Source: Nitrospira japonica (lineage in GTDB: Bacteria > Nitrospirota > Thermodesulfovibrionia > UBA6902). From it: 64,000 nt of DNA. The DNA lies in contig DYJL01000001.1 in the NCBI GenBank assembly GCA_020723105.1, positions 198,273 to 262,272 on the forward strand, given 5' to 3'. The first letter of the stretch is position 1. Each line of letters begins with the position of its first letter. The translations under genes and the position numbers were made by a program. The notes under the pieces are model-generated. The model ran no database searches. It had not been told where the DNA came from and saw only the letters and a list, made by a program, of their open reading frames with translations. Positions 1 to 64,000 of the stretch are shown in pieces.

Positions 1-318
1 GTCGAAGCCATCTTTTATTGAAAAGATTTGGCGTCTAATAAGATAGCAAATAATACGTGAACTTCTCTTGAACTGGCTATTAAGTTATGAATGGTGACAA
101 GTTCACAGGATTGTTAAGTAGTTAGGGTTGGAAGGTGATTATTAAGGTGTTTGAGAGAATCTGAAAGAGAAAAATTAATAGTACCAATGAACAGCTCAAT
201 AGGACAATTATGGCTGAATGTCGGCTCCTGTATAAGATTCGGGCCTCAGTATAAAAGCCATGTATGAAGTTATGACTACTTTGCTATATAAATTGAAATG
301 CTGTTTGCAGAATAATAT

Positions 319-1050
319 ATGACTGAATCAGTATTTGGTGCAACTAGCGTAGGTATGAGAAGGGATAGCAATGAGGATGCTTTTCTTCTAATTCCAGACA
401 AACATATATACATCATCTCAGACGGTATGGGGGGCCATAATGCAGGAGATATTGCTAGTTTCAATGCCATAAAGACGTTGGAGAATTATTTTAATGACAA
501 AGACCTTAATTTAAGCCACCAAAGAATTAAGGAAGAAATGGTTGAATCAGTTATTAGGGCTAATCAGGAAGTTCTGAATCTGAGTATGACAAAAACTGAA
601 TATCGTGGTATGGGTTGCACTATTGTTTTATCTTTACTTCAAAAAAACATATTGCATACATGTCACATTGGTGATTCTCGTGTTTATGTAATTAATCGAT
701 TTGCTATAAAACAAATTACTAAAGACCACTCTGTCGTAACAGATTTGATCGAAACAGGGAAAATATCTAAGGAGGGAGCTCGTTATAGTCAATTTAAAAA
801 TCAACTAACTCAAGCGATCGGATCTCCTTATGCCATTGTGCCAGAATATAACAGACACGTATTGCATAAATATGATATTGTTCTGCTGTGTAGCGATGGG
901 CTTTGGGATATGCTATCAGATGATGAAATCCAGACTGTTGTTATAAGAGGGGGCAGTCCTGAAGAAATATGTCTACAACTAATTCGACAGGCAAATGAAG
1001 CTGGAGGAGAAGATAATATATCAGTAATTGTCTTAAAACAATTAGAATAG
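319..1050 (+). CDS. PP2C-family Ser/Thr protein phosphatase
   Basis: Has the PP2C metal-binding motifs: RRDSNEDAF near the N-terminus, DGMGGH, and a C-terminal GGEDNISVIVL block. Confidence 0.85.
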   Translation: MTESVFGATSVGMRRDSNEDAFLLIPDKHIYIISDGMGGHNAGDIASFNAIKTLENYFNDKDLNLSHQRIKEEMVESVIRANQEVLNLSMTKTEYRGMGCTIVLSLLQKNILHTCHIGDSRVYVINRFAIKQITKDHSVVTDLIETGKISKEGARYSQFKNQLTQAIGSPYAIVPEYNRHVLHKYDIVLLCSDGLWDMLSDDEIQTVVIRGGSPEEICLQLIRQANEAGGEDNISVIVLKQLE

Positions 1051-1194
1051 CTGGAAAATATCTTCACTCTATTTTGTCATATTTCTCATATCGATCGTAA
1101 TTAAGGTTAACCTTTTTGAAAAATATACTTCCCAACGCAGCTGTTTAATTTACAACAATCAAAAAAGTTGCAATAATGTCCGTCAGATGATCTT

Positions 1195-1794
1195 TCACGT
1201 GTCATTGCCCTTGGGGTTCATGGTATTTCTCTGTACCGTCTCAATGTCTCACGCCGTAACCGCAGTTTCATAAACAGTTGCAATGAGTTCGCGCCGGATG
1301 CACTTAGTGACTATCTATCATTTCAGGCAGCGGAACAGCACATGATGCGATCCGGTTATAGTAAAAACCATTTTGCCCACTGTGCCCTTTCCAAAGATAA
1401 AAATCTGTATTACACTCACGCCAGAAGAGGGGAGGACCTGCTTGCCTTTGGTGCTTCTGCCGACTGAGTTTTTGGTGACTTTCAATACCGTCATCCTTTA
1501 TATGGAAAGTATATAAAAGGAACTGAATCGGTTTACCCCGTGATAGAAGGCGCGGTCATGAAGACGTCGCTTGAGCGCCAGCTGCATCCCGCGGTTGTAT
1601 CTCTTATGTGTGGTACGATCATTAAAGGTTTATTAAAAGGAGTTCACACGGAAAATACATTCAATAAATGGGTCGATTCTAAATTGATCAGAATATCTGC
1701 AAATACCGATGATTATATCCTGACAGCAAACGGCTCATTGTTTGTAAACGATATGATAAATGATTTGAAGGGGAATATAGGAAGTTATGAATGA
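1195..1794 (+). pseudogene. Fragmented HemN/HemW-like radical-SAM C-terminal region (frameshifted, no N-terminal core)
   Basis: No long ORF covers 1195–1540, but one frame reads ALGVHGISLYRLN...HFAHCALSKDKNLYYTHARRGEDLLAFGASA. Then ORF 1540..1794 (different frame) looks like a HemN_C domain. The CxxxCxxC core is missing and local GC is higher than the surroundings. Confidence 0.35.
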
Positions 1795-2118
1795 CTTCGC
1801 CAAGTCTTTATTTGACAGCTTTTCTAATTTCACAAGATCGGCCGTAAGTTATTATCTGTGAATTTCATTATTTTCACTTTACTTATTTGTTTTGCATCGA
1901 GAGTCTAATTATATACCGTCCAATAATTAGACATTACCAGCCTCTTGCGTCTTTTTTCTCCTTATCGCATAACGTCATCTATATTTATAATTTGACTGAT
2001 TAATCAGCAGGTTATCGTCATTGTTTGATCAACCGTTTAGTGCTGGCATAACGGTTGCTTTATATCTATTCATTAATCAATCATTTGAAAAACAATCTAT
2101 TGAAAGGAGGATGGAGAG

Positions 2119-2520
2119 ATGAAGAAGAAAATGCCGGTAATGATCGGAGTAATTAGTGTATTCAATATTGTGGTTGGTGCGATATTAGCGCTGAGTTCTT
2201 TCGGCCTGCAATCTGGATCTGATATCGCATTACTTTTTGGAACAGGTCTTTTTTCTTTTGTAATTGGGATCGGATTAGTCAGCTTAAGATCCTGGGCAAG
2301 GAAGGCAGCTATAGCAGGCTACATACTAAATTGTGTCGTTGGATTAGCAGAGGGAAATATAATTGCTATAGCTGTTGCCTCGATTATCCTGACATATCTC
2401 CTGAGCGAAAAAGTGAGAAGGGTATATTCGATGGATAAGGAACAGCAAACAACAACCGAAAAACAAAAAGATGCAAACGTAATCTTAGAAGCACCGGTTA
2501 CAACTCAAAGCATAAATTAA
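2119..2520 (+). CDS. Small multi-pass membrane protein, unknown function
   Basis: Strong SD (AAGGAGG) 8 nt upstream. About 4 hydrophobic segments and a charged C-terminal tail. Confidence 0.5.
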   Translation: MKKKMPVMIGVISVFNIVVGAILALSSFGLQSGSDIALLFGTGLFSFVIGIGLVSLRSWARKAAIAGYILNCVVGLAEGNIIAIAVASIILTYLLSEKVRRVYSMDKEQQTTTEKQKDANVILEAPVTTQSIN

Positions 2521-2541
2521 AAAACAACAGGAGGAATCAAC

Positions 2542-2892
2542 ATGTTAGCAAATATCTTAATATGCACACTAGTTATGTGGGGTCTGTCAGCAATAGCCGT
2601 AACACCTTTAGCAAAAAGATGGTTTGAAAATGCGGTAGCTGCCAATCCGGCACTTGCAACAGCGGGTAATACAGGATCAATAAGTAATGACATGAATCCG
2701 GAGATGCAGAAGCTTTATAACATAATTTACATCAAAGCTGATGTGCTTGTGATGGGGGTTGCAGGATTTATTGCGGGACTGGCTGGTTTTCCGTTAATTG
2801 GATTTGCATGTAAGGCAAATGCATGGCCCGGCATGATAGCAATGATCGGATTGAGCTTTCTGAGTTTTCACCTGACCGGAGGTCCTCGTTAG
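2542..2892 (+). CDS. Small membrane protein, unknown function
   Basis: SD GGAGGA precedes the ATG. Hydrophobic segments. Tandem with the previous gene. Confidence 0.5.
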   Translation: MLANILICTLVMWGLSAIAVTPLAKRWFENAVAANPALATAGNTGSISNDMNPEMQKLYNIIYIKADVLVMGVAGFIAGLAGFPLIGFACKANAWPGMIAMIGLSFLSFHLTGGPR

Positions 2893-3180
2893 TTTATGAG
2901 TTCGATCAACCAATGTATTACGGCAGGGAGGGGAGTTTCCTATGGTTGGGAGACTCCTCCGGGCTCTACATTGCAATGTTTCGTACATTTATTCTGTATG
3001 GATATAGTTTTTGGAAGATTTAATTAACGACTCACGTGTTTCAGTAAAAAGTATTACTCAAAATAGTCGATCATGTAACTCAGAGGGCGGGAGCATGTCC
3101 AGTAATTTAAGCTCAAACTTAAATGGAGATTCAAAATAAATACACTAACATAATTTAACTTGAACCACTTTGTATATTAA

Positions 3181-3993
3181 GTGTATTATTCACATAGATC
3201 TATTTATAATCCGGGAGCCAAAATGAGCAATATAAAATTCTATAGATTCAGTTACTTACATGGAAAGAAACCCCTACTGCATCATCAGCGTGATGGTGAA
3301 AGCTTTATTGAACTTATGCCTCTTTTAATTGGAAAAGGTTTTGAGTACGGTGGTTTGATTCCGAATCTTGCACTGGAAGAAGGGAATAAATTTGAACCAT
3401 TGGACACCTCTTTTTTTAGAAAGGGGGATCTGATTGTGATGACAACGCGTCCACCCCTCGATGATAAAGAAGAAGGGCCTCATCTTGTTATTCGCAGGGG
3501 GGGTACAGCGCTGGAGAATAAAATATTTCATGCACTTAGAGAGTATCTTTCCGTTTGTTCAAGAAGGCAGGTATCACTGCATACATCTTTTATAGATAAA
3601 TTTTTGGCAGGCTACGATGATAGGTCGTCAATTACTTTTACAGGACACGGCAAAATAACTCGATATTTCAATGTAGCGAGATATCAGGCGACTGTGGATG
3701 CTAAAAAAAGAGTTAAACAATGGCGGCAGAAAGATGGTCGCCGGACTGCAGTTTATCTTATCTACATTGGCGAGGCATGGAAAGGTGGCCCTGATCTTAT
3801 GGTGAGTTTCGGGATGACAGGTGCGTGTAACCTTATCTGGGCATATCTGATTCGGACGAGGTTTCCGCAGTTTCTGAACAGTTATAGAATCGTTGCTGCT
3901 GAAATTTTAATTGGGGATATTCCGAGTCTGCCTGCTGATCTATCTTTTGTTGAAGGCTGGGACGTTAAGATCCTGCTTGATTATAAGCTGTAA
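3181..3993 (+). CDS. Hypothetical protein (likely start at internal Met, nt 3223)
   Basis: Long ORF with no motif I recognise. It is the first gene of the same-strand cluster that runs to 17.2 kb. Confidence 0.45.
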   Translation: MYYSHRSIYNPGAKMSNIKFYRFSYLHGKKPLLHHQRDGESFIELMPLLIGKGFEYGGLIPNLALEEGNKFEPLDTSFFRKGDLIVMTTRPPLDDKEEGPHLVIRRGGTALENKIFHALREYLSVCSRRQVSLHTSFIDKFLAGYDDRSSITFTGHGKITRYFNVARYQATVDAKKRVKQWRQKDGRRTAVYLIYIGEAWKGGPDLMVSFGMTGACNLIWAYLIRTRFPQFLNSYRIVAAEILIGDIPSLPADLSFVEGWDVKILLDYKL

Positions 3994-4264
3994 TTGTTTG
4001 GTTCTACCTTTCTGTATTATCTTTACAATATGCCGTCTCGTTCCTTTACATAGCTCAGATATGATCTACTGTGTTTAACACCTCATGTTAGTTTCATTTA
4101 TTGTTCATTTTAAAAAGAGACATTAATAATTTTCAGAAAAAAATAAATTATCTGAAAAAATCTTTTTTACTAAAAAAAACTTTCTCTCAATCTCCATTTC
4201 TGTTTTCACTTGGTACATAATTGTGCATCTAAACTTTCTTGCATTTTGATGGGTTGTCTCATTA

Positions 4265-5368
4265 ATGCCTCACATTGGAGGTGCAATGCAAACGAAAATG
4301 CTTTTTACAATCAATGAATTCACCGCACTGTCTTTGCGCTTAAACCTGATCTTGTCGGTCAAACCCATTGACTGGAAGGCTGTGCTATTGTGCATATTCA
4401 ACAAACAGTTAACGGCTGCTAATGAAGACAATCTGCTTGAGACATTATCTTACCTTAACGATGCATATGGAGAACAAAAACGCAAGGTTGGCACCCCTGC
4501 CATACTGCATCCTATTCGCTCGGCTGCAATCCTTGCCTGGGCGCATGATACGATCAACACATTGGATGTACTAACATCACTTCTGCATGACAAGGACGAG
4601 GATATACTGTCCAACAGCTACTCACCAGATAGGTGGACTAAACTTGAAGAAAGTTTCGGCAGGCTTGTTAATAAGATCGATAGTCGCGAGGAGAAATGGT
4701 TTCTCAATGAAAGAATCCATTTTTTAGCGAGAGAAAAAGAAGAAACATACAATGATTACCTTTCCCGTCTTTTCTGTCAGGCAAAAGAAACTCCTGAACT
4801 GATACGCGTAAAACTTGCTGACCGGTTGGACAACACACTTGACCTCCGATTGGATTTCTATGATCAAACTGAGGCCGTCAACTTCTATCATCTTATTTTC
4901 ACGATTCTTTTTGACGTTAAATACGCTGGTTTGAACATTCATGGGCAACATCCCTCTGCGCGTAAGATACGTGGTTCCAAGCGTCTTTATGAAATATTTA
5001 AAAACTACTGCCTGTTTTCTATCCTGTATTCAGGTGACATAGAGCTTGATGAGACTTCTCAGTGGCTGTTGCGTTCAATCGCAGATGCCAGTATCAGTGA
5101 GGCACAGAATGTTCTTCTTCATATCTTTGCCTATCATCTAAGAGAACCTGAAGATCAAAGAAGGGTGATCAGGAGTATCTTGGATTCTCACGGAGATGAA
5201 ATTATTGGAGATAACAGATTATTAGACAGATTAATAAAAAATACTTTTAACCTTGAAAACAAAAGTAACCGGAAGCAAAGCTTGGATGATCTATATGATG
5301 ATAAAGAGCGGATGGTAAAGACTGCCATAGCTTTCGTAGTGCTTTTTAACAACTACCTGTTTGAGTAA
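4265..5368 (+). CDS. HD-domain protein resembling the RelA/SpoT (p)ppGpp hydrolase domain (SAH/Mesh1-like)
   Basis: GTPAILHPIRSAAILA...LLHDKDED matches the Rel/SpoT hydrolase H..HD..ED block. RVKLADRLDNTLDL matches the conserved KLADRLHNMRTL helix. Confidence 0.6.
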   Translation: MPHIGGAMQTKMLFTINEFTALSLRLNLILSVKPIDWKAVLLCIFNKQLTAANEDNLLETLSYLNDAYGEQKRKVGTPAILHPIRSAAILAWAHDTINTLDVLTSLLHDKDEDILSNSYSPDRWTKLEESFGRLVNKIDSREEKWFLNERIHFLAREKEETYNDYLSRLFCQAKETPELIRVKLADRLDNTLDLRLDFYDQTEAVNFYHLIFTILFDVKYAGLNIHGQHPSARKIRGSKRLYEIFKNYCLFSILYSGDIELDETSQWLLRSIADASISEAQNVLLHIFAYHLREPEDQRRVIRSILDSHGDEIIGDNRLLDRLIKNTFNLENKSNRKQSLDDLYDDKERMVKTAIAFVVLFNNYLFE

Positions 5369-5553
5369 TGTAGTTGTTCACATTTGTTCACTGGCTTAAT
5401 TATTTTATTATGAGAAATATATTAGCCTCTTTCGTATATATAGACGGCCGCTCCTGTTTTTAATATTGTTTGGCGGTGATATTGCAAAATGCTTTTATGT
5501 AACTGAGAGTGCGGAGCATGCCCAAAACAAATAACCTAATAAAGGAGACAATC

Positions 5554-6498
5554 ATGAAACTCGAAAATGTCGGTAGTTTTGAGAGGGTGGAGATGGGGGG
5601 GAAGACTGTTTTAATCCCTAATCCTACAGATATCCCTGAGTATAAATTCATTGGCAGGGAGCGGATCATCGAAAAGGCGCTTGCGGCCTGGACGTGTATT
5701 AACGGGACAACTCCCCTGAACTTCAGACTCTACGGGCCTCCGGGGATCGGGAAGAATGCGCTTGTGTATGAGCTTGCGCGTATTCTCAATAAAGACCTTT
5801 ACATCATCAACGGACATGAAGAGCTTGGGCCTGAGGATGTTGCGTGTTCTGCAACCATGACATCGAAGAACACGATAGAGTATGTGGCGTCACCATTGTT
5901 TGCGGCAATGCTTAGGGGGGGGATTTTCTTCTTCGATGAGATAGGTAAGACCCCTCAGTCAGCTCTCGATCCGCTTGCCTCTGTGCTTGATGACCGGAGG
6001 AGTATGACATCGGTGCTTGCGGGGATACATCTGAAGGCGCATCCTGATTTCCTCTGCTGTGCGGCATTGAATGAAGATGAAGAAAACGGCGTAGGCCTGC
6101 CGGGCTTTATTGATGAACGAACACGGCCTGCCATCTATGTCGGATATCCGTATGTTTCAGAAGTTGAAGAGATCCTGATGAGCAGGATGAAGGAGGTGCC
6201 GGATATCTGGGTGAGGGCGCTGCTCTCGGATTTTAAACATGTCAATCTGTCCACACGTAACGCTATCACCCTTCTGGGATACGCATACAGGCTTGCAAAA
6301 AAGGGAAACGGTAAATCAGCGCCCCTAAGCGAGAAGGAAATAAAAGAATACATTGCCAATGCGTACAAGCACATAAAAGCGGGAGATGAAGACCAGAAGA
6401 AAGAACATAACGCGAACCTTAAAAAAGGCTTAGAAACTTACACAGGAGATTTATATGCTAACCAGATCGTTAGTCAGAGTAAGGAAACAGTACATTGA
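5554..6498 (+). CDS. MoxR-type AAA_5 ATPase
   Basis: Walker A LYGPPGIGKN and Walker B FFFDEIGK. The LGPEDV / QSALDPL...DDRRSMT pattern is typical of MoxR/CbbQ/NorQ ATPases. SD AAGGAG lies 6 nt before the ATG at 5554; the track ORF begins at 5509. Confidence 0.75.
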   Translation: MKLENVGSFERVEMGGKTVLIPNPTDIPEYKFIGRERIIEKALAAWTCINGTTPLNFRLYGPPGIGKNALVYELARILNKDLYIINGHEELGPEDVACSATMTSKNTIEYVASPLFAAMLRGGIFFFDEIGKTPQSALDPLASVLDDRRSMTSVLAGIHLKAHPDFLCCAALNEDEENGVGLPGFIDERTRPAIYVGYPYVSEVEEILMSRMKEVPDIWVRALLSDFKHVNLSTRNAITLLGYAYRLAKKGNGKSAPLSEKEIKEYIANAYKHIKAGDEDQKKEHNANLKKGLETYTGDLYANQIVSQSKETVH

Positions 6499-6665
6499 GA
6501 AAAGATTGAAAGTTCATAAGATTAAGAAAAGAGAACTCAGTAGACAGTAGTCAGAAGAAAGAAAGCAGGAAGTAGGCAGAAGAACGAAGTCCATTCTGAA
6601 TTCTGGATTCTTCTGTTTTAACTTTCGAACTTACGAGCTTATGATCTTTCACTCTTTATTGCTTT

Positions 6666-8762
6666 ATGAAAAAGAAACAGTACATCAAGCATAACAAGTT
6701 CGACAATTTGTATGTGATTCCTTACATACGGGGGAGGCTGGTGTTTGCAGAGATGGCGGCTCGTGCTATTGAAGAAGATAATTTTGAGCAGGTGGTGGCG
6801 GATTTACCGTTCTTCATGAATACGGGAGCACTCTGGGAAAAGGCTGTAAAGTTATTTCCTCAGGTAAGTTCACTGCTCATTAAGAGAAACGATGATACGT
6901 TTGCGGTCTTTCCCTTTGTCCCTAATGATGCTGCCTGCATGTCGCTTGCTGCTGTTAAGCTGCTGAAGGATTGGGGCAGGGATATTGAATTGCGGTGTAT
7001 AGATGATTCACATATCATTCACTATCCGCGCGAATCCCTTGTTCAGCCGGTTATCAGGATGCGGGATGATCAATTTGTTTTCACAGAGGGCCTCGATGAA
7101 TATTACAATGCCATGTATGCTCAGCTTGAGTCTTCACTGAGCGAAGTGACAGAGGACCAGCGCTTATTCAATGAATACAGGGCAATCCTTGTGAGTGAAC
7201 GGATCAAAGGATGTATGGCCGGAGGCAAAAAGACCCTTTTTGTATGTGAGTACAGGCTCTGGTGGCAAATACAGAAAACACTGAATGCGTCCCATCCAAA
7301 ACCCGTTCACTATTATGCCCAGAAATGGAAGGATGTACAGGCAGCACACGTCCTTAGTGATCCGATTGATCTCTGGAAGCGCGGGGCGATGGATGATTCA
7401 ACGACTATAGTGAAGCAGTTCTATGACAGATTTCAGTCCGCTTCTTTAAAGACATTTGACAAGCTTGATGAAATTGCCGCATTGATCAAAAATCACTTCA
7501 AGGTGGAGTCACAGAGAAGGCGGGGCTGTTCATCGATCAGAAAGACCATCTTATTTTACCAGTACCTGCAGAACCGGGTTGCAGCAGATCTACGCATTAC
7601 GCCTCTTGTTATCCGGCATCTTTATGACAGCGCCCATTCATGCATCGGGAGGCAGTATGCAAAAACGCTGGCTGTGAAATGTCTTGAGTATCCTTATTCA
7701 GGACAAGACAGTGTTCAGCGCTTTATTGTGATCGGGCAAAATTCAGTTACCATGGGTACAGAGGGTTTCGATATCCCCCATTCAGCGAAAAGACTTTTTC
7801 TCTATACAGGCACTGATCAGTATTCATATGATCATTTTCATGATGACCTGTCCTGGGCTGTAGACAGAAATACCATGCTCGACGATTTCTTCAATAACCT
7901 CAGCGACAGTGAAAAGAATGGTCTGTCAAATTACACCGGCTTCAAATGGGAGATCAGAAGGGACTTCAAGCTCATTGAGAGTGTATGCAGTGATGCTCGA
8001 GAGAGGATCATGCGGGAGCAGTATAAAGAAAAAAACATGAGGAGCTGGGGCTCAATGGGGGATGGGATAGAATGGAAGGCGACGATCGCGTCAAGGGCCA
8101 GCGGAGAGGATTCGGTATACATAAGAAAGAGAAGCATGAACAGAAATAACGGCAAAAAACTTAATGAGTTCACACCAGTGATATTTATATTTACGGATGA
8201 CATGAAAGGACATGTAGTGAAGCATCTGGAAGAAGGTAATGAGGCTTATCATTACTATGCTTCGGAAGAAAAGGATTTTATTGATTTCAGAAAGATGAAG
8301 GTTGATTGTGTCCATTATGCGCTTATGACCTATCCGGAAGAGAAAGTTGTCTATCCGAAGCATATCTTCAGGTGTGATCTGTCATCCCTTGCGCTCATGT
8401 ATACGAGAGGGTTGTTAAAGGAGCAGAGGTTCAAACAGCTCATAAAAAGACCTGAGAGATATTTGTGCCGTACATTTCCGCAGCTCGACACAGAGATCAA
8501 GAACTTTCCATTATCTGAGATCGGCGTTGCGTGGGGCTTGAAATACGCTGAAGAGTCTGTTCTGGTCATTGCGAAGGACGGATGGAGATCTTCAGAGGAG
8601 CTGGCAGAGTTTGCCGAAAATAAAAAAACGCGTATCATGCATCAGCCATTGTCGCGGTTCAGCCCTGACGTGATAGAGCGGCTCAGAAAATTATACCTAA
8701 TATCGACCGACCTGGAGTACCATCCCGGCCGCGACAGTATTGTGAAGAGGTTTGTGGATTAG
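6666..8762 (+). CDS. Uncharacterised 698-aa protein, paralog A of a tandem family
   Basis: Shares N-terminal (MKKKQYIK..NLYVIPYIRGRLVFAE), internal (KTLFVCEYRLW; FYQYL.NR; FTPV.FIFTDD) and C-terminal (GVAWGLKYAEE..IAKDGW) blocks with ORFs 8899..10995 and 14487..16586. Confidence 0.7.
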   Translation: MKKKQYIKHNKFDNLYVIPYIRGRLVFAEMAARAIEEDNFEQVVADLPFFMNTGALWEKAVKLFPQVSSLLIKRNDDTFAVFPFVPNDAACMSLAAVKLLKDWGRDIELRCIDDSHIIHYPRESLVQPVIRMRDDQFVFTEGLDEYYNAMYAQLESSLSEVTEDQRLFNEYRAILVSERIKGCMAGGKKTLFVCEYRLWWQIQKTLNASHPKPVHYYAQKWKDVQAAHVLSDPIDLWKRGAMDDSTTIVKQFYDRFQSASLKTFDKLDEIAALIKNHFKVESQRRRGCSSIRKTILFYQYLQNRVAADLRITPLVIRHLYDSAHSCIGRQYAKTLAVKCLEYPYSGQDSVQRFIVIGQNSVTMGTEGFDIPHSAKRLFLYTGTDQYSYDHFHDDLSWAVDRNTMLDDFFNNLSDSEKNGLSNYTGFKWEIRRDFKLIESVCSDARERIMREQYKEKNMRSWGSMGDGIEWKATIASRASGEDSVYIRKRSMNRNNGKKLNEFTPVIFIFTDDMKGHVVKHLEEGNEAYHYYASEEKDFIDFRKMKVDCVHYALMTYPEEKVVYPKHIFRCDLSSLALMYTRGLLKEQRFKQLIKRPERYLCRTFPQLDTEIKNFPLSEIGVAWGLKYAEESVLVIAKDGWRSSEELAEFAENKKTRIMHQPLSRFSPDVIERLRKLYLISTDLEYHPGRDSIVKRFVD

Positions 8763-8861
8763 GCAATTTATAAAGTTCGTAAGGTTGAGAAAAGGAGATA
8801 GTAGGAAGAAGGTAGTAGGCAGAAGGCAGAAGAAGGATGGCCATTCTGGATTCTTCTGATA

Positions 8862-8873
8862 AGCTTTCAAGCT
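8862..8873. promoter_or_regulatory. Perfect palindrome AGCTTTCAAGCT upstream of paralog B (candidate operator); adjacent half-site repeat GTCAAGCT..CCAGCTT
   Basis: Seen directly in the sequence. The same 12-mer recurs at 14441..14452 upstream of paralog C, and a degenerate version (CTTTCGAAC) lies upstream of paralog A. Confidence 0.4.
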
Positions 8874-8898
8874 GTCAAGCTGGCCAGCTTTAACTGTT

Positions 8899-10995
8899 AT
8901 GAAAAAGAAACAATACATCAGGCTGACTGGATTTGAGAACTTGTATGTGATCCCTTACGTTCGAGGCCGGCTGGTGTTTGCGGAGCTTGTGGCCCGTGCG
9001 ATAGAGGAGGATGGGTTTGAGCAGGTTATAGTTGACCTTCCATTTTTTCTGAATAAAGGAGGTGTATGGGAAGAGGCGGTGAAACAGTTTCCTCATGTAA
9101 GTTCACTATATTTCAGAATAGAAGACGGCCGCTTTGCAGCGATCCTCTTTACCCCATCTGATGCAGTATCCACTGCGCTCTCGTCTATTCAGATCCTCAG
9201 GGAATGGGGAAACAGCATTGACCTTCAGTGTATCGATGATTCACGGGTAATTCATTATCCCAAAGGGAGCCTGGCCTTTCCGGACGTCAATGTGGGCGAT
9301 GACTACTCTGTATTTATCCAGGGACTGGCTGAATATTTTAACTGCCTCTACGATCAGCTCGATGGTGAATGGAAAGAGGTCAGCAAAGATCAGAGGTTCT
9401 TCAATGAGTACCGGGCAGGTCTTATCAGCGACCGGCTCAGGGGTTATCTGAGGGGCGGGAAGAAGACTCTCTTTGTGTGTGAATACAGGCTGTGGTGGCT
9501 TGCAAGTAAGATGTTTATCAATGAGCGTCCTGTTCCGGAGCACTATTTTTCTCATCCCTGGAAAGACGTCAAGGCAGTCCTTGTGGTTGATTCCCCTCTC
9601 AAATTATGGGTGAAGGGGGCCCTTGATGATTACCCTGCTGTGGTTTATGAATTTTATAATAATTTAAGAAAGGGAATCACCGCGTCGTTTGATAAACTTG
9701 CAGCCGCAGAGACTATTCTCAACCGATCATTCCATCATGACCGTGATCACAATGTCGATGGAGCTTCTTTGCGCAGGGTCATCATTTTTTACCAATATCT
9801 CAGGAACAGGCTGCTCAGTGAATGCCGCCTGACGCCTCTGGTGCTCCGGCACCTCTACGATGCGGCATATTCCTGTCTTGGGAAAAAAATGGCAAACAGT
9901 ATCACAAAGAATCTGCTTTTCTATCCGCAGGGTAAACATAACAGGAAGAAAAACCTGAGCATCAGGGAGGACAGCAGTATAGAGAACGATCATCCGGATG
10001 ACATCAGGAAGCTTTCAAAAGGGTTGTCCTCTATGAGTGGTGAAAATAAATTGCCTATGGATACATTGTATGACGGATACCGTAAACCGGTAGAAGAACT
10101 GCAGATCATTAGCAGGCTTTACCCAAGGCTGGAGAGCAATATTTTAACATCTGAGGGGGAATGGATAGGTATAACCTGGTCGATCAAGGCGGATTATTAT
10201 CAATACGAGCTTGCCGCTATTAAACTGAGAAATGTGCTGGCAGGAAGAGATCAGCGGCGCAGGATAATAAAAAGCAGTGGTTCAATACGAAATGGCATCC
10301 ACTGGAAAGCTACTATAAACGCCCGCGCATTGAAAGAAGACACTTTGTATGTTAAGCACAAATACCGGCAGAAGAGACAGAAAAGAAATAAGCTTGACGA
10401 ATTTACTCCGGTCACCTTTATTTTTACCGACGATTTCAGGGTACACTGGTACAGGGAAATATACTCATCCAACAGATCGCGGAGATACCTCGACCTGAAC
10501 CCGTATACGTCCTTGCCGAATGGCTATCCACCTCCTGATCTGGTCATTAATGCTCTATACAGTCTTTATGATATGAAAGAACTGAGCGGGGGACATATTG
10601 TTAAACGGGCAGTCTCTTCCATTACACTCCTGTATAACAAGAGGGTTGTCGATGATGCCCGATATGATGCTATCAGCAGCAGGCGTGACCGGTTCCCTGT
10701 TCGCTGCGGTGCCATCACGGACACTGAACTCATATCCTTTTCCATACCTGAAAAGGGCATCGCCTGGGCAGTCAAATACGCAGAACATACAGTGGTAGTC
10801 GCAGCAAAACCCGGATGGAAACCGTCGCAAAGCCTTGCCGAATTCAGCAGGCAAAGAAATATCGAGATCGCCCACGTGCCCCTGTCGGTATTTCAGAAAG
10901 AATTTATAGGCCGACTGAAGACCATGTACTTCACCTCAACAGCAATAAAGAGACGGCCTGACAGGGATGAGATTGTGGGGAGGTTTATTGAGTGA
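8899..10995 (+). CDS. Uncharacterised 698-aa protein, paralog B
   Basis: Same conserved blocks as paralog A. Conserved upstream element including the palindrome AGCTTTCAAGCT. Confidence 0.7.
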   Translation: MKKKQYIRLTGFENLYVIPYVRGRLVFAELVARAIEEDGFEQVIVDLPFFLNKGGVWEEAVKQFPHVSSLYFRIEDGRFAAILFTPSDAVSTALSSIQILREWGNSIDLQCIDDSRVIHYPKGSLAFPDVNVGDDYSVFIQGLAEYFNCLYDQLDGEWKEVSKDQRFFNEYRAGLISDRLRGYLRGGKKTLFVCEYRLWWLASKMFINERPVPEHYFSHPWKDVKAVLVVDSPLKLWVKGALDDYPAVVYEFYNNLRKGITASFDKLAAAETILNRSFHHDRDHNVDGASLRRVIIFYQYLRNRLLSECRLTPLVLRHLYDAAYSCLGKKMANSITKNLLFYPQGKHNRKKNLSIREDSSIENDHPDDIRKLSKGLSSMSGENKLPMDTLYDGYRKPVEELQIISRLYPRLESNILTSEGEWIGITWSIKADYYQYELAAIKLRNVLAGRDQRRRIIKSSGSIRNGIHWKATINARALKEDTLYVKHKYRQKRQKRNKLDEFTPVTFIFTDDFRVHWYREIYSSNRSRRYLDLNPYTSLPNGYPPPDLVINALYSLYDMKELSGGHIVKRAVSSITLLYNKRVVDDARYDAISSRRDRFPVRCGAITDTELISFSIPEKGIAWAVKYAEHTVVVAAKPGWKPSQSLAEFSRQRNIEIAHVPLSVFQKEFIGRLKTMYFTSTAIKRRPDRDEIVGRFIE

Positions 10996-11346
10996 GGGTT
11001 GTGGTAAGGAGAAAACATTTTATCAAATTTGTTTTGATCATTATCGCTATTATTTTATTTAACATACTCCTTTGCTATGTGACGAGATTGCCGCGCTCCA
11101 AAAATTATATACCTCCGCACAGAATGTTCAGGTTTAGTCCTATTTGTGAACAGAAGGATGCAGAGTCAAGGAAAACATTGGAAGAAGCAACCGGGGATTT
11201 AAAATCGGGAAAATAGGAAATAGGGATGGAAGACCAGGAAACACCAGACAGGAAACATAATGATGAAGAAGGGTAACCCCAAAGTGTTATGAGCAGCAGA
11301 TATTTGTACTATTACTTTCATCGATATTGCATTGTAAATGTAAAGA

Positions 11347-13839
11347 GTGAAATCAGACATGTCATTTGATCTTTACTATAAAAAGAATACAAAAGAGCTT
11401 ATAGTTCTTTACAAAGATACGGAAAGGGATGTGGTTTGCTTTATCTCTATTGAAAGGCATCCAACAGCAAAACAGAGGATCGTTGGGGTTGATGACTGGA
11501 AGCAGGTCCTGCCGGAGTTCAGGCCATTCAGCTTTAATAGGGCTTATTCCTGTTTCAGAGATCGAACAATATCTGACAGTTCTGATGAATATGAATACAC
11601 ATATCATAAGAGCGTACTTGACCGCTTTTTTCACGATTCATTAGATCAGACAGAGGTATCACTTCTTGACCGGTACAACATCAACCTGTTTCTAATCCTT
11701 CTCTATATCAGGAAAGCGACGATCAATACTTTGATAGAGAACAATCCTGCGTTAGCGCTTATGCTGATCCATGATTCATGCAATTCATCCCTGCCGTTCG
11801 AATCAGATGAGCTGTGGGCGAACATCAGGGAGACGGCTCAATTAATGCCATCGCAGATCGTAAAGAATCTCTATAACATTAAGACAAGCAGAAAGGCTTC
11901 AGAGATTTTTCAGAAGGTCGATACAAAAGAACTGCCATGTATTGAGCCTCTCCTGCAGCTGATAGAAAGTCTAAGGGATTGCTGGGTCATGGGGATACTT
12001 GAGAATCTCAACAGGATATCTTATGAGGTATTGCTCATAATCATTGAGCGAAAGAACAGGTCTGTGATAAGCGCGGGATTCCTGACCTCTGTGAATGCGT
12101 CATCGGGAAGTCCTGTTTCAGCATCTCATATGCTTCAGTGGCTGCATGAGAACCATGTCACGATCCATTTCCCACTAACAAATATGCGCCACCTGCGCAC
12201 TATATACGAGCATATAGTGAAGGAGGAAGACCTCCCTGACGTCGTGGATGAATTTAATTCCGGGCCTTTGATCACATGTCAATCAGATCCAGGGCCACAG
12301 AATGATAGTGTCAAAGAACGAGATCCCATTCTAGAAGTTCCCCATAGAATGGAGAAGGCATCAGATATATTGCTCGCAATGCAGCATGATATACTGGGGC
12401 TTGGAAAAAAGACATACCAAAAGCTCCTGGATCTTGAGAAGGATATACCGGTCATTGATAGACCGGCTGCTGTGCTTAAGGCTGTATCCGTCACAAAGGA
12501 ATTCTTTCTTCTTAAGGAAAGAAAGATAACGCACCTGCTCGAAACATATGATCAATCAAAGGCATTCAACAGCATCGGCAATTCCGAACTTATCAATGAA
12601 CAGTTTCCGGAGCTCGAAAGACTGATCGATCCCGAATTTCTTAGTGAGTATGTGGCATCTGCTGACAGTGATAACTATAGCAGGCGGCTGCGTGGACACG
12701 CCAGAGCATTGAACCGCCACAGGCTGCTTCATGAAATTATTATGGATGAGATCAGAGCTGTAATTAAATGCAGCCAGGCCAAATCCATGACGATCAAGGA
12801 ACTGAAGAGGGTGATAGCTGCAACAGCGCTTCATGATTATAGAAATAAAGATGTACTGCAGGCATTGAAACTCGCAATGGAAATGAATAATCCCATTCTC
12901 AGGGGAAACGCCGTTGCGGAGCTTTTGTTTACTCGCATACCAGCATATATAAGATCACATTTTACGGATGATCCGAAGGTCATTGTCTCCCTGAGGCAGC
13001 GCCTGCTTTCAAAAATATCAAAGGTCAAGGGGCCTCCAAATTTAAAAATAGCGCTGTTCCATCTGGCGCCCAGATCAAACACCCGGAAGAAGGATGATTT
13101 CATCGCAATGATGAACCGGCTACTCTCATTCATCGAGAAAACTGAGATCGTTGATGAAGAATCAAAGATCTCGGTCCGGAGTTTTATTCAGAATGTGACA
13201 GGAGAGATCAGACGTCTAGATTCTATTTACAAAAAACTGTTCCTGACTGAAAAGGAACTTCAGGACGTTTATGGACTGTACAGGCCGAACAACAGACTGG
13301 TCACATGCAATATGCAGCATATAGAGAGGATCATATATGAACACTGCGATATACAGAAACTGTATATGTATCCATGCAAGGATTATCTGGATCTCGAAAA
13401 ATACCGCTGGTCTCATGATTGCAGCAAGGACACGTTGGGAGTAAACCAGCTCAGGACCCCTCAGTTCTTTAATGTCAGGTTATTCAAAAATGACAAGGAA
13501 TATTGCGGGAACATATATATGCTCCAGATGGAATGCGATTCGAGGATTTATCTCCTTGTCGATCGTATCCAGACAGCAAGTTTTGACACGAGGTATGTGA
13601 TGTTCTACGACACCCTGAAGGACGCCTTCCAAAAGATGTTCCGCGACCTTTCCTTTAATGAGATATTACTGCCGGACATAAATGTTTCTAACAATGCATC
13701 ACTTAATAAATTGTTCCATGACTCAAAAAAGAAATATATCAAAAAGAAGGTCAGCTTTGATCTGCATGACGATATGAGACGTAATTTTGAGTGCCTTAGA
13801 AGCGATTCGTTTCATGTTTTATACTCAAAAACGAGTTAG
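11347..13839 (+). CDS. Hypothetical 830-aa protein
   Basis: Long ORF between paralogs B and C. No recognisable motifs. Confidence 0.55.
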   Translation: MKSDMSFDLYYKKNTKELIVLYKDTERDVVCFISIERHPTAKQRIVGVDDWKQVLPEFRPFSFNRAYSCFRDRTISDSSDEYEYTYHKSVLDRFFHDSLDQTEVSLLDRYNINLFLILLYIRKATINTLIENNPALALMLIHDSCNSSLPFESDELWANIRETAQLMPSQIVKNLYNIKTSRKASEIFQKVDTKELPCIEPLLQLIESLRDCWVMGILENLNRISYEVLLIIIERKNRSVISAGFLTSVNASSGSPVSASHMLQWLHENHVTIHFPLTNMRHLRTIYEHIVKEEDLPDVVDEFNSGPLITCQSDPGPQNDSVKERDPILEVPHRMEKASDILLAMQHDILGLGKKTYQKLLDLEKDIPVIDRPAAVLKAVSVTKEFFLLKERKITHLLETYDQSKAFNSIGNSELINEQFPELERLIDPEFLSEYVASADSDNYSRRLRGHARALNRHRLLHEIIMDEIRAVIKCSQAKSMTIKELKRVIAATALHDYRNKDVLQALKLAMEMNNPILRGNAVAELLFTRIPAYIRSHFTDDPKVIVSLRQRLLSKISKVKGPPNLKIALFHLAPRSNTRKKDDFIAMMNRLLSFIEKTEIVDEESKISVRSFIQNVTGEIRRLDSIYKKLFLTEKELQDVYGLYRPNNRLVTCNMQHIERIIYEHCDIQKLYMYPCKDYLDLEKYRWSHDCSKDTLGVNQLRTPQFFNVRLFKNDKEYCGNIYMLQMECDSRIYLLVDRIQTASFDTRYVMFYDTLKDAFQKMFRDLSFNEILLPDINVSNNASLNKLFHDSKKKYIKKKVSFDLHDDMRRNFECLRSDSFHVLYSKTS

Positions 13840-14010
13840 AAAGAAAGAATAAAAACAGAATACAGTAGTCAGAATAAATACAGTTCGTAAGGCTGGCAAG
13901 TTAAAAGCTATTAAAATAGAGGCGTTAGAGCGCATTGCTTTATTCTTAACTTTAAGAACATTATAAACTTTATAAACCTTGTAAATTATATTTTTTCCAA
14001 GTGATGGCAA

Positions 14011-14340
14011 ATGAATAAAAGGAAAGTGCTTTTTGTGTGTACACAGAATTTGATGCGAAGTCCGACTGCGGAGGAAGTATTCAGGGATTATCCGGAGATT
14101 GAAACGAGGTCTGCGGGCATTGGATTTACTTCAGAAACATATTTGGAAGAGTACCTGCTGAAGTGGGCTGACATTGTTTTTGTCATGGAAAAGAAGCATA
14201 AGGATCTAATCGTAAAGAAATTCGGGCAAACAGCACGTTATACACGGATCATATGTCTTGGGATCCCTGATGTATACAATTATATGGATGATGACTTGAT
14301 AGAAGTTCTAAAGATCAGGGTGACGCCATTTTTAAAATGA
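14011..14340 (+). CDS. Low-molecular-weight phosphotyrosine phosphatase / ArsC-family protein (short form)
   Basis: N-terminal VLFVCTQNLMRSPTAE fits the CX5R(S/T) P-loop of the LMW-PTP family. Confidence 0.6.
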   Translation: MNKRKVLFVCTQNLMRSPTAEEVFRDYPEIETRSAGIGFTSETYLEEYLLKWADIVFVMEKKHKDLIVKKFGQTARYTRIICLGIPDVYNYMDDDLIEVLKIRVTPFLK

Positions 14341-14440
14341 TATCCATCAAGGTTGAAGGTTGGAAAGATAAGTAGACAGTATGCAGTGGACAGAAGGCAG
14401 AAAAAAGAAGAAAGCCCTCGATTCTGTATTATTTCTGTTC

Positions 14441-14452
14441 AGCTTTCAAGCT
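14441..14452. promoter_or_regulatory. Palindrome AGCTTTCAAGCT upstream of paralog C
   Basis: Identical 12-mer to 8862..8873. Followed by TTTTCAGCTTTCTATCTGGCCAGCTT, which parallels the paralog B leader. Confidence 0.4.
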
Positions 14453-14486
14453 TTTCAGCTTTCTATCTGGCCAGCTTCTTACTATT

Positions 14487-16586
14487 ATGAATAATAAACA
14501 ATACATCAAACTGACAGGATTCGACAATTTGTACGTGATCCCCTACATACGTGGCAGGCTGGTGTTTGCGGAGCTGGCGGCGAGGGCGCTTGAAGAGGAT
14601 CAGTTTGAACGTGTGGTGGTGGATTTCCCGTTCTTTATGAACAATGACAACCTTCTTGAAAAAGCCTCACAAATGCTGCCTTATGCAAGCTCACTGCTAC
14701 TGAAGAAAAAAGATGGCACTTTTGTTTCCATCCCGTTTGTGCCGAATGACGCGGCCTGCATCACTGTAGCAGCTGTGCAGTCGTTAAAGAAAGACGGGAT
14801 ATCCATTGAGCTTAAATGCATTGATGACTCTCAGGTCTTCAATTATCCGCAGGAGAGTTTAATGCAGTCCGAAATAAATTTCACTGATGACTATTTCGTG
14901 TTTACAGATGGCCTGGAGAATTTCTTTGGGCCTCTGTACATGCAGCTTGATCAGTCCTTGAGAGAGTGCTCCAGGGACCAGCGTTTCTTTAGTGAATACA
15001 GGGCCGGTATTATCGCCGAACGTCTGGCAGGGCTCCTCCGACAGGGGAGTAAGACGCTTTTCGTGTGCGAGTACCGGCTCTGGTCTTTAGTCTCAAGCAT
15101 GCTTGAGGTGGGATCAGTTAGAAGAGGGAACGGTTTTCATCTTTTATGGAAGGACCTCAAGGGCGCGATGGTCTATGAAGATCCCTATTATTTCTGGGCG
15201 CATGGTCTGCTGGATGATTATCCGTTCGCGGTGGAACAGTTCTATAACAAGTTCAGGCTCGGCAGTGTCCGCATGTTCGACAAACTCAAATGCATTGAGG
15301 AGCTTGTTAAGAATTCAATCCACAGGTGCGCTGGAAAGGAGAAGGACAGTTTATCGATACGCAGGCTTATTTCTTTTTATGGGTATCTTGGCACGATGGT
15401 CACAGGTGCCCGTCGCTTTACGCCCCAGCCGCTTATACACCTTTATGACTCGGCGAATTCATGTCTCGGAAAGAGATTTGCGAAGTATATTGCAAAACAG
15501 TTCATGAAATACCCTATCCCTGACAGACAAAGGATCCAGGGCTTTTTAAATATTAAAGAAGGACAGATCGTTACATTACATAAGAAGTTCAATATCCCTG
15601 ACCTGTCGGAGTACCGTTATTTCAATACCGGGGGTACAGAATATTCATTCGACACACTGCAGGATGGCGATCACTCACCTGAAGATCTGAAGAATTTTAT
15701 CTTTAAGCTCGATCCATCGTTAGACAATAAGACCATCAAATCACTTGGTAATAACTCTTTTATGAACTGGGCTGTTCAGTCGGACTATTATATGCATGAG
15801 ACAGCGTGTGGAAAGTTGCGTGACATAATAAACAGAGAGCGCCTTCACGAAACTGCTAAAAAGAGTATGGGCCCGATGGGAAAGGGGATCCACTGGAAAA
15901 GGACGATCAGTTCAAAAGCGCTGGGCGAGGACAACATCTATATCAGATTGAAAAGCAACGTAAAAAAAGCCCTGAAGAACAGGATAGATGAATATACCCC
16001 GATAACATTTATTTTTACAGATGATTTTTGTAATCATGGAAGCAGTACAATCCATGATTCCAATATTACCAACAGGAACATTGAACTTGGTAATTCTGCG
16101 TTCTCAGATAAAAGTGATCCACCCCCGGATCATGTTTACTCAGTTTTCCATACGTTCAGTGGTGGAACTATATATTATGACGGGCACGTGGAAAGAAGAC
16201 AGATTTCCTCAATAACATTTTTATATACCCGTCATACCATGGGTTTACAGAGATATGCCGCTATCATGAAGAGGCCTGAAAGATTTCAGTGCCGGATCTC
16301 TCCCGGGTCTGATCAAGAGGTCCGTAATTTCCCCCTGCCGGAAACCGGTATCGCATGGGCTGTTAAATATGCTGAACATACAGTTATTATCGCAGCTGTC
16401 AACAGCTGGAAGCCGTCAGATACGCTGAGAGAATTTGCGAGGTCAAAAGGGGTAAAGATCCATACGATTCCTCTTTCGAGCTTTCAGCAGGATTTTATAG
16501 AACGTCTGAGAAGCCTTTATTTCACATCGACGCAGGTGAAGACGCATCCTGACGTGGACAGAATAGTGGAGAGGTGTATTGAATAA
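14487..16586 (+). CDS. Uncharacterised 699-aa protein, paralog C
   Basis: Conserved blocks as in paralogs A and B. Conserved 5' leader. Confidence 0.7.
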   Translation: MNNKQYIKLTGFDNLYVIPYIRGRLVFAELAARALEEDQFERVVVDFPFFMNNDNLLEKASQMLPYASSLLLKKKDGTFVSIPFVPNDAACITVAAVQSLKKDGISIELKCIDDSQVFNYPQESLMQSEINFTDDYFVFTDGLENFFGPLYMQLDQSLRECSRDQRFFSEYRAGIIAERLAGLLRQGSKTLFVCEYRLWSLVSSMLEVGSVRRGNGFHLLWKDLKGAMVYEDPYYFWAHGLLDDYPFAVEQFYNKFRLGSVRMFDKLKCIEELVKNSIHRCAGKEKDSLSIRRLISFYGYLGTMVTGARRFTPQPLIHLYDSANSCLGKRFAKYIAKQFMKYPIPDRQRIQGFLNIKEGQIVTLHKKFNIPDLSEYRYFNTGGTEYSFDTLQDGDHSPEDLKNFIFKLDPSLDNKTIKSLGNNSFMNWAVQSDYYMHETACGKLRDIINRERLHETAKKSMGPMGKGIHWKRTISSKALGEDNIYIRLKSNVKKALKNRIDEYTPITFIFTDDFCNHGSSTIHDSNITNRNIELGNSAFSDKSDPPPDHVYSVFHTFSGGTIYYDGHVERRQISSITFLYTRHTMGLQRYAAIMKRPERFQCRISPGSDQEVRNFPLPETGIAWAVKYAEHTVIIAAVNSWKPSDTLREFARSKGVKIHTIPLSSFQQDFIERLRSLYFTSTQVKTHPDVDRIVERCIE

Positions 16587-17167
16587 TGATCATTCAACTT
16601 AAAGAATATAAAACATTTTTGATAACTGCTGCAATTGCTATAATCTTTACGTTCGCTCTGATATATTTTGTTTTACTGCCCGAGCTTTCTCATAAGCCAC
16701 AGACGATTATCAAATATAAAATTATTCAAACAAATGAAGATGAGTGCATTTCAACACCATGCGGTAAAAGCGTTAATAGTCCGGGCATGATAATTTTGGG
16801 GGTCTCAAATGATAAGACCTATGGGTATACACAGGAGAATCCAATTAAGGTAGGAGGATATTCAGAAAAAGACGGCCCTGATAATGAGAGACGATACCTT
16901 AATTCCATCTATGGACCAAATGGAGAAATTATCGGATATACGAGGGAAGGCAGCTGCTGTTCTTTCAGAACATTGAACGGTATGGAAGGATTCGGTCTCC
17001 TTGATAGATTCAAAATCTCTTATGAAGGACTGAAAGAGCCGGTCATCCTTTATCTGAACATGTATGACCATGAGCTCCCCAAAGTGCCGTTCGGGTTTAC
17101 TGTAAAAACTGAGATCAAAGTTATTCAGAAAAACCTTATCTTTAATTTTGTGGATAGGGGAAAATGA
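16586..17167 (+). CDS. Membrane-anchored hypothetical protein (N-terminal TM, Cys-containing ecto-domain)
   Basis: Start ATG overlaps the paralog C stop (TAATGA), indicating translational coupling. One N-terminal hydrophobic helix. Confidence 0.5.
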   Translation: MIIQLKEYKTFLITAAIAIIFTFALIYFVLLPELSHKPQTIIKYKIIQTNEDECISTPCGKSVNSPGMIILGVSNDKTYGYTQENPIKVGGYSEKDGPDNERRYLNSIYGPNGEIIGYTREGSCCSFRTLNGMEGFGLLDRFKISYEGLKEPVILYLNMYDHELPKVPFGFTVKTEIKVIQKNLIFNFVDRGK

Positions 17168-17567
17168 GAGACTGATAAGATTAGAAGGTCCATAAAGTTA
17201 GAAAGTTGGAATATTATTACAATTTAGTTGATTGAAAAACCTAATGAACTGTTTAACTTTATAAACATGTCCACCCAAGATATTGTATAGAATACTCCAA
17301 TCTTCATCTAATTCTAGTGACATGTGGTAATTTGTGGACTTTAGTGGACATAGTGTTTGCAGAAGCGATTCCGTCAAAACAATGGCACGAAGATCTTTGT
17401 AAGATTTATAAAAATAAAAAATATGGAGTCAGTAGTAAGGAGTCAGGATGAAAGAATAAAGGAAACTATTCTGAATTCTGACTCCTTAATTCACTTTTTC
17501 TTAATGTCTTCTTTTGAAGGCCTTCTGGAGTCTGTTTACCCGGATTAGCATAAGGGCATAGAATATT

Positions 17568-17816
17568 ATGAAAGATTTAAATATGAGGAAGGACTTTAGC
17601 AGATTTGTGGGATCGCGGATAAGGTCCTTCAGGGAACAGGCGGGTTTGACCCAGATGCAGCTTGCGTTCATGTCGGACCTGGACCGGTCTTTCATACAGA
17701 AGGTTGAGCACGGCAGGCAGTCGATATCATTTGAGAATATGTGTGAGATAGCGAAATGTTTGAAGCGTCCGTTGTCTGATTTTGTACCATTAGTAAAAGA
17801 GGAAGCCGAAGGATGA
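17568..17816 (+). CDS. XRE-family helix-turn-helix transcriptional regulator
   Basis: GLTQMQLAFMSDLDRSFIQKVEHGRQSISFENMCEIAKCL is a Cro/C1-type HTH. Confidence 0.7.
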   Translation: MKDLNMRKDFSRFVGSRIRSFREQAGLTQMQLAFMSDLDRSFIQKVEHGRQSISFENMCEIAKCLKRPLSDFVPLVKEEAEG

Positions 17817-17849
17817 CAAAGTAGTCAGGACGATTGGAAAAGAACGATA

Positions 17850-19013
17850 ATGAATTTAAAGGTAAACATACACCAAAAACTTCTATATCGGGTATATGGG
17901 AATTCACTTGCAGTTATTATGAACGCAAAAGAAAACAGCGTGACCTTATTGCAGAATGAGCCTCTTGAATTATGGAAACAGATCCTAAGTAGAAATAACA
18001 TTGATAAAAGTTATTATCCCAAACTCAAACAGTTAGCTGATCTGGGACTTGTTGAAATAGAAGGGGCGATTAAAAACCAGCACAGTTCTGGAGTAAATGA
18101 TCGATCTGTTCAGGAAGTGGATCTGGGGGCTGTTAACTACTGGGCCTTTAAAAATCTTATTCCCCTGAGTGGGCATTTTGAATTGACGAGTAGATGTAAT
18201 TTAAGATGCCGGCATTGCTACTGTATCTATACGGATAAAGATTCTTTAGATACCAATAAAATTATCACGATATTGGATGATCTCCATGAGAGCGGGACCT
18301 TCGGATTGGTTTTGACCGGGGGAGAAATATTTGGCAGAGAGGATATCCTTGATATTTTAAAATATCTGAATGAAAAGAAATTTGTATTGAGATTGAATAC
18401 GAACGGGGTGTTGATCGATGAGAAGATCGTGAAAGAGATGGAAGGACTTTCAAATATTTATAGAATACATGTAAGCCTTTATAGCTCTAAGCCTGAAGTT
18501 CATGACATGATCACAAGGATGGAGGGCTCTTTTCAGAAGACATTAAATGCCATACGACTTTTAAAAGAAGCAGGATTTGGCATTCGTATCAACTGCTCTC
18601 TTATGCAATCCAATGCAGACTCCTATAAAGAGATAAAGACTGAAATAGGAGACAAGCTTAATATTCCCGTGCATTATGATCCGTTCATTTTTCCAAAAGA
18701 TAATGGAAAGATCGAAAACATGTATGAAATGTTTGACGATGATCAGATCAAGGATTATGAAACGTTTAACAAGAAAGAGCCGTCCGGGAAAAAGCCAAAG
18801 CTTTGTAAAGCGGCTTTCTCATTTTTTTCAATCTGTGAAGATGGAAGTATTTATCCCTGCCTGAAGATGAAAAAATATTATGACAAGCCTCTCGCTAATT
18901 TACAGGAATCCTCTTTCAAAGAGATCTGGTATAACTCGGCAGAGATAAAAAAGGTGAGGAATGTACTCAATGATAAACTGAGAGATTGCAATGTATGCGA
19001 TTTAAGCATATAA
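17850..19013 (+). CDS. Radical SAM / SPASM-domain peptide-modifying enzyme with an N-terminal PqqD-like RRE
   Basis: CNLRCRHCY (CxxxCxxC) at about residue 115. The N-terminal 100 aa (LYRVYGNSLAVIMNAKENSVTLLQNEPLELWKQIL) look like a RiPP recognition element. A C-terminal Cys cluster (CKAAF..CEDGSIYPC...CNVC) is consistent with SPASM. Confidence 0.65.
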   Translation: MNLKVNIHQKLLYRVYGNSLAVIMNAKENSVTLLQNEPLELWKQILSRNNIDKSYYPKLKQLADLGLVEIEGAIKNQHSSGVNDRSVQEVDLGAVNYWAFKNLIPLSGHFELTSRCNLRCRHCYCIYTDKDSLDTNKIITILDDLHESGTFGLVLTGGEIFGREDILDILKYLNEKKFVLRLNTNGVLIDEKIVKEMEGLSNIYRIHVSLYSSKPEVHDMITRMEGSFQKTLNAIRLLKEAGFGIRINCSLMQSNADSYKEIKTEIGDKLNIPVHYDPFIFPKDNGKIENMYEMFDDDQIKDYETFNKKEPSGKKPKLCKAAFSFFSICEDGSIYPCLKMKKYYDKPLANLQESSFKEIWYNSAEIKKVRNVLNDKLRDCNVCDLSI

Positions 19014-19025
19014 CAGGAGGTAAAA

Positions 19026-19259
19026 ATGGAGATCAACCTAAAAATAAAGTATTGTTTTGATCAGATCTTAAAGGAAATGGGCACTGAGAAAGCTGCTGAT
19101 ATTATGGTCTTAACAGCTAAAGACAGGTTTTTTGTGGGGTACGGTTGTGAATATTCAGAATATAGTGATATGCCTCCCGATCTAAGGGCCAATAAACTCT
19201 ATCTGTACAAAGCGCAACAGAATTCTTCAGGAAATATTTCTATATGTAAGTGCAGATGA
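19026..19259 (+). CDS. Small 77-aa protein coupled to the rSAM gene (candidate precursor or partner peptide)
   Basis: Strong SD AGGAGG lies 7 nt upstream, 12 nt after the rSAM stop. Contains Cys at positions 10, 41, 74 and 76, ending ...SGNISICKCR. Confidence 0.4.
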   Translation: MEINLKIKYCFDQILKEMGTEKAADIMVLTAKDRFFVGYGCEYSEYSDMPPDLRANKLYLYKAQQNSSGNISICKCR

Positions 19260-19304
19260 AATTAAGGTTTGAAAGTTAGAAAGCTTGAAGGTTGAGAAGA
19301 TGGG

Positions 19305-20435
19305 ATGAATAGCAGGGATACAAGGGACATTGTGATTGCGGTTGGTTTGCTTTCAGGGGTCGGGATCCTGATGGTTTTCAGCTCGACAGCTGTCATGTCG
19401 ATGCAGAGTAACGGGCGCGGGGCTGCCTATCTTTGGAAACACCTTTTTACTGTCTGCGTCGGAGCAGTTGTAATGCTCACGCTGTCAATGGGCGACTATA
19501 AAAAAGCCAGATCATGTGTTCCCCATCTGATCGCTGTATCATCACTGCTGTTGCTTCTTGTATTTGTCCCCGGGATCGGTATCTCCGCAAACGGGGCGCA
19601 GAGATGGATACGGGTATGGCCGACCACACTGACCTTTCAGCCCACAGAACTGCTAAAGCTGGTAATGGTCATTTCCCTCGCGGACTATATGGATAAATAC
19701 GTTTACAGGATGAAGGACTACAGGTACGGGATCTGTATTCCCATCGTCATATTGTTGGTGTTTCAGACGATCATCATGCTGCAGCCGGATTTTGGCGCGG
19801 TCATGAGTCTGGCAATACTTGCGATAGGCCTTTTAATGCTCGGTGGCGCCAGAATGAGATACTTAAGCGCTATGATACTGGCATCGATACCGGCAGTATA
19901 CATACTTATCAGGATCGCTCCATACAGGCTTAAACGGTTTACATGTTTTCTCGACCCATGGCAAGACTCTTTAGGCTGCGGATATCAGCTAATCCAGTCG
20001 CTCATCGCGATCAATAACGGAAAGATCCTTGGCATGGGTATTGGAAACAGCAAACAGAAGCTCGGATTCCTGCCGGAGACCCATACTGATTTTATATTTT
20101 CCATCATAGGCGAAGAATTCGGTCTTATAATAAGCTTGTGTGTGGTAGGTCTATTTGTCTGGCTCTTTATAAAAGGAATTAAGGTCGCCTCACGGACTGA
20201 TGATCAGTTCAGCTACTACCTTGCGATAGGACTCTCGCTGATGATCGGTGTCCAGGCCATGATAAACTTTGCCGTTACCATGGGATTGCTGCCTACAAAA
20301 GGCCTACCCCTGCCGTTTATCAGCTACGGTGGTTCAGCCCTTGTTGTCAATATGGCTGCTGCGGGCATTCTGATAAATATATCACGGCAGAATGAGAGGA
20401 GAAGTGTATATTCGAAAACAAGTTTCTCCTTATAA
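19305..20435 (+). CDS. FtsW/RodA/SpoVE (SEDS) family peptidoglycan polymerase
   Basis: About 10 TM segments. The block GAQRWIRVWPTTLTFQPTELLKLVMVI is typical of SEDS proteins. Confidence 0.75.
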   Translation: MNSRDTRDIVIAVGLLSGVGILMVFSSTAVMSMQSNGRGAAYLWKHLFTVCVGAVVMLTLSMGDYKKARSCVPHLIAVSSLLLLLVFVPGIGISANGAQRWIRVWPTTLTFQPTELLKLVMVISLADYMDKYVYRMKDYRYGICIPIVILLVFQTIIMLQPDFGAVMSLAILAIGLLMLGGARMRYLSAMILASIPAVYILIRIAPYRLKRFTCFLDPWQDSLGCGYQLIQSLIAINNGKILGMGIGNSKQKLGFLPETHTDFIFSIIGEEFGLIISLCVVGLFVWLFIKGIKVASRTDDQFSYYLAIGLSLMIGVQAMINFAVTMGLLPTKGLPLPFISYGGSALVVNMAAAGILINISRQNERRSVYSKTSFSL

Positions 20436-20470
20436 TACATTTAACCACAGAGGTCTCAGAGAATAAAAAG

Positions 20471-20812
20471 TTGACAGATAATAATATTCACATGTCTAAT
20501 TTACGCAAAGTACAGGTTTGTAATGACAGGAGGAGAAGGAGAACTGTTTTATCCACTATCGGGGTTTTGATATTTATATATCTTTTCCTTAACATGATTT
20601 TTGGAGAGGATTCACTTTTGAAATACTTTCAAATGAGAACGGCCACTTCGGATCTTAAGGTTGAGGTAGACACGATAAGAAAACAGACTGAAGAAATCAG
20701 GGCAGAAGCAGAGTTACTTAAAGACGGTAAAGACCTCACACTGATTGAGAAACTTGCGAGAGAGCGCGGGCTTGTAAAGAAAGATGAGCAGGTATATAAG
20801 TTTGTGGATTAA
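20471..20812 (+). CDS. FtsB/DivIC-like septum-formation initiator (TM + coiled coil)
   Basis: N-terminal TM helix followed by a coiled coil. LARERGLVKKDEQVYKF resembles the FtsB C-terminal motif. Confidence 0.5.
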   Translation: MTDNNIHMSNLRKVQVCNDRRRRRTVLSTIGVLIFIYLFLNMIFGEDSLLKYFQMRTATSDLKVEVDTIRKQTEEIRAEAELLKDGKDLTLIEKLARERGLVKKDEQVYKFVD

Positions 20813-21035
20813 GAAACTGAAATATCTGAATAGAAGGATGCTGAGCAGAGGAAGAAACCGGATGAAGCGACAGGGGATTAGAAATTGTTTGTAATTATTG
20901 AAGGTTTGTAAGGTTGGAAAGTTTGAAAAAAAGTTAGGAAAATTAATGTAAGCACTCAGATGTCAGTAGAAACAAAGAACGTAGTCAGCAAAAGGAAAAA
21001 GATAATAAGATTGTGAAGTGAGTTAAGAGGGGAAA

Positions 21036-21860
21036 ATGGATACAGGGACAGAACATACCTCAGATGAACTGCTTGATTCTGCGTGGGGATTATGTGTTCC
21101 AGTTGGAAGGATACTTGGGATCGATATTAGAATACATGCTCTTGTACTTTTGGGAATATTGCTTGAGTATAATAAACTGTCATGCCTTAAGAATATTTTG
21201 TGTCTGTATGCGTTCTTACTTTTCTATTCAGGTTTGTTTCTGTCCATCCTTGCACACGAGTTGGGACATGCTTTGGCCACAAAGTTCTTCGGGAATATAG
21301 TCAAAGGGATAATTGTTTTCCCACCCCTCGGAGGAATGGCATTCATCCAGGTAGATAACGAGAGACCGATCAGAAATATTTTGATCTATCTGTCAGGACC
21401 GGCTGTAAATATTGTTTTGGCCATTATACTGATGTATTCATACAGGCACGCAACCATGGAATATCATTTTCTGATCTACGACGGATTAAAACTTATGATG
21501 TGGGTAAACCTGTTGATAGGACTTGTGAACCTGATTCCCTTCTATCCGCTTGATGGAGGACGCATTCTTCATAATCTGATATTGTTGTTTAGATACGGCG
21601 AAAGGAAAGCAAACATCTTAACCTTATGTTTTTCATCTGTGTGCTTTGTTGCAATAGTAATATATACATTAAAGGAAGGATATTACTTTAACCTGATTAT
21701 TGCGATGTTACTGATGATCGTTTCGTATTTAGTTTTAACAGAAAAGCCTGCCGGATCTCAGGAGGTTTTCGAAAAAGTGAGTCTTGACCCAAAGTTGGTG
21801 CATTTTCGCGAAGGCGAAGGACCAGAGATACTTAATGAATATAAGGTGTTGCAAGAGTAA
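21036..21860 (+). CDS. M50-family (site-2 protease-like) membrane metalloprotease
   Basis: HELGHAL zinc-binding motif within a TM helix. Multiple TM segments. LDGG motif later in the protein. Confidence 0.7.
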   Translation: MDTGTEHTSDELLDSAWGLCVPVGRILGIDIRIHALVLLGILLEYNKLSCLKNILCLYAFLLFYSGLFLSILAHELGHALATKFFGNIVKGIIVFPPLGGMAFIQVDNERPIRNILIYLSGPAVNIVLAIILMYSYRHATMEYHFLIYDGLKLMMWVNLLIGLVNLIPFYPLDGGRILHNLILLFRYGERKANILTLCFSSVCFVAIVIYTLKEGYYFNLIIAMLLMIVSYLVLTEKPAGSQEVFEKVSLDPKLVHFREGEGPEILNEYKVLQE

Positions 21861-22068
21861 GAACTAGGTATAAGGGAAGCAGATCAAGCATATAAGATTT
21901 ATGAAGCTGTATGGTTTGGAAATCCTAAGCTGAAAGATTTGAAGTATTTGTGCATGCCCGCCTAACTGGACTCCACTTCAATTAAAATAATGGCAATAAA
22001 ACTGATCGTTTCTGTGATAATATGAATCGAAATCATTGTCTGTAAGTATTACACATTGAAGGGGATTA

Positions 22069-23073
22069 ATGGTCTATAAAAAATATCTCATATACTCGAT
22101 AGCTGTTTTCCTCTTAATTGCAGTAATGGCTGTATGGTATAAGCTTTGGACCCCGGGAAAGGATTTCACTGACGGGAGGTATGACAAACAGCAGAATGGT
22201 ATATGGATTCAGCATGGCTGGCTCGGTGATGATTTGTGGTTCATCAGGAACAAGAAGAAAGAGAAGATTGCATATTTTCGTAATACAGATGAGATAAAGA
22301 GTCTTGCATCACTTCTTCAAAAACATAATATTAACGATGTATTCCCTCACCTTTGCCCGACTTTATCAAATGGTGAGATCCCGGCTGTTGACCATGAGCA
22401 GACTGAGAAGTTCCTTAATGAGTTTAAAAGGCTTCGCATAATTCCATGGGTAGGTGGAGTACTTGGTATTCAGGCATTTCCGGAAAGACCTGAATGGCGC
22501 AGGCGTTTTGTGGATTCTGTCTCAAGATTATTAAAAATGTATCCGGAATTCGCAGGCATTCATATCAATATTGAGCCATGTCCTTCTGGCGATGAAAATT
22601 TTCTAACGTTGCTCGATGATGTGAGACGCGTGCTCCCTAAAGGAAAGATACTCTCGGTTGTCGCCTTCCCTCCACCGACTATTTTGCATCCTTTCTCAGA
22701 TGTGCATTGGGACGAGGATTATTACCGTCAGGTTTCTAAACGCGCAGATCAAATGGTTGTAATGATGTATGACACAGCGATACGGTTTGAGAAGATATAT
22801 CAATATATCATGGTTGATTGGACAAAAAAGATACTTGACTGGTCGGGGGATGCCAAAGTTCTTTTCGGTCTGCCTGCATATCAGGACGCTGATACTGGTT
22901 ATCATGATCCTGAAGTTGAGAACTTATTCAACGCGTTGCCTGCAATTCATGCAGGACTGATCCGCTTCAATGAATTACCGCGGAATTATCAGGGTATTTC
23001 GCTCTATTGTGAGTGGGAAATGAATGTGGAGAAATGGGGGATATTTGAGAGTCACTTCCAAAGCAAAAAGTGA
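22069..23073 (+). CDS. Membrane-anchored hypothetical protein, possibly a TIM-barrel glycosyl-hydrolase-like fold
   Basis: N-terminal TM anchor. No firm catalytic motif, so the functional call is weak. Confidence 0.35.
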   Translation: MVYKKYLIYSIAVFLLIAVMAVWYKLWTPGKDFTDGRYDKQQNGIWIQHGWLGDDLWFIRNKKKEKIAYFRNTDEIKSLASLLQKHNINDVFPHLCPTLSNGEIPAVDHEQTEKFLNEFKRLRIIPWVGGVLGIQAFPERPEWRRRFVDSVSRLLKMYPEFAGIHINIEPCPSGDENFLTLLDDVRRVLPKGKILSVVAFPPPTILHPFSDVHWDEDYYRQVSKRADQMVVMMYDTAIRFEKIYQYIMVDWTKKILDWSGDAKVLFGLPAYQDADTGYHDPEVENLFNALPAIHAGLIRFNELPRNYQGISLYCEWEMNVEKWGIFESHFQSKK

Positions 23074-23276
23074 TTTGTTGAAAAGTTGTGAACGATACTT
23101 CGGAGAGCTATGAAATATATAGGCTTACTATATTTGCATACAAATGAGGCATCAATAATTTACCGAATAATAAGGAATGTTAAATAACTTAATGATTTAT
23201 CGAAGAGAGCATGGATGGTCAATCACTTTGCCCCCGTGCCGACAGTAGTGAACTGGTTGAGGTAGATCAGAGACGA

Positions 23277-23765
23277 CTACACAATTTTTGCATGCGTTCT
23301 AGGCTTGAACCTCATACTCCTGCAAACCAACACATCAGGAAAATGTGTTACACTTACATTATACTTCGTAATTTTTTGATTGTATCGCATCAGAAGTCCC
23401 TGCAATTCATTATACAGGTTATTCCACCTATCACTGGCACTCATAAAAAGATTGTCCGCTTTCAATTGTGGATATTTCGAAAGAAGAATATGAGGGTTAG
23501 CCTGGCCAAGTGCTACAGCATTGAGAATATTTTTTTCATGAATGGAATACCTTGCGAGAAGGTTTGACACCTCAGTGTAAACCCGATTTAGCTTTGTTTT
23601 CGTTGATTCCATGTTTGAGAACAGTTCGCTTAACTCTATTTCGAAGATTTTATTCTTATTGTAGATGTAGATCATATAGGGAACTAACAGAACTAACAAT
23701 AAGATAAGGAAAGCGGGTATTAGTATCATCCAATTCATGGTATTAGTCAAAAACTTCTGTTTCAT
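23277..23765 (-). CDS. LemA-family membrane protein
   Basis: N-terminal TM. YPQLKADNLF...LQGLLMRYNQKITKYN...FPDVLV matches the LemA consensus (YPdLKAn..F..Lq.eL..tEnri..aRr.YN..v..YN..i..FP). Confidence 0.7.
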   Translation of the reverse strand: MKQKFLTNTMNWMILIPAFLILLLVLLVPYMIYIYNKNKIFEIELSELFSNMESTKTKLNRVYTEVSNLLARYSIHEKNILNAVALGQANPHILLSKYPQLKADNLFMSASDRWNNLYNELQGLLMRYNQKITKYNVSVTHFPDVLVCRSMRFKPRTHAKIV

Positions 23766-23878
23766 GCCTGACTTATAAGAAATAGCTTTTTAAGACTGCG
23801 TGATTATATCTGAAATAATGCTGATTTGGCAATCTTTCTTTTCTTGTATTAAACCTGAAAATTAAGACTTATCTTTTC

Positions 23879-24451
23879 TTGTGCTATAATGCAAATCTAG
23901 GGGACGGATTGCGAGGATCTAAGTTGAATTGTAGCAAGAAAATCATTTCTGCAGTTCTTATCTTTTCTCTCCTTGCCCTCTGCATCAACTTACAAACGTA
24001 TGCTAAGGATTACACGATTATCCGGGGAACGGTTACGAAGGTCAGCGATGGAGATACTATTGTTGTCAGACCTTTCAGTGGGAAACTTTTTAAGTGCAGG
24101 CTTTACGGAATTGATACTCCTGAGATATCGCATAATGGAATAGTAGGGCAACCTTATGGTAATGCTGCTGAAAGAGAGCTGAAAAATCTTATTCTGCATA
24201 CTACTGTTGATATTACTCTTACCGGTGATAAAACATATGAGCGTGAAGTATGTATCATCAAGAAAATGGGTGTGGACATCAATAGGGAGATGGTTATAAG
24301 AGGCTACGCGTGGGCTTACATAGAATATCTTAAAGGACCTTATGCTTCCGAGTACATTAGGGCTGAAGCTGAGGCTCGTAAAATGCGCCGCGGGTTATGG
24401 CAGCAGAGAAATCCAACACCACCGTGGGAATTTAGAAGAGAAAAGAAATAG
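23879..24451 (+). CDS. Staphylococcal-nuclease (SNase/thermonuclease)-like secreted nuclease
   Basis: Signal-peptide-like N-terminus. GDTIVV...RLYGIDTPE...QPYGNAAERELKNLI matches the SNase fold motifs. Confidence 0.65.
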   Translation: MCYNANLGDGLRGSKLNCSKKIISAVLIFSLLALCINLQTYAKDYTIIRGTVTKVSDGDTIVVRPFSGKLFKCRLYGIDTPEISHNGIVGQPYGNAAERELKNLILHTTVDITLTGDKTYEREVCIIKKMGVDINREMVIRGYAWAYIEYLKGPYASEYIRAEAEARKMRRGLWQQRNPTPPWEFRREKK

Positions 24452-25081
24452 CGTTAAAACCCTCCAGCGAAGACCTGTCTATTAAATCATCATCCCCATC
24501 TTTGTACAGACCTTATAAATTGCTTTTTTACCACTATCTAATGAGAACTGTCAAATATGAAGGATTAGAATAAATTATTAATCTAAATTAGTACTATAAA
24601 ATTCATTCATCAGTCCAAGCACCATCAATTCTTCCAAATCGCATAAACATTGACACCGGAGCAGGGAATTATGGGCCGTTGACGGCTATAGAACTGCCGT
24701 CACTGAAAATCTGGCAGCAAAATTAATCTGGACAGCCTACCATTGCTGCTCTCGCTTTTTTTAAAAACCTCGGTAACCTGCACAATCGTTTCGGCAAAAA
24801 TAACCGAAATCCCCCCAATATCCTTCCATTAGGAAGTCTTTCCGCACTATCACCTCCCTTCAAAAGTAATACAAATACATAGCATTTAATTTTCAGTAGT
24901 TTTAACGAAAAGGTGTGACTGGACATAAGCCGTCATGCCCTTTTTGTCTTGAAGGGAGGTGAAACGTGATTGAAAGAATAATCATAACAATTCTGCTGAT
25001 TGTCTATGTGTATATAGGAATAAATCTTATGGAAACTGTCTACCAGATTTTAATAAAACTTAGAAAAAGGAGAAAACGGAA

Positions 25082-26584
25082 ATGGTTGATCAACCAGGTA
25101 ACAATACAGTAGCAGCGAGAGAATGCTTAAATAATTCAGAACTGTCATCAACCCTTTTGGGTCCTATTTTCAGGCTTCCCAAGGCAGGAGTTATCCGGCC
25201 CGGCATCAAAGCTTTAAAGAAAAGCTGTACTGCCGATGATCAGAAGATTTATAGCAGAATGCTTGAAGAAGGCGCTACATGGGATGAAATTGACCGCTCT
25301 CTTGGAACGGACAAGAATGGTAAATCGAAATTGATCCCTGAAAACGTCGATTACTTCACTATACGTCCGGAGGACTGTAAGAATTCTGATGACGCAAGAA
25401 GGCTTCATGACTTTTATGCCGATCCTGACGGGAAAATAAGAAGCCTTCCTGTCTGGTTCTCTATCAATGAATGGTATAACATCATCCCACACGGACTGAG
25501 AGCTTTCGGCAAAACGCAGGGAATCCGCTACCATAGCGATCTCATTGAAAAACAGGATGCTGATGGCAGAAAAGAGTTTACTCGTGTTTGCAGGTTCCCT
25601 CTTAACGTTGAGCCCGGAAAAAGGATTTACGGCGGTAGAAGATGCGGTGAAAGGCCGTGTGATCCCAATAATTGCCCTGAATACCAGTCCGGGAGCTGCA
25701 AATTCGGAGGGGTCATCTGCTGCCACATTCCCGGCGTCAAAGGTGTAGGAGTATGGCTTATACCGACAACATCATGGTATTCCCTATCAAACATCAAGAG
25801 CACGTTCGAAATTGTAGCAAACCTGACACGGGGAAAGATTGCAGGACTTGTTGAACCCTCTGCTGACTCTCCAAGCCGTTTTAAGACAGTGTTTCGTATC
25901 CGGAAGGTATCGGAGACTGTATCCATGATAGATCATAAATCAGGCAATCCGACAAGGGTTGAGCAGGATCTTATTCATCTGGACGTAGATATAGATCTGA
26001 CAGAGTTGGCTGTTTCTTATAACGGTCATAAACTGATCACAACCGGTTTCTCATCCGCAGCCTTGCTGAATGGCAAAAACAACGGAACAGGTTCCCATTC
26101 ATCGCTATTAAACAAACCATCGGATAATAGCATGGACAAGTCTGAAACTAATGCCACTACGGGATCAAAAGAAGATAAAAATCCTGAGCCGGGAAACACA
26201 AACAAGACACTTGGTGAGGATGCAGGAAAACTTTTTGGGCTGCTCGCTGCTAAATTCGATACAAATGAGGGAATTAAGGCTGAACTGGAAAGACTGACAA
26301 ACAGGAACAGCTTTTTCGAACTAACCGATAATGAGGCAAAGACAGCCATTGATGCTCTCACAAAGTCGGCCAAGAAGCAATGCGATCCGCCTTCAGATAA
26401 CGGCAATGAGCCGGATGAGGTAAAAGAACTTAAAACCATTCTCACGGCACTGTGTGAAGGGGAAGACGACATAGCGGTCAAGCTCAAGGAATTAACCGGC
26501 GTTGATTCATTTGAGAAGGTTACAAAAGAAATGGCAATAAGGGCCATTGAAAAAATGACTGTAAACACCCTGAATGACTTTTAA
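25082..26584 (+). CDS. Hypothetical 500-aa protein with a Cys-rich centre and a low-complexity Ser/Asn/Lys/Glu-rich C-terminal half
   Basis: Cys cluster CGERPCDPNNCPEYQSGSCKFGGVICCH. It is the first gene of a co-directional module with DUF736 and a Toprim primase. Confidence 0.5.
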   Translation: MVDQPGNNTVAARECLNNSELSSTLLGPIFRLPKAGVIRPGIKALKKSCTADDQKIYSRMLEEGATWDEIDRSLGTDKNGKSKLIPENVDYFTIRPEDCKNSDDARRLHDFYADPDGKIRSLPVWFSINEWYNIIPHGLRAFGKTQGIRYHSDLIEKQDADGRKEFTRVCRFPLNVEPGKRIYGGRRCGERPCDPNNCPEYQSGSCKFGGVICCHIPGVKGVGVWLIPTTSWYSLSNIKSTFEIVANLTRGKIAGLVEPSADSPSRFKTVFRIRKVSETVSMIDHKSGNPTRVEQDLIHLDVDIDLTELAVSYNGHKLITTGFSSAALLNGKNNGTGSHSSLLNKPSDNSMDKSETNATTGSKEDKNPEPGNTNKTLGEDAGKLFGLLAAKFDTNEGIKAELERLTNRNSFFELTDNEAKTAIDALTKSAKKQCDPPSDNGNEPDEVKELKTILTALCEGEDDIAVKLKELTGVDSFEKVTKEMAIRAIEKMTVNTLNDF

Positions 26585-26614
26585 AAACAATAATCAAAAG
26601 AAAGGAGACAAAAG

Positions 26615-26851
26615 ATGTCAAAACAAATCGGCGCATTATGGGTAAAGGAGTATACAAGAGACGGTGAACCGAGAAAGATGCTTTCCGGAACACTTGATAT
26701 CGGAGTTTTGGGAGAGATAGACATAGCCATTTTCCCAAACGACCAGAAAAAAGAATCCAAACACCCGGATTACCGTATTGTACTTGGGACCTCAAACGGA
26801 AAAGGTGAGTTCAAGGCCAGAGAAGAAAGATCAGACAAGAAACCTTTCTAA
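26615..26851 (+). CDS. DUF736-family protein (commonly carried on conjugative/integrative elements)
   Basis: IGALWVKEYTRDGEPRKMLSGTLDIGVLGEIDIAIFPNDQKKESKHPDYRIVLG matches the DUF736 pattern (IG.f.k....f.G.l......v.l.p...k...APDYRv). SD GAAAGGAGA upstream. Confidence 0.55.
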   Translation: MSKQIGALWVKEYTRDGEPRKMLSGTLDIGVLGEIDIAIFPNDQKKESKHPDYRIVLGTSNGKGEFKAREERSDKKPF

Positions 26852-27030
26852 GGTCCTTATCTACATCTACCAAAAATGGGGCGAGAGTTTCTCTTGCCCT
26901 TTTTTTTGCCTTAAGGAGGTAATACACAGGTAATAACTAACTATTTAGTAGAAATCCGAACGAAAAGGGCAGAGCAAAAGTAACATTATTTTGCCATGTC
27001 CTTTTTGTTTTCAAATATCATGGAGGTGAT

Positions 27031-28035
27031 ATGGAAAGGAAAATAATTGAAAAAGCAAAAAACATCAACTTAATGTCGTACATCGAGCTCGTGTTAGGGC
27101 TTGTTCCGCAAAGACGTGTATCCGGCGGCACTTTTTACTTCTCGCCGTTCAGGCAGGAGAGTGAAGCTTCATTGCATGTCTCGTTATTAAACGGGATCTG
27201 GCAGTGGTATGACCACGGGAGCGCAAACCGTGATGGCGGAGACACAGTTAAGTTTGTGCTCAAACTCAGGCAATGTTCTTTTAAGGAGGCAGTTGATGAT
27301 CTGCTCAGGTTTGACGGATCAAGCTGTGAGAATGAACAAACACAGCCTGTAAACAGGTCGAAGATTGACACTTCCCGGAATAAGATGAAAAAAATATTCT
27401 GGGCCAGAAAATTCTACAGCCGGCTGCCTAATAATAATGAAAGGCTGATAAGGAGGTACTTTACTGAAAGAAGATTACGATTTTATCCTGAACTGGGCTG
27501 TAAGGTGTATGTCCACTTCAAAGATCAGTTGAGCTACGTTACTTTTCCGCTTCCCAATCCTGAAAAACTCAGAGGGTTGGAGCTCAGGGAGATATGCGGT
27601 CTTGATAAAGAGATAGGTTTAACTGAAGAAAGAAAGAATCGTAAGAATTACGGCACAAAGACCTTGTGGGTATTTAAAAGAGACACATCCCGGATACTGG
27701 TTGCGGAATCAATACTTGATGCGCTTGCCGGAGAGGTCATTCTCAACGATTACAACATATCACTTGCAGCCTTAAATGGGGTAGGGCAGGTATCCCAGCT
27801 TAACCCTTTAATTCAAAGTATGAAGCCCCAAAAAATTGTTTTTGCTCCTGACAGGGACATGCCTGGCAGGGAAACTGAGTTAATCGCTAAAGAAATTTTC
27901 AAAAGAAATAACGTTGAGTATGAAGTTCTTGAGACAAAAGAGAAGGACTTGTTTAGGGCACTTCATTTAGGGAAAGGAGTAAACAATGCTTACGACAGCA
28001 AATCGCAAACTGAATATCTCAAAGAATGCTCTTGA
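27031..28035 (+). CDS. Primase-like protein: degenerate CHC2-type N-terminal domain plus C-terminal Toprim domain
   Basis: N-terminus ASLHVSLLNGIWQWYDHGSANRDGGDTVKFV resembles the DnaG zinc-ribbon region but lacks the Cys ligands. The C-terminus has Toprim-like E...DxD (ILVAESILDA ... FAPDRDMPG). Confidence 0.5.
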   Translation: MERKIIEKAKNINLMSYIELVLGLVPQRRVSGGTFYFSPFRQESEASLHVSLLNGIWQWYDHGSANRDGGDTVKFVLKLRQCSFKEAVDDLLRFDGSSCENEQTQPVNRSKIDTSRNKMKKIFWARKFYSRLPNNNERLIRRYFTERRLRFYPELGCKVYVHFKDQLSYVTFPLPNPEKLRGLELREICGLDKEIGLTEERKNRKNYGTKTLWVFKRDTSRILVAESILDALAGEVILNDYNISLAALNGVGQVSQLNPLIQSMKPQKIVFAPDRDMPGRETELIAKEIFKRNNVEYEVLETKEKDLFRALHLGKGVNNAYDSKSQTEYLKECS

Positions 28036-30073
28036 GGTATTAAGGAAGCGTTATCTTAAAAAGGATGACCATGGCAATCCGACGGAAACACCGGAAGATT
28101 TGTTCAGGCGTGTTGCAGAGAACATAGCTCATGCAGACAGCTTCTACGGGGCATCCCCTAAAGAAGTAACACAAACTGCAGAGACATTCTATGATCTTAT
28201 CATGAGCTTGCGGTTCTTACCGAACAGCCCTACGCTTATGAACGCAGGAAGGGAATTACAGCAGCTTTCAGCGTGTTTTGTATTGCCCGTCGGTGATTCG
28301 ATGGAGGAAATTTTCGAGGCTTTAAAGAAGGCCGCTCTGATTCATCAAAGCGGCGGAGGTACGGGATTTTCGTTCAGCAGGCTTCGTCCGAAAGACGATA
28401 TGGTTTCAACAACAAAGGGAAAGGCAAGTGGGCCTATATCTTTTATGGAGGTCTTTGATTCAGCAACGAATACTGTCAAACAGGGTGGGACCCGCAGGGG
28501 CGCAAACATGGGGATTTTGAGAGTGGATCATCAGGACATCTTGGAGTTCATCTCCTGCAAAGGCGAAGAGGGAAGGCTGCAAAATTTCAACATTTCTATA
28601 GCCATAACCAACAGTTTCATGCAGGCGCTAAAGGAAGAAAAGATGTACCGTCTCATAAACCCGCGCACAAAGAAAGTTGTTAAAGAGCTTTCGGCAAGAG
28701 AGGTATTCAACAGGATTGTTGATATGGCATGGAAAAACGGAGAGCCGGGGATTATCTTCATTGACAGGATCAATGAGAAAAATCCCACTCCTCATGCAGG
28801 TGAGATAGAAGCCACTAATCCATGCGGAGAACAGCCTCTTTTGCCATATGAGTCCTGTAATCTTGGTTCCATCAATCTTTCACTGATGGTTGATAGTGCC
28901 TCCGTAAACTGGAAGTTACTTGAGGATACTATAAAAACTGCGGTGCATTTTCTGGATAACGTCATAGACATGAACAAGTACCCACTGTCTCAGATAGAGA
29001 CCGTCACCAAACTCAACAGGAAGATCGGACTCGGGGTTATGGGATGGGCTGATATGCTTCTTAAAATGAGAATTAAGTATAGCTCAGATGAGGCAGTCAA
29101 GCTTGCTGAAAAGGTAATGAGTTTCATTCAGGCTGTAGCATATGATGCATCTGCTGAACTTGCAATGAAAAGAGGGGCGTTCCCCAACTGGAAGGGAAGC
29201 ATCCACAACGGAGATAACGGTAGAAAACTCAGAAATGCCTCAATCACAACCATTGCCCCTACGGGAAGCATCAGCATAATTGCTGGTTGCTCTTCAGGCA
29301 TTGAGCCTGTCTTTGCATGGCAGCATAAAAGCAAACAGGTGGATACGGAGTTTACATGGGAACATCCCATATGGGCGTTGTATAAGGATAAGGATTTACT
29401 TCCCGAGTACTTTGTTAAGGCTGACCAGATTCCAACCGAATGGCACGTCAAGATGCAGGCCGCTTTCCAGAGGAACACTGATAATGCCGTCTCAAAAACG
29501 GTAAATCTGCCTAACTCGGCGACCAGAGAGGATGTTGCAAAGACCTATCTGCTGGCGTATGAGTTTGGATGTAAAGGCATCACAGTCTACCGTGATGGAA
29601 GCCGGGAAGAACAGGTTTTGACAACTACAGACAGACAAATTGCAAAGAAAGGCAAGAGCGGGAAGGAGACCTTGCCTGAGGTGATTGATGAGAAAAGGGT
29701 TGTGGTTCCGACAAAAGAAGGTAAATATTACATCCATCTAAGCCATGTTAATGGAACGCCGAAAGAGATATTCGTCACTGTTCCTCCGATTGGCAAATCG
29801 AGGGCGTGGGTTGAATGTATCTCAAGGCTGATATCCATTGCTATGCGAGCCGGAGTTTCCTGCGAGGCTCTTATTGATCAGCTCTATAAGAGCTATTTGC
29901 AGTATGGAGACGTAACATCACCATTGCTGCATATCAATAAAGGTCTGACAAAGGCGCTTGAGTCATTAAACAGAAAGCCCAACTTTGAGATCACATGCAC
30001 TGACTGCGGCGGAGTAATGATTCTGGAAGAAGGATGTATGAAGTGCTACTCATGCGGCGCAAGCGCCTGCTGA
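27986..30073 (+). CDS. nrdJ: Class II (adenosylcobalamin-dependent) ribonucleotide reductase
   Basis: NPCGEQPL active-site motif. C-terminal zinc-ribbon CTDCGGVMILEEGCMKCYSCGASAC. The start overlaps the primase gene end by 50 nt. Confidence 0.85.
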   Translation: MLTTANRKLNISKNALEVLRKRYLKKDDHGNPTETPEDLFRRVAENIAHADSFYGASPKEVTQTAETFYDLIMSLRFLPNSPTLMNAGRELQQLSACFVLPVGDSMEEIFEALKKAALIHQSGGGTGFSFSRLRPKDDMVSTTKGKASGPISFMEVFDSATNTVKQGGTRRGANMGILRVDHQDILEFISCKGEEGRLQNFNISIAITNSFMQALKEEKMYRLINPRTKKVVKELSAREVFNRIVDMAWKNGEPGIIFIDRINEKNPTPHAGEIEATNPCGEQPLLPYESCNLGSINLSLMVDSASVNWKLLEDTIKTAVHFLDNVIDMNKYPLSQIETVTKLNRKIGLGVMGWADMLLKMRIKYSSDEAVKLAEKVMSFIQAVAYDASAELAMKRGAFPNWKGSIHNGDNGRKLRNASITTIAPTGSISIIAGCSSGIEPVFAWQHKSKQVDTEFTWEHPIWALYKDKDLLPEYFVKADQIPTEWHVKMQAAFQRNTDNAVSKTVNLPNSATREDVAKTYLLAYEFGCKGITVYRDGSREEQVLTTTDRQIAKKGKSGKETLPEVIDEKRVVVPTKEGKYYIHLSHVNGTPKEIFVTVPPIGKSRAWVECISRLISIAMRAGVSCEALIDQLYKSYLQYGDVTSPLLHINKGLTKALESLNRKPNFEITCTDCGGVMILEEGCMKCYSCGASAC

Positions 30074-30130
30074 GTCCGCACGATTCAAAGTAAGGGCGTA
30101 TGGGATTTCCTGTACGTCCTTTTTTGTTTT
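29904..30130. repeat. Left copy of a ~220-bp diverged direct repeat (nrdJ 3' end plus terminator)
   Basis: About 85% identical by eye to 35595..35806. Covers codons ...GDVTSPLLHINKGLTKALESLN..CTDCGG..CGASAC plus the terminator. Confidence 0.7.
30093..30126 (+). terminator. Rho-independent terminator after nrdJ
   Basis: AGGGCGTATGG-gattt-CCTGTACGTCCT stem (11 bp including three G·U pairs) followed by TTTTTTG. The same structure recurs after the orphan nrdJ fragment at about 35773..35813. Confidence 0.45.
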
Positions 30131-30253
30131 TCGAATAGCTTGAAATTGGTCGCATGAAAAGTAAATGACTTCCCCTTTTCATCAGATGATCCCTTTCATT
30201 ATTGAAAATTATTTGCAGCAATATTAGCATGAAGAAATCGTGAAAGTTTCCTC

Positions 30254-31174
30254 TTAAAGTCCTCTCCGTTTTCTTTTCGGGGGCGTATTTTTGGCCAACA
30301 CCTTCTTTGTTTTCCTTGCGCCTTTCTTTCGTAAAGTGTCTTTTGCAGATGACCTGCCTTTCGCGGAGGTTGCAGTCTTCCTGGTGTTTCGAGACGAAAT
30401 GGAAACAGCGCTCTCTGATGAGACCGATGAAGAAACCTCTAAATCATGTTCGAGCTCGATGCCGAATGTTTGGGACAAATTAGCTTCCTCAATGATCCTG
30501 GAGCTTTTCTTTGACGCCAGGGCCAGAAGTTTTTGCTTATGCTCCGAGATAGCCTGCCCTATCAGTTCGCCCATTTCCACGTTCCGCATTTTGAAAAACA
30601 ACGCTGGACTCTCATCGAGCCGCGCCCCTATACCATAAAGAGCTGCCGCCACGTGCTTACACATACCGGCCCAGTCAGGACAGGAGCAACTAAATTTGAT
30701 TTCCTTTGGCGACGGGAACATGCCTGAATCCTTATGAGTAAATATTTCTGCCATCGTTTTGGGAAAGCTCCCGTTGATGAGCTCTCGCAAAGATTCAAGC
30801 ATTCCCTGACATTGATTTATGATTGTCTGCCAAATATCTTTCTTTAGAGTTTTTATGCTGATGACCACTGAATAAGGGCTTGACTGTGATCCCTGGACAG
30901 ACGCCAGAACTTCCCCGGAGTCGATCTGCAGATCAAGTACCGCGCCGTGGCGGACGTAGCTCCGTCCCCTGCCGATGCGGTTATGGTAATCGGCGTATCG
31001 CTCAAGATTGCGGTTCCAGGCCTTGCCCCACCAGGTGCATGCAATAGCTGTGCCCTGAAGGATCACCGGCTTCAGGTTCGGGTTCTTCTTTGACAACTGC
31101 TTAAGTTTCTTCGCTGCCTTTGCCTTTTTCTCGGCTACGGATACATATCGAGGAAACCTATCCCAGTAAGACAT
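30254..31174 (-). CDS. SWIM zinc-finger domain protein with a basic Lys/Arg-rich C-terminal tail
   Basis: CSCPDWAGMCKHVAAALY fits the SWIM CxCx(n)CxH signature. The C-terminal about 60 aa are K/R/S/A-rich. Confidence 0.7.
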   Translation of the reverse strand: MSYWDRFPRYVSVAEKKAKAAKKLKQLSKKNPNLKPVILQGTAIACTWWGKAWNRNLERYADYHNRIGRGRSYVRHGAVLDLQIDSGEVLASVQGSQSSPYSVVISIKTLKKDIWQTIINQCQGMLESLRELINGSFPKTMAEIFTHKDSGMFPSPKEIKFSCSCPDWAGMCKHVAAALYGIGARLDESPALFFKMRNVEMGELIGQAISEHKQKLLALASKKSSRIIEEANLSQTFGIELEHDLEVSSSVSSESAVSISSRNTRKTATSAKGRSSAKDTLRKKGARKTKKVLAKNTPPKRKRRGL

Positions 31175-31274
31175 TTATTATGCTCCTTACAGATTTATTA
31201 ATGGCAACGACTCTCGTCTGTCTTGCGAACCGCAAAGTGCGCAAAGGAATAAACAGAGCTATTTTATCACAGGG

Positions 31275-33944
31275 TCATACAGACAGGGAAAAAAGTTCAA
31301 TCAGAGCATCATTGTCCATCTCCGTTATCCAGTCCTCTCCTACTGATTGAATCACTTCCTGAGCCAGTTTTATCTTGCCTTCTATCATCCTGTCGATCTT
31401 TTCTTCAATCGTACCTTCTGTGATGAATTTGTGGACGACAACGCCTTTTTTCTGGCCTATCCTAAAGGCCCTGTCGGTAGCCTGATTCTCTACCGCCGGG
31501 TTCCACCAGCGGTCAAAGTGTATGACATGATTTGCCGCCGTAAGGTTCAGACCCACTCCACCTGCTTTTAATGAGAGTACCATGAAAGGTACATAAGCGG
31601 CGTTCTGGAATTTATCGATCAAGCCTTTTCTCTTTGCCACGGCGGTGCCGCCGTGCAGGATGAGGCCTTCCCTTCCGAACACGATGTCAAGGAATGCCTT
31701 GAGTGGCTCGGTTATTTCCCTGAACTGAGTGAAGACCAGGACCTTTTCCCTCTTTCCAAGGATGGTTTCGCAGATCTCTCTAAGCCTGCCGAATTTGCCG
31801 CTTTCTTCTTCATCGTACCCGTCTGTTCCAAGATACTGATCAGGGTGATTGCAGAGCTGTTTGAATTTCATGAGCGAGGAGAGGACTATGCCTTTGCGCT
31901 GAATGCCCTCGGTCCGATCTATCGTCTCTTTAAGCTCACGGACCATTTCTTTATAGAGGAGAAGCTGCTTCTTGCTTAAAGATGCATACGTCTTCATTTC
32001 GACCTTTTCGGGCAGGTCTGAAATAACCGCCCTGTCGGTTTTCAGACGTCTCAGAATATAGGGGCTGATAATCCGCCTCAGTCTTGCGTAGCCATCGGGA
32101 GACTGATGCAGCGCCTTTGCGAATTTGACGAACTCTTGAGCGCCTCCGAGCAGTCCGGGGTTAATGAAGTCGAACAGGGACCAAAGATCGGACAGCCTGT
32201 TTTCAACCGGAGTGCCTGTCATGATTAGCCTGTTTTGGGCCTTGAGCCTTTTTATGCTCCGCGTCTGCTTTGCTCCGGGGTTCTTAATAGCTTGGGCTTC
32301 GTCGAGTATGATGTAGTTCCATTCACACTCATGAAGCCACTCATATCTCTGCGCAAGGGAGTAGGTCGTAATGACAAGATCGATTCCCTTCAGTGAATCA
32401 CGGTCATTCGGCTCTATCTTTCTTTCTGTGGGCGCTCCAGGATGCGCGATACAAAAAATCAGGTCCGGCGCAAAGCGGGTGAGCTCATTCTCCCAATTCG
32501 AAATGAGGGACGCGGGCACGACGAGCAGGCTCGGCAGTCGCGGGTTTTGCGATTTAATAATAGTGAGCAGCCCGATTACCTGGACGGTCTTTCCAAGCCC
32601 CATGTCATCCGCCAGACAGATACCAAGTCTTAAAGAATGGAGAAAGGCAAGCCAGTTCACTCCTTTCTGCTGATACGGCCTCAGGTCGGCCTTTAATGCC
32701 TTCCCCGTCTGAGTAAAATCTATCGACTCGGGGCTGCGGAGCTTTTTCAGCACAGTATCGAGCCATTTGCCGTTTGTCAATTCAATATCCTGCGACTGGT
32801 CGGAAACTCCCAAAGCGGATTTCGGATCCAACTGCATACGCATGGCGTCTCTGAAGCTGAATTCGCCTGCCGCAATCATATCACGCGCCTTCTCGTATGC
32901 ATCGAGGGTTTGCTTCAATTTCTCTGGATCAACCGCCACCCATCTGTTTTTGATCCAGGCGAGACCTTCCGATTTCAGGAGCAGCCGCCGGGCTTCATCT
33001 TCAGGGATGGCCGTGTCTCCAAGAAGGAGCTCTGGTCTAAAATCAAGGAGGGCGTCCATTCCGACGTGAGAAGGCTGCTTATCTCCGGCAGTTAAACGAA
33101 GTCTTACTCCCTGAGTGGGGCCTTTCCACCAGTTCGGGATCCTGCAAAGTATCCCGGCATTCTCATAGATTGAGGCCTCTTTTAAGAAGGTGTATGCCTC
33201 TTGCGTTGTCATTAAAAGAGGATGAAAGATTTCCCCGGATTCCACCAACTCGCTGATGAATCTGCTCTCCTTGGCAGCTAAGTGGACCGTTGAAAGCAGA
33301 TCCAGGAGCTTTTGATTGTCGCTGCCGAATTCTTCGAGAGCATATTTCAAAGGGACGTGTCTGGATGCGCCCCGGGTGTTGAGGCCTGTCGAATAGGTGG
33401 CCAGGAAGGCAAAAGGGGCATCGTCCTTTTTGCTCTCGACAAGATGGAAATAGACCCGACCTATAAGATGCACATTCGGACTGTAAGACCTGATGAACTC
33501 CTCGACAGTCCCTTTATAATGTCTGACACCCTCCGAAAAACATCTGTTAAGTCCACCCCATATGTTTTCAAGGAGGTCAGCATTCAGATACTCAGCGCCG
33601 GTCATGAGGGGCGCGCTGTCAATTACAGAGCAGGCTTCGTCGGATAAAAGCGAGACTGTGACGCTCTCCCTGATCTGCTCCATATCCGGCGTCATCCTTA
33701 TCTTTTCTGCGAACAGGCCTGCAAATGCACGCCAGAAATTGACCGAATCGGAAAGCTGAATAGATTTGTCACTGAACCCGATGAAAAGAAATGCTGAGGC
33801 CTTGTCAGCACTGAACCGCCGGAATATTTCCTGTTCCAATAACTGGCGACTCTTAGTGACCTGTTCTTCCGACGGCGACCATTCAAGCTGGACGTCGCCG
33901 CCCGGCATTATGACTGCGTGCAATTCCCTGTTCATAAGAGGCAT
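31275..33944 (-). CDS. SNF2-family (Snf2/Rad54-like) helicase/ATPase
   Basis: Motif I LADDMGLGKT and motif II ILDEAQAIKN. C-terminal helicase motifs LTAANHVIHFDRWWNPAVENQATDRAFRIGQKK. Confidence 0.85.
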   Translation of the reverse strand: MPLMNRELHAVIMPGGDVQLEWSPSEEQVTKSRQLLEQEIFRRFSADKASAFLFIGFSDKSIQLSDSVNFWRAFAGLFAEKIRMTPDMEQIRESVTVSLLSDEACSVIDSAPLMTGAEYLNADLLENIWGGLNRCFSEGVRHYKGTVEEFIRSYSPNVHLIGRVYFHLVESKKDDAPFAFLATYSTGLNTRGASRHVPLKYALEEFGSDNQKLLDLLSTVHLAAKESRFISELVESGEIFHPLLMTTQEAYTFLKEASIYENAGILCRIPNWWKGPTQGVRLRLTAGDKQPSHVGMDALLDFRPELLLGDTAIPEDEARRLLLKSEGLAWIKNRWVAVDPEKLKQTLDAYEKARDMIAAGEFSFRDAMRMQLDPKSALGVSDQSQDIELTNGKWLDTVLKKLRSPESIDFTQTGKALKADLRPYQQKGVNWLAFLHSLRLGICLADDMGLGKTVQVIGLLTIIKSQNPRLPSLLVVPASLISNWENELTRFAPDLIFCIAHPGAPTERKIEPNDRDSLKGIDLVITTYSLAQRYEWLHECEWNYIILDEAQAIKNPGAKQTRSIKRLKAQNRLIMTGTPVENRLSDLWSLFDFINPGLLGGAQEFVKFAKALHQSPDGYARLRRIISPYILRRLKTDRAVISDLPEKVEMKTYASLSKKQLLLYKEMVRELKETIDRTEGIQRKGIVLSSLMKFKQLCNHPDQYLGTDGYDEEESGKFGRLREICETILGKREKVLVFTQFREITEPLKAFLDIVFGREGLILHGGTAVAKRKGLIDKFQNAAYVPFMVLSLKAGGVGLNLTAANHVIHFDRWWNPAVENQATDRAFRIGQKKGVVVHKFITEGTIEEKIDRMIEGKIKLAQEVIQSVGEDWITEMDNDALIELFSLSV

Positions 33945-33945
33945 C

Positions 33946-35343
33946 TCAGAACATTTCCATCGCGGAGATCAATAAAACCTGCTCCCTCTTAGCCCTTTCT
34001 CTTAAAGCATCCGTATAGCCTGATCTTGAAAACAGCATGAAATACTCTTTCCTCTTCCCTTTGTTCAATTCCACAAGGGATGCCTTCCTCTTTAGATCGT
34101 CCAGGATATTGACTCCGACCGGCTTCTTGCTCCACTTGGCCTCGCCAAAATATATTCCTTTGTTTTCCTCATCGATGGCGATTATGTCAATCTCCTCATT
34201 CTTCTGCCACCACCTGCCTATTGAGGTAAACCTGATTTTGCCGTCCCTCATCATATCCAAACAATATCCCTTGCACACGTCCTCGAATACAAATGAAAGA
34301 TGTTGGTCAAAGGTTTCCTTTATCATCCGCAGCACTTCCCCTCCTTTGCCGATTTCGAGTCTGCTCCTGTTCGGAAAGACATATTTGAACCAGAATTCAA
34401 AGAACCGGTCGTGAATTCTATAAAGTCCCATCTTGCTCTTTTCGGGATATTTTTCGGTTACCGGCACCTCTTTTTCAACGAGCCTGAGACCACGAAGAAT
34501 TTCGAGATACCTTGAAAGAAGACTCTTTTCAAACGCGGTGTCGTTGATAATCTCCGAGAGCTTTCTTTTCCCCTGCGCGATTGATCTCAGAATGACAAAG
34601 TAGTTCCTCGGCTCCCTCAGCTCCTCGCGCAGCAGGTATTCCACCTCGTTATAAAGGAATGTCCCTCTGTCCAGTATAAGCTCTTCTATATTTTGGAATA
34701 TATCTTTTTCGGGATTGAGCTTTTCAAGATAAGCCGGGATCGTTCCGGTCACCCCGAAGATGGAAACGAGCTCATCTATTTCTTTATCGGGGAAGAACTC
34801 TTTCAGACAATTAAATCCCATCTCCCTGAGCTCGAGGGCTCCCGTTCTTCTTCCATAAAGGGGGGCCTTGTAGAAAAGCACCTCCCTCTCCATCATCCCG
34901 ATGCTTGAACCCATAAGGATGAGGAACAGCTTTGTGTCTTTGAAATACTGGTCAATCCCCTTCTGGAATATGGAGGAGATTGCCTTGTTTGAGTTCACAA
35001 GATAGGGGAATTCATCTATTACAATGAGCGTTCTCTCTTTTGTCCTTTTTTTCAGGTAGTCAAAGAACTGATACCAGTCTTTGAACCCTGTTTCTGCAAG
35101 GAAGGTGTCATCAAAGAAAGCGCCTACCTCTCTGCCGAGGAGTTTTAGTTGCTCTTGTTCGGCAACGCTGTCGGCAAGGAAGTATATGGCCGGCTTCTCT
35201 TTAATGAATTCCTGAACAAGTCTTGTCTTCCCAATCCTTCTTCTTCCGTAAATAGGGATAAACTGGAATTTGTCTTCCCTGTATAATCCTTCAAGGATTT
35301 TAAGCTCTTCTTTTCTGTCAACAAATTTCATTCCGCCTCTCAA
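33946..35343 (-). CDS. Arch_ATPase (PF01637-like) AAA ATPase with C-terminal DUF234-like domain
   Basis: FVDRKEELKILE...IPIYGRRRIGKT Walker A and LIVIDEFPYL Walker B. The C-terminal region looks like DUF234. The stop is 1 nt from the SNF2 start, suggesting an operon. Confidence 0.65.
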   Translation of the reverse strand: MRGGMKFVDRKEELKILEGLYREDKFQFIPIYGRRRIGKTRLVQEFIKEKPAIYFLADSVAEQEQLKLLGREVGAFFDDTFLAETGFKDWYQFFDYLKKRTKERTLIVIDEFPYLVNSNKAISSIFQKGIDQYFKDTKLFLILMGSSIGMMEREVLFYKAPLYGRRTGALELREMGFNCLKEFFPDKEIDELVSIFGVTGTIPAYLEKLNPEKDIFQNIEELILDRGTFLYNEVEYLLREELREPRNYFVILRSIAQGKRKLSEIINDTAFEKSLLSRYLEILRGLRLVEKEVPVTEKYPEKSKMGLYRIHDRFFEFWFKYVFPNRSRLEIGKGGEVLRMIKETFDQHLSFVFEDVCKGYCLDMMRDGKIRFTSIGRWWQKNEEIDIIAIDEENKGIYFGEAKWSKKPVGVNILDDLKRKASLVELNKGKRKEYFMLFSRSGYTDALRERAKREQVLLISAMEMF

Positions 35344-35571
35344 GTATAATCACGATTAGTATAATGTGGATTATACATAATATCGTGGTGCAATGCAATA
35401 TAAGGGGTTTTCTTTCGGAATGTCAGTATGACGGAAGTCCCGGTCGTTAAGGAGCGTGAAGAAATCGTGAAAGAAAATTATCAAAAACAATATAATTACG
35501 ACGAATAATATAGGAATAGGAAATGGGGCCAACTAAAAGACAGGTAATAATTATTTAGTATTTTCAGGCGC

Positions 35572-35763
35572 TTGCAAGGTTCCTTGGTTGAGAATGGAGA
35601 TGTAACGTCTTCTCTACTGCATATCAATAAATGCCTGTCAAAGGCTCTTGAGTCATTAAACCTGAAGCCTCATTATGAAATAACATGCACCGACTGCGGA
35701 GGGATAATGATTCTGGAAGAAGGATGTATGAAGTGTTACACATGCGGCGCGAGCGTCTGCTGA
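35572..35763 (+). pseudogene. Orphan 3' fragment of a class II RNR gene (nrdJ C-terminal zinc-ribbon)
   Basis: ...GDVTSSLLHINKCLSKALESLNLKPHYEITCTDCGGIMILEEGCMKCYTCGASVC is a close match to the nrdJ C-terminus at 29904..30073. No RNR-like sequence lies upstream of it. Confidence 0.7.
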
Positions 35764-35806
35764 AATTGAATTGAAGGGCGTATGGGAATTTCTGTACGTC
35801 CTTTTT
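35595..35806. repeat. Right copy of the ~220-bp diverged direct repeat
   Basis: See 29904..30130. Confidence 0.7.
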
Positions 35807-35967
35807 TTTGCTTTTAAAATGTATTCCTTGGAAGTTTGATTAACATTAGCGGGGTGCTGAGATAGGGATCATCAAAAATGGATAAATATGTAGAACATAA
35901 CCTATCAAACTCGAATACATTAAATTTACATCTTGCCCCCCCTCTGAATATTGCAACGGTTTCTTCC

Positions 35968-37077
35968 TTAGAACCAGATCTTCACCGGGCAATGGTCCGA
36001 GATGTTGTTCTTCCAATCCTTCTCGATTTCCTTAAACCGTTTGTGGTCAAATGGTAACTTCGATTTCTCCGGCGCAGTAGAACCTGGCTGTGAAGTAACG
36101 GGGTCTTCTTCAAAATGGATCAGGGTTGCTGGAAGGATATTGCCAGATTTTCCTGCCTTATAAGATAAACCTCTGCGTTCAATATGCGGTTTTTTCTTTT
36201 CATCATTCTGTACTTCCTTTTTAATCCTTTGTGCTAATGCCTTTGATACCAAAATAAAATCGATTTGTGAAACGCGATTCTTATCGCGCCAGAAATATGT
36301 CCATGCGTCATCCTCTGCTCTATATTCCTGAATGACATTACTTAGATAAGGAGATTCGATTAAAGGCTTTATATATGGACTATACGGAGTATCATTAAAG
36401 TCCCCAACAACAGCATAAAGTGCAGAATCATGTTCACCTTTGAAACGATCTTCTATTTGTTCAGAAACAGTTTTTGCCTGTAATTTCCTCTGCCCATGAC
36501 TTTCACTGATGCGGACATGGTATTTTGCATTTGATTCATTTTTCTTTTTTATTACCAGTTTTGATTTCAAATGATTGACGAAGAGAGTAAGTTTTTCACC
36601 ACCGTGCAATATAAAGGTCACTTCAAGACAATCACGGCTAAATATCCTTTTTCCGTTCTTGGTTTCATCAATATGACTTCTTATATCTTTAATAGGAAAC
36701 GTGGATAGGACTCCAACATCTATATTCCTCGGGTCGTACCCGTCAATCAATAATGAATACTGATAATAGCTTTTGAGGTAGTTTTCATTAAACGCGCGTA
36801 TCGCATCCATGTTTTCTACTTCCTGAAGGCATAGTATATCAGGCAACTGCCCGTCTGGTTCTTTCAATGCCTTTACAGCTATCTTTCGTCTCTCTGGTTC
36901 CCAGATGATAAAATTATTTGGCAAATATTTACCAAATGCCTTTTCAGGAATATATCCCATCGTTGCTGCTTCTGATGCTTCAACCAGAGATTTTTTCGAC
37001 ATGTCGCCAGGGTAGGTCTTGCTGAACTTATACCTAAGAAAAAAATTGTTGGCGTTGAAAGTTGCTAAAGATGGCAT
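35968..37077 (-). CDS. Endonuclease/exonuclease/phosphatase (EEP) family protein
   Basis: ILCLQEVEN near the N-terminus, GDFNDTPYSP, and C-terminal SDHCPV are EEP signature blocks. Confidence 0.7.
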   Translation of the reverse strand: MPSLATFNANNFFLRYKFSKTYPGDMSKKSLVEASEAATMGYIPEKAFGKYLPNNFIIWEPERRKIAVKALKEPDGQLPDILCLQEVENMDAIRAFNENYLKSYYQYSLLIDGYDPRNIDVGVLSTFPIKDIRSHIDETKNGKRIFSRDCLEVTFILHGGEKLTLFVNHLKSKLVIKKKNESNAKYHVRISESHGQRKLQAKTVSEQIEDRFKGEHDSALYAVVGDFNDTPYSPYIKPLIESPYLSNVIQEYRAEDDAWTYFWRDKNRVSQIDFILVSKALAQRIKKEVQNDEKKKPHIERRGLSYKAGKSGNILPATLIHFEEDPVTSQPGSTAPEKSKLPFDHKRFKEIEKDWKNNISDHCPVKIWF

Positions 37078-37545
37078 GGTTTTCCCCTCCTTTATTTTCC
37101 GTTGATTGCTTAGATAATTAAATCAGGAACTAACTATTATTTCAATACTTTTTTATGTTCTTCTTTGATCCGGCACCGACCAATCCCGTACAGATATCAA
37201 AACATCTACCGGATGATGAGTTTGCAGTGTTGAGAGACAACGCAAATCTTTTTGCGTTGACACTTCCTTGAATAATCTTAAAGATTCAAGCTTAAATATT
37301 TTACAATTTTCATTGGAGTGATTTTAATAGTGCTGGGAGAGGATTTGATTATAAAAAAGAGGTTGTGAAAATCAATCTCAAAATTGTGCCCATTTTGTGC
37401 CCGTCAGACCAAAATTAATGCCAATTTCTGCCAACTCTATCCAACATTAAAAAATAGAGTAAGCCCTTGAAATAAGAGCTTAATAGCCTTATTTCAAGGG
37501 CTTGTAAGATTGGCTTAAAAACCGGTTTTTCGGTCTCAAAATCCA

Positions 37546-37589
37546 CTGAGGGCAACCTCGTGGGGGTTCAAGTCCCCCCTCCGGCACTC
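37546..37589 (+). other. tRNA 3'-half-like fragment: variable-arm hairpin, T-arm GGGGG-TTCAAGT-CCCCC and 3' acceptor strand, with no matching 5' half
   Basis: GAGG-GCAA-CCTC hairpin, then GGGGGTTCAAGTCCCCC (canonical T-loop), then CTCCGGC-A. The complementary GCCGGAG is absent upstream and no CCA is encoded. Sits in a 1-kb gene-free AT-rich gap. Confidence 0.3.
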
Positions 37590-38063
37590 TTATATCTTCC
37601 ACAGCCTTCCATGTCTGCAACCATTGGGATAAAGCTCACTATGAATTAACCGGGTTAAGATAATTGTAGAGCATAAGTTAGCGAATAATATAAAAGGATG
37701 CTGACTATGAGGGGACATGGCTGAAGTTAAAGTATTGGGCTCTTAGCTTAGGTAGGAAATAACCTTTAACATCAGAGTCAGCATCCTGAAATTATTATAT
37801 GGGTAATGCAGCGTTAAAACTATGATTTAAATCATGCTACTCAATTAGGTTATGTTATAAATAAAATAATATTGTTTTCGTATAGTTATTATGAACTGAC
37901 TATCTCGGTAAATTACTTTATATGAAGCCATCTAATATCTCAATTATTAAGCATATTTATTATCATTCCGATTAAATATAAATAATCTGCAAGATTACTT
38001 TTCAGGGGCCCAAAATCCATTTTCCTTATTGACAACTTCCCATTTTCATGTAGATAATAGCTC

Positions 38064-39023
38064 ATGCTTCTTACAGAAAACATAAAACAAACGACGGAAT
38101 ATAGAATAACTAAAGATACCGCATTGAGCTTATCAATGCTTAAAGGTGTTGAACTGTTCGATCTGTTTGCTATCTCTAACAAAATAAGGGATAAGTTTCA
38201 TAGCAATAGAATTGACTTGTGTTCTATTATCAATGCTAAATCTGGTGGATGTCCTGAAGATTGCTCTTTCTGTGCTCAATCCGCGCACAGTAATACAAAA
38301 ATCAATAGTTATCCATTACTGGATAAAGAAGAAATACTTAAGGCAGCAGATTCAGTGAGAAAATATGGAGTAAAGCGTTTTTGTATTGTTACAAGTGGCA
38401 GGAAACCTTCGCATATAGAGATAAAAAAGCTTTGCGAGTTTATTTCTGAGATAAGAGATATGGGTTTTCAACCTTGTGCTACACTCGGCATGCTGGGGGA
38501 AGAAGAGCTTGGATTATTAAAAGATGCTGGTCTTCATAGATATCATCATAATCTTGAAACCTCGGAGTCCTTTTTCAGTGAAATATGTACAACGCATACT
38601 TACAGAGAGAAAATTAAGACTATCGAAGCTGCAAAATCCGTTGGTCTTTCCGTGTGCAGCGGTGGCATATTTGGACTTGGCGAATCATGGGAAGACCGTA
38701 TTGATATGGCTTTTGCGCTGAAGGAAATCAAGGCTGATTCTGTGCCAATAAATTTTTTTACTCCTGTACCTGGAACCCCCATGGAAAACCGCGGGACATT
38801 AAGTCCCTTAGAAGCGCTGAAGATAATAGCTATTTACAGACTGATTCTTTCTGACAGGGAAATAAGGATTTGCGGCGGCAGACCTTACACCCTCAGGGAA
38901 CTGAATTCCTGTATATTCTTCGCCGGCGCCAATGGACTTTTAATCGGAAATTATCTTACGACTCAAGGGAGACCGCCAAAAGAAGATTTACAGACAATTA
39001 AAGATTTGGAGTTTGAGATTTAA
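38064..39023 (+). CDS. bioB: Biotin synthase (radical SAM)
   Basis: CPEDCSFCAQS (CxxxCxxC). Co-operonic with the bioW-like gene. Confidence 0.8.
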   Translation: MLLTENIKQTTEYRITKDTALSLSMLKGVELFDLFAISNKIRDKFHSNRIDLCSIINAKSGGCPEDCSFCAQSAHSNTKINSYPLLDKEEILKAADSVRKYGVKRFCIVTSGRKPSHIEIKKLCEFISEIRDMGFQPCATLGMLGEEELGLLKDAGLHRYHHNLETSESFFSEICTTHTYREKIKTIEAAKSVGLSVCSGGIFGLGESWEDRIDMAFALKEIKADSVPINFFTPVPGTPMENRGTLSPLEALKIIAIYRLILSDREIRICGGRPYTLRELNSCIFFAGANGLLIGNYLTTQGRPPKEDLQTIKDLEFEI

Positions 39024-39841
39024 TGTCAAAGCGTTTGCATTACAGCATAAGAATGAGGGCTGCCAAAGACAGTGTTCACATATCAGGCGCCGAAGGTATC
39101 TATGAAAAAAACGATGTACTTGATACTGTTCAGAAGTATACGGGCCGGGCCTATGCACACGATAAGGGTAGGGCTGATGAGATTCATCTTACTATAGAGG
39201 AACTCAAAGAGACGCCCCGTAGAATATCTTCTCTGCCGCTTTGTACTTTAAATACAAGAAATTCTGAAGCTGCAGGAAAAGCCGCATTTAAAATTCTGTC
39301 TTCTATTGGTATAACTGAAAGGGCTATAGATGAGGCATTTAAATCCCTGACAATCGGCATCACAATGAGAGGTGCAATGCTGATGGATATTGAAGGAGTA
39401 AGACTTGAGCCTGACCTCCTGCGCGGGGTAAGAGTAACGCGCATGGGCATAACAAAAAAAGCAGATGCGATTCTTTCAAAGCATCTGGCAAAACTCGGCC
39501 TTAATAATGATACTGTCAAGGAGGCACTTATTCTGGCAAGCAAAGTTCACAAATACCCGATGGTTCTTGGAGAGTTATGCATATCTGACGACCCAAACTA
39601 TACAACAGGATACATAGCCTCACGCGCCTTTGGATATATCAGGCTTCTCCATATTAAGAAGAGAGGGCTTCCTTATGGAGGCCGTGCCTTTTTTATTACA
39701 GGCGGAGAGGTGAAGGAACTTATCAAATATCTTCAGACGACGCCCGTTCTAATTGATAATATTAAACCCTGTGAGGGAGCGTTATCATTAAAGGAAATTC
39801 TTGCGCGTAAGTCTCATCGTAAATCCCATAGCCGGAAATAA
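39023..39841 (+). CDS. bioW: 6-carboxyhexanoate–CoA ligase (pimeloyl-CoA synthetase)
   Basis: YSIRMRA...HISGAE...EALILASKV..YP.V..ELCISDDPNYTTGY matches the BioW signature region. ATG overlaps the bioB stop (TAATG). Confidence 0.7.
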   Translation: MSKRLHYSIRMRAAKDSVHISGAEGIYEKNDVLDTVQKYTGRAYAHDKGRADEIHLTIEELKETPRRISSLPLCTLNTRNSEAAGKAAFKILSSIGITERAIDEAFKSLTIGITMRGAMLMDIEGVRLEPDLLRGVRVTRMGITKKADAILSKHLAKLGLNNDTVKEALILASKVHKYPMVLGELCISDDPNYTTGYIASRAFGYIRLLHIKKRGLPYGGRAFFITGGEVKELIKYLQTTPVLIDNIKPCEGALSLKEILARKSHRKSHSRK

Positions 39842-39916
39842 GGTGTGCAAATCAGTAAATAAATCCCTCCACAAATTTTAGCCTGAATTCTTTATTAATC
39901 AGTTTTTATCATTAAA

Positions 39917-39956
39917 ATCCCTCTGCTTCAGAAAAAACGAGCAGGGGGATTTTTTA
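39917..39956 (+). terminator. Rho-independent terminator after bioW
   Basis: CCCTCTGCT-tcagaaaaaacg-AGCAGGGGG stem followed by ATTTTTTAT. Confidence 0.5.
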
Positions 39957-39974
39957 TATTCATATACACTTGCC

Positions 39975-40003
39975 TTGACAAAGAAACTCTTTTTTTTATA
40001 TTT
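39975..40003 (+). promoter_or_regulatory. Sigma70-like promoter for tRNA-Val (-35 TTGACA, 17-bp spacer, -10 TATATT)
   Basis: TTGACA at 39975-39980 and TATATT at 39998-40003. The tRNA begins about 36 nt downstream. Confidence 0.35.
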
Positions 40004-40038
40004 TCAATGTCATATAAGTTCTTGATTGTAATTTTTGA

Positions 40039-40113
40039 AGGCGCGTAGCTCAGTGGGAGAGCGCTTCCTTGACACGGAAGAGGTCGCTGGTTCGATCCCA
40101 GTCGTGCCTACCA
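40039..40113 (+). tRNA. tRNA-Val (anticodon GAC)
   Basis: Manual cloverleaf. Acceptor AGGCGCG/CGTGCCT (one G·U pair), D-arm GCTC-AGTGGGA-GAGC, anticodon arm CTTCC-TTGACAC-GGAAG, variable loop AGGTC, T-arm GCTGG-TTCGATC-CCAGT, discriminator A, encoded CCA. Confidence 0.85.
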
Positions 40114-40272
40114 TTAAAATAAGTGAAAAGTTGAAAGTTAAAAAAAGGAATTAGCAATCTTTAATCTTGCAACTTGTAACTTTTAACTTTTTTCAGGGAG
40201 GTTTATATTTTAAACTCATTACAAAACGATAAGGAGTTTCTCGAAATCTATCGTCATAGTACATCACATGTC

Positions 40273-41949
40273 ATGGCGCATGCCGTAAGAGAACTTTTCC
40301 CAAATACAAAACTTGCCATTGGGCCTGCAATTGCAGATGGATTTTACTATGATTTTGATAGTGATCATGCTTTCACACAGGAGGACCTGCCCCTGATTGA
40401 AGAGAGAATGAAAGAAATCATAAAAGCTAATAATCCTTTTGTCAGGAGAGAATTACAAAAAGAGGAAGCTATAGAACTTTTTCAAAAACTTGGGGAAACA
40501 TACAAACTTGAACTTATCAATGAGATTACAGATAAAACAGTTTCTCTTTATGAAGAGGATGGATTTGTTGATCTCTGCCGTGGGCCACACCTTGAATCAA
40601 CAGGAAAGGTGAAGGCATTTAAGTTACTGTCAGTTGCAGGCGCTTACTGGCGTGGTGATGAAAAAAACAAAATGCTCCAGCGCATCTACGGAGTTTCTTT
40701 TTCAACAAAGGATGAACTCAAAAAACATCTTGATTTTCTTGAGGAAGTAAAAAAGAGGGATCACCGGAGACTTGGAAAAGAACTGGACCTTTTTAGCATG
40801 AATGATGATATAGGAGCTGGACTGGTGTTGTGGCATCCAAGGGGTGCAGCAATTAGAAGAGCCATAGAGAGTTTCTGGCTGGATGAACATTGCCAGGCGG
40901 GTTATCAAATTCTATATACACCTCATATGGCAAAACTTGATTTATGGAAAAAGACAGGTCATGTTGATTTTTACCGGGACAATATGTACTCGCCGATGGA
41001 AATCGAAGGACTTGAGTATGAAATAAAACCAATGAACTGTCCTTTCCATGTATCCATTTTTAAGAGCCATCTCAGAAGCTACAGGGATTTGCCTTTACGG
41101 TTTGCTGAACTTGGGACTGTTTACAGATATGAACGTTCTGGAGTTCTTCATGGTCTCTTGAGAGTGCGGGGCTTTACACAGGATGACGCTCATATATTTT
41201 GCAGAGAAGACCAGATTGAAAAAGAAATCTTAAAGGTGCTGGAGTTCACACTTTTTATTCTGAATACATTTGGATTTTCCAACTACGATATTTACCTTTC
41301 AACACGACCTGATAAATATGTAGGAACAGAAGATGGATGGCACAAGGCAACAAACGCATTGGAAAATGCTCTTCTACAAAAAGGGCTTAAGTATGATATA
41401 GATCCAGGTGAAGGGGTATTCTATGGCCCAAAGATTGACATAAAAGTCAGGGATTCCCTTGGCAGACAATGGCAATGCAGTACGATACAGGTTGATTTTA
41501 ATATACCTGAACGGCTCGATATTACATATAGGGGTGCGGACAGTAAAGATTACAGGCCTATTATGATACATCGTGCGCTTATGGGATCGCTGGAGCGTTT
41601 TTTTGGCGTATTGATTGAGCATTATGCAGGAGCATTTCCATTGTGGCTTTCTCCTGTACAAATATCCATATTGACTATTTCCGAAAGACATGTAGAATAT
41701 TGCAGGCAGATAACAGATACATTGATAAAGAAAGGGATACGTGCAGATATAGATGAAGACAATGAGAAAATAGGTTTTAAGATAAGAAAAGCTGCTGTAT
41801 TAAAGACCCCCTATATGTGTATAATAGGCGATAAAGAAATGGAAAACAATACATTAACTATCAGAAGAAGAAACGGAGAAAATATTGGTGAAATGTCTGT
41901 TGAAAAGTTAATAGCTTTTCTTAAAGATGAAATTTCAGACAGGAGGTAG
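40273..41949 (+). CDS. thrS: Threonyl-tRNA synthetase lacking the N-terminal TGS domain; true start probably upstream of the annotated ATG
   Basis: Class II aaRS motifs and the N2 editing-domain motif (HxxxH) are present. The frame upstream reads ...EFLEIYRHSTSHV-MAHAV, which continues the conserved editing-domain His motif. That upstream frame has no ATG/GTG/TTG before a stop at 40177. SD GGGAGG at 40194-99 is followed by in-frame ATT at 40207. Confidence 0.75.
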   Translation: MAHAVRELFPNTKLAIGPAIADGFYYDFDSDHAFTQEDLPLIEERMKEIIKANNPFVRRELQKEEAIELFQKLGETYKLELINEITDKTVSLYEEDGFVDLCRGPHLESTGKVKAFKLLSVAGAYWRGDEKNKMLQRIYGVSFSTKDELKKHLDFLEEVKKRDHRRLGKELDLFSMNDDIGAGLVLWHPRGAAIRRAIESFWLDEHCQAGYQILYTPHMAKLDLWKKTGHVDFYRDNMYSPMEIEGLEYEIKPMNCPFHVSIFKSHLRSYRDLPLRFAELGTVYRYERSGVLHGLLRVRGFTQDDAHIFCREDQIEKEILKVLEFTLFILNTFGFSNYDIYLSTRPDKYVGTEDGWHKATNALENALLQKGLKYDIDPGEGVFYGPKIDIKVRDSLGRQWQCSTIQVDFNIPERLDITYRGADSKDYRPIMIHRALMGSLERFFGVLIEHYAGAFPLWLSPVQISILTISERHVEYCRQITDTLIKKGIRADIDEDNEKIGFKIRKAAVLKTPYMCIIGDKEMENNTLTIRRRNGENIGEMSVEKLIAFLKDEISDRR

Positions 41950-41951
41950 TC

Positions 41952-42449
41952 ATAGAAAAAGAGTTAAGAATAAATCGTTGGATCAGGGCAAAAGAAATTA
42001 GGGTAATAGGTCATGATGGCAGTCAGTTAGGCGTAATGGATATACGCAGCGCCTTAAAGCTTGCAGCAGAACATGACTTGGATCTTGTTGAAGTGGCACC
42101 GAGTTCGCAACCACCTGTCTGTAGGATAATGGATTATGGTAAATATCGTTATCAGCAGAGCAAGAAACACACATCAAAACATAAAACGATAGACCTGAAA
42201 GAAATAAAAGTTAGACCACAAATAAATGAGCATGACTTACTTTTTAAAATGAAGCATATAAAAAGATTCTTAGAGCATGGAGACAAAGCAAAGATTACTA
42301 TGATGTTCAGAGGCCGGGAAATTGTTCATGCATCAATTTCACAAAAAATTTTCAAACGCATTTCTGATGAATTCTCAACGCTTGCCAATGTCGAACAGGC
42401 AGCAAAGATGGAAGGCAACCGCATGACAATGGTTCTTGTACCAAAATAA
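41952..42449 (+). CDS. infC: Translation initiation factor IF-3, likely initiating at a non-AUG (AUA) codon
   Basis: The frame upstream of the track ORF (42036) reads IEKELRINRWIRAKEIRVIGHDGSQLGVMD, matching the IF-3 N-terminal domain (INGEIRA.EVRL.G..GEQLG). SD AGGAGG at 41941-46 sits 5 nt before ATA at 41952. infC is known to use rare AUU/AUA starts. Confidence 0.7.
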   Translation: MEKELRINRWIRAKEIRVIGHDGSQLGVMDIRSALKLAAEHDLDLVEVAPSSQPPVCRIMDYGKYRYQQSKKHTSKHKTIDLKEIKVRPQINEHDLLFKMKHIKRFLEHGDKAKITMMFRGREIVHASISQKIFKRISDEFSTLANVEQAAKMEGNRMTMVLVPK

Positions 42450-42531
42450 GTGAGAACTAATAATTGAGAAGCAGGAATTTTAGTTTTGAGTTCTCAGTTT
42501 TTAGTTTTAAGTTAATCAAGGAGGAGGTTAA

Positions 42532-42726
42532 ATGCCAAAGCTGAAAACACATAGAGGAGCTGCCAAGAGGTTTAGTAAGACCGGAACGGGCAAGATAAAA
42601 AGGAGCAAGGCTTACAGGAGCCATCTTCTAACCAGTAAATCCTCTAAAAGAACAAAACATTTAAGAAAAAGCGGATTGGTAGATAAGGCAAATTTTGATC
42701 ATATAAAAAAGATATTGCCCTATTAA
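42532..42726 (+). CDS. rpmI: 50S ribosomal protein L35
   Basis: [14 protein letters not shown]... is a canonical L35 N-terminus. Strong SD. Confidence 0.9.
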
Positions 42727-42928
42727 TATTCAATCAATATCATTTCTTTTTAAGAATTTTACTTAGCAACTATTCAAAAAATTTAAAAAATACTATATAA
42801 TTATGTCTGGTTGCAGGTTAAATATGAGAGCAGCAAGTTATTTTGCATTTGATGCGAGATCTCGTTGTTTCTGAGTTTCTGCTTTCGCAGGACTGACAAT
42901 TAAAAGATTATTCAGGAGGTAAATATAA

Positions 42929-43288
42929 ATGCCGAGAGCAAAAGGTGGTTTTAAAACAAAAAGGAGAAGGAAAAAAATTCTCGAAATGACGAAGGGCTAT
43001 TATGGAGCCAAGAGCCGTTTGTACAGAATTGCAACAGAAGCAGTTGACAAGGCATTGACATATGCCTATAAAGATCGGAGAGGAAAGAAGAGAGATTTCA
43101 GATCATTGTGGATTATCAGGATTAATGCAGCGGTTCGAGCCTTGGGATTATCTTACAGTCAATTCATGAATAAACTTAAGAAGCTGGATATTGCATTAAA
43201 CAGAAAGGCGCTTGCAGATATGGCTTATAACAATCCGGGAGCCTTTAACAATCTTGTAGAAATGGTTAAAAAAGGGAATGTTAAATGA
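42929..43288 (+). CDS. rplT: 50S ribosomal protein L20
   Basis: [19 protein letters not shown]...[11 protein letters not shown] is a canonical L20 sequence. Confidence 0.9.
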
Positions 43289-44294
43289 CATTCAAACCAT
43301 AAAGAATCTTGCCAGAGAGGAAATAGAAAAAGCTCATAGCCTTAAAACAGTCCATGAACTGAAAATAAAATATCTTGGCAAAAAAGGAATTTTCACTCAT
43401 AAGATAAAATCCCTTGGTTTAATTCCTCAGGAAGACAGGCGGGAATACGGACGTATCCTGAATGAAACAAAAAACTACATCGAAGAGTTACTTGCCAAAT
43501 ATGAAAACTCTTTCAAAACACTTGAGTTAAATAAAACTCTCCAAACACAGCGCATTGATGTTACTGCTCCAGGGTACTGCATTCCTGCCGGACACGTTCA
43601 TCCTACAACACAGGTTCTCGATGAAATTATAAGCATATTCACTTCATTGAGTTTTAATGTTGAAGAAGGACCAGAGGTTGAGCTCGACTTCTATAATTTT
43701 GAAGCGCTTAATATGCATAAGGATCATCCGGCAAGAGACATGCAGGATACATTTTACATTACGGAAGATATTGTATTGAGAACACATACCTCATCTGTGC
43801 AGGTGCGAATCATGGAGAAAACGGCCCCGCCATTAAGAGTTATTGCACCAGGAAAAGTTTACAGATGTGACGCAGATGTAACCCATATCCCTATGTTTCA
43901 TCAACTTGAAGGTTTTATGGTGGACAAACATGTAAAAATGAGCGACCTCAAGGGAGTGCTGGAGGTATTTATTCATATGATATTCGGACCTGATACAAAA
44001 CTACGTTTCCGTCCGAGCTTCTTTCCGTTTACTGAACCAAGTGCAGAGATTGACATATCCTGTGTCATATGCAAAGGTGTGGGATGTAATGTTTGCAAAA
44101 ATACCGGTTGGCTCGAGATTCTTGGTGCCGGTATGATTAATCCAAGGATTTTTGAAATGGCTGGATATGCTCCTGATCAATATACAGGGTTTGCATTTGG
44201 GATGGGCATAGAACGTATTGCAATGCTCAAATACGGAATAGATGATATCAGACTGTTTTACGAGAACGATAAAAGATTTTTGGAACAGTTTTAG
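43278..44294 (+). CDS. pheS: Phenylalanyl-tRNA synthetase alpha subunit
   Basis: Class II motifs: [14 protein letters not shown] and [14 protein letters not shown]. Operon position after rplT. Confidence 0.9.
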
Positions 44295-44341
44295 ATTAAA
44301 TTGCAGCAAGTAGTAAAAAAGTAGTTTAAAGGAGTACTTTT

Positions 44342-46396
44342 TTGAAGGCATCATACAACTGGCTTAAAGAAATTGCTGATTTTTCACTCTTGCCAAAAGA
44401 ATTGGCTCATGCACTTACAATGGCTGGATTTGAGGTTGAGGGCCTGGAAGAGATTGAAGGCGATATCATACTTGATATAAATGTAACTCCTAACAGGCCT
44501 GACTGTCTGAGCATTACAGGTCTTGGACGTGAGATATCTGCCATACTGGAAGTACCTTTTAAGAATAAAGCAGTTAATATCCAGAAACAGGAAGGCAAAG
44601 GACCTGAAGTCGAAATTAAAAACTCTCAACTCTGTAACAGATATGCATCAAGAATAATTTCCGGTGTGAAAGTCGCTCCTTCCCCAGAATGGCTTGTAAA
44701 GCGCCTTGAGACCCATGGTTTTAGGACTTCATATAATATAGTTGATGTTACTAACTATGTGCTTTTAGAAATGGGGCAACCACTTCATGCCTTTGACCTT
44801 GATAAACTCGCTGACAAAAGAATTGTGGTTAAAATATCGGACTCAGAAGAAACGTTTCACACGCTTGATAATGAGGACAGAAAACTAAGTAAAGACACAC
44901 TGTTAATATGGGATTCGGAAAAACCTGTAGCTTTAGCTGGAATTATGGGTGGATTAAATACAGAGGTTTCTTTGTCCACAGTGAATGTACTTCTTGAGAG
45001 TGCATGTTTTCATCCTGCATCAATAAGACGAACCTCCAAGTCTCTTAATGTGAGCTCTGAATCTTCATACCGCTTTGAAAGAGGGATTGATATAGAAAAT
45101 GTTGTGAAAGCCCTTGATATGGCTGCTCAGATGATCATTGAAATTTCAGGAGGAAGGGTTTCAGGTTTGACCGACAATTATCCCAGGCATCATGCTTCCA
45201 AACAAATAATAGTGCAACATGAGAAAATAAATGCATTGCTTGGCATTAGGATTGAAGAATCATTTTTGCAAAACATAATGTCCCGACTTGGTTTTGAAAT
45301 TAAAAGGGCAGGGGAGAAATTTATTGTAATTCCTCCAAGTTTCAGACAAGATGTTCAATTAGATATTGACGTAATAGAGGAAATAGCAAGGCTTTATGGA
45401 TATGAGAAAATTCCTGCGACATTGCCAAGTATCAGGATGCAACCTTCACCAAGAAATGAAAGAAGAGACCTTATTAAATCAGTAAAGAATTCCATGGCAA
45501 AATCGGGATTTTCCGAGGCAATTAATTACAGTTTCATTAATCCTGAGATACTTAATAACCTCAACATTCCTTCTGAGGACAAAAGAAGAAATTTTATTCT
45601 TATTAAAAATCCTCTTCGCAAGGAAGAATTGGCAATGAGGACAAACCTTATACCAGCACTGCTTAATAATGTGAGCCTAAATCTTAATCGTGGAGAGAAA
45701 ATAATTCATCTGTTTGAAGTATCAAGCATATTCCTTCATTCCGACCAGAAATTACCAAACGAAATTATTCAACTGACTGCTGTTTGTGTTAAAGATAAGA
45801 CTGCATCTTTATGGAAAACAAAGCATGATGGTTTTTATGATATAAAAGGTGTCCTCGAGAATTTATTCAATGAATTAAAAATCAGGGAATATTATCTTGA
45901 ATCAGATAAAGCATTACTTGAACCATATCTACATCCTGGCAAATCATGTTCAATAATGATTAGCGATGAGAAATTAGGGTCCCTTGGTATGATTCACCCC
46001 AGAGTGTTAGAAGCGTTTGATATAAGAGCTGATGTTGGTATTCTGGAGATATCTAACTTAGAACGTCTGCAAGAATATAGACACTATAAAACCGAATTTG
46101 TTTCATTGCCCAAATTTCCATATGTTGAAAGAGACATTGCTGTAATTGTCCCTATGGATATGACCGCAGAGAAAATAAAAAGAGAAATATCGAGTATAGA
46201 TTCTGATATCATTGAAACAGTTAACTTGTTTGATATTTACACAGGCAAACCAATAGCAGAAGACAAAAAAAGCCTTGCCTTCTCAATACGCTACAGAGCT
46301 TCAGATAGAACTCTTACAGATGAAGAGGTTGATGCATTGCATTTTATTATTATTGAGCGCCTTAAAGATACGCTTAATGCCGAGTTACGCAGTTAA
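44342..46396 (+). CDS. pheT: Phenylalanyl-tRNA synthetase beta subunit (short form without the N-terminal OB-fold tRNA-binding insert; TTG start)
   Basis: N-terminus MKASYNWLKE...AGFEVEG is typical of PheT. B3/4 and B5 region motifs and the C-terminal FDIY.G...A....S.AF domain. The first codon is TTG. Confidence 0.85.
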   Translation: MKASYNWLKEIADFSLLPKELAHALTMAGFEVEGLEEIEGDIILDINVTPNRPDCLSITGLGREISAILEVPFKNKAVNIQKQEGKGPEVEIKNSQLCNRYASRIISGVKVAPSPEWLVKRLETHGFRTSYNIVDVTNYVLLEMGQPLHAFDLDKLADKRIVVKISDSEETFHTLDNEDRKLSKDTLLIWDSEKPVALAGIMGGLNTEVSLSTVNVLLESACFHPASIRRTSKSLNVSSESSYRFERGIDIENVVKALDMAAQMIIEISGGRVSGLTDNYPRHHASKQIIVQHEKINALLGIRIEESFLQNIMSRLGFEIKRAGEKFIVIPPSFRQDVQLDIDVIEEIARLYGYEKIPATLPSIRMQPSPRNERRDLIKSVKNSMAKSGFSEAINYSFINPEILNNLNIPSEDKRRNFILIKNPLRKEELAMRTNLIPALLNNVSLNLNRGEKIIHLFEVSSIFLHSDQKLPNEIIQLTAVCVKDKTASLWKTKHDGFYDIKGVLENLFNELKIREYYLESDKALLEPYLHPGKSCSIMISDEKLGSLGMIHPRVLEAFDIRADVGILEISNLERLQEYRHYKTEFVSLPKFPYVERDIAVIVPMDMTAEKIKREISSIDSDIIETVNLFDIYTGKPIAEDKKSLAFSIRYRASDRTLTDEEVDALHFIIIERLKDTLNAELRS

Positions 46397-46667
46397 TAGC
46401 ATTTTACTTCATTAATGCCAGCACTTCATTAGAAAGGATCTGCCGGGTTTTCCGAATATATTACATTTATAAGTAATTTTTTCTGGCAATATAATTTTAC
46501 ATAATATATCTTATCGGACGTTAGATATGTCAAACTTTTGTTAAGAAGATGTGAAAACGATAAGCACCCTCCCTTTTGAACTGGCTTTTAAAATAGGATT
46601 TTCTGGGTTTGCACAATTTATGGGCACATTCAAAACACTATAAAAACAATGAGTTATGGTATTTTAT

Positions 46668-47957
46668 CTATTTCTCAAGGGGTTTTGAGATCAAGCCAGA
46701 TTTTGTCAAAGATATGACTTTTACTTTGAGACGCTGACCTTTTGAAAGATTATCCGATATAATTGACAGCTTAATATAATTATCTGAAATACCTATGTAT
46801 AATCCAGTAGTTATAGATTTATCCTCAACTATGACATCAAGTGTTTTACCTAAGTTCTTTTTGAGATAAGTATTTTTCATATTATTTGCAATTGTTAGTA
46901 ATGTCTTTACCCTATCCTGCTTTATACTTTCATTAATATGACTGTTAGATAATATAGCTCTTGTGTTTGGTCTTTTTGAGTATGGAAACACGTGCATATA
47001 GCTTAGTGGTAGTTGTTCAAGAAATTTAACAGTTTCTTTAAATTCTTTTTCTGTTTCACCTGGGAAACCAGCGATAATATCTGTCCCTATTGATATATCA
47101 GGATTTGTGGATTCTATGGTATCAATAATTTTTTTAAAGAAGATAGTCGAGTAGCCGCGATTCATCTCATTAAGTATTCTATCTGATCCACTTTGAAGCG
47201 GTATATGTAAGTGTGCACAAAGCGATCCTTCTTTAATATAGGATAAATAGTCGGCTTTAAATTCCTGAGGCTCAATCGAGCTTAATCTGAATCTGATATG
47301 AGGAAAATACTGAATCAACATGCTCACAATATTTAATAATGAACTTTTAGGATAGAGGTCTAACCCATAAGATCCAATATGTATTCCTGTTAATACAATC
47401 TCTTTATATCCTGCATTATTAAGTTCATTAACAGCATTAATAATATCCTGTATATTAAGGCTTCGACTTTTACCTCTTGCTAAAGGGACTGCGCAATATG
47501 AACAAGAAAAATTACATCCATCTTGTATCTTAAGGAATGCCCTTGCTTTGTTTGAATGATATGGTTGTAAGGTTAGAGGTGCCGACAAGGGATAATTATC
47601 AATCACAGAAGCGTCACAATTATTATATTTTAATTTTTCTATATGATTAATAATATCTTTTTTTGCAGAATTACCTATTATGAGATGTAGTCCTTCTATT
47701 TTTAGAAGATCGTCAGGTTTCAATTGCGCATAACAGCCGGCGGCAATAACTTTTGCTCCTGTTTTTAAAGCTTTTCTTATAAGTTGTCTTGATTGATAGT
47801 CACTTTTAGCAGTTACAGTACATGTATTTATAATATAAATATCAGGATTGTCAGCAGTGGTAACAATTTCATGATTTTTGTTTTTTAATAAGCCCTCGAT
47901 AGAGGCGCTTTCTGACTGGTTTACCTTACAACCTAATGTTGCAATAGCCACTTTCAA
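46668..47957 (-). CDS. mtaB: MtaB-like radical-SAM methylthiotransferase (tRNA ms2t6A)
   Basis: N-terminal MTTase domain LGCKVNQSES. Radical-SAM CxxxCxxC (CNFSCSYC). C-terminal TRAM-like region. Confidence 0.65.
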   Translation of the reverse strand: MKVAIATLGCKVNQSESASIEGLLKNKNHEIVTTADNPDIYIINTCTVTAKSDYQSRQLIRKALKTGAKVIAAGCYAQLKPDDLLKIEGLHLIIGNSAKKDIINHIEKLKYNNCDASVIDNYPLSAPLTLQPYHSNKARAFLKIQDGCNFSCSYCAVPLARGKSRSLNIQDIINAVNELNNAGYKEIVLTGIHIGSYGLDLYPKSSLLNIVSMLIQYFPHIRFRLSSIEPQEFKADYLSYIKEGSLCAHLHIPLQSGSDRILNEMNRGYSTIFFKKIIDTIESTNPDISIGTDIIAGFPGETEKEFKETVKFLEQLPLSYMHVFPYSKRPNTRAILSNSHINESIKQDRVKTLLTIANNMKNTYLKKNLGKTLDVIVEDKSITTGLYIGISDNYIKLSIISDNLSKGQRLKVKVISLTKSGLISKPLEK

Positions 47958-47985
47958 GAAACTTCTCCTGTTACAACTTGAAACC

Positions 47986-49308
47986 TTATATTATTTCACC
48001 AAATAGTGAATGTTGTTTGGCTTCCGTTATATTAATCCTAACGAGACGACCAATATCTTTCTCATTTCCGCAAAAGTTTACAATCTTGTTGGAAGACGTT
48101 CTTCCAGTAAGTTTATCGCTGTTTGTTTCGCTTATACCTTCAACCAGGACTTCTATTGTTTTTCCCTCTAACAGTTTGTTTTTTTTATATGTAATGATCT
48201 CCTGTATCTTTAAAATTTCTGCAAGTCTACGTGAAACAATATTTTCATCAACATGATCTGGCAGATAAAGCGCTTTTGTATCGGACCGCTTAGAATATTT
48301 AAATGCAAAGATTCCGTCAAACTTAATATCGGTAAGTGCATTTATGGTACTTTGGAAATCTGCTTCTGTTTCTCCTGGAAAGCCAGTAATAATATCTGTA
48401 GTAATTGCTATATCGGGAATTGCTGTTCTTAATATATCAATTTTGTCTTTATAAACTTTGTAAACATACCCTCTGTTCATTAAACTTAATATATTATCAG
48501 ATCCGGATTGCAGGGGCAGGTGGATATGATTACATATTTTTGGCAAGTTCCTCATCGTATCTATCAATTTTTCAGATAAATCTCTAGGATGTGATGTAAC
48601 AAATCTAATCCTCTGCAATCCCTCTATTTCATGAATAATTTTCAGAAGGTCAGGAAAATCCATATAGTCTTGAAGATTCTTGCCATAGGAATTTACATTT
48701 TGACCTAAGAGAGTAACCTCTTTGAATCCTTCCATGACAAGTGAATTAACTTCCTTGTAAACATCGTTCCAAGGCCTGCTCCTTTCCCTTCCGCGAGTAT
48801 ATGGCACTACGCAATATGCACAGTAATTATCACAGCCATACATTATAGATACCCAGGCTCTGATGCGCCCTTCCCTGCTTACAGGCAGTATTTTAGTATG
48901 ATACTCCGGATTATGACGCAATGCAGTCGTCTGAGTTACGTGTCCTGTATTTTGTGTAATATCTTTTATCCAGGTCTGTAAACTATCTATATTATCGGGA
49001 CCAAAAATAAAATCCACATAGGGAAATCTATTGAACAGCACATCGCCTTTCTGCTGTGCTATGCATCCAGCCACGGCTATTCTAAGAGCTGGTTTATCTT
49101 TCTTGATTTTCTCCAATCGGCCCAGTTCGCTGTAAAATTTTTGTTCGGCTTTTTGCCTTATATTACAAGTATTGAGAACAATCACATCTGCCTTTTTTGT
49201 TGAATCTGTGAACTCATAATCTGATACAGATAAAATACCGGCAATCTTCTCTGAGTCATGCACGTTCATCTGACAGCCGAATGTGTAGATATGGAATTTT
49301 TTAGTCAT
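47986..49308 (-). CDS. miaB: tRNA-i6A37 methylthiotransferase MiaB
   Basis: MTKKFHIYTFGCQMNVHDSE matches the MiaB N-terminus. CDNYCAYC radical-SAM motif. TRAM domain. Confidence 0.8.
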   Translation of the reverse strand: MTKKFHIYTFGCQMNVHDSEKIAGILSVSDYEFTDSTKKADVIVLNTCNIRQKAEQKFYSELGRLEKIKKDKPALRIAVAGCIAQQKGDVLFNRFPYVDFIFGPDNIDSLQTWIKDITQNTGHVTQTTALRHNPEYHTKILPVSREGRIRAWVSIMYGCDNYCAYCVVPYTRGRERSRPWNDVYKEVNSLVMEGFKEVTLLGQNVNSYGKNLQDYMDFPDLLKIIHEIEGLQRIRFVTSHPRDLSEKLIDTMRNLPKICNHIHLPLQSGSDNILSLMNRGYVYKVYKDKIDILRTAIPDIAITTDIITGFPGETEADFQSTINALTDIKFDGIFAFKYSKRSDTKALYLPDHVDENIVSRRLAEILKIQEIITYKKNKLLEGKTIEVLVEGISETNSDKLTGRTSSNKIVNFCGNEKDIGRLVRINITEAKQHSLFGEII

Positions 49309-49403
49309 AAAACATTACCTTATAACTACATGTACAAACGTCTGGATTAACTTTCAAAAATCGTACTTCTACAGTAACTGGAAGGCCGGTTGTCAACGCT
49401 AAA

Positions 49404-49643
49404 TCAATCTGTAATCAACCCTTTCTCTTTCATGTCTTTTACCATAAGGGCGAATTCTGCGGGGTTTTGCCGTCCTAATAATACAAGTGCGTCATATGGC
49501 TCCATAGCTCCTGACGGATCAACTGGCTGCAGGTATTTATTAAAAAGTGCAGTAAAAATGTTACGTTTTTTCTCATCAAAAAAATGATCTTCAAAGGCAA
49601 AACTGATTTTTTGTGCAATAAGCGCCATATGATCAAAATTCAT
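49404..49643 (-). CDS. Small hypothetical protein
   Basis: ORF only. Lies in an operon-like position upstream of the HDOD gene. Confidence 0.3.
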   Translation of the reverse strand: MNFDHMALIAQKISFAFEDHFFDEKKRNIFTALFNKYLQPVDPSGAMEPYDALVLLGRQNPAEFALMVKDMKEKGLITD

Positions 49644-49667
49644 AGGGATATCTCCTTAGTCTTAAAG

Positions 49668-50531
49668 TTATTTGAAAATTTCATCGGAAAAAGGAACGCC
49701 GCCCAATGATTCCTCCAGTTCCTCAAAATCGTCTTCTGATATTCCAAGTATTTTCAGTGAAGCCGGATCGAGAGGATAATTGGGCGCTTTTTCGGTTGGA
49801 CTTATAACGTTCTTTGAAGTTATATAATCAGAAAGATGTATAATTGCTACATGTTTTACATTCCTCTTTGCAAGTGAAGGTGTATGATGGAAAAGATTTA
49901 CATCCATAATTACGTCAGGCAATTTCCATTCTTCTGCAAGCCACATGCCAATATCAGAATGAGTAAAATTTAAAACTTTTTTTTCTGCATCAAGCAGATT
50001 GTTTTCTTTCTCAAAGGCGAATAATATATCTTCGAATGTTTCGGGGAAAAATCTGTTTAAAACCAGATATCCTAAATCATGCAGCATTCCAAGCATTAAG
50101 GCTTCTTCGGTTATGTCAACCTTTAGATTCTTTGCCAGCAGCCTTGCATTAAATCCGACAGCAACAGAATGATTAAATATCTTTTGATAATCAGAGGTCC
50201 TGCCACGTTTGCCGTCATCAAGTATAGTTATTAAAGATATGCCCAAAGCGATATTCTTGACATTGTTAAAACCTATCCTCATTATTGCATTGCTGAGCGC
50301 CTGTGTGCTTATTTGAAATCCAAACAACGCAGAACTTGCAACACTCAGGATTTTTGCTGATATGGCAGGGTCTTTCTCAATAATATTTTCAAGCTTTTCT
50401 ACAGAAAGCAAATTATTGCTGAGCAGGCTTAATACTTCCTGTGCTATCACCGGTATGGTTGGAAGGTTCTTTATATTTTTGACGAAATCTTTTAAGGATT
50501 CATTCATGTTTACATTATACTTTTTAAACAT
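49668..50531 (-). CDS. HDOD-domain signalling protein
   Basis: LGMLHDLGYLVL and the overall length fit the HD-related output domain. Confidence 0.65.
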   Translation of the reverse strand: MFKKYNVNMNESLKDFVKNIKNLPTIPVIAQEVLSLLSNNLLSVEKLENIIEKDPAISAKILSVASSALFGFQISTQALSNAIMRIGFNNVKNIALGISLITILDDGKRGRTSDYQKIFNHSVAVGFNARLLAKNLKVDITEEALMLGMLHDLGYLVLNRFFPETFEDILFAFEKENNLLDAEKKVLNFTHSDIGMWLAEEWKLPDVIMDVNLFHHTPSLAKRNVKHVAIIHLSDYITSKNVISPTEKAPNYPLDPASLKILGISEDDFEELEESLGGVPFSDEIFK

Positions 50532-50560
50532 AAATTATGAAACAGATTCCCGGCTTATCT

Positions 50561-51007
50561 TTAGCAATTCTTAGAATCCAGCAGTATGGTAACCGGGCCG
50601 TCATTAATCAGATTAACTTCCATGTGAGCGCCAAAAACACCCTCTCTTACATTCAATCTGTTTTCCCGTAATAAGTCGTTAAATTTTTCCCAATATGCCT
50701 TTGCCATTTCCGGTACGGCTGACTTATCAAAACCGGGACGGTTCCCTTTTTTGGTATCAGCATAAAGTGTGAATTGGGAAACACTGAGAATTTGTCCATG
50801 AATCTGGTAAATATTTAAATTCATTTTACCTTGTTCGTCTTCGAATATGCGGAGATTCATCACTTTCCTGGCTATCCGTTCAACATCTTCCATGCTATCG
50901 TCCTTTCCTATTCCAACAAACAGAAGCATCCCCTTCCCTATTTCAGCAACTTTCTGACTGTTTACAACAACTACAGCATTCTGAACACGTTGAATGAGAA
51001 TTTTCAT
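50561..51007 (-). CDS. dtd: D-aminoacyl-tRNA deacylase
   Basis: MKILIQRV...SQFTLYADTKKGNRPGF matches the DTD signature (SQFTL, GxRP). Confidence 0.85.
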   Translation of the reverse strand: MKILIQRVQNAVVVVNSQKVAEIGKGMLLFVGIGKDDSMEDVERIARKVMNLRIFEDEQGKMNLNIYQIHGQILSVSQFTLYADTKKGNRPGFDKSAVPEMAKAYWEKFNDLLRENRLNVREGVFGAHMEVNLINDGPVTILLDSKNC

Positions 51008-51067
51008 ATTAAGGCAAGTATATCAGAATGAGATTACCTATTAACAGGTAAAACACAGCCAACAGAG

Positions 51068-54000
51068 ATGCTTGCTTATGTTAAACTAAGAATCTCAACT
51101 ATGTCTAATGACTTTATTAAAACTATAGTCAGCAATGATGAGTTACTGCGTAACCGTTCTATAAATGCTATCCTGCAGAACAAGAATAGAAACCATATCC
51201 TGCAATTAACAGGTGAGCTCGAGACCTTCCGGCGTTCCTCAGATAATCTTTACCATAAAGTCCGGGCTTCATTGTTTTTGTTTGCAATCTATAATTTCTA
51301 CCTGCAATTCAATAAAGAGACAGTTCAATTCGGAAAAATACCTTTTGAAGGCATTAAGGCTGCTTTTGACAGGGATTTTGAAAAGGCAATTAATATTTAC
51401 TTGTCCGACGGCTCTCAAAACAGCGCTATATACAGCGCATTAGCAGACGCATACTATAACGTATCCTTCAACTATTTGATGGAGCAGGTTAAATTATCTA
51501 TTAGTCATTGCAGAGAAAACTATCTTCTGTTCAATATAAAGGGCCTTGCGGATTATCCGTATCTGGTTCCGGAAGAATTAACAACCCCTGACCCTGGAAC
51601 AGGCCTTTTTGCCATTGGAATGGATGCAGCTCCGGTACGACTCGATCCATCGCATAGCGGCTGGTCCGATATTTTCTTTCTTGGAATGGATTTTCCTGAA
51701 GGCGCCAGGGTTGTCAATCTGTCAGTTAATTTAAAAATCCATGGAACTGATAATCCGATATTGCCACCATGTGAATGCTATACACAAATTATAGAAGAGC
51801 CTGTTATCCATCTAAAATCAATTGACCTGAAAACCTCAAAAAAAATATATACCCTGCAGGAACTTTTTAATTTTGGAAATGACTATTTGTCACTTCTGAA
51901 AGCAGGGGTTGTAGCATCAGGAATTGTGCCTCCATGTTTTGAGAGGAAAAATATATCGCTAAAGGACCTGCTGCATAAACTGCTTGGTAAATGCGGCGGC
52001 ATAAAAATTGTGACGAAAGTTCATGGCATTCCTAAGGGTTCCAGACTGGCGGTAAGCACAACACTCCTTTCAACAGTTATAACACGATTAATGAGATTCA
52101 GCGGGCAAATAGAAAATCAGACCGGAACCTTAACAGAAGAGCAGAGGAGAGTTGTAGCCTCCAGGGCTATCCTTGGCGAGTGGCTCGGGGGCTCAGGCGG
52201 AGGCTGGCAGGATTCAGGGGGCCTTTGGCCCGGCATTAAATTGATTACCGGCAAATTAGCTGACTCTGAGGATCCTGAATTTGGAGTAAGCAGAGGGTGT
52301 TTACTGCCTGAACATAATGTGTTTTCAAGAGAGGAACTATCAGAAGAAGTTGAACAAAAGATTGTTGATTCGATGGTGTTAATCCACGGTGGAATTTCAC
52401 AGGATGTCGGTCCTATTCTCGAAATGGTTACAGAAAAATATCTTTTAAAACATGAGAGGGAATGGAAAGCAAGGTTAAAGGGAATAGAATTGTTTGATAA
52501 AATTATAGAGGTCCTGAAGGCTGGCGATATGCGGAAACTCGGCAGACTTACAACAGAGGATTGGGAAAAATCCATACAGAATGTAATCCCATGGGTTAAT
52601 AATGCCTTTACAGAAGATTTGATAAAAAGGACGAAAAAAGAATTTGGAGAAGACTACTGGGGATTTTTAATGCTTGGAGGCATGTCAGGCGGCGGTATGG
52701 CTTTCATTATAAATCCGAAAATCAAAGAAGTTTTCAAAGACAGGATAAGCAATATCATGCTCGAACTGAAACAGACATACAGTGCCTCCCTGCCCTTCAT
52801 CATTGACCCTGTAGTGTATGATTTTGAAATTAATCATAATGGGATAGTCTCAAAATTACTGAAAGGCCCTGATGCAAAAATGCCTCATTTCACTGATGAA
52901 CCGCTGCCATTACAGGATAATCAGGAATCTATTGAAGCAGAACTACCCTCCCAGGCCCACCCAGAGAATGACAATGTTAATCCGTTGTCCTCAGATCAGA
53001 TCAACGAAGATGAAATCAGGAATCGTTACGGCTTTGATTTAAAATCACATGAGTATATGAAAACGTTATTAAAGAACGGAGATATAGGGCTTGTAAAAAA
53101 CCGTCTTCCCTTAACAATAAAAATTGAGGATGTTGCATATGAAGATGTTTTTCATTTCGAAGACGAAGGTAGTCCCGTTAATTATGATGAATTTCATTCA
53201 ACGGGTATAGAGGCCTTGAGAAAAAACGAAATCGCCGTAGTTACTTTTGCAGGTGGAATGGGAAGCAGATGGTCGCATGGCGCTGCCGTGGTCAAACCCA
53301 TTAACCCGTTTATACGAATTGACGGTAAATACAGGACCTTTAGTGAAATACATCTGGCCAAAAGCAGAAGGACTGGAAACCTCCATGGACACTGGCTGCC
53401 GCATGTATTCACCACAAGTTATTTAACCAATAATGCTGTTTCTGATTATCTGAAAAAATTTAATAACTTTAATTATGAAGGCAAGATATATATTTCTCCT
53501 GCAAAATCCATAGGCCACAGGGTTTACCCTATGGAAAGAGATTTGCGTTTCTATTGGGAAGAGCAGCTTCAGCAAAAGATGGATGAAAATCTGCAGAAGG
53601 TGCAGGAAGATATTCACCGGGCCCTTATAGAATGGGCCAAATCCAAAGGGGAAGGCGATGACTATTCTGATAATAAACCTGTTTTGAGATTTAATCCGCC
53701 GGGGCATTGGCACGAAATTCCAAATCTTATAAAGAACGGTATTCTCGCAAAGATGTTGAAAGCCTGTCCGAATTTAAAATATCTTTTCTGCCATAATATT
53801 GATACAATGGGCGCTGATATAGAACCATATATACTTGGCTTACATATAGCCAGGAAATCTTGCCTGACATTTGAAGTTACTCCCAGAAGAATGGAAGATG
53901 CCGGAGGAGGGCTTGCAAAAATCAACGGACATATTCAGTTGATTGAAGGGCTTGCATTGCCAAAAGAAGAGGATGAATATAATTTAACTTATTACAATAC

Positions 54001-54373
54001 TAACAGTAACTGGATTAATATTGACCTGTTACTTAAGTTCTTTGGTCTTGACAGGAAGCTGATTTTACAATCTGAAAACTATCCGGAGGAACAGGACAGG
54101 ATACTTGCCGCCATACACATGATTGAAAAGAGAATGCCGACATACGTTACCATCAAAGAGGTAAAACATGTATGGGGCAGCGGACAGGAAGATGTTTACC
54201 CTGTGGCGCAATTTGAAAAACTGTGGGGCGATATGACGGGCCTCAAGGATGTGAATGCTAACTACATATCAGTGTCAAGATACAGGGGCACACAGTTAAA
54301 AGAACCTTCCCTGCTGGACCGATGGTTAAATGACGGATCGTTTGAATATATGAGGAGCAAATGCAGTTTTTAG
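51068..54373 (+). CDS. 1101-aa multidomain protein: central GHMP-kinase-like region plus C-terminal UDP-sugar pyrophosphorylase (UDPGP-family) domain
   Basis: FAGGMGSRWSHGAAVVKP matches the UDPGP GG(L/M)G(T/S)R(L/M)G motif. Later GHWHEIPNL...FCHNIDTMGAD...EVT.R...D..GG resembles UGPase blocks. The central G-rich LGGSGGGWQDSGG may be a GHMP-type P-loop. Confidence 0.55.
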   Translation: MLAYVKLRISTMSNDFIKTIVSNDELLRNRSINAILQNKNRNHILQLTGELETFRRSSDNLYHKVRASLFLFAIYNFYLQFNKETVQFGKIPFEGIKAAFDRDFEKAINIYLSDGSQNSAIYSALADAYYNVSFNYLMEQVKLSISHCRENYLLFNIKGLADYPYLVPEELTTPDPGTGLFAIGMDAAPVRLDPSHSGWSDIFFLGMDFPEGARVVNLSVNLKIHGTDNPILPPCECYTQIIEEPVIHLKSIDLKTSKKIYTLQELFNFGNDYLSLLKAGVVASGIVPPCFERKNISLKDLLHKLLGKCGGIKIVTKVHGIPKGSRLAVSTTLLSTVITRLMRFSGQIENQTGTLTEEQRRVVASRAILGEWLGGSGGGWQDSGGLWPGIKLITGKLADSEDPEFGVSRGCLLPEHNVFSREELSEEVEQKIVDSMVLIHGGISQDVGPILEMVTEKYLLKHEREWKARLKGIELFDKIIEVLKAGDMRKLGRLTTEDWEKSIQNVIPWVNNAFTEDLIKRTKKEFGEDYWGFLMLGGMSGGGMAFIINPKIKEVFKDRISNIMLELKQTYSASLPFIIDPVVYDFEINHNGIVSKLLKGPDAKMPHFTDEPLPLQDNQESIEAELPSQAHPENDNVNPLSSDQINEDEIRNRYGFDLKSHEYMKTLLKNGDIGLVKNRLPLTIKIEDVAYEDVFHFEDEGSPVNYDEFHSTGIEALRKNEIAVVTFAGGMGSRWSHGAAVVKPINPFIRIDGKYRTFSEIHLAKSRRTGNLHGHWLPHVFTTSYLTNNAVSDYLKKFNNFNYEGKIYISPAKSIGHRVYPMERDLRFYWEEQLQQKMDENLQKVQEDIHRALIEWAKSKGEGDDYSDNKPVLRFNPPGHWHEIPNLIKNGILAKMLKACPNLKYLFCHNIDTMGADIEPYILGLHIARKSCLTFEVTPRRMEDAGGGLAKINGHIQLIEGLALPKEEDEYNLTYYNTNSNWINIDLLLKFFGLDRKLILQSENYPEEQDRILAAIHMIEKRMPTYVTIKEVKHVWGSGQEDVYPVAQFEKLWGDMTGLKDVNANYISVSRYRGTQLKEPSLLDRWLNDGSFEYMRSKCSF

Positions 54374-54575
54374 TTATTGGAAAGTAGTGAGTAGTCAGTA
54401 GTTAGCAGGTTGCTGAAAAAGTATTTTAGCTGTCTTTGCGAGCGAAGCGAAGCAAACTCACTTCTTTATAAATCAATAAGTTTGAGATTGCTTCGTCGCA
54501 AAATACGCTCCTCGCAATGACAATTACAGACTTTTTCGGCAGTCTGTTAGTCTAACCAATTTACAGGGGGTTGCT

Positions 54576-55610
54576 ATGAACAGCAAAAAGAAAGTCGCTC
54601 TGATCCAGGGTGACAACCGGAAAGAAAACATCAGGAAATGTCTCTCTCTGATTCAGGAAGATTTAGAACCAGTCAAAAAGGCAAGGCACATTCTGATCAA
54701 GCCCAACCTCGTAGCATTGGAACCTGATTTTGCAAATACACACGTAGAGACAATCGAAGCTGTAATTGAATTTATCAGAACTATTGTTCCTGATACTCCG
54801 ATAACAGTCGGTGAGAGCTCTGCATCAGCTTTCTATAAAGGCCTCCTGACTACAAAAGTTTTTGAAGATTACGATTACTATCGGCTCGAAAAAAAGTACA
54901 GCAATGTCAGGCTTATTGATTTTGACAAGGACCAGGATGTTATACAAAGCCCTATACTCTCCGTTGTCGGTGACACACATTTGAGGATAACCAGGCGTAT
55001 TCAGGGTTTTGATTATAAGATCTCTCTTGCAATTCCCAAGACACATAATTTTGCGATAGCTACCTTTGGCATAAAGAACATGGCCGGGCTTGTTCTGAGA
55101 CAGGATATGGCCATGATTCACGGAATGAAAGGTGGTATTGAGGTTGATGCTCCAAAGACCCTTCTGGACAAACTGCCGCCAGGAACAGTCTCAAAGGCGC
55201 GAAGGATCCTGCCTCCCTGGCTTATAAACTTTTTATTCAGGCAATATCCAGCCTATCGCAAAAGCGTAAAGATGATTCATTACAATATCGTTGAGATTGC
55301 AAAAAGAACCTGGCCTGACCTGGTAGTGCTTGACGGTTTTGTATGCATGGAAAATAACGGGCCTGTTGACGGCACCCCGGTTGACATGAGAATAGCAATT
55401 GCCTCCGCTGATCCGGTAAAGGCAGACGGTATTGCTGCGCGTGCAATCGGGTTTGAACCGGAAGATATAGGATATCTCTACTACCTGCAGAATAAAGAGC
55501 ATATGGGGGACTATTCGCTGGACGGCCTTGTCGGCGATGACCTAAATAAAGTGAGAAAAATATTCAAACGCCACGGGACCTATGATATACAAAGCCAGTG
55601 GAGGGAATAA
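54576..55610 (+). CDS. DUF362-domain protein
   Basis: KVALIQGD...ILIKPNLVA...THVE...ITVGESSA matches the DUF362 N-terminal pattern. Confidence 0.55.
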   Translation: MNSKKKVALIQGDNRKENIRKCLSLIQEDLEPVKKARHILIKPNLVALEPDFANTHVETIEAVIEFIRTIVPDTPITVGESSASAFYKGLLTTKVFEDYDYYRLEKKYSNVRLIDFDKDQDVIQSPILSVVGDTHLRITRRIQGFDYKISLAIPKTHNFAIATFGIKNMAGLVLRQDMAMIHGMKGGIEVDAPKTLLDKLPPGTVSKARRILPPWLINFLFRQYPAYRKSVKMIHYNIVEIAKRTWPDLVVLDGFVCMENNGPVDGTPVDMRIAIASADPVKADGIAARAIGFEPEDIGYLYYLQNKEHMGDYSLDGLVGDDLNKVRKIFKRHGTYDIQSQWRE

Positions 55611-56284
55611 ATATTATGAAGCGTATTCCTGAACTGGATTTAATGGACGATGCTGAACAGGCCAGAGCCTATGCGGAAGCTGATTTCTCCGAACCGCACG
55701 AGGGTTTTGTCAAACATTTTTCCTTACGCTTTCCTGATTTTTCGTCTGGAGAAGTACTGGATTTGGGATGCGGCACAGCAGATGTCATTATCAGGTTTGC
55801 ACGGGCCTTTCCCAAAGTTAATATAACAGGCATAGATGGAGCTCAGGCTATGCTTAATATTGGTTTACATGATGTAAAGAAAGAAGGTTTTGAGCACCGG
55901 ATCAAACTGCATAAATGTATGATGCCTGACAGTGAGTTGTCAAAAGAAAAATTTGATGCAGTTATTTCAAACAGCCTGCTGCATCATCTTCTGGATCCCT
56001 TAATATTGTGGCAGACTGTAAAACAGTGCGCAAAGCCAGGCGCAGCGATTTTTGTTATGGATTTATTGCGCCCTCCTGATGTAGAATTAGCAAAGAGCCT
56101 GTTACGGCTTTATGCTGCTGAAGCACCTCCATTATTACAAAAAGATTTCTTCAATTCACTATTGTCAGCATACAGTATTGAGGAGCTCAGACAGCAGATT
56201 GAGGCAGTAAATCTTGATAATCTGTGTATTGATATTGTCAGTGATCGCCATGTATTAATATGGGGGGAAGCTAATGTATATTGA
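55598..56284 (+). CDS. Class I SAM-dependent methyltransferase
   Basis: Motif I VLDLGCGTADV. Confidence 0.7.
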   Translation: MEGINIMKRIPELDLMDDAEQARAYAEADFSEPHEGFVKHFSLRFPDFSSGEVLDLGCGTADVIIRFARAFPKVNITGIDGAQAMLNIGLHDVKKEGFEHRIKLHKCMMPDSELSKEKFDAVISNSLLHHLLDPLILWQTVKQCAKPGAAIFVMDLLRPPDVELAKSLLRLYAAEAPPLLQKDFFNSLLSAYSIEELRQQIEAVNLDNLCIDIVSDRHVLIWGEANVY

Positions 56285-57086
56285 TAAGAGCGAATTATTA
56301 GGCACTGCTTTCAGGGCTGCCATGCTGGCCGGAGATGTTATCCTGAAAAATATTGGCAACATTTCAGAGAAAGATATTGACATCAAACAGGCCTCAGATT
56401 TCGTAACATATGTGGACCGGGAATCAGAAAAAATTATTATACAGACCATTAAATCAAAATATCCGCAGCATCATTTTTTCACGGAAGAATCGCTAAAAGA
56501 AGAAGGCTCAGGAGAGTACCGCTGGATAATAGACCCTCTTGATGGCACCACGAATTATATTCACAGTTACCCTGTTTTTTCTCTATCTATTGCGCTTGAA
56601 TTTAACAGAGAGATAATATTAGGTTTAATTTATGATCCCTTAAGGGATGATCTTTTTACAGCAGAAACAGGTGGAGGGGCCTTTCTGAATGGAAAGCCCA
56701 TAGAGATCTCCACTGCTACTGACCTGGCTAACAGCCTTATTGCAACTGGTTTCCCTTTCCGTAAGAAAGAACTGATTGATGAATATCTGAGTCTTTTTAA
56801 AAATATTTTTGGCCGAGTATGTGACATAAGGAGGGCCGGTTCCGCAGCGCTGGATCTGGCCTATATCGCTTGCGGAAGATGTGAAGGATTCTTTGAACTG
56901 GCCCTCAGCCCCTGGGATATTGCAGCAGGAAGTCTTCTTATAAAAGAAGCTGGCGGGATTGTGACTGATTTTGGCGGAGGAAAGGATTATCTTTCAACAG
57001 GCAATATCGTAGCTGCATCGCCTTTTCTTCACGGAGCACTGCTAAATGAAGTGAAAGGCGTGTTTGAAGGAATAATAGACAGATGA
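56274..57086 (+). CDS. Inositol monophosphatase family protein (SuhB-like)
   Basis: IDPLDGTTNYIHSYPVFSLSIAL and later WDIAAGSLL are IMPase signatures. Confidence 0.8.
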   Translation: MYIDKSELLGTAFRAAMLAGDVILKNIGNISEKDIDIKQASDFVTYVDRESEKIIIQTIKSKYPQHHFFTEESLKEEGSGEYRWIIDPLDGTTNYIHSYPVFSLSIALEFNREIILGLIYDPLRDDLFTAETGGGAFLNGKPIEISTATDLANSLIATGFPFRKKELIDEYLSLFKNIFGRVCDIRRAGSAALDLAYIACGRCEGFFELALSPWDIAAGSLLIKEAGGIVTDFGGGKDYLSTGNIVAASPFLHGALLNEVKGVFEGIIDR

Positions 57087-57108
57087 CAACCGCCTGTCCT
57101 GTAAATGT

Positions 57109-57816
57109 CTATCTGTTAGTATGGCAGTCCGTACACATCCTCGAACCTGTATTATCGGCTCTCAGAAAAAAGACCTGTCTCCCTGAGGATTTACCGTCAT
57201 TGATTTCTTTCCCTGGATACTCAACTGTATCGTGCACATCATGACATGTGGAACACTCAAAATGATTATCATTGGGACCATACAAAGGATATACTCCTCT
57301 GGATCCTACAATGGCCTTTCTGCTTGTACCAACTTTACGAGATTCTGGAAAGCCGTTGTTATCCACATCCCTTGTGGGGGCATAAATAAAACTGACCGGA
57401 TGGTTGTTTTTCAGATTGGATCCCATGTTTGAATAACTCGAAAAAAGCGGGTCATTATTTATAATGTCGTATGAAGTATCCATATTCGAACCCGGGCCGG
57501 GATAGTTTACAAGATTACTGCTGACACCATTATGGCATGTCATGCACTGACTGGAAGGCAACTGCAGGACTTCTTCTGCTTCCATGTCGAAACTGGGGCT
57601 CTCATATATTGTATAGCTTTGAGGTGGCTGGTTCCTGTTCCATAAAGGTGTTATCTCTATCTTGGAATGAGGAGTATGACACATGGCACATACTTGCAGT
57701 TCTTCATTTGTATTTCTCATAACATTAACATCGTGCGGAGTGCCCATTATAGAAGACTGGGCCTTGGAAACAAAAAACAAAATCACCAGCAACACAATAA
57801 AAATATTTTTTTTCAT
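57109..57816 (-). CDS. Periplasmic tetraheme c-type cytochrome
   Basis: Signal peptide. Four CxxCH motifs (CAMCH, CMTCH, CSTCH, CTDCH). Confidence 0.8.
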   Translation of the reverse strand: MKKNIFIVLLVILFFVSKAQSSIMGTPHDVNVMRNTNEELQVCAMCHTPHSKIEITPLWNRNQPPQSYTIYESPSFDMEAEEVLQLPSSQCMTCHNGVSSNLVNYPGPGSNMDTSYDIINNDPLFSSYSNMGSNLKNNHPVSFIYAPTRDVDNNGFPESRKVGTSRKAIVGSRGVYPLYGPNDNHFECSTCHDVHDTVEYPGKEINDGKSSGRQVFFLRADNTGSRMCTDCHTNR

Positions 57817-57967
57817 TTTCCCCTTTCCTCCTGATAAAAATTAATAAGTTTGCCGAACCTACTGTATATATCGGCAGAAATGGGAAAATATTTAGTCCGG
57901 ATAAAAAAGACAGGATGTAGGGGGATAGGGAGCAGGGGATAAAAGTTAAAGGATTAAGGGGGTAGGC

Positions 57968-58702
57968 TTATTCGATCCTGACAAGTACTTCGGAGGGAAG
58001 TTTTCCTATTAAGTCGTTAACAGCCGTATTAAGGTCATCCCTTGATTTGGATTCGGCAGTAATTATCACCATGTATTCCTGTTTTCCACGAATTGGATAT
58101 GAACCAAATTGTACCAGAGGGTTTTCTGTAACAACGAGATTTAATATCTCTGCAAATTCAGACTCATGTGTATTGAGAAAAAGCCTTTTCAAATAAAATC
58201 CTGAGGAACGGAACCTTTCTTTAATCATTGAAAATTTTGTTGTCAGATATTCGGGAATTCCGGGAAAGATAAATATATTTCTATATGAAACTATAGGAAA
58301 GCGCATATCTTCAGATATTAATACGTCAGAGCCTTCCGGAATTTCAGCCATTTTCAGAACTGAACTGTTCACAATATGCTTGTATCTTGAGGTTAAGAAA
58401 TTCCTGATTTCTGTATTCGATACAAGCTTGACACCAAAACCCTTTGCTATGCCGGACATTGTAACATCGTCATGGGTAGGACCAACTCCTCCCGATGTAA
58501 AGACATAATCATACTGGCTGGAAAACTGCAGAGCTTCCGCTCCTATAATCTCTGTTTCATCAGGAATAACAGAAATGCGTCTTACATCCACACCAAGGCT
58601 TCTCAATTCACAAGCCAGGTAGTGCGAGTTAACATCATGCACTTTACCGGATAGTATTTCATTGCCGATAATAATTATTCCTGCTGTCGTCATTAATTTC
58701 AT
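57968..58702 (-). CDS. CinA N-terminal-like / MoCF-biosynthesis (MoaB/MogA-fold) domain protein
   Basis: GIIIIGNEILSGKVHDVNSHYLA...SGGVGPTHDD is typical of the CinA/MogA fold. Confidence 0.6.
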   Translation of the reverse strand: MKLMTTAGIIIIGNEILSGKVHDVNSHYLACELRSLGVDVRRISVIPDETEIIGAEALQFSSQYDYVFTSGGVGPTHDDVTMSGIAKGFGVKLVSNTEIRNFLTSRYKHIVNSSVLKMAEIPEGSDVLISEDMRFPIVSYRNIFIFPGIPEYLTTKFSMIKERFRSSGFYLKRLFLNTHESEFAEILNLVVTENPLVQFGSYPIRGKQEYMVIITAESKSRDDLNTAVNDLIGKLPSEVLVRIE

Positions 58703-58800
58703 TTTAAATGCCTGTAATTGCTTAACGTTATCAAGTCTTGATTTATTAAAGTTTTTCTATGCTTATACCGATAGATAGCATATGAATTTCCAATAAATTA

Positions 58801-59865
58801 ATGCAAGTTCAGGATAAGCATTATAACTTTTTTACTATGAAAGACGTCAAGAAAACTCTGAAAGAGGCAAAGCCGGGTTTGGTACTGGCTGTTGTAATTG
58901 GAACTGCTGGATATGTTTTTACAAAAGTCATGCAATCGCATCTGCTGGAGCCTCTGCTTGTTGCTCTGCTTTTAGGTATCATTATAAGGTCTGTCAATAA
59001 AGATAAGAAAAAGTATGAAGCGGGCATCAGCCTGGCCCCTCTGATATTCATCCCCGTCGGCATATTGTTTTACGGACTGCACAACCTGAACTTTGCAAAG
59101 CTGACCGAGGTATCTCCAGCCAGCTTAACATTGCTGTTTGCTGTAATGTTTGTCTATATTACTGTGATACTCTGTTTGGGAAAAGCGCTGAAACTGAAAA
59201 AGCAGATAACATATCTATCTGCTGCCGGTTCAGCAATATGCGGAGCTTCAGCAATTGCTGTTGTAGCCCCTGCGATAGAAGCCGAACCAGAAGACGTTTC
59301 AATATCACTTTTGGCAGTGGCGCTATCAGCCTTTATCGGATTTGCACTTATCCTGCCTTTATGTGCCGGACTTTTTAATATGACCAGCCTGAATTACAGT
59401 TTTCTCTCAGGCGCAACCCTGCAGTTTACAGGCCTTGTGAAAGTCGCTTCATTTCACACACCTTTTTTAAGAAACGATATGTCACAGGAGGCAATGCAGT
59501 CCCTGGCGCTCACTGTAAAAGCTGTAAGGTATCTTGGCTTGCTTGTTGTCATACCGCTTTTTTCAAGTTTCACAAAAAACAAATTAGCGGCGCCATGGTT
59601 TTTATGGGCTTTTCTCATCGCAGGCTTAATCGGCACGTGGCTGTACTCTACCCAGAAAATTTTCTTTAATACTGCATTAATACCTCAGATTCAGTTTATT
59701 CATAATATTTCATGGGCGATAGCAATGGCAGCCATAGGTTTAAATGCAGATGTACGAGGCTTATTGACCCATAATGGATCCAAGGCTTTGATTATAACTT
59801 TTACCGGCTTTGTAGCTGCCGTAGGAGCATTGATTGCCGGACTTTATTTTATTGGCCGGATATAA
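58801..59865 (+). CDS. Polytopic membrane protein, possibly YeiH/UPF0324-family putative sulfate exporter
   Basis: About 10 TM segments. The N-terminal region looks similar to UPF0324. The family call is tentative. Confidence 0.4.
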   Translation: MQVQDKHYNFFTMKDVKKTLKEAKPGLVLAVVIGTAGYVFTKVMQSHLLEPLLVALLLGIIIRSVNKDKKKYEAGISLAPLIFIPVGILFYGLHNLNFAKLTEVSPASLTLLFAVMFVYITVILCLGKALKLKKQITYLSAAGSAICGASAIAVVAPAIEAEPEDVSISLLAVALSAFIGFALILPLCAGLFNMTSLNYSFLSGATLQFTGLVKVASFHTPFLRNDMSQEAMQSLALTVKAVRYLGLLVVIPLFSSFTKNKLAAPWFLWAFLIAGLIGTWLYSTQKIFFNTALIPQIQFIHNISWAIAMAAIGLNADVRGLLTHNGSKALIITFTGFVAAVGALIAGLYFIGRI

Positions 59866-59878
59866 TTACTGATTACCA

Positions 59879-61588
59879 ATGAATACTAAAAACAAATTTG
59901 AGGCACCCAGGACAAGCATAAAAAACAATATACTCCTGTCCTTTTTCTTTGTCCTGGCTGCAGGCGGCATTGCAATCAACGTCATTCTACAGAACATCAT
60001 TCAGAAAACTCTCCTTCTCGAAAAAATTGACCATGTCATTATTGAAAATATAAGCAGGCATGTAGCGTTAATCGGCTCAGGGATAACTATTGGCGGAATT
60101 ATTATTATTCTGTTTATTGCCTTTCTTTTATCGGAATCAATTACAAAGCCGATAAAAACATTAATCGGCGGTATGATTGAAATCGCTCGCGGCAAATTTG
60201 ATACGAGAATAACGGTCACTGCTTCCAATGAGCTGGGACAGCTTGCAGAAGGGTTCAATCTTATGGCGGCCCACATCGAAGACGCTTTGAAGGAATTGAA
60301 GGACGCAAAGGAATATACCGACAACATTATCGTTTCCATGCCCTCCATACTGATAGTCCTGGATAAAAACCTCAGAATACTATCCACGAATATGAGCTTT
60401 GAAAAACTCCGGGAACAGTTTCCAGAATTTTCCATTCAACAGTTTGTCAGTAATCTGGAAGGAGAAATCAAAAAAAATCTGCGCACCTGCGAAACGATTA
60501 AAAAAGAGTTTGTTGTTGTTCCTGAGGGCTTTGATGTAACCCTGATTTTTTCTGCTGTGATATCCTGCATAGGAGATGGAACATCAGAATATGACAGCGG
60601 TAAAGAGGAGCGTGTTTTGCTGACCATAACCGACGTCACCGAGCGCACAAAGATGAAGGAAATGGTGTTCCAATCCAGACAGGACTGGGAAGATACCTTC
60701 AATCTTATACCCGATATGGTAACCATACACGATAAAGAGATGAACATCATACAGGCCAACAAGGCCGCGCAGGAAGCGCTTTCTCTGCCATTACTGTCTC
60801 CTGAAAAAATAAATAAGTGCTATAAATTCTACCACGGCACAGAAACGGCTCCCAACGCTTGCCCGAGTTGTAAGTGTTTAAAAACAGGCCAATCCGGTAC
60901 TTTTGAATTATTCGAGCCTTATCTGGAGAAATTTATAGAAATCAGAGCCATTCCCCGCATGAATAAAAACAATGAAATGATAGGGCTCATCCATATTGTC
61001 AGAGACATAACACAACGTAAGCAGATAGAGGAGGAACACAAACAACTGCTTTCAGTTATCACAATGGCCAAAATCGAGTGGGAGGCGACCTTTGACAGCG
61101 TCAATGAATTTATTGTTCTGGTAGACAAGGAACTGAATATAAAGAGATGCAACAGCAGTTTTGCACAATATGCCGGATTACCGTCTCATAAACTTGCAAA
61201 TAAAAAATATTATGACTATCTGTCATTCAGCGATACTGAAAGGTTTCAGTATTGCCAGGAACTCATTAAGGGAGAAGAACCGCTTGAGAGGATGGAAATC
61301 AATACGATAAACAATCACTGGTTTTACATGAGCCAGCGTCCCTTACGTGATAAAAAGGGAAATTATCTCCATACAGTTATTATAGCTACAGATATCACAA
61401 ACCTGAAAAATACCCAGCAGCAGCTCAAGCAATCAGAGCAGAATCTTAAGAAACAACTTGAAGACCTTGAGAAGTTTTATGAAATGGCTGTGGGACGGGA
61501 ACTGAAAATGAAGGAGCTGAAGAAAGAGATAAAGAAATTAAACGAAGAACTCACTAACCATAAGGAAAATGAATTCATCAGAAACTAA
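59879..61588 (+). CDS. Membrane sensor with HAMP domain, multiple PAS domains and a C-terminal coiled coil (no output domain in this ORF)
   Basis: Two TM segments flank a short periplasmic loop. HAMP (NELGQLAEGFNLMAAHIEDALKEL). PAS-like repeats. Heptad-rich C-terminus. Confidence 0.65.
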   Translation: MNTKNKFEAPRTSIKNNILLSFFFVLAAGGIAINVILQNIIQKTLLLEKIDHVIIENISRHVALIGSGITIGGIIIILFIAFLLSESITKPIKTLIGGMIEIARGKFDTRITVTASNELGQLAEGFNLMAAHIEDALKELKDAKEYTDNIIVSMPSILIVLDKNLRILSTNMSFEKLREQFPEFSIQQFVSNLEGEIKKNLRTCETIKKEFVVVPEGFDVTLIFSAVISCIGDGTSEYDSGKEERVLLTITDVTERTKMKEMVFQSRQDWEDTFNLIPDMVTIHDKEMNIIQANKAAQEALSLPLLSPEKINKCYKFYHGTETAPNACPSCKCLKTGQSGTFELFEPYLEKFIEIRAIPRMNKNNEMIGLIHIVRDITQRKQIEEEHKQLLSVITMAKIEWEATFDSVNEFIVLVDKELNIKRCNSSFAQYAGLPSHKLANKKYYDYLSFSDTERFQYCQELIKGEEPLERMEINTINNHWFYMSQRPLRDKKGNYLHTVIIATDITNLKNTQQQLKQSEQNLKKQLEDLEKFYEMAVGRELKMKELKKEIKKLNEELTNHKENEFIRN

Positions 61589-62336
61589 TCAGGAAGCATG
61601 TTCTGTCATGAATATTTCTGAAACAATAAAATCAGAACAAGCCTATAAAGAACTCTCCGAGATATATGCAAACAACCTGAAAATACAGGAGCAAAAAGCC
61701 AGAACCGGCAGGGAAGCATTCCTTAACATGCTTGAGGACCTGAATGAATCGTATAAAGAACTTGAAGATTTATTTATAAAACTTATTCGTGTTATGGTCA
61801 ATGCCCTTGATGCAAAAAGCCCCTGGACCAAAGGTCATTCCGAAAGAGTATCAATGTACACAGAGCAGATAGCCTTTGAAATGCTGCTCGACAGTGAAGA
61901 GATAAAGAACATCAAGCTGGCAGGGATACTCCATGACATTGGAAAGATAGGCACTTACGATTATCTTCTGGACAAGCCCGGCAAGCTTACGAATGAAGAA
62001 TATGAAATTGTTAAAAAACATCCTGCACAGGGCGCAGTCATTCTTAAAGACATCAAACAGTTAAAGGACATTGTTCCGATGATTGAGTATCATCATGAGA
62101 AAATTGACGGCACCGGATATCCCTACAGGCTCAAAGGAGATGAAATACCAATTGGCGCCAGAATACTTCATGTGGCTGATTCGTTTGACTCCATGACATC
62201 TGACAGGCCCTACAGGCCGGCCCCTGGAATAGAGTATGCGTTGTCTGAATTGAATAAATATAAGGGAAAACAATTCGACCCGCAGGTAGTAGATGCCTTC
62301 CTGAGGGTATTTGAAAAACGGAACAGCCAGAATTAA
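61569..62336 (+). CDS. HD-GYP domain protein (putative c-di-GMP phosphodiesterase)
   Basis: LHDIGKIG and [11 protein letters not shown] motifs. Overlaps the preceding sensor ORF by 20 nt in a +1 frame. Confidence 0.75.
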
Positions 62337-63106
62337 CATTTCAGTAAGGGGTCTTCCACTCCCGCCTCTTTAAAGCCCTTTGCGCGCAGCAGACAACTGT
62401 CACACCGTCCGCAACTAATCCCTTTCCGCTTTGGTTCAGGCTGCGGATCATAGCAGCTCCAGGTCCGAGAATAATCAACACCAAGTTCAAGCCCCCTTTT
62501 TATTATCTCGCCTTTTGTGAGGTTAATTAAGGGAGCATTTATTCTGAATTTCATTTTCCCTTCGACGGAAACCCTTGTTGCAAGATTTGCCATGTCTTCG
62601 AAGGCTTTTATAAACTCGGGCCTGCAATCCGGATAACCGCTATAGTCAACTGCATTAGCGCCGATAAAGATGTCTTCTGCTTCCAAAACCTCTGCCCATC
62701 CAAGTGCAAAGGAAAGAAATATGGTATTCCTTGCCGGAACATAAGTGACAGTGATTTGGGGTTGGGGATTAGGGATTGGTTCTTCTTTACTAACCCCTAA
62801 TCCCTGACACCTACCCCCTGTTTTTGGGACTTCCATATCCGTTGTCAGCGCAGAACCGCCGATATCTCTGAGATTAAAGTTTATGACAAGATGTTTTTTT
62901 GTATTAAAGCTTGCTGCAATCTTACGGGCTGATTCCAGCTCTATCTTATGTCGTTGTCCGTAATCAAAACTCAAGGCGTAGATATCAAAGCCTTGCGCTT
63001 TTGCAATTGCCAATGTGGTTGTCGAATCAACCCCACCGCTTAAAAGTACAACTGCTGGTTTCATAGATTTTATCAATTCCCCCCTCTCCCTAACCCTCTC
63101 CCGCAT
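62333..63106 (-). CDS. queC: 7-cyano-7-deazaguanine synthase QueC (probable true start at internal Met, nt 63064)
   Basis: [14 protein letters not shown]-loop. C-terminal zinc motif [14 protein letters not shown]. Contains an extra ~14-aa in-frame insertion relative to the canonical spacing between ...TTDMEVP and TVTYVPARN. Confidence 0.8.
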
Positions 63107-63130
63107 GGGGAGAGGGAATTCCTTTTTTCA

Positions 63131-63157
63131 TACCCCTTACCCCTTACCCCTTACCCC
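63131..63157. repeat. Tandem heptamer (TTACCCC)x4 on the + strand, equal to (GGGGTAA)n on the plsY coding strand
   Basis: Direct inspection shows tacccc ttacccc ttacccc ttacccc. It encodes the plsY C-terminal ...GVRGKG. Confidence 0.8.
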
Positions 63158-63880
63158 TTTTTTATCACCTATCTTCGACTCTTTTCCTTCAATGAGTCTT
63201 TTAATATTTTCCTTATGTCTGAAAATTATCAATACGGCAAATAAGATACCAAAAACAATCTTGATCTTTGAAAAATCCATAAAGGCAAATATCACCGGCA
63301 GGGCGCTGACAGCAGTGATGGCCGCAAGCGAGGAATATTTTGTAAACACTGCAACTGAGATCCAGATAAGAAGTATAAGTCCTGCAGAGAGAGGGCTGTA
63401 TGCAGCCAATACCCCTAAGCCGGTTGCAACGCCTTTCCCGCCTTTAAAAGAAAGGAAAATAGAAAATATATGTCCGGAAACTGCGGCAAGCCCTGTCAAT
63501 CCTCCCCAGAAATCTTTTGCGTTACTTATCAGGGCCGTACCTCCTTCTGCCGGAGTTATGCTGGCAATAATGTAATTACAAAGTATAACTGGAACAGCGC
63601 CTTTGAGGATGTCACATAATAATGTTAAAAGTGCAGGCCCTTTTCCTGCGGTCCTTAATACATTGGTTGCGCCGATGTTTTTACTTCCTGCAGACCTGAG
63701 ATCAATACCCTTGCTCTTTGTGAAAACAAGCCCGAAAGGAATTGAACCAGAGAGAAACGCTATCGGAAGCAGAATGTAAAGCTGAGGATAAAAGGTTAGA
63801 ACGGAAGCCATCATAACCGCTTCCAGAAAAGTACAAAATACTGAACTCCTGACACAACACCCAGAATCATTGCTATCCAA
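63137..63880 (-). CDS. plsY: Glycerol-3-phosphate acyltransferase PlsY (probable start at an internal Met)
   Basis: GSKNIGATNVLRTAGK matches the PlsY G(S)GNxGATN motif. Multiple TM segments. Confidence 0.8.
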   Translation of the reverse strand: MDSNDSGCCVRSSVFCTFLEAVMMASVLTFYPQLYILLPIAFLSGSIPFGLVFTKSKGIDLRSAGSKNIGATNVLRTAGKGPALLTLLCDILKGAVPVILCNYIIASITPAEGGTALISNAKDFWGGLTGLAAVSGHIFSIFLSFKGGKGVATGLGVLAAYSPLSAGLILLIWISVAVFTKYSSLAAITAVSALPVIFAFMDFSKIKIVFGILFAVLIIFRHKENIKRLIEGKESKIGDKKGVRGKG

Positions 63881-64000
63881 AGCAGGGTAATGCCTGTGCT
63901 GTATAAATCAAAAGGTATTAAGGTGCTGTCAATAAACAAAACAAGTATTGACGATATTTGTGCAACCACCTTAATCTTGCCGCCCATCTCTGCAGGAATT

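What the first reader, a model, noticed from the sequence alone, without database searches (positions are those of the whole stretch)
29904..35806. A 5.5-kb cassette inserted into the 3' end of nrdJ, bounded by ~220-bp diverged direct repeats, with an orphan nrdJ C-terminal fragment downstream
The last ~55 codons of nrdJ (…GDVTS.LLHINK…CTDCGG.MILEEGCMKCY.CGAS.C), its stop codon and its terminator hairpin occur twice: at 29904-30130 and again at 35595-35806, about 85% identical by eye.

The second copy is a stand-alone 63-codon ORF (35572..35763) with nothing RNR-like upstream. Between the copies lie three minus-strand genes: SWIM zinc-finger protein, SNF2 helicase and Arch_ATPase/DUF234.

This is the signature of an element that integrates into the 3' end of a protein-coding gene and carries a replacement 3' end. 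The same strategy is familiar from tRNA/tmRNA-targeting islands. Unusually, no integrase or recombinase is present inside. The ~15% repeat divergence argues the event is old, or that the two ends come from different nrdJ alleles.
Basis: seen in the sequence. Interest (0 to 1): 0.75.

Follow-up and report, generated by a model that had tools for sequence, protein, structure and literature searches.

The report
Displaced nrdJ tail beside inserted genes
A 5.5-kb block of three accessory genes sits between the intact end of a B12-dependent ribonucleotide reductase gene and a leftover copy of that end from a different allele; this is most likely a scar of horizontal gene import by recombination, not an active mobile element.

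Summary
Window 29901-30125 (last ~57 codons of nrdJ, stop, terminator) recurs at 35591-35807 (80-83% identity, E=2e-56). Three minus-strand genes lie between: SWIM, SNF2/DUF3670 helicase and ATPase_2/DUF234. No recombinase was found in the 64 kb.

- **Not a duplication in place.** The orphan tail groups with the alleles of two other lineages (81% bootstrap). It pairs with the resident tail in only 13% of replicates. Most of its differences are synonymous and all six zinc-ribbon cysteines are kept.
- **The cassette is lineage-specific.** Six related lineages carry the same 5.3-kb nrdJ operon; none has the cassette or an orphan. The cassette is GC3-rich and composite.
- **The tail recombines elsewhere.** One relative has a clean replacement of the last ~470 nt of nrdJ plus an extra gene.

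My preferred explanation (about 0.5) is import of a foreign nrdJ tail, terminator and accessory genes. One crossover would be homologous and the other illegitimate, as in the C-terminal displacement described for rhs and T6SS loci. The main rival (about 0.25) is a decayed integrative island without an integrase. A significant inner 21-bp direct repeat that hugs the three genes fits the rival and remains unexplained.

No empty site or second occurrence could be found. Interest is moderate.

The parts
24855..30125 (+). Conserved 5.3-kb operon-like module. Genes: 48-aa membrane ORF (24966-25112), Gp3-like protein (25082-26584), DUF736 (26615-26851), CHC2/Toprim primase-like protein (27031-28035) and nrdJ.
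   Evidence: 74-82% nt identity to L082, L083/84/85, L086 and L178. Homology starts at about 24855 and ends at the terminator, and the flanks are unrelated in every locus. Pfam.
27986..30073 (+). Intact class II (B12-dependent) ribonucleotide reductase gene nrdJ, 695 aa.
   Evidence: Pfam Ribonuc_red_lgC, lgN and TSCPD. TIGR02504 694.7 bits, above its cutoff. 100% coverage against 83-85% identical homologues.
29901..30073 (+). Left copy of the repeat: the functional nrdJ tail, i.e. the cysteine-rich zinc-ribbon domain with six Cys.
   Evidence: The role of this domain in turnover is taken from PMC5704485.
30092..30121 (+). Intrinsic terminator of the nrdJ operon; part of the left repeat.
30126..30225 (.). 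AT-rich spacer 'a' (GC 0.32) with no similarity to any fetched locus.
30226..30246 (+). Inner 21-bp direct repeat, left copy: AGCATGAAGAAATCGTGAAAG. It lies 7 nt beyond the SWIM stop codon.
   Evidence: 20/21 identical to 35453-35473. These are the only two matches in the 64 kb even with 3 mismatches allowed. 0 of 300 and 0 of 100 shuffles reach this.
30254..31174 (-). SWIM zinc-finger protein, 306 aa.
   Evidence: PF04434. Co-conserved with the SNF2 gene in the related metagenome loci compared.
31275..33944 (-). SNF2-family helicase with an N-terminal DUF3670 domain, 889 aa.
   Evidence: Pfam. The nearest NCBIfam model, SCO1167/SCO6262 helicase, is below its cutoff. PADLOC ZorD, DpdE and DrmD hits cover mainly the helicase region of the protein.
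33946..35343 (-). ATPase_2/DUF234 ATPase with an ArsR-type HTH, 465 aa.
   Evidence: Pfam. PADLOC candidate PDC-S27, E=9e-47. Not linked to the SWIM-SNF2 pair in any other locus.
35397..35426 (-). Best sigma-70-like promoter match upstream of the ATPase gene (consensus match only).
35453..35473 (+). Inner 21-bp direct repeat, right copy: AGCGTGAAGAAATCGTGAAAG. It lies 110 nt upstream of the ATPase start codon.
35474..35590 (.). AT-rich spacer 'b' (GC 0.32). Its right end is the junction with the orphan tail.
35591..35763 (+). Orphan nrdJ tail (right copy), inside ORF 35572-35763. It is a displaced relic of a different nrdJ allele.
35773..35804 (+). Intact terminator hairpin of the orphan copy.
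35968..37077 (-). Endonuclease/exonuclease/phosphatase-family gene, convergent with the orphan. This is the right flank, with near-core composition (GC3 0.37).
   Evidence: Closest homologue 84% aa, in a different context.

Best explanation
This is a scar of horizontal import by recombination, a 'C-terminal displacement' of a housekeeping gene.

A DNA segment from a related lineage entered the cell. It carried the distal part of that lineage's nrdJ, its terminator, and the accessory genes lying downstream (the SWIM-SNF2 pair plus the DUF234 ATPase). Its left end recombined homologously within nrdJ or further upstream in the conserved 5.3-kb operon. Its right end was joined illegitimately inside the resident nrdJ, at or next to the shared heptamer ATGGAGA (35594-35600).

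The result is an nrdJ that is still complete, because it now reads into the imported tail and terminator. The resident last ~57 codons and terminator were pushed 5.7 kb downstream. There they sit as a promoter-less, probably untranslated relic.

**Shown:** the repeat and its sharp ends; intact nrdJ; the allelic (not paralogous) relation of the two tails; lineage-specific and compositionally foreign cargo; no recombinase detected; inter-lineage mosaicism of the same operon, including a clean tail replacement in a relative.

**Inferred:** which tail is the incoming one; the position of the homologous crossover; the illegitimate nature of the right junction.
For: 1. **The two tails are different alleles.** winL vs winR is 83% identical, while each is 86% identical to L082 and L086. 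In the NJ tree the orphan groups with L082+L086 in 407/500 bootstraps; winL+winR group in 66/500.
2. **The orphan diverged under purifying selection and was orphaned fairly recently.** Against L082 it has 16 synonymous and 7 non-synonymous codon differences, and 2 of the 7 lie at the junction. All six Cys and the terminator are intact.
3. **The right end of the repeat coincides with the end of module homology.** This is the point where the whole module stops matching every relative, namely the terminator T-run. That is expected if both copies are ends of two versions of the same operon.
4. **The operon recombines between lineages.** Identity rankings switch along it. In L083 the last ~470 nt of nrdJ drop from 83-89% to 58-69% against the window (59-74% against L082 and L086), while the 38-nt terminator is 95% identical. 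A 141-aa gene has been added between the stop codon and the terminator. The L082-L086 tail is 92-95% identical against 82-88% upstream.
5. **The region downstream of the operon is a variable spot in relatives.** It holds toxin-antitoxin pairs in L174-177, three extra genes before tRNA-Leu in L083, and tRNA genes in L178, L086 and (by eye) L002.
6. **No recombinase was found, and there is little room for one.** Pfam found no integrase or transposase domain in the cassette or in the ORFs scanned across the 64 kb, and the non-coding stretches inside the cassette are only 2-248 nt.
7. **The mechanism has precedent.** It has been proposed for orphaned 3' regions of rhs genes and for T6SS effector loci, via homology-facilitated illegitimate recombination (PMC5361080 and references therein; PMC3240628).
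Against: - No donor, no empty site and no closer relative (more than 85% nrdJ identity) could be retrieved. The direction and the crossover points are therefore untested.
- The tail phylogeny does not say which copy is resident.
- The significant inner 21-bp direct repeat that tightly flanks the three genes is not predicted by this model. It needs an extra, earlier event in the donor, or a regulatory role.
- Homology-facilitated illegitimate recombination is rare, and it has not been documented in Nitrospirota.
- A 7-bp identity at the junction fits a recombinase overlap region just as well as a microhomology.
Confidence: 0.5

Rival explanations
1. A degenerate or cis-mobilisable site-specific integrative island; this is the first reader's model. 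A circular element carrying a surrogate nrdJ tail and terminator in its attP integrated into the nrdJ tail through a recombinase. That recombinase has since been lost or is supplied in trans. The core would be at ATGGAGA. The 21-bp inner repeats, each holding tandem GTGAArGAAA-like half-sites, would be arm-type binding sites about 120 nt and 325 nt from the core. Alternatively they are the att core of a nested 5.2-kb insertion.
For: - Flanking direct repeats, with the target gene restored by the left copy.
- A significant inner 21-bp direct repeat placed symmetrically just inside both ends.
- Foreign composition of the cargo.
- Cargo of a type common in islands: an SNF2 helicase and the PADLOC candidate PDC-S27 ATPase.
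- In the closest EEP-containing relative, a 440-aa tyrosine integrase lies on the equivalent side of the EEP gene. This shows that integrase-borne elements occur in that neighbourhood in related genomes.
Against: - No recombinase domain was found in the cassette or elsewhere in the 64 kb, and there is no pseudogene remnant or space for one.
- None of 87 nrdJ loci examined (80 of them across diverse phyla), nor the five same-clade loci fetched afterwards, has a second tail.
- No relatives of the Gp3-like protein, the DUF234 ATPase or the nrdJ tail of this clade were found in viral contigs, and only distant SNF2 hits were found on plasmids.
- The cassette is composite rather than a coherent element.
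- The L167 integrase locus has no nrdJ fragment and no other synteny with the window.
Confidence: 0.25
2. A remnant of a second copy of the nrdJ module. Two related versions of the 5.3-kb module, or of a larger element carrying it, once lay in tandem or near-tandem. A deletion then removed everything of the second copy except its last ~220 bp, fusing it to accessory genes.
For: - The module occurs with unrelated flanks in every lineage.
- It has phage- or plasmid-like genes: Gp3-like, DUF736 and a primase.
- It has atypical GC3 (0.43-0.51) relative to housekeeping genes. It may therefore itself be, or have been, mobile.
- The orphan is a bona fide allele from another lineage.
Against: - It needs two events, acquisition of a second module and then a precise large deletion, instead of one.
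- No other trace of a second module was found in the window: the blastn search of 29700-30400 found only the tail repeat and the 21-bp repeat, and the tBLASTn search with the last 74 aa of NrdJ found only the resident tail and the orphan.
- No relative has two copies.
Confidence: 0.12
3. A local tandem duplication of the nrdJ end followed by divergence and later insertion of genes. Alternatively, a metagenome assembly chimera.
For: For the duplication: the two copies are direct repeats in the same orientation, 5.7 kb apart. For the chimera: the source is probably a metagenome-derived contig, since its relatives are all MAGs or metagenome contigs.
Against: - **Duplication:** the copies are not each other's closest relatives. 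The divergence pattern is that of functional alleles.
- **Chimera:** a misjoin at a shared k-mer would make one hybrid tail, not two tails separated by 5.5 kb. The cassette-to-orphan junction at 35590/35591 has no homology that could mislead an assembler. An independent Logan contig reproduces the orphan-EEP side and breaks exactly at the shared 31-mer.
Confidence: 0.05

Closest known systems
C-terminal displacement and orphan 3' modules at rhs, cdiA and T6SS effector loci. The proposed mechanism is homology-facilitated illegitimate recombination (Jackson et al. 2009 as cited in PMC5361080; Kirchberger et al. 2017, PMC5361080).
   Same: A full-length gene is followed downstream by an orphaned 3' fragment of the same gene. 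The fragment comes from a different allele and begins abruptly inside the conserved coding region. New DNA lies between them. No recombinase is needed. Clean replacements by ordinary homologous recombination occur in relatives; here that is L083.
   Different: The gene is a housekeeping enzyme (class II RNR), not a polymorphic toxin. There is one orphan, not an array. The cargo is a helicase pair plus an ATPase, not immunity genes. There is no obvious selective reason to swap the tail itself.
Genomic islands, ICEs and IMEs that integrate into the 3' end of tRNA, tmRNA or protein-coding genes and carry a replacement 3' end (for example the streptococcal ICE/IME integration sites reviewed in PMC4701971 and PMC5704250). 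Their integrase-less derivatives, the cis-mobilisable elements (CIMEs), are included from my own knowledge.
   Same: Direct repeats bound the insert. The target gene is kept intact by the copy adjoining the gene body. The cargo is foreign.
   Different: No integrase, excisionase or relaxase. The repeats are 220 bp at about 82% identity rather than a short identical core within a conserved att. No recurrence at this target was found in any other genome examined.
Homology-facilitated illegitimate recombination during natural transformation or conjugation (PMC3240628; de Vries and Wackernagel 2002 and Meier and Wackernagel 2003, as cited in PMC5361080).
   Same: One homologous anchor plus one illegitimate join at a few bases of microhomology. 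Foreign DNA is inserted next to the anchor.
   Different: This is known from laboratory crosses. Here it is only inferred from the end product, and the donor is unknown.
The bacterial SWIM-protein + SNF2/DUF3670-helicase gene pair. The YwqB/YwqA and Rv2102/HelZ examples come from my own knowledge and were not tested here.
   Same: Same two-gene architecture and domain content. The pair is conserved as a unit in the related metagenome loci compared.
   Different: The function of the pair is unknown. Here it is joined to a DUF234 ATPase, which none of the related loci has.

Membership tests
Site-specific integrative island (GI/ICE/IME/CIME) targeting a gene 3' end | Insert bounded by direct repeats derived from the target (attL/attR) | tested here: met
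   29901-30125 vs 35591-35807, E=2e-56. The repeats are long and about 18% diverged, with only 7 identical bases at the 5' boundary.
Site-specific integrative island (GI/ICE/IME/CIME) targeting a gene 3' end | Recombinase (tyrosine or serine integrase, or DDE enzyme) encoded at one end, or a cognate one demonstrably available in trans | tested here: not met
   Pfam found no recombinase domain in the three cassette genes or in any ORF of at least 110 aa scanned in the 64-kb window. The rest of the genome could not be examined.
Site-specific integrative island (GI/ICE/IME/CIME) targeting a gene 3' end | Target gene reading frame restored by an element-borne surrogate 3' end | tested here: met
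   nrdJ is full length (695 aa against 693 in its closest homologue). It has all six tail cysteines and its own terminator.
Site-specific integrative island (GI/ICE/IME/CIME) targeting a gene 3' end | Same target occupied by related elements in other genomes, and empty sites in close relatives | tested here: not met
   No second tail in 87 nrdJ loci or in five further clade loci. A true empty site (nrdJ followed by EEP) could not be found, because no relative shares the right flank.
C-terminal displacement by recombination (rhs/T6SS-type orphan 3' ends) | Intact gene followed by a 5'-truncated orphan of its 3' end that starts abruptly within conserved coding sequence | tested here: met
   Homology begins at about 35585-35591 with unrelated AT-rich DNA upstream.
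C-terminal displacement by recombination (rhs/T6SS-type orphan 3' ends) | Orphan and resident ends are distinct alleles of horizontal origin, not local paralogues | tested here: met
   The orphan groups with L082/L086 in 81% of bootstraps. The two window copies pair in 13%.
C-terminal displacement by recombination (rhs/T6SS-type orphan 3' ends) | Independent evidence of allelic 3'-end exchange at the same gene in relatives | tested here: met
   L083 has a mosaic tail (58-69% identity to the window, against 83-89% upstream) with a conserved terminator and an added gene. The L082/L086 tail is unusually similar.
C-terminal displacement by recombination (rhs/T6SS-type orphan 3' ends) | Illegitimate (non-site-specific) right junction, with donor configuration nrdJ-terminator-cargo | not testable with these tools
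Tandem or segmental duplication | Copies are each other's closest relatives | tested here: not met
Known anti-phage systems with SNF2 helicases (Zorya ZorD, DISARM DrmD, Dpd DpdE) | Full-length match above the family cutoff, and presence of the partner genes | tested here: not met
   NCBIfam ZorD 302 bits against a cutoff of 1500; DrmD 116 against 950; DpdE 43 against 500. The PADLOC hits cover mainly the helicase region of the protein. No ZorABC, DrmABC or Dpd genes were recognised in the window.
Class II ribonucleotide reductase NrdJ with a cysteine-rich C-terminal domain | NrdJ family model above its cutoff, and six C-terminal cysteines | tested here: met
   TIGR02504 694.7 bits, cutoff 400. 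The tail reads C-x2-C-x10-C-x2-C-x2-C-x4-C in both copies. The domain is described in PMC5704485.

The most novel reading that the evidence does not exclude
The zinc-ribbon tail of this nrdJ operon is a recurrent entry point for accessory or defence genes in Thermodesulfovibrionia-like Nitrospirota. Entry would occur in one of two ways. (a) A family of small islands without an integrase carries a surrogate nrdJ tail and is mobilised in trans, with the 21-bp repeats as recombinase sites. (b) The conserved, phage-like 5.3-kb operon serves as the homology anchor for a systematic 'tail-swap plus cargo' exchange. Short stand-alone proteins ending in an NrdJ-type cysteine tail exist in metagenomes (P0244; P0250 in L180; P0241 on a 36.5-kb contig). 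They could be further orphans of this kind.
Probability: 0.15. Interest if true: 0.6.

Novelty: new member of a known kind. Interest (0 to 1): 0.38.

Why it matters
If the recombinational reading is right, 'C-terminal displacement' is not confined to polymorphic toxin genes. This is the process known from those genes, in which an imported allele tail arrives with new downstream genes and leaves the old tail as an orphan. Here it would also act at an essential housekeeping gene, whose conserved sequence serves as the landing pad for foreign cargo.

It also gives a practical warning. Direct repeats made of a gene's 3' end are not sufficient to call an integrative element.

If the rival is right instead, nrdJ would be a new protein-gene attachment site, and the island a minimal element without an integrase. 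In either case the biological consequence here is modest: the reductase stays intact and the orphan is most likely inert.

Tried and rejected
- **Empty-site search through the right flank.** The closest EEP homologue (P0122, 84% aa; loci L167-L173) has no synteny with the window on either side and no nrdJ fragment. It is followed by a tyrosine integrase. This gave no empty site.
- **Exact-protein look-ups.** The window's nrdJ, SNF2 and DUF234 proteins are not on record. Only EEP gave a hit, a 1.9-kb Logan contig.
- **Word-index protein search with the 63-aa orphan.** It returned no candidates at all, so that search was wasted.
- **Exhaustive phmmer search with the orphan.** It gave 13 hits, including short stand-alone proteins. 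Two contexts were retrievable but too short to interpret (L179, 548 nt; L180, 2.2 kb).
- **Viral contigs.** No close relatives of the Gp3-like protein or the DUF234 ATPase, and only 28-31% matches to the nrdJ tail.
- **Plasmid database.** Only distant SNF2 similarity.
- **Rfam.** Nothing in 24.5-36.2 kb.
- **tRNA-Leu remnant.** tRNA-Leu follows the operon in L178, and in L083 after three extra genes. No remnant of it was found in the window.
- **Deciding which tail is resident.** Both tails are equally distant from L082 and L086, and the GC3 difference (0.51 against 0.46 over 57 codons) is too small to use.
- **Inner 21-bp repeat as a dispersed or structured element.** It has only two copies in the window and none in 173 loci, and it does not fold.
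- **Literature.** A full-text search for nrdJ as an integration target listed no paper among its top-ranked results that contains the word nrdJ.

Full report
**1.

The last ~57 codons of nrdJ, its stop codon and its terminator occur twice in direct orientation.
- The repeat finder reports 29901-30073 vs 35591-35763 (83%) and 30083-30125 vs 35765-35807 (86%).
- A blastn self-comparison joins them into one 225-nt hit. It has 80.4% identity, one 8-nt gap just after the stop codon, and E=1.9e-56.
- Similarity begins abruptly at about 29898/35585 (..AGnATGGAGA) and ends at the terminator T-run.
- Both hairpins are intact and strongly stable.

The left copy is the in-frame end of a complete class II ribonucleotide reductase: 695 aa, with TIGR02504 at 694.7 bits against a cutoff of 400. 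The right copy lies in a 63-codon ORF. That ORF starts at TTG, I see no Shine-Dalgarno-like sequence in the bases just upstream, and its first ~7 codons are unrelated to nrdJ.

The 5.46 kb between the copies holds three minus-strand genes:
- a SWIM protein;
- an SNF2/DUF3670 helicase;
- an ATPase_2/DUF234/HTH_5 ATPase.

An independent Logan contig (L001) is identical to 35706-37564. It breaks one base into the only 31-nt exact stretch the two copies share. That is what a k=31 graph does when both copies are present in the reads. A chimeric assembly is therefore unlikely.

**2.

The window is chromosomal DNA of a low-GC bacterium.
- It carries FtsW, DivIC, BioB/BioW, ThrRS, IF3, L20 and PheST.
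- The nearest nrdJ relatives are labelled Thermodesulfovibrio/Nitrospirota MAGs, or have no source name.

nrdJ is the last gene of a 5.3-kb operon-like module (24855-30125). The module comprises a 48-aa membrane ORF, a Gp3-like protein (PF18897), DUF736, a CHC2/Toprim primase-like protein, and nrdJ, which overlaps the primase gene by 50 nt.

The same module occurs elsewhere at 74-82% nt identity in L082, L083/84/85, L086 and L178, and at about 69% in L002 and L174-177. DNA homology starts and stops at the same two points every time. The flanks are completely different in every lineage.

**3. The insert is lineage-specific and foreign**

None of those six lineages has the SWIM/SNF2/ATPase genes or a second nrdJ tail within up to 10 kb downstream. 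The same is true of the 80 more distant nrdJ loci.

| Region | GC3 |
|---|---|
| Cassette genes | 0.55-0.58 |
| nrdJ module | 0.43-0.51 |
| EEP gene | 0.37 |
| thrS, pheST, miaB | 0.23-0.35 |

The cassette is also composite. In the related metagenome loci compared, the conserved unit is only the SWIM-SNF2 pair (window 30260-33937).
- The closest copies are 82-87% nt identical.
- They always lack the DUF234 ATPase.
- They sit in unrelated, often island-like contexts, such as a HigB-like (Gp49) toxin-antidote pair or a DUF6079 protein.
- Two copies that are 98% identical have different flanks.

**4. The two tails are different alleles**

Over the shared segment, the window's left and right copies are 83% identical. 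Each is 86% identical to L082 and L086, which are 91% identical to each other.
- In an NJ tree of eight tails, the orphan joins L082+L086 in 407 of 500 bootstraps.
- The two window copies pair in only 66 of 500.
- The orphan shares the amino-acid states S, I, T and V with L082 and L086 where the resident tail has T, V, S and A.
- Against L082, the orphan's differences are mostly synonymous: 16 against 7, with two of the seven at the junction.
- All six cysteines of the C-terminal zinc-binding domain are retained.

That domain is needed for catalytic turnover in class II RNRs (PMC5704485). This explains why any viable rearrangement must leave a complete tail on the gene.

An in-place duplication followed by decay is therefore rejected. 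The orphan was part of a working nrdJ of another lineage until fairly recently.

**5. How it probably arose**

Two observations point to recombination rather than site-specific integration.

First, the nrdJ operon is a mosaic of inter-lineage exchange.
- The ranking of relatives changes along the operon.
- The L082/L086 tails are 92-95% identical, against 82-88% upstream.
- In L083 the last ~470 nt of nrdJ fall from 83-89% to 58-69% identity against the window (59-74% against L082 and L086).
- In L083 the 38-nt terminator remains 95% identical to the window's, and a 141-aa gene has appeared between the stop codon and the terminator.

L083 therefore shows a clean tail-plus-cargo replacement at the same place in a relative.

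Second, Pfam found no recombinase domain in the cassette or anywhere in the 64 kb. The cassette also has no space for a decayed one.

The simplest single event is import of a fragment 'nrdJ distal part - terminator - accessory genes'. It would involve a homologous crossover in the operon and an illegitimate join inside the resident nrdJ, at or beside ATGGAGA. This is the homology-facilitated illegitimate recombination proposed for orphaned 3' regions of rhs genes and T6SS effector loci (PMC5361080; PMC3240628). The common right-hand limit of the repeat and of module homology (the terminator) follows naturally. I give this explanation about 0.5.

**6. What does not fit, and the rivals**

A 21-bp direct repeat (AGCRTGAAGAAATCGTGAAAG; 30226-30246 and 35453-35473; 20/21 identical) hugs the three genes.
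- The left copy is 7 nt past the SWIM stop codon. The right copy is 110 nt upstream of the ATPase start.
- It occurs nowhere else in the window, even with three mismatches allowed.
- No shuffle reproduces it.
- It does not fold, and it is absent from the 173 loci held at that point.

The repeat could be any of three things:
- the att core of an earlier, nested 5.2-kb insertion in the donor;
- arm-type sites of a lost recombinase;
- a regulatory site.

It is the best argument for the integrative or cis-mobilisable island model, which I keep at about 0.25. Also in that model's favour, the closest EEP-bearing relative has a tyrosine integrase on the equivalent side of EEP. However, it has no nrdJ fragment or other shared sequence.

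A remnant of a second module copy gets about 0.12. Duplication or assembly artefact together get about 0.05. Both are less parsimonious or are contradicted.

**7. What could not be done**

No genome closer than 85% nrdJ identity was retrievable, and no locus sharing the right flank. So there is no empty site, no donor, and no polarity for the event.

The exhaustive protein search did reveal short stand-alone proteins ending in an NrdJ-type cysteine tail: P0242, P0244, P0245 and P0250. It also returned a 105-aa tail of this very clade (P0241) on a 36.5-kb contig. Their contexts were too short or could not be fetched. They are the obvious lead for testing recurrence.

**8. Verdict**

The finding is real and correctly described. 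Its interpretation is half right: it is an insertion, and the two tails are two alleles. The specific claim of an integrative element with a surrogate 3' end is unproven, and the data do not favour it.

The structure is best filed as a new example, at a housekeeping gene, of recombinational C-terminal displacement with cargo gain. Interest is moderate (0.38). The functional consequence is small, since nrdJ is intact and the orphan is most likely inert. The SWIM-SNF2 pair and the DUF234 ATPase are accessory genes of unknown, possibly defence-related, function.

Noticed in passing
window 24855-30125; also L082, L083-85, L086, L174-178, L002: nrdJ is the last gene of a conserved five-ORF module: a small membrane ORF, a Gp3-like protein (the family of the phiC31 recombination directionality factor), DUF736, a CHC2/Toprim primase-like protein and nrdJ. 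This is a phage- or plasmid-like replication set next to what may be the cell's RNR. The module is found with unrelated flanks in every lineage. Several assemblies (L086, L174, L175, L178) break only about 0.4-0.65 kb upstream of it. Whether the module is itself mobile is open.
   Followed up: partly
L083 11600-12562 (also L084, L085): In this relative the last ~470 nt of nrdJ are only 58-69% identical to the window (59-74% to L082 and L086), against 83-89% upstream. A 141-aa gene with no Pfam hit sits between the stop codon and a terminator that is 95% identical to the window's. This is an independent, clean replacement of the nrdJ tail together with new cargo.
   Followed up: yes
L178 5929-6017; L083 14932-15020; L002 about 4370-4437; L086 5560-5635: tRNA-Leu(UAA) lies about 300 nt downstream of nrdJ in L178, and after three extra genes in L083. 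In L002 the contig ends inside what looks by eye like the 3' part of the same tRNA; ARAGORN did not call it. L086 has tRNA-Ala on the opposite strand. The ancestral neighbour of the operon may be a tRNA gene, a classical island target. No remnant of it exists in the window.
   Followed up: partly
window 30226-30246 and 35453-35473: A 21-bp direct repeat (20/21 identical) tightly brackets the SWIM-SNF2-ATPase genes, nested inside the 220-bp nrdJ-tail repeats. It is statistically significant and unexplained. The right copy contains a tandem GTGAAGAAA/GTGAAAGAAA motif.
   Followed up: partly
L167 6347-8309 (also L168-L172): In the closest relative of the EEP gene (84% aa, Hainich groundwater metagenomes), EEP is followed by a 74-aa ORF and a 440-aa tyrosine integrase. 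These lie on the side that corresponds to the orphan and cassette in the window. No other sequence is shared.
   Followed up: partly
P0242, P0244 (L179), P0245, P0250 (L180 1353-1580), P0241: Short stand-alone predicted proteins (75-121 aa) end in an NrdJ-type C-x2-C...C-x2-C-x2-C cysteine tail. In L180 the ORF is preceded by two opposite-strand genes, not by nrdJ. They may be further orphan nrdJ tails, or a free-standing small zinc-ribbon protein family.
   Followed up: partly
window 5509-17167: An AAA_5 ATPase gene is followed by four long ORFs (698, 698, 830 and 699 aa) and a 193-aa ORF. None has a Pfam hit. All are on the plus strand, and the four long ORFs and the ATPase have GC3 of about 0.49-0.52, well above the housekeeping genes. 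Whether the four long ORFs are paralogues was not checked. This may be another acquired block.
   Followed up: no
L089 7556-13297 vs L090 7558-13298: A 5.7-kb segment containing the SWIM-SNF2 pair is 98% identical between two peat or wetland metagenome contigs whose sequences differ completely beyond it. In most of the closest loci the pair is GC-richer than its flanks. This suggests the pair moves horizontally as a unit.
   Followed up: partly
window 19305-20435: The FtsW/RodA-family gene has GC3 0.55, far above neighbouring genes (rSAM 0.40, M50 0.42) and housekeeping genes (about 0.3). L082 also has an unrelated FtsW plus a transpeptidase just upstream of its nrdJ module.
   Followed up: no

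Follow-up and report, generated by a model that had tools for sequence, protein, structure and literature searches.

Organization of the locus

The analysed window is a 64-kb stretch of DNA, and all coordinates given below follow its numbering. Three intact open reading frames were confirmed on the minus strand, coding for a SWIM protein, a DUF3670+SNF2 protein and an ATPase_2–HTH–DUF234 protein (306, 889 and 465 aa, respectively), at the positions where the original prediction had placed them. They lie in a GC-richer insert of ~5.7 kb with a duplicated nrdJ 3' end on both flanks. The features of the region are as follows.

29897–30125 (+): direct repeat copy A at the left insert boundary; the 3'-terminal ~177 nt of intact nrdJ and its hairpin terminator
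30226–30246 (+): copy A of a direct repeat of 21 nt (D8), AGCATGAAGAAATCGTGAAAG; lies 8 nt past the SWIM stop codon
30254–31174 (-): SWIM zinc-finger partner protein, 306 aa; Pfam SWIM, 20.3 bits versus a cut-off of 19.6
31175–31274 (-): SNF2–SWIM spacer, 100 nt, with the AAGGAG ribosome-binding site of the SWIM gene
31275–33944 (-): Snf2-family ATPase, SSO1653/YwqA type; 889 aa in the listed frame, 886 aa from the conserved ATG at 33935
33946–35343 (-): AAA+ ATPase (ATPase_2) with an ArsR-like HTH and a DUF234 PD-(D/E)xK nuclease-like domain; PADLOC PDC-S27 type
35397–35426 (-): promoter-like site CTGACA-18-TATATT upstream of the ATPase gene; 10 of 12 consensus matches, from a consensus scan only
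35453–35473 (+): copy B of D8, AGCGTGAAGAAATCGTGAAAG; separated from the ATPase homology block by 19 nt
35588–35807 (+): direct repeat copy B at the right insert boundary; displaced nrdJ 3' remnant (last ~59 codons) and a copy of the terminator

The genes are spaced as originally described: the ATPase stop codon (TGA, 33946–33948) is followed, after a single base, by an in-frame ATG at 33944, and the SWIM gene starts 100 nt past the SNF2 stop codon. In relatives, the SNF2 start corresponds to the ATG at 33935 (MNREL/MNSEL), which gives an ATPase–SNF2 gap of 10 nt. The database call for the ATPase gene has 461 aa, so that translation probably starts at the ATG at 35331 and not at the TTG at 35343. 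The catalytic motifs of the trio are all intact, and purifying selection acts on all three genes (dN/dS 0.03–0.24). The spacer between the SNF2 and SWIM genes falls within an unbroken block of DNA homology (81–86% identity) common to loci L002–L006 and L047, and the promoter-like site lies inside an upstream stretch of ~90 nt that travels with the ATPase homology block. As judged from sequence, this predicted promoter likely drives all three genes at the present locus.

The GC content of the insert is 0.50/0.44, versus ~0.40 in the remaining window. The two nrdJ-end repeats (~230 nt) are 83–86% identical in a local alignment of 29897–30125 with 35588–35807 and lie ~5690 nt apart; the remnant in copy B is 69% identical to residues 628–686 of nrdJ (tblastn), and terminator-like hairpins are found at 30092–30121 in copy A and at 35773–35804 in copy B. 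The nrdJ site thus carries repeats that duplicate the 3' end of the target gene, as in a site-specific integrative element. No integrase or recombinase was found inside the insert, the three genes being the only ones between the repeats. The D8 repeat occurs just twice in the window, with a chance expectation of 0.01 and two copies in none of 100 shuffled sequences, and its 18-nt core, GTGAAGAAATCGTGAAAG, was present among the fetched loci only in L001, which is the same sequence. A search for an empty nrdJ site with the exact 26-mer of the terminator gave no match in metagenome contigs. The 80 nrdJ relatives retrieved are all at most 66% identical, and a search around them found no other gene of the window. 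Megablast of positions 24000–37500 against phage genomes returned zero matches. On the flanking direct repeats, the 21-nt repeat pair, the GC content and the sharply bounded homology blocks, the segment looks horizontally acquired, as had been proposed.

The Snf2 motor

The Snf2 protein consists of an N-terminal region of ~240 aa with no Pfam match, a DUF3670 domain (residues 240–371; 6.9e-32) and a motor that spans residues 420–830 (SNF2-rel_dom 3.3e-67, Helicase_C 2.5e-18), with no further Pfam domains. Motifs I–VI of the Snf2 motor are present, including GLGKT, DEAQ, TGTP and QATDRAFRIGQ, and the dN/dS of the gene is ~0.1. A nuclease or methylase fusion, for which the original prediction had suggested a check, was not detected by Pfam, NCBIfam or structure searches. 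The best solved relative is the core of SSO1653 from Sulfolobus (PDB code 1z63; 454 bits, 8.5e-135), followed by a Mot1-like protein at 269 bits; by match scores, with 42 bits for the RapA model, rather than by a subfamily tree, the protein is closer to SSO1653 than to RapA and the eukaryotic subfamilies. A Foldseek search of the PDB and BFVD with an AF2 model of the N-terminal 420 residues (pLDDT 86) yielded no match under E = 0.09, and the apo structure of ZorD aligned to this model only with E = 0.67 and a TM-score of 0.17.

The SWIM partner protein

The SWIM motif of the partner, CxCx6CxH, reads CSCPDWAGMCKH at residues 163–174. The protein also contains a conserved Arg-rich core, RIGRGRSYVRHG, the residues of which are invariant in the alignment. 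The Lys/Arg-rich tail noted earlier is indeed there, with 19 Lys/Arg within the final 46 residues in a region predicted to be disordered; the disorder extends over residues ~238–306, with AF2 pLDDT values of 70–86 in the core and below 50 in the tail. The dN/dS of the gene is 0.17–0.24. A profile of the protein had a single, spurious match among PDB sequences, to the PilZ protein YpfA (0.11), and Foldseek with the model (pLDDT 63) gave no PDB match under E = 0.3. The radiation-induced SWIM protein DdrT of Deinococcus was considered as a lead towards repair and dropped, as its gene comes first in a different operon of five genes (ddrTUVWX) and the paper mentions no Snf2.

The SNF2–SWIM pair is a conserved unit

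The two-gene SNF2–SWIM unit that had been claimed is genuine and widespread. The comparison covered 80 loci at species level, with 51–89% identity, in Nitrospirota, Desulfobacterota, Planctomycetota and other phyla; in ~76 of them, the genes are adjacent and co-oriented, with SNF2 ahead of SWIM. Across phyla, the SWIM partner retains 51–66% and the Snf2 protein 51–70% identity; conservation of this strength would fit a maintenance function too. The surroundings of the pair differ from locus to locus, and its position varies in almost every genome even at 80–90% identity. A Wolbachia WO record contains a natural fusion in which the core of the SWIM partner (34% identity, 4e-28) precedes DUF3670 and Snf2 (34%, 5e-61) in one chain, which argues for physical coupling of both products. 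The SWIM partner is matched by 5,998 clusters (50% identity) at E ≤ 1e-3; its homologues are nearly absent from phages (2 of 50,697 records), and the pair is rare on plasmids (149 of 72,556 records).

By its sequence, the pair is a member of the known SSO1653/YwqA-type group of "SWIM-associated Snf2" proteins, named in PMC5512222 and PMC2677860. Its resemblance to this group includes the match to the SSO1653 core, the N-terminal DUF3670 and the adjacent SWIM gene, given that members have a SWIM partner, adjacent or fused, with the CxCxnCxH motif; it differs in that the present copy resides in a repeat-flanked insert and abuts an ATPase-nuclease gene. The Snf2 classification cited in PMC2677860 sets the SSO1653 subfamily apart from the RapA group. 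An ATPase or translocase activity stimulated by dsDNA is known only for SsoRad54 (PMC2677860), and YwqA of B. subtilis has been termed "poorly characterized" (PMC7385302). No study on the function of the pair emerged from a literature search on SWIM proteins in anti-phage contexts and on ywqB, Rv2102, SCO1167 and SCO6262; YwqB and Rv2102 are what we take to be SWIM partners of Snf2. Few uncharacterised DNA-motor modules of bacteria and archaea are as common as the SWIM-associated Snf2 pair (~6,000 SWIM-partner clusters), and the family was noticed two decades ago with no biological role assigned since.

In the close clade, the neighbourhoods of the pair contain toxin-antitoxin genes, integrases, transposases and IS elements, and a BrxC/PglY-like ATPase. 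Among 121 immediate neighbours, ~15% match PADLOC models, with SoFic in six cases, and size-matched genes more than one position away are mostly housekeeping. A location of the pair in large defence islands was rejected on the latter result. The original prediction would have been contradicted by homologues found consistently in housekeeping or RNA polymerase contexts; such contexts were looked for and did not emerge, and the 80 loci include no conserved case of linkage to recA, ruv, uvr or RNA polymerase genes. In a single clade of Nitrospirota, the pair behaves like a mobile block with exact boundaries, surrounded by toxin-antitoxin and mobile-element genes.

Comparison with known Snf2 systems

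In NCBIfam searches, the Snf2 protein did not reach the cut-off of any known defence-family model (ZorD, DrmD, DpdE). It has the Snf2 motor in common with Zorya ZorD, Hma HmaA, DISARM DrmD and Dpd DpdE, and the PADLOC matches are confined to residues ~330–880. The ZorD model scores 302 bits (cut-off 1500), and the present protein is devoid of the fused Mrr-like nuclease. The DrmD models reach 116 versus 950 and 60 versus 610 bits, and DpdE 43 versus 500 bits. The HmaA match (1.3e-19) covers the helicase C-lobe only; the protein ends ~60 residues past Helicase_C and lacks the C-terminal PD-(D/E)xK domain of HmaA. Partner genes of these systems, such as zorABC, drmA/B/C or a methylase, the dpd cluster and hmaB/C, were not found among the annotated flanking genes, which comprise nrdJ, a nuclease, bioB and others.

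RapA/HepA of E. coli is likewise a bacterial ATPase of the Snf2 superfamily with no nuclease, but the corresponding model gives 42 bits versus a cut-off of 576, the N-terminal architecture is different, and the present protein has a SWIM partner. The pneumococcal Snf2-family pilus repressor (NCBIfam NF053675) is matched with 358 bits over residues 369–866, short of its cut-off of 1100. According to the account in PMC8465756 (citing Basset et al. 2017), the pneumococcal Snf2 represses type 1 pilus genes, an example that bacterial Snf2 proteins can act on transcription.

The DUF234 ATPase-nuclease

The third gene encodes an ATPase_2 domain (2.3e-28), an HTH_5 domain (5e-06) and a DUF234 domain (4.2e-27); DUF234 has been classed as PD-(D/E)xK (PMC3424549). 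In the numbering of the 465-aa reading frame from the TTG at 35343, its motifs comprise the Walker A sequence GRRRIGKT, the Walker B sequence LIVIDE and D386...E401-A-K403. The protein matches the PADLOC PDC-S27 model (PDLC04984) over its full length (9e-47, residues 6–437 of 465), and both profile and domain content place it in this family, which corresponds to Pfam ATPase_2+DUF234 and COG1672. PDC-S27 is a "guilt-by-embedding" candidate for single-gene defence, an AAA+ ATPase fused to PD-(D/E)xK (bioRxiv 10.1101/2025.04.20.649705). The association of DUF234 ATPases with defence made in the original prediction therefore holds in so far as the family is listed as a candidate. The dN/dS of the gene is 0.03–0.08. 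Five close homologues (81–87% identity) are solo genes in unrelated contexts: infB-rbfA-nrnA, Fic with acetyl-CoA synthetase, glycosyltransferases, and a cluster of Gp3-like, nrdJ and SbcCD genes. The present protein resembles PDC-S27 in the full-length match, the intact Walker A/B and D...ExK motifs and its solo relatives, and deviates from it in that the gene sits 1–10 nt upstream of a Snf2 gene.

Relationship between the pair and the ATPase gene

No homologue of the DUF234 ATPase was found in the 80 SNF2–SWIM loci, and its close homologues stand alone, which speaks against conservation of the operon-like trio. The DNA of the pair (30270–33937) is 81–86% identical to loci L002–L006 and L047, and that of the ATPase (33957–35434) is 84% identical to loci L082–L084. 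These two homology blocks end ~20 nt apart, indicating that the trio is a mosaic.

A non-homologous ATPase-nuclease gene, of the AAA_14+DUF4143 architecture, directly adjoins the pair on the same strand in the close Nitrospirota relatives L006, L004 and L007, and a remnant is left in L005. In L006, the stop codon of this gene overlaps the SNF2 start (GTGA). It moves as a block of its own, being located upstream of the pair in L006 and downstream in L004, where the trio is enclosed by direct repeats of 201 nt at a spacing of 5948 nt. The adjacency in L006, L004 and L007, the remnant in L005 and the overlap in L006 hint at a functional link rather than at chance juxtaposition. Adjacency of ATPase-nuclease genes is enriched (3 of 27 size-matched adjacent ORFs versus at most ~1 of 117 non-adjacent ones; Fisher p 0.006–0.02), on the basis of 2–3 independent events. 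Just one further AAA_14 match was obtained among the immediate neighbours of ~70 more distant pairs, and an AAA_14+DUF4143-like gene is lacking in at least eight other contexts of the close clade.

Proposed model and alternatives

Both units are of known kinds, and the reading that we somewhat favour is that two accessory cassettes, each mobile on its own, have been packed together as a mosaic in a ~5.7-kb insert at the nrdJ 3' end. Cassette 1 (33937–30270) would be the SWIM-associated Snf2 pair. By homology, its motor is expected to be an ATP-driven dsDNA translocase, which would twist DNA or displace proteins from it, and not a strand-separating helicase. The SWIM protein would be its obligate partner, which may dock on the N-terminal DUF3670 region of Snf2 and may tether or target the motor to nucleic acid via the invariant Arg-rich core and the basic disordered tail. 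As neither a nuclease nor a methylase was detected in the pair, it would act by remodelling. In the present lineage, it appears to be a horizontally moving accessory unit, and its role is most likely to counter foreign or damaged DNA, in conflict or in maintenance, and less likely to be core housekeeping. Cassette 2 (35434–33957) would be a PDC-S27-type gene that is complete in itself, upstream region included, and that codes for an AAA+ ATPase, a winged helix and a PD-(D/E)xK domain; its product is probably an ATP-gated DNA-sensing nuclease. The cassettes abut, with stop and start codons 1–10 nt apart. The pair would have lost its own upstream region, and transcription from the ATPase promoter probably continues into it; the genes are therefore likely to be co-expressed, which does not imply mechanistic dependence. 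The interpretation originally proposed is retained in part: the pair is real, the ATPase is a candidate and the segment looks horizontally acquired, whereas the trio is not a conserved operon, no defence-family cut-off is reached and phages are almost devoid of the SWIM partner. The trio should not be annotated as a single system.

An alternative that we regard as unlikely is a facultative three-component, defence-like system, in which Snf2 and SWIM would find or track DNA and an exchangeable AAA+ ATPase-PD-(D/E)xK protein (DUF234 here, DUF4143 in relatives) would cleave it, by analogy with ZorD or HmaA, in which the nuclease is fused to the motor; the whole would move as a repeat-flanked cassette of ~5.7–5.9 kb. 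Such an arrangement would account for the same-strand ATPase-nuclease beside the pair in the window and in the Nitrospirota relatives, for the occupation of one position by two non-homologous ATPase families, for the enrichment over size-matched non-adjacent ORFs, and for junctions of a coupling type (TGAgATG in the window, the GTGA overlap in L006). The direct repeats around the trio, spaced 5948 nt in L004 and 5690 nt in the window, are in line with it, and fusions of Snf2 with PD-(D/E)xK defend against phage in HmaA (PMC11232893) and ZorD (PADLOC description). Against this stand the single further AAA_14 match among distant pairs, the close-clade contexts devoid of an ATPase-nuclease, the separate movement of the ATPase block and the solo DUF234 homologues; PDC-S27 and PDC-S01 are by definition single-gene candidates, and the statistics derive from few independent events. 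The pair may instead be a genome-maintenance factor, either a Rad54-like accessory in recombination or in repair, or a factor that clears stalled complexes where replication and transcription conflict, with an incidental location in the islet, a reading to which we assign a minor probability. SsoRad54, the closest characterised relative, binds RadA and stimulates strand exchange (PMC2677860), and deletion of ywqA in B. subtilis lowers viability ~8-fold on PcrA depletion (PMC7385302). The strong cross-phylum conservation, the low dN/dS of the Snf2 gene, the missing effector domain, the scarcity in phages and on plasmids and the housekeeping nature of the more distant flanks agree with such a function, but linkage to recA, ruv, uvr or RNA polymerase genes is not conserved in the 80 loci, the location changes in almost every genome, toxin-antitoxin genes, integrases and transposases often surround the pair, and the present insert is aberrant in GC. 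A RapA/HepA-type factor for RNA polymerase recycling is highly improbable: the protein does belong to the Snf2 superfamily and some authors group YwqA with RNA polymerase-interacting translocases (PMC7385302), but the NCBIfam RapA score falls far short of its cut-off and covers a short stretch only, no RapA structure appeared among the PDB Foldseek matches for residues 1–420, and the SSO1653 subfamily is separate from the RapA group. RapA is also not known to have a SWIM partner.

Beyond the two-cassette mosaic, a more general and rather improbable idea is that SNF2–SWIM pairs recruit an exchangeable AAA+ ATPase-PD-(D/E)xK nuclease of the PDC-S27 or PDC-S01 type for a three-part DNA surveillance, in which the pair would find or follow the target DNA and the recruited protein would cut it, the whole spreading as a repeat-flanked cassette of ~5.7–5.9 kb with no recombinase of its own. 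If true, it would supply the first function for the very large SWIM-associated Snf2 family and a partner for two of the commonest "single-gene" defence candidates. The adjacency of the pair with ATPase-nuclease genes, themselves defence candidates, is recurrent and testable.

Gene content and integrity

The original prediction described three minus-strand open reading frames, and both their coordinates and their domain content were confirmed by ORF and Pfam analysis:

30254–31174, minus strand: SWIM zinc-finger protein, 306 aa; Pfam SWIM domain just over the cut-off, canonical motif CSCPDWAGMCKH
31275–33944, minus strand: SNF2 protein, 889 aa; DUF3670, SNF2-rel_dom and Helicase_C (Pfam)
33946–35343, minus strand: ATPase, 465 aa as listed; ATPase_2, ArsR-type HTH and DUF234 (Pfam)

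The tight spacing was also found as described: a single base separates the ATPase stop codon from an in-frame ATG, and the SWIM gene, preceded by an AAGGAG site, starts 100 nt past the SNF2 stop. The SNF2 start in close relatives corresponds to ATG 33935, which leaves a 10-nt gap to the ATPase, and the database gene call for the ATPase (461 aa) starts at ATG 35331. Because the Walker, DEAQ, motif VI, SWIM and D...ExK motifs are all intact and pairwise dN/dS values against relatives are low (approximately 0.1 for SNF2, 0.17–0.24 for SWIM and 0.03–0.08 for the ATPase), all three are working genes. The Lys/Arg-rich tail of the SWIM protein is present (19 K/R among the last 46 residues) and is disordered by prediction.

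The SNF2-SWIM pair

A profile was built from SWIM-partner homologues, and 80 species-level loci from several phyla were fetched. In approximately 76 of the 80, a full-length SNF2 homologue (51–89% identity) directly precedes the SWIM gene in the same orientation, the exceptions being mostly contig ends, as expected of the proposed two-gene unit. The trio as one conserved operon did not survive the comparison: no homologue of the DUF234 ATPase was found in any of the 80 loci, and its close homologues are solo genes elsewhere. No homologue of nrdJ or of the flanking nuclease was found in the 80 pair loci either, and clustering of all 868 neighbouring ORFs revealed no third gene that co-travels with the pair.

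The best solved relative of the SNF2 protein, by far, is the catalytic core of Sulfolobus SSO1653 (SsoRad54; 8.5e-135), whose subfamily includes B. subtilis YwqA and Synechocystis sll1366 (PMC2677860); YwqA is described as 'poorly characterized' (PMC7385302). The protein falls below every NCBIfam equivalog cut-off.

Bit scores of the SNF2 protein against family models (cut-off in brackets)
SCO1167/SCO6262 helicase: 539 (1200)
Pilus-regulating Snf2: 358 (1100)
ZorD: 302 (1500)
DrmD: 116 (950)
DpdE: 43 (500)
RapA: 42 (576)

The PADLOC matches to ZorD, DpdE and DrmD reflect the generic motor only, and the RapA score disfavours a RapA-like role.

For the SWIM partner, PDB sequence and fold searches returned no solved relative and PADLOC no convincing family match, yet it belongs to a very large family (5,998 clusters at 50% identity, E<=1e-3). 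In an alignment of its homologues (A1), the invariant residues are mainly arginines in the RIGRGRSYVRHG motif, together with the zinc ligands. One protein of a Wolbachia WO record fuses the SWIM-partner core to DUF3670 and Snf2, and such a natural fusion is classic evidence for physical cooperation of both products. The SWIM protein may dock on DUF3670, and its Arg-rich core and basic tail would bind DNA. The fused ORF (5983–8823 of locus L091; Wolbachia phage WO, MN180251.1) stops at residue 946, within the first motor lobe; it is either truncated or split and may therefore be a pseudogene in this record. In four members of A1 (P0088, P0095, P0111 and P0119) the plain basic tail is replaced by a conserved extra C-terminal module of ~60 residues, with the pattern …IRRSRKGV…KTGL…IRN.IYKAKKQGKIKN…RGVY. 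This module resembles a small DNA-binding domain of the winged-helix type, as would be consistent with the tail targeting DNA.

The DUF234 ATPase

The view of the ATPase as a candidate defence NTPase is supported by a full-length match to PADLOC PDC-S27 (9e-47), a candidate single-gene system, abundant in archaea, in which an ATPase is fused to a PDDEXK domain (bioRxiv 10.1101/2025.04.20.649705); DUF234/COG1672 is counted among the PD-(D/E)xK families (PMC3424549). Homologues at 81–87% identity are solo genes in unrelated contexts: after infB-rbfA-nrnA, between a Fic gene and acetyl-CoA synthetase, after glycosyltransferases and, in one case, within a Gp3-like/nrdJ/SSB/SbcCD cluster. The latter lies on a deltaproteobacterial contig (L087/L088; L087 1–7374) that holds nrdJ, a dUTPase, SSB, a Gp3-like protein (47% identical) and an 81%-identical DUF234 ATPase, and continues into SbcCD and Xre/RES genes. 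This cluster and 25082–30073 of the window may form a family of phage-like replication modules.

Mosaic structure and arrival of the insert

The trio is a mosaic, since two separate DNA homology blocks meet within about 20 nt: the pair block (30270–33937) is 81–86% identical to six Nitrospirota loci, and the ATPase block (33957–35434), which extends ~90 nt upstream of the gene, is 84% identical to loci L082–84. The window is bacterial chromosome (ftsW, divIC, bioB, bioW, thrS and tRNA-Val are present), and the nearest homologues of the three proteins are from Nitrospirota/Thermodesulfovibrionales metagenome-assembled genomes. Two sets of direct repeats bracket the trio:

29897–30125 and 35588–35807: diverged copies of the nrdJ 3' end and terminator, 83–86% identical, ~5690 nt apart
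30226–30246 and 35453–35473: 21-nt repeat (20/21 identical), the tighter bracket

The proposed horizontal acquisition is well supported by this anatomy of flanking repeats and aberrant GC content (pair 0.50 and ATPase 0.44, versus 0.39–0.41 across the remainder of the window). A Campbell-type event, in which a 5.7 kb circle with a foreign 3' fragment of nrdJ integrated via the nrdJ homology, would fit. The 21-nt repeat is positioned 19–24 nt beyond the two homology blocks and has no further copy in the 64 kb window (chance expectation 0.01); its 18-nt core is absent from the fetched loci except L001, and it may represent the core of an attachment site or a junction dating from an earlier event. 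No recombinase lies within the insert, and no empty nrdJ site was found with the terminator 26-mer against metagenome contigs or among 80 nrdJ relatives (<=66% identical).

The intact nrdJ gene uses the first repeat copy; the second has been displaced and survives as a remnant, the listed 63-aa ORF 35572–35763. L001 (Logan SRR13164373 contig, 5719 nt), in which the same sequence was assembled independently, breaks off exactly within both copies of the nrdJ 3' repeat, as expected if the assembler is misled by the repeats or by a mixture of filled and empty sites. Adjoining the insert is a GC-richer run (0.42–0.46; 25082–30073) encoding a Gp3-like recombination-directionality/GemA protein, a DnaG-like primase and nrdJ. 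The primase-like ORF (27031–28035) and nrdJ with its listed start at 27986 share 50 nt (27986–28035); one start or stop assignment may be off, or the genes may be coupled. Two nuclease genes lie on either side of the GC-richer region (23879–24451 and 35968–37077). They encode a homologue of staphylococcal nuclease and a protein of the endonuclease/exonuclease/phosphatase family that is weakly similar to ExeM/NucH.

Genomic contexts of the pair

The predicted defence-like context held in part. Of the 121 genes that directly neighbour the pair in the various phyla, most are one-off housekeeping genes, and a minority comprises Fic/SoFic (6), AAA_14 ATPases (4), TumE, PIN, HTH/Xre and AbiEii-like genes. 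Size-matched genes at least two positions away are overwhelmingly housekeeping, so the pair forms small islets and a location in large defence islands is rejected. Within the nearest clade (SWIM partner >=73% identical to that of the window), the pair has a different location in almost every genome, often with toxin-antitoxin pairs, integrases, IS91 or Y1 transposases, an AEP-helicase or a BrxC/PglY-like ATPase. The consistent housekeeping or RNA polymerase setting named in the original prediction as counter-evidence was thus not found. SWIM-partner homologues are nearly missing from phage genomes (2 of 50,697 records) and rare on plasmids (149 of 72,556, mostly large replicons). The positive evidence for a defence role is circumstantial.

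An ATPase-nuclease beside the pair in relatives

A different ATPase-nuclease, AAA_14+DUF4143 (PDC-S01 architecture), directly adjoins the pair on the same strand in three close relatives, and a fourth holds a remnant:

L006: upstream of the pair, stop overlapping the SNF2 start (GTGA)
L007: upstream of the pair
L004: downstream of SWIM
L005 (sister genome of L004), 7125–7187: only a 63-nt remnant upstream of SNF2

The pair blocks of L004 and L006 are 92% identical and their ATPase blocks 95%, the latter on opposite sides. The L004 trio is flanked by 201-nt direct repeats (6551–6751 and 12499–12699; 95% identical, 5948 nt apart), which echoes the arrangement in the window; each takes in the ATPase 3' end and downstream sequence. 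These repeats and the L005 remnant point to recurrent rearrangement of the surroundings of the pair.

The best-supported reading, which we consider slightly more likely than not, is that two accessory cassettes are juxtaposed and probably co-transcribed, with the pair possibly expressed by read-through from the ATPase promoter. One would be a Snf2-SWIM remodelling pair, a dsDNA translocase with a SWIM subunit whose most likely task is to target or regulate it; the other would be a PDC-S27-type ATPase-nuclease that can act alone. Both are already known kinds, and any biological role proposed for either is putative. That the pair is a Rad54-like genome-maintenance factor, incidentally located in the islet, we regard as unlikely.

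Slightly more doubtful still is a real, facultative three-part system of pair and ATPase-nuclease. The recurrence in L004–L007 argues for it, as does enrichment: the AAA_14+DUF4143 type accounts for 3 of 27 adjacent ORFs and is not among the multi-member families of 117 size-matched non-adjacent ORFs (Fisher p 0.006–0.02), and phmmer found no further such ATPase in all 868 locus ORFs. However, these adjacencies go back to only two or three independent events, all from a single clade; such a gene is missing from at least eight other close contexts; and the ATPase genes, themselves solo blocks of high mobility, may simply end up in the same islets. Among the leads, only this recurring adjacency merits experimental follow-up.

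Both types of ATPase-PD-(D/E)xK gene travel from genome to genome in sharp-edged blocks of 1.4–1.5 kb, each of which runs from 75–90 nt ahead of the gene to its stop codon and inserts between unrelated genes (window 33957–35434; L082–L088; L004 11032–12449 and L006 5816–7233). Such blocks may be selfish or self-mobilising, instead of or besides being defensive.
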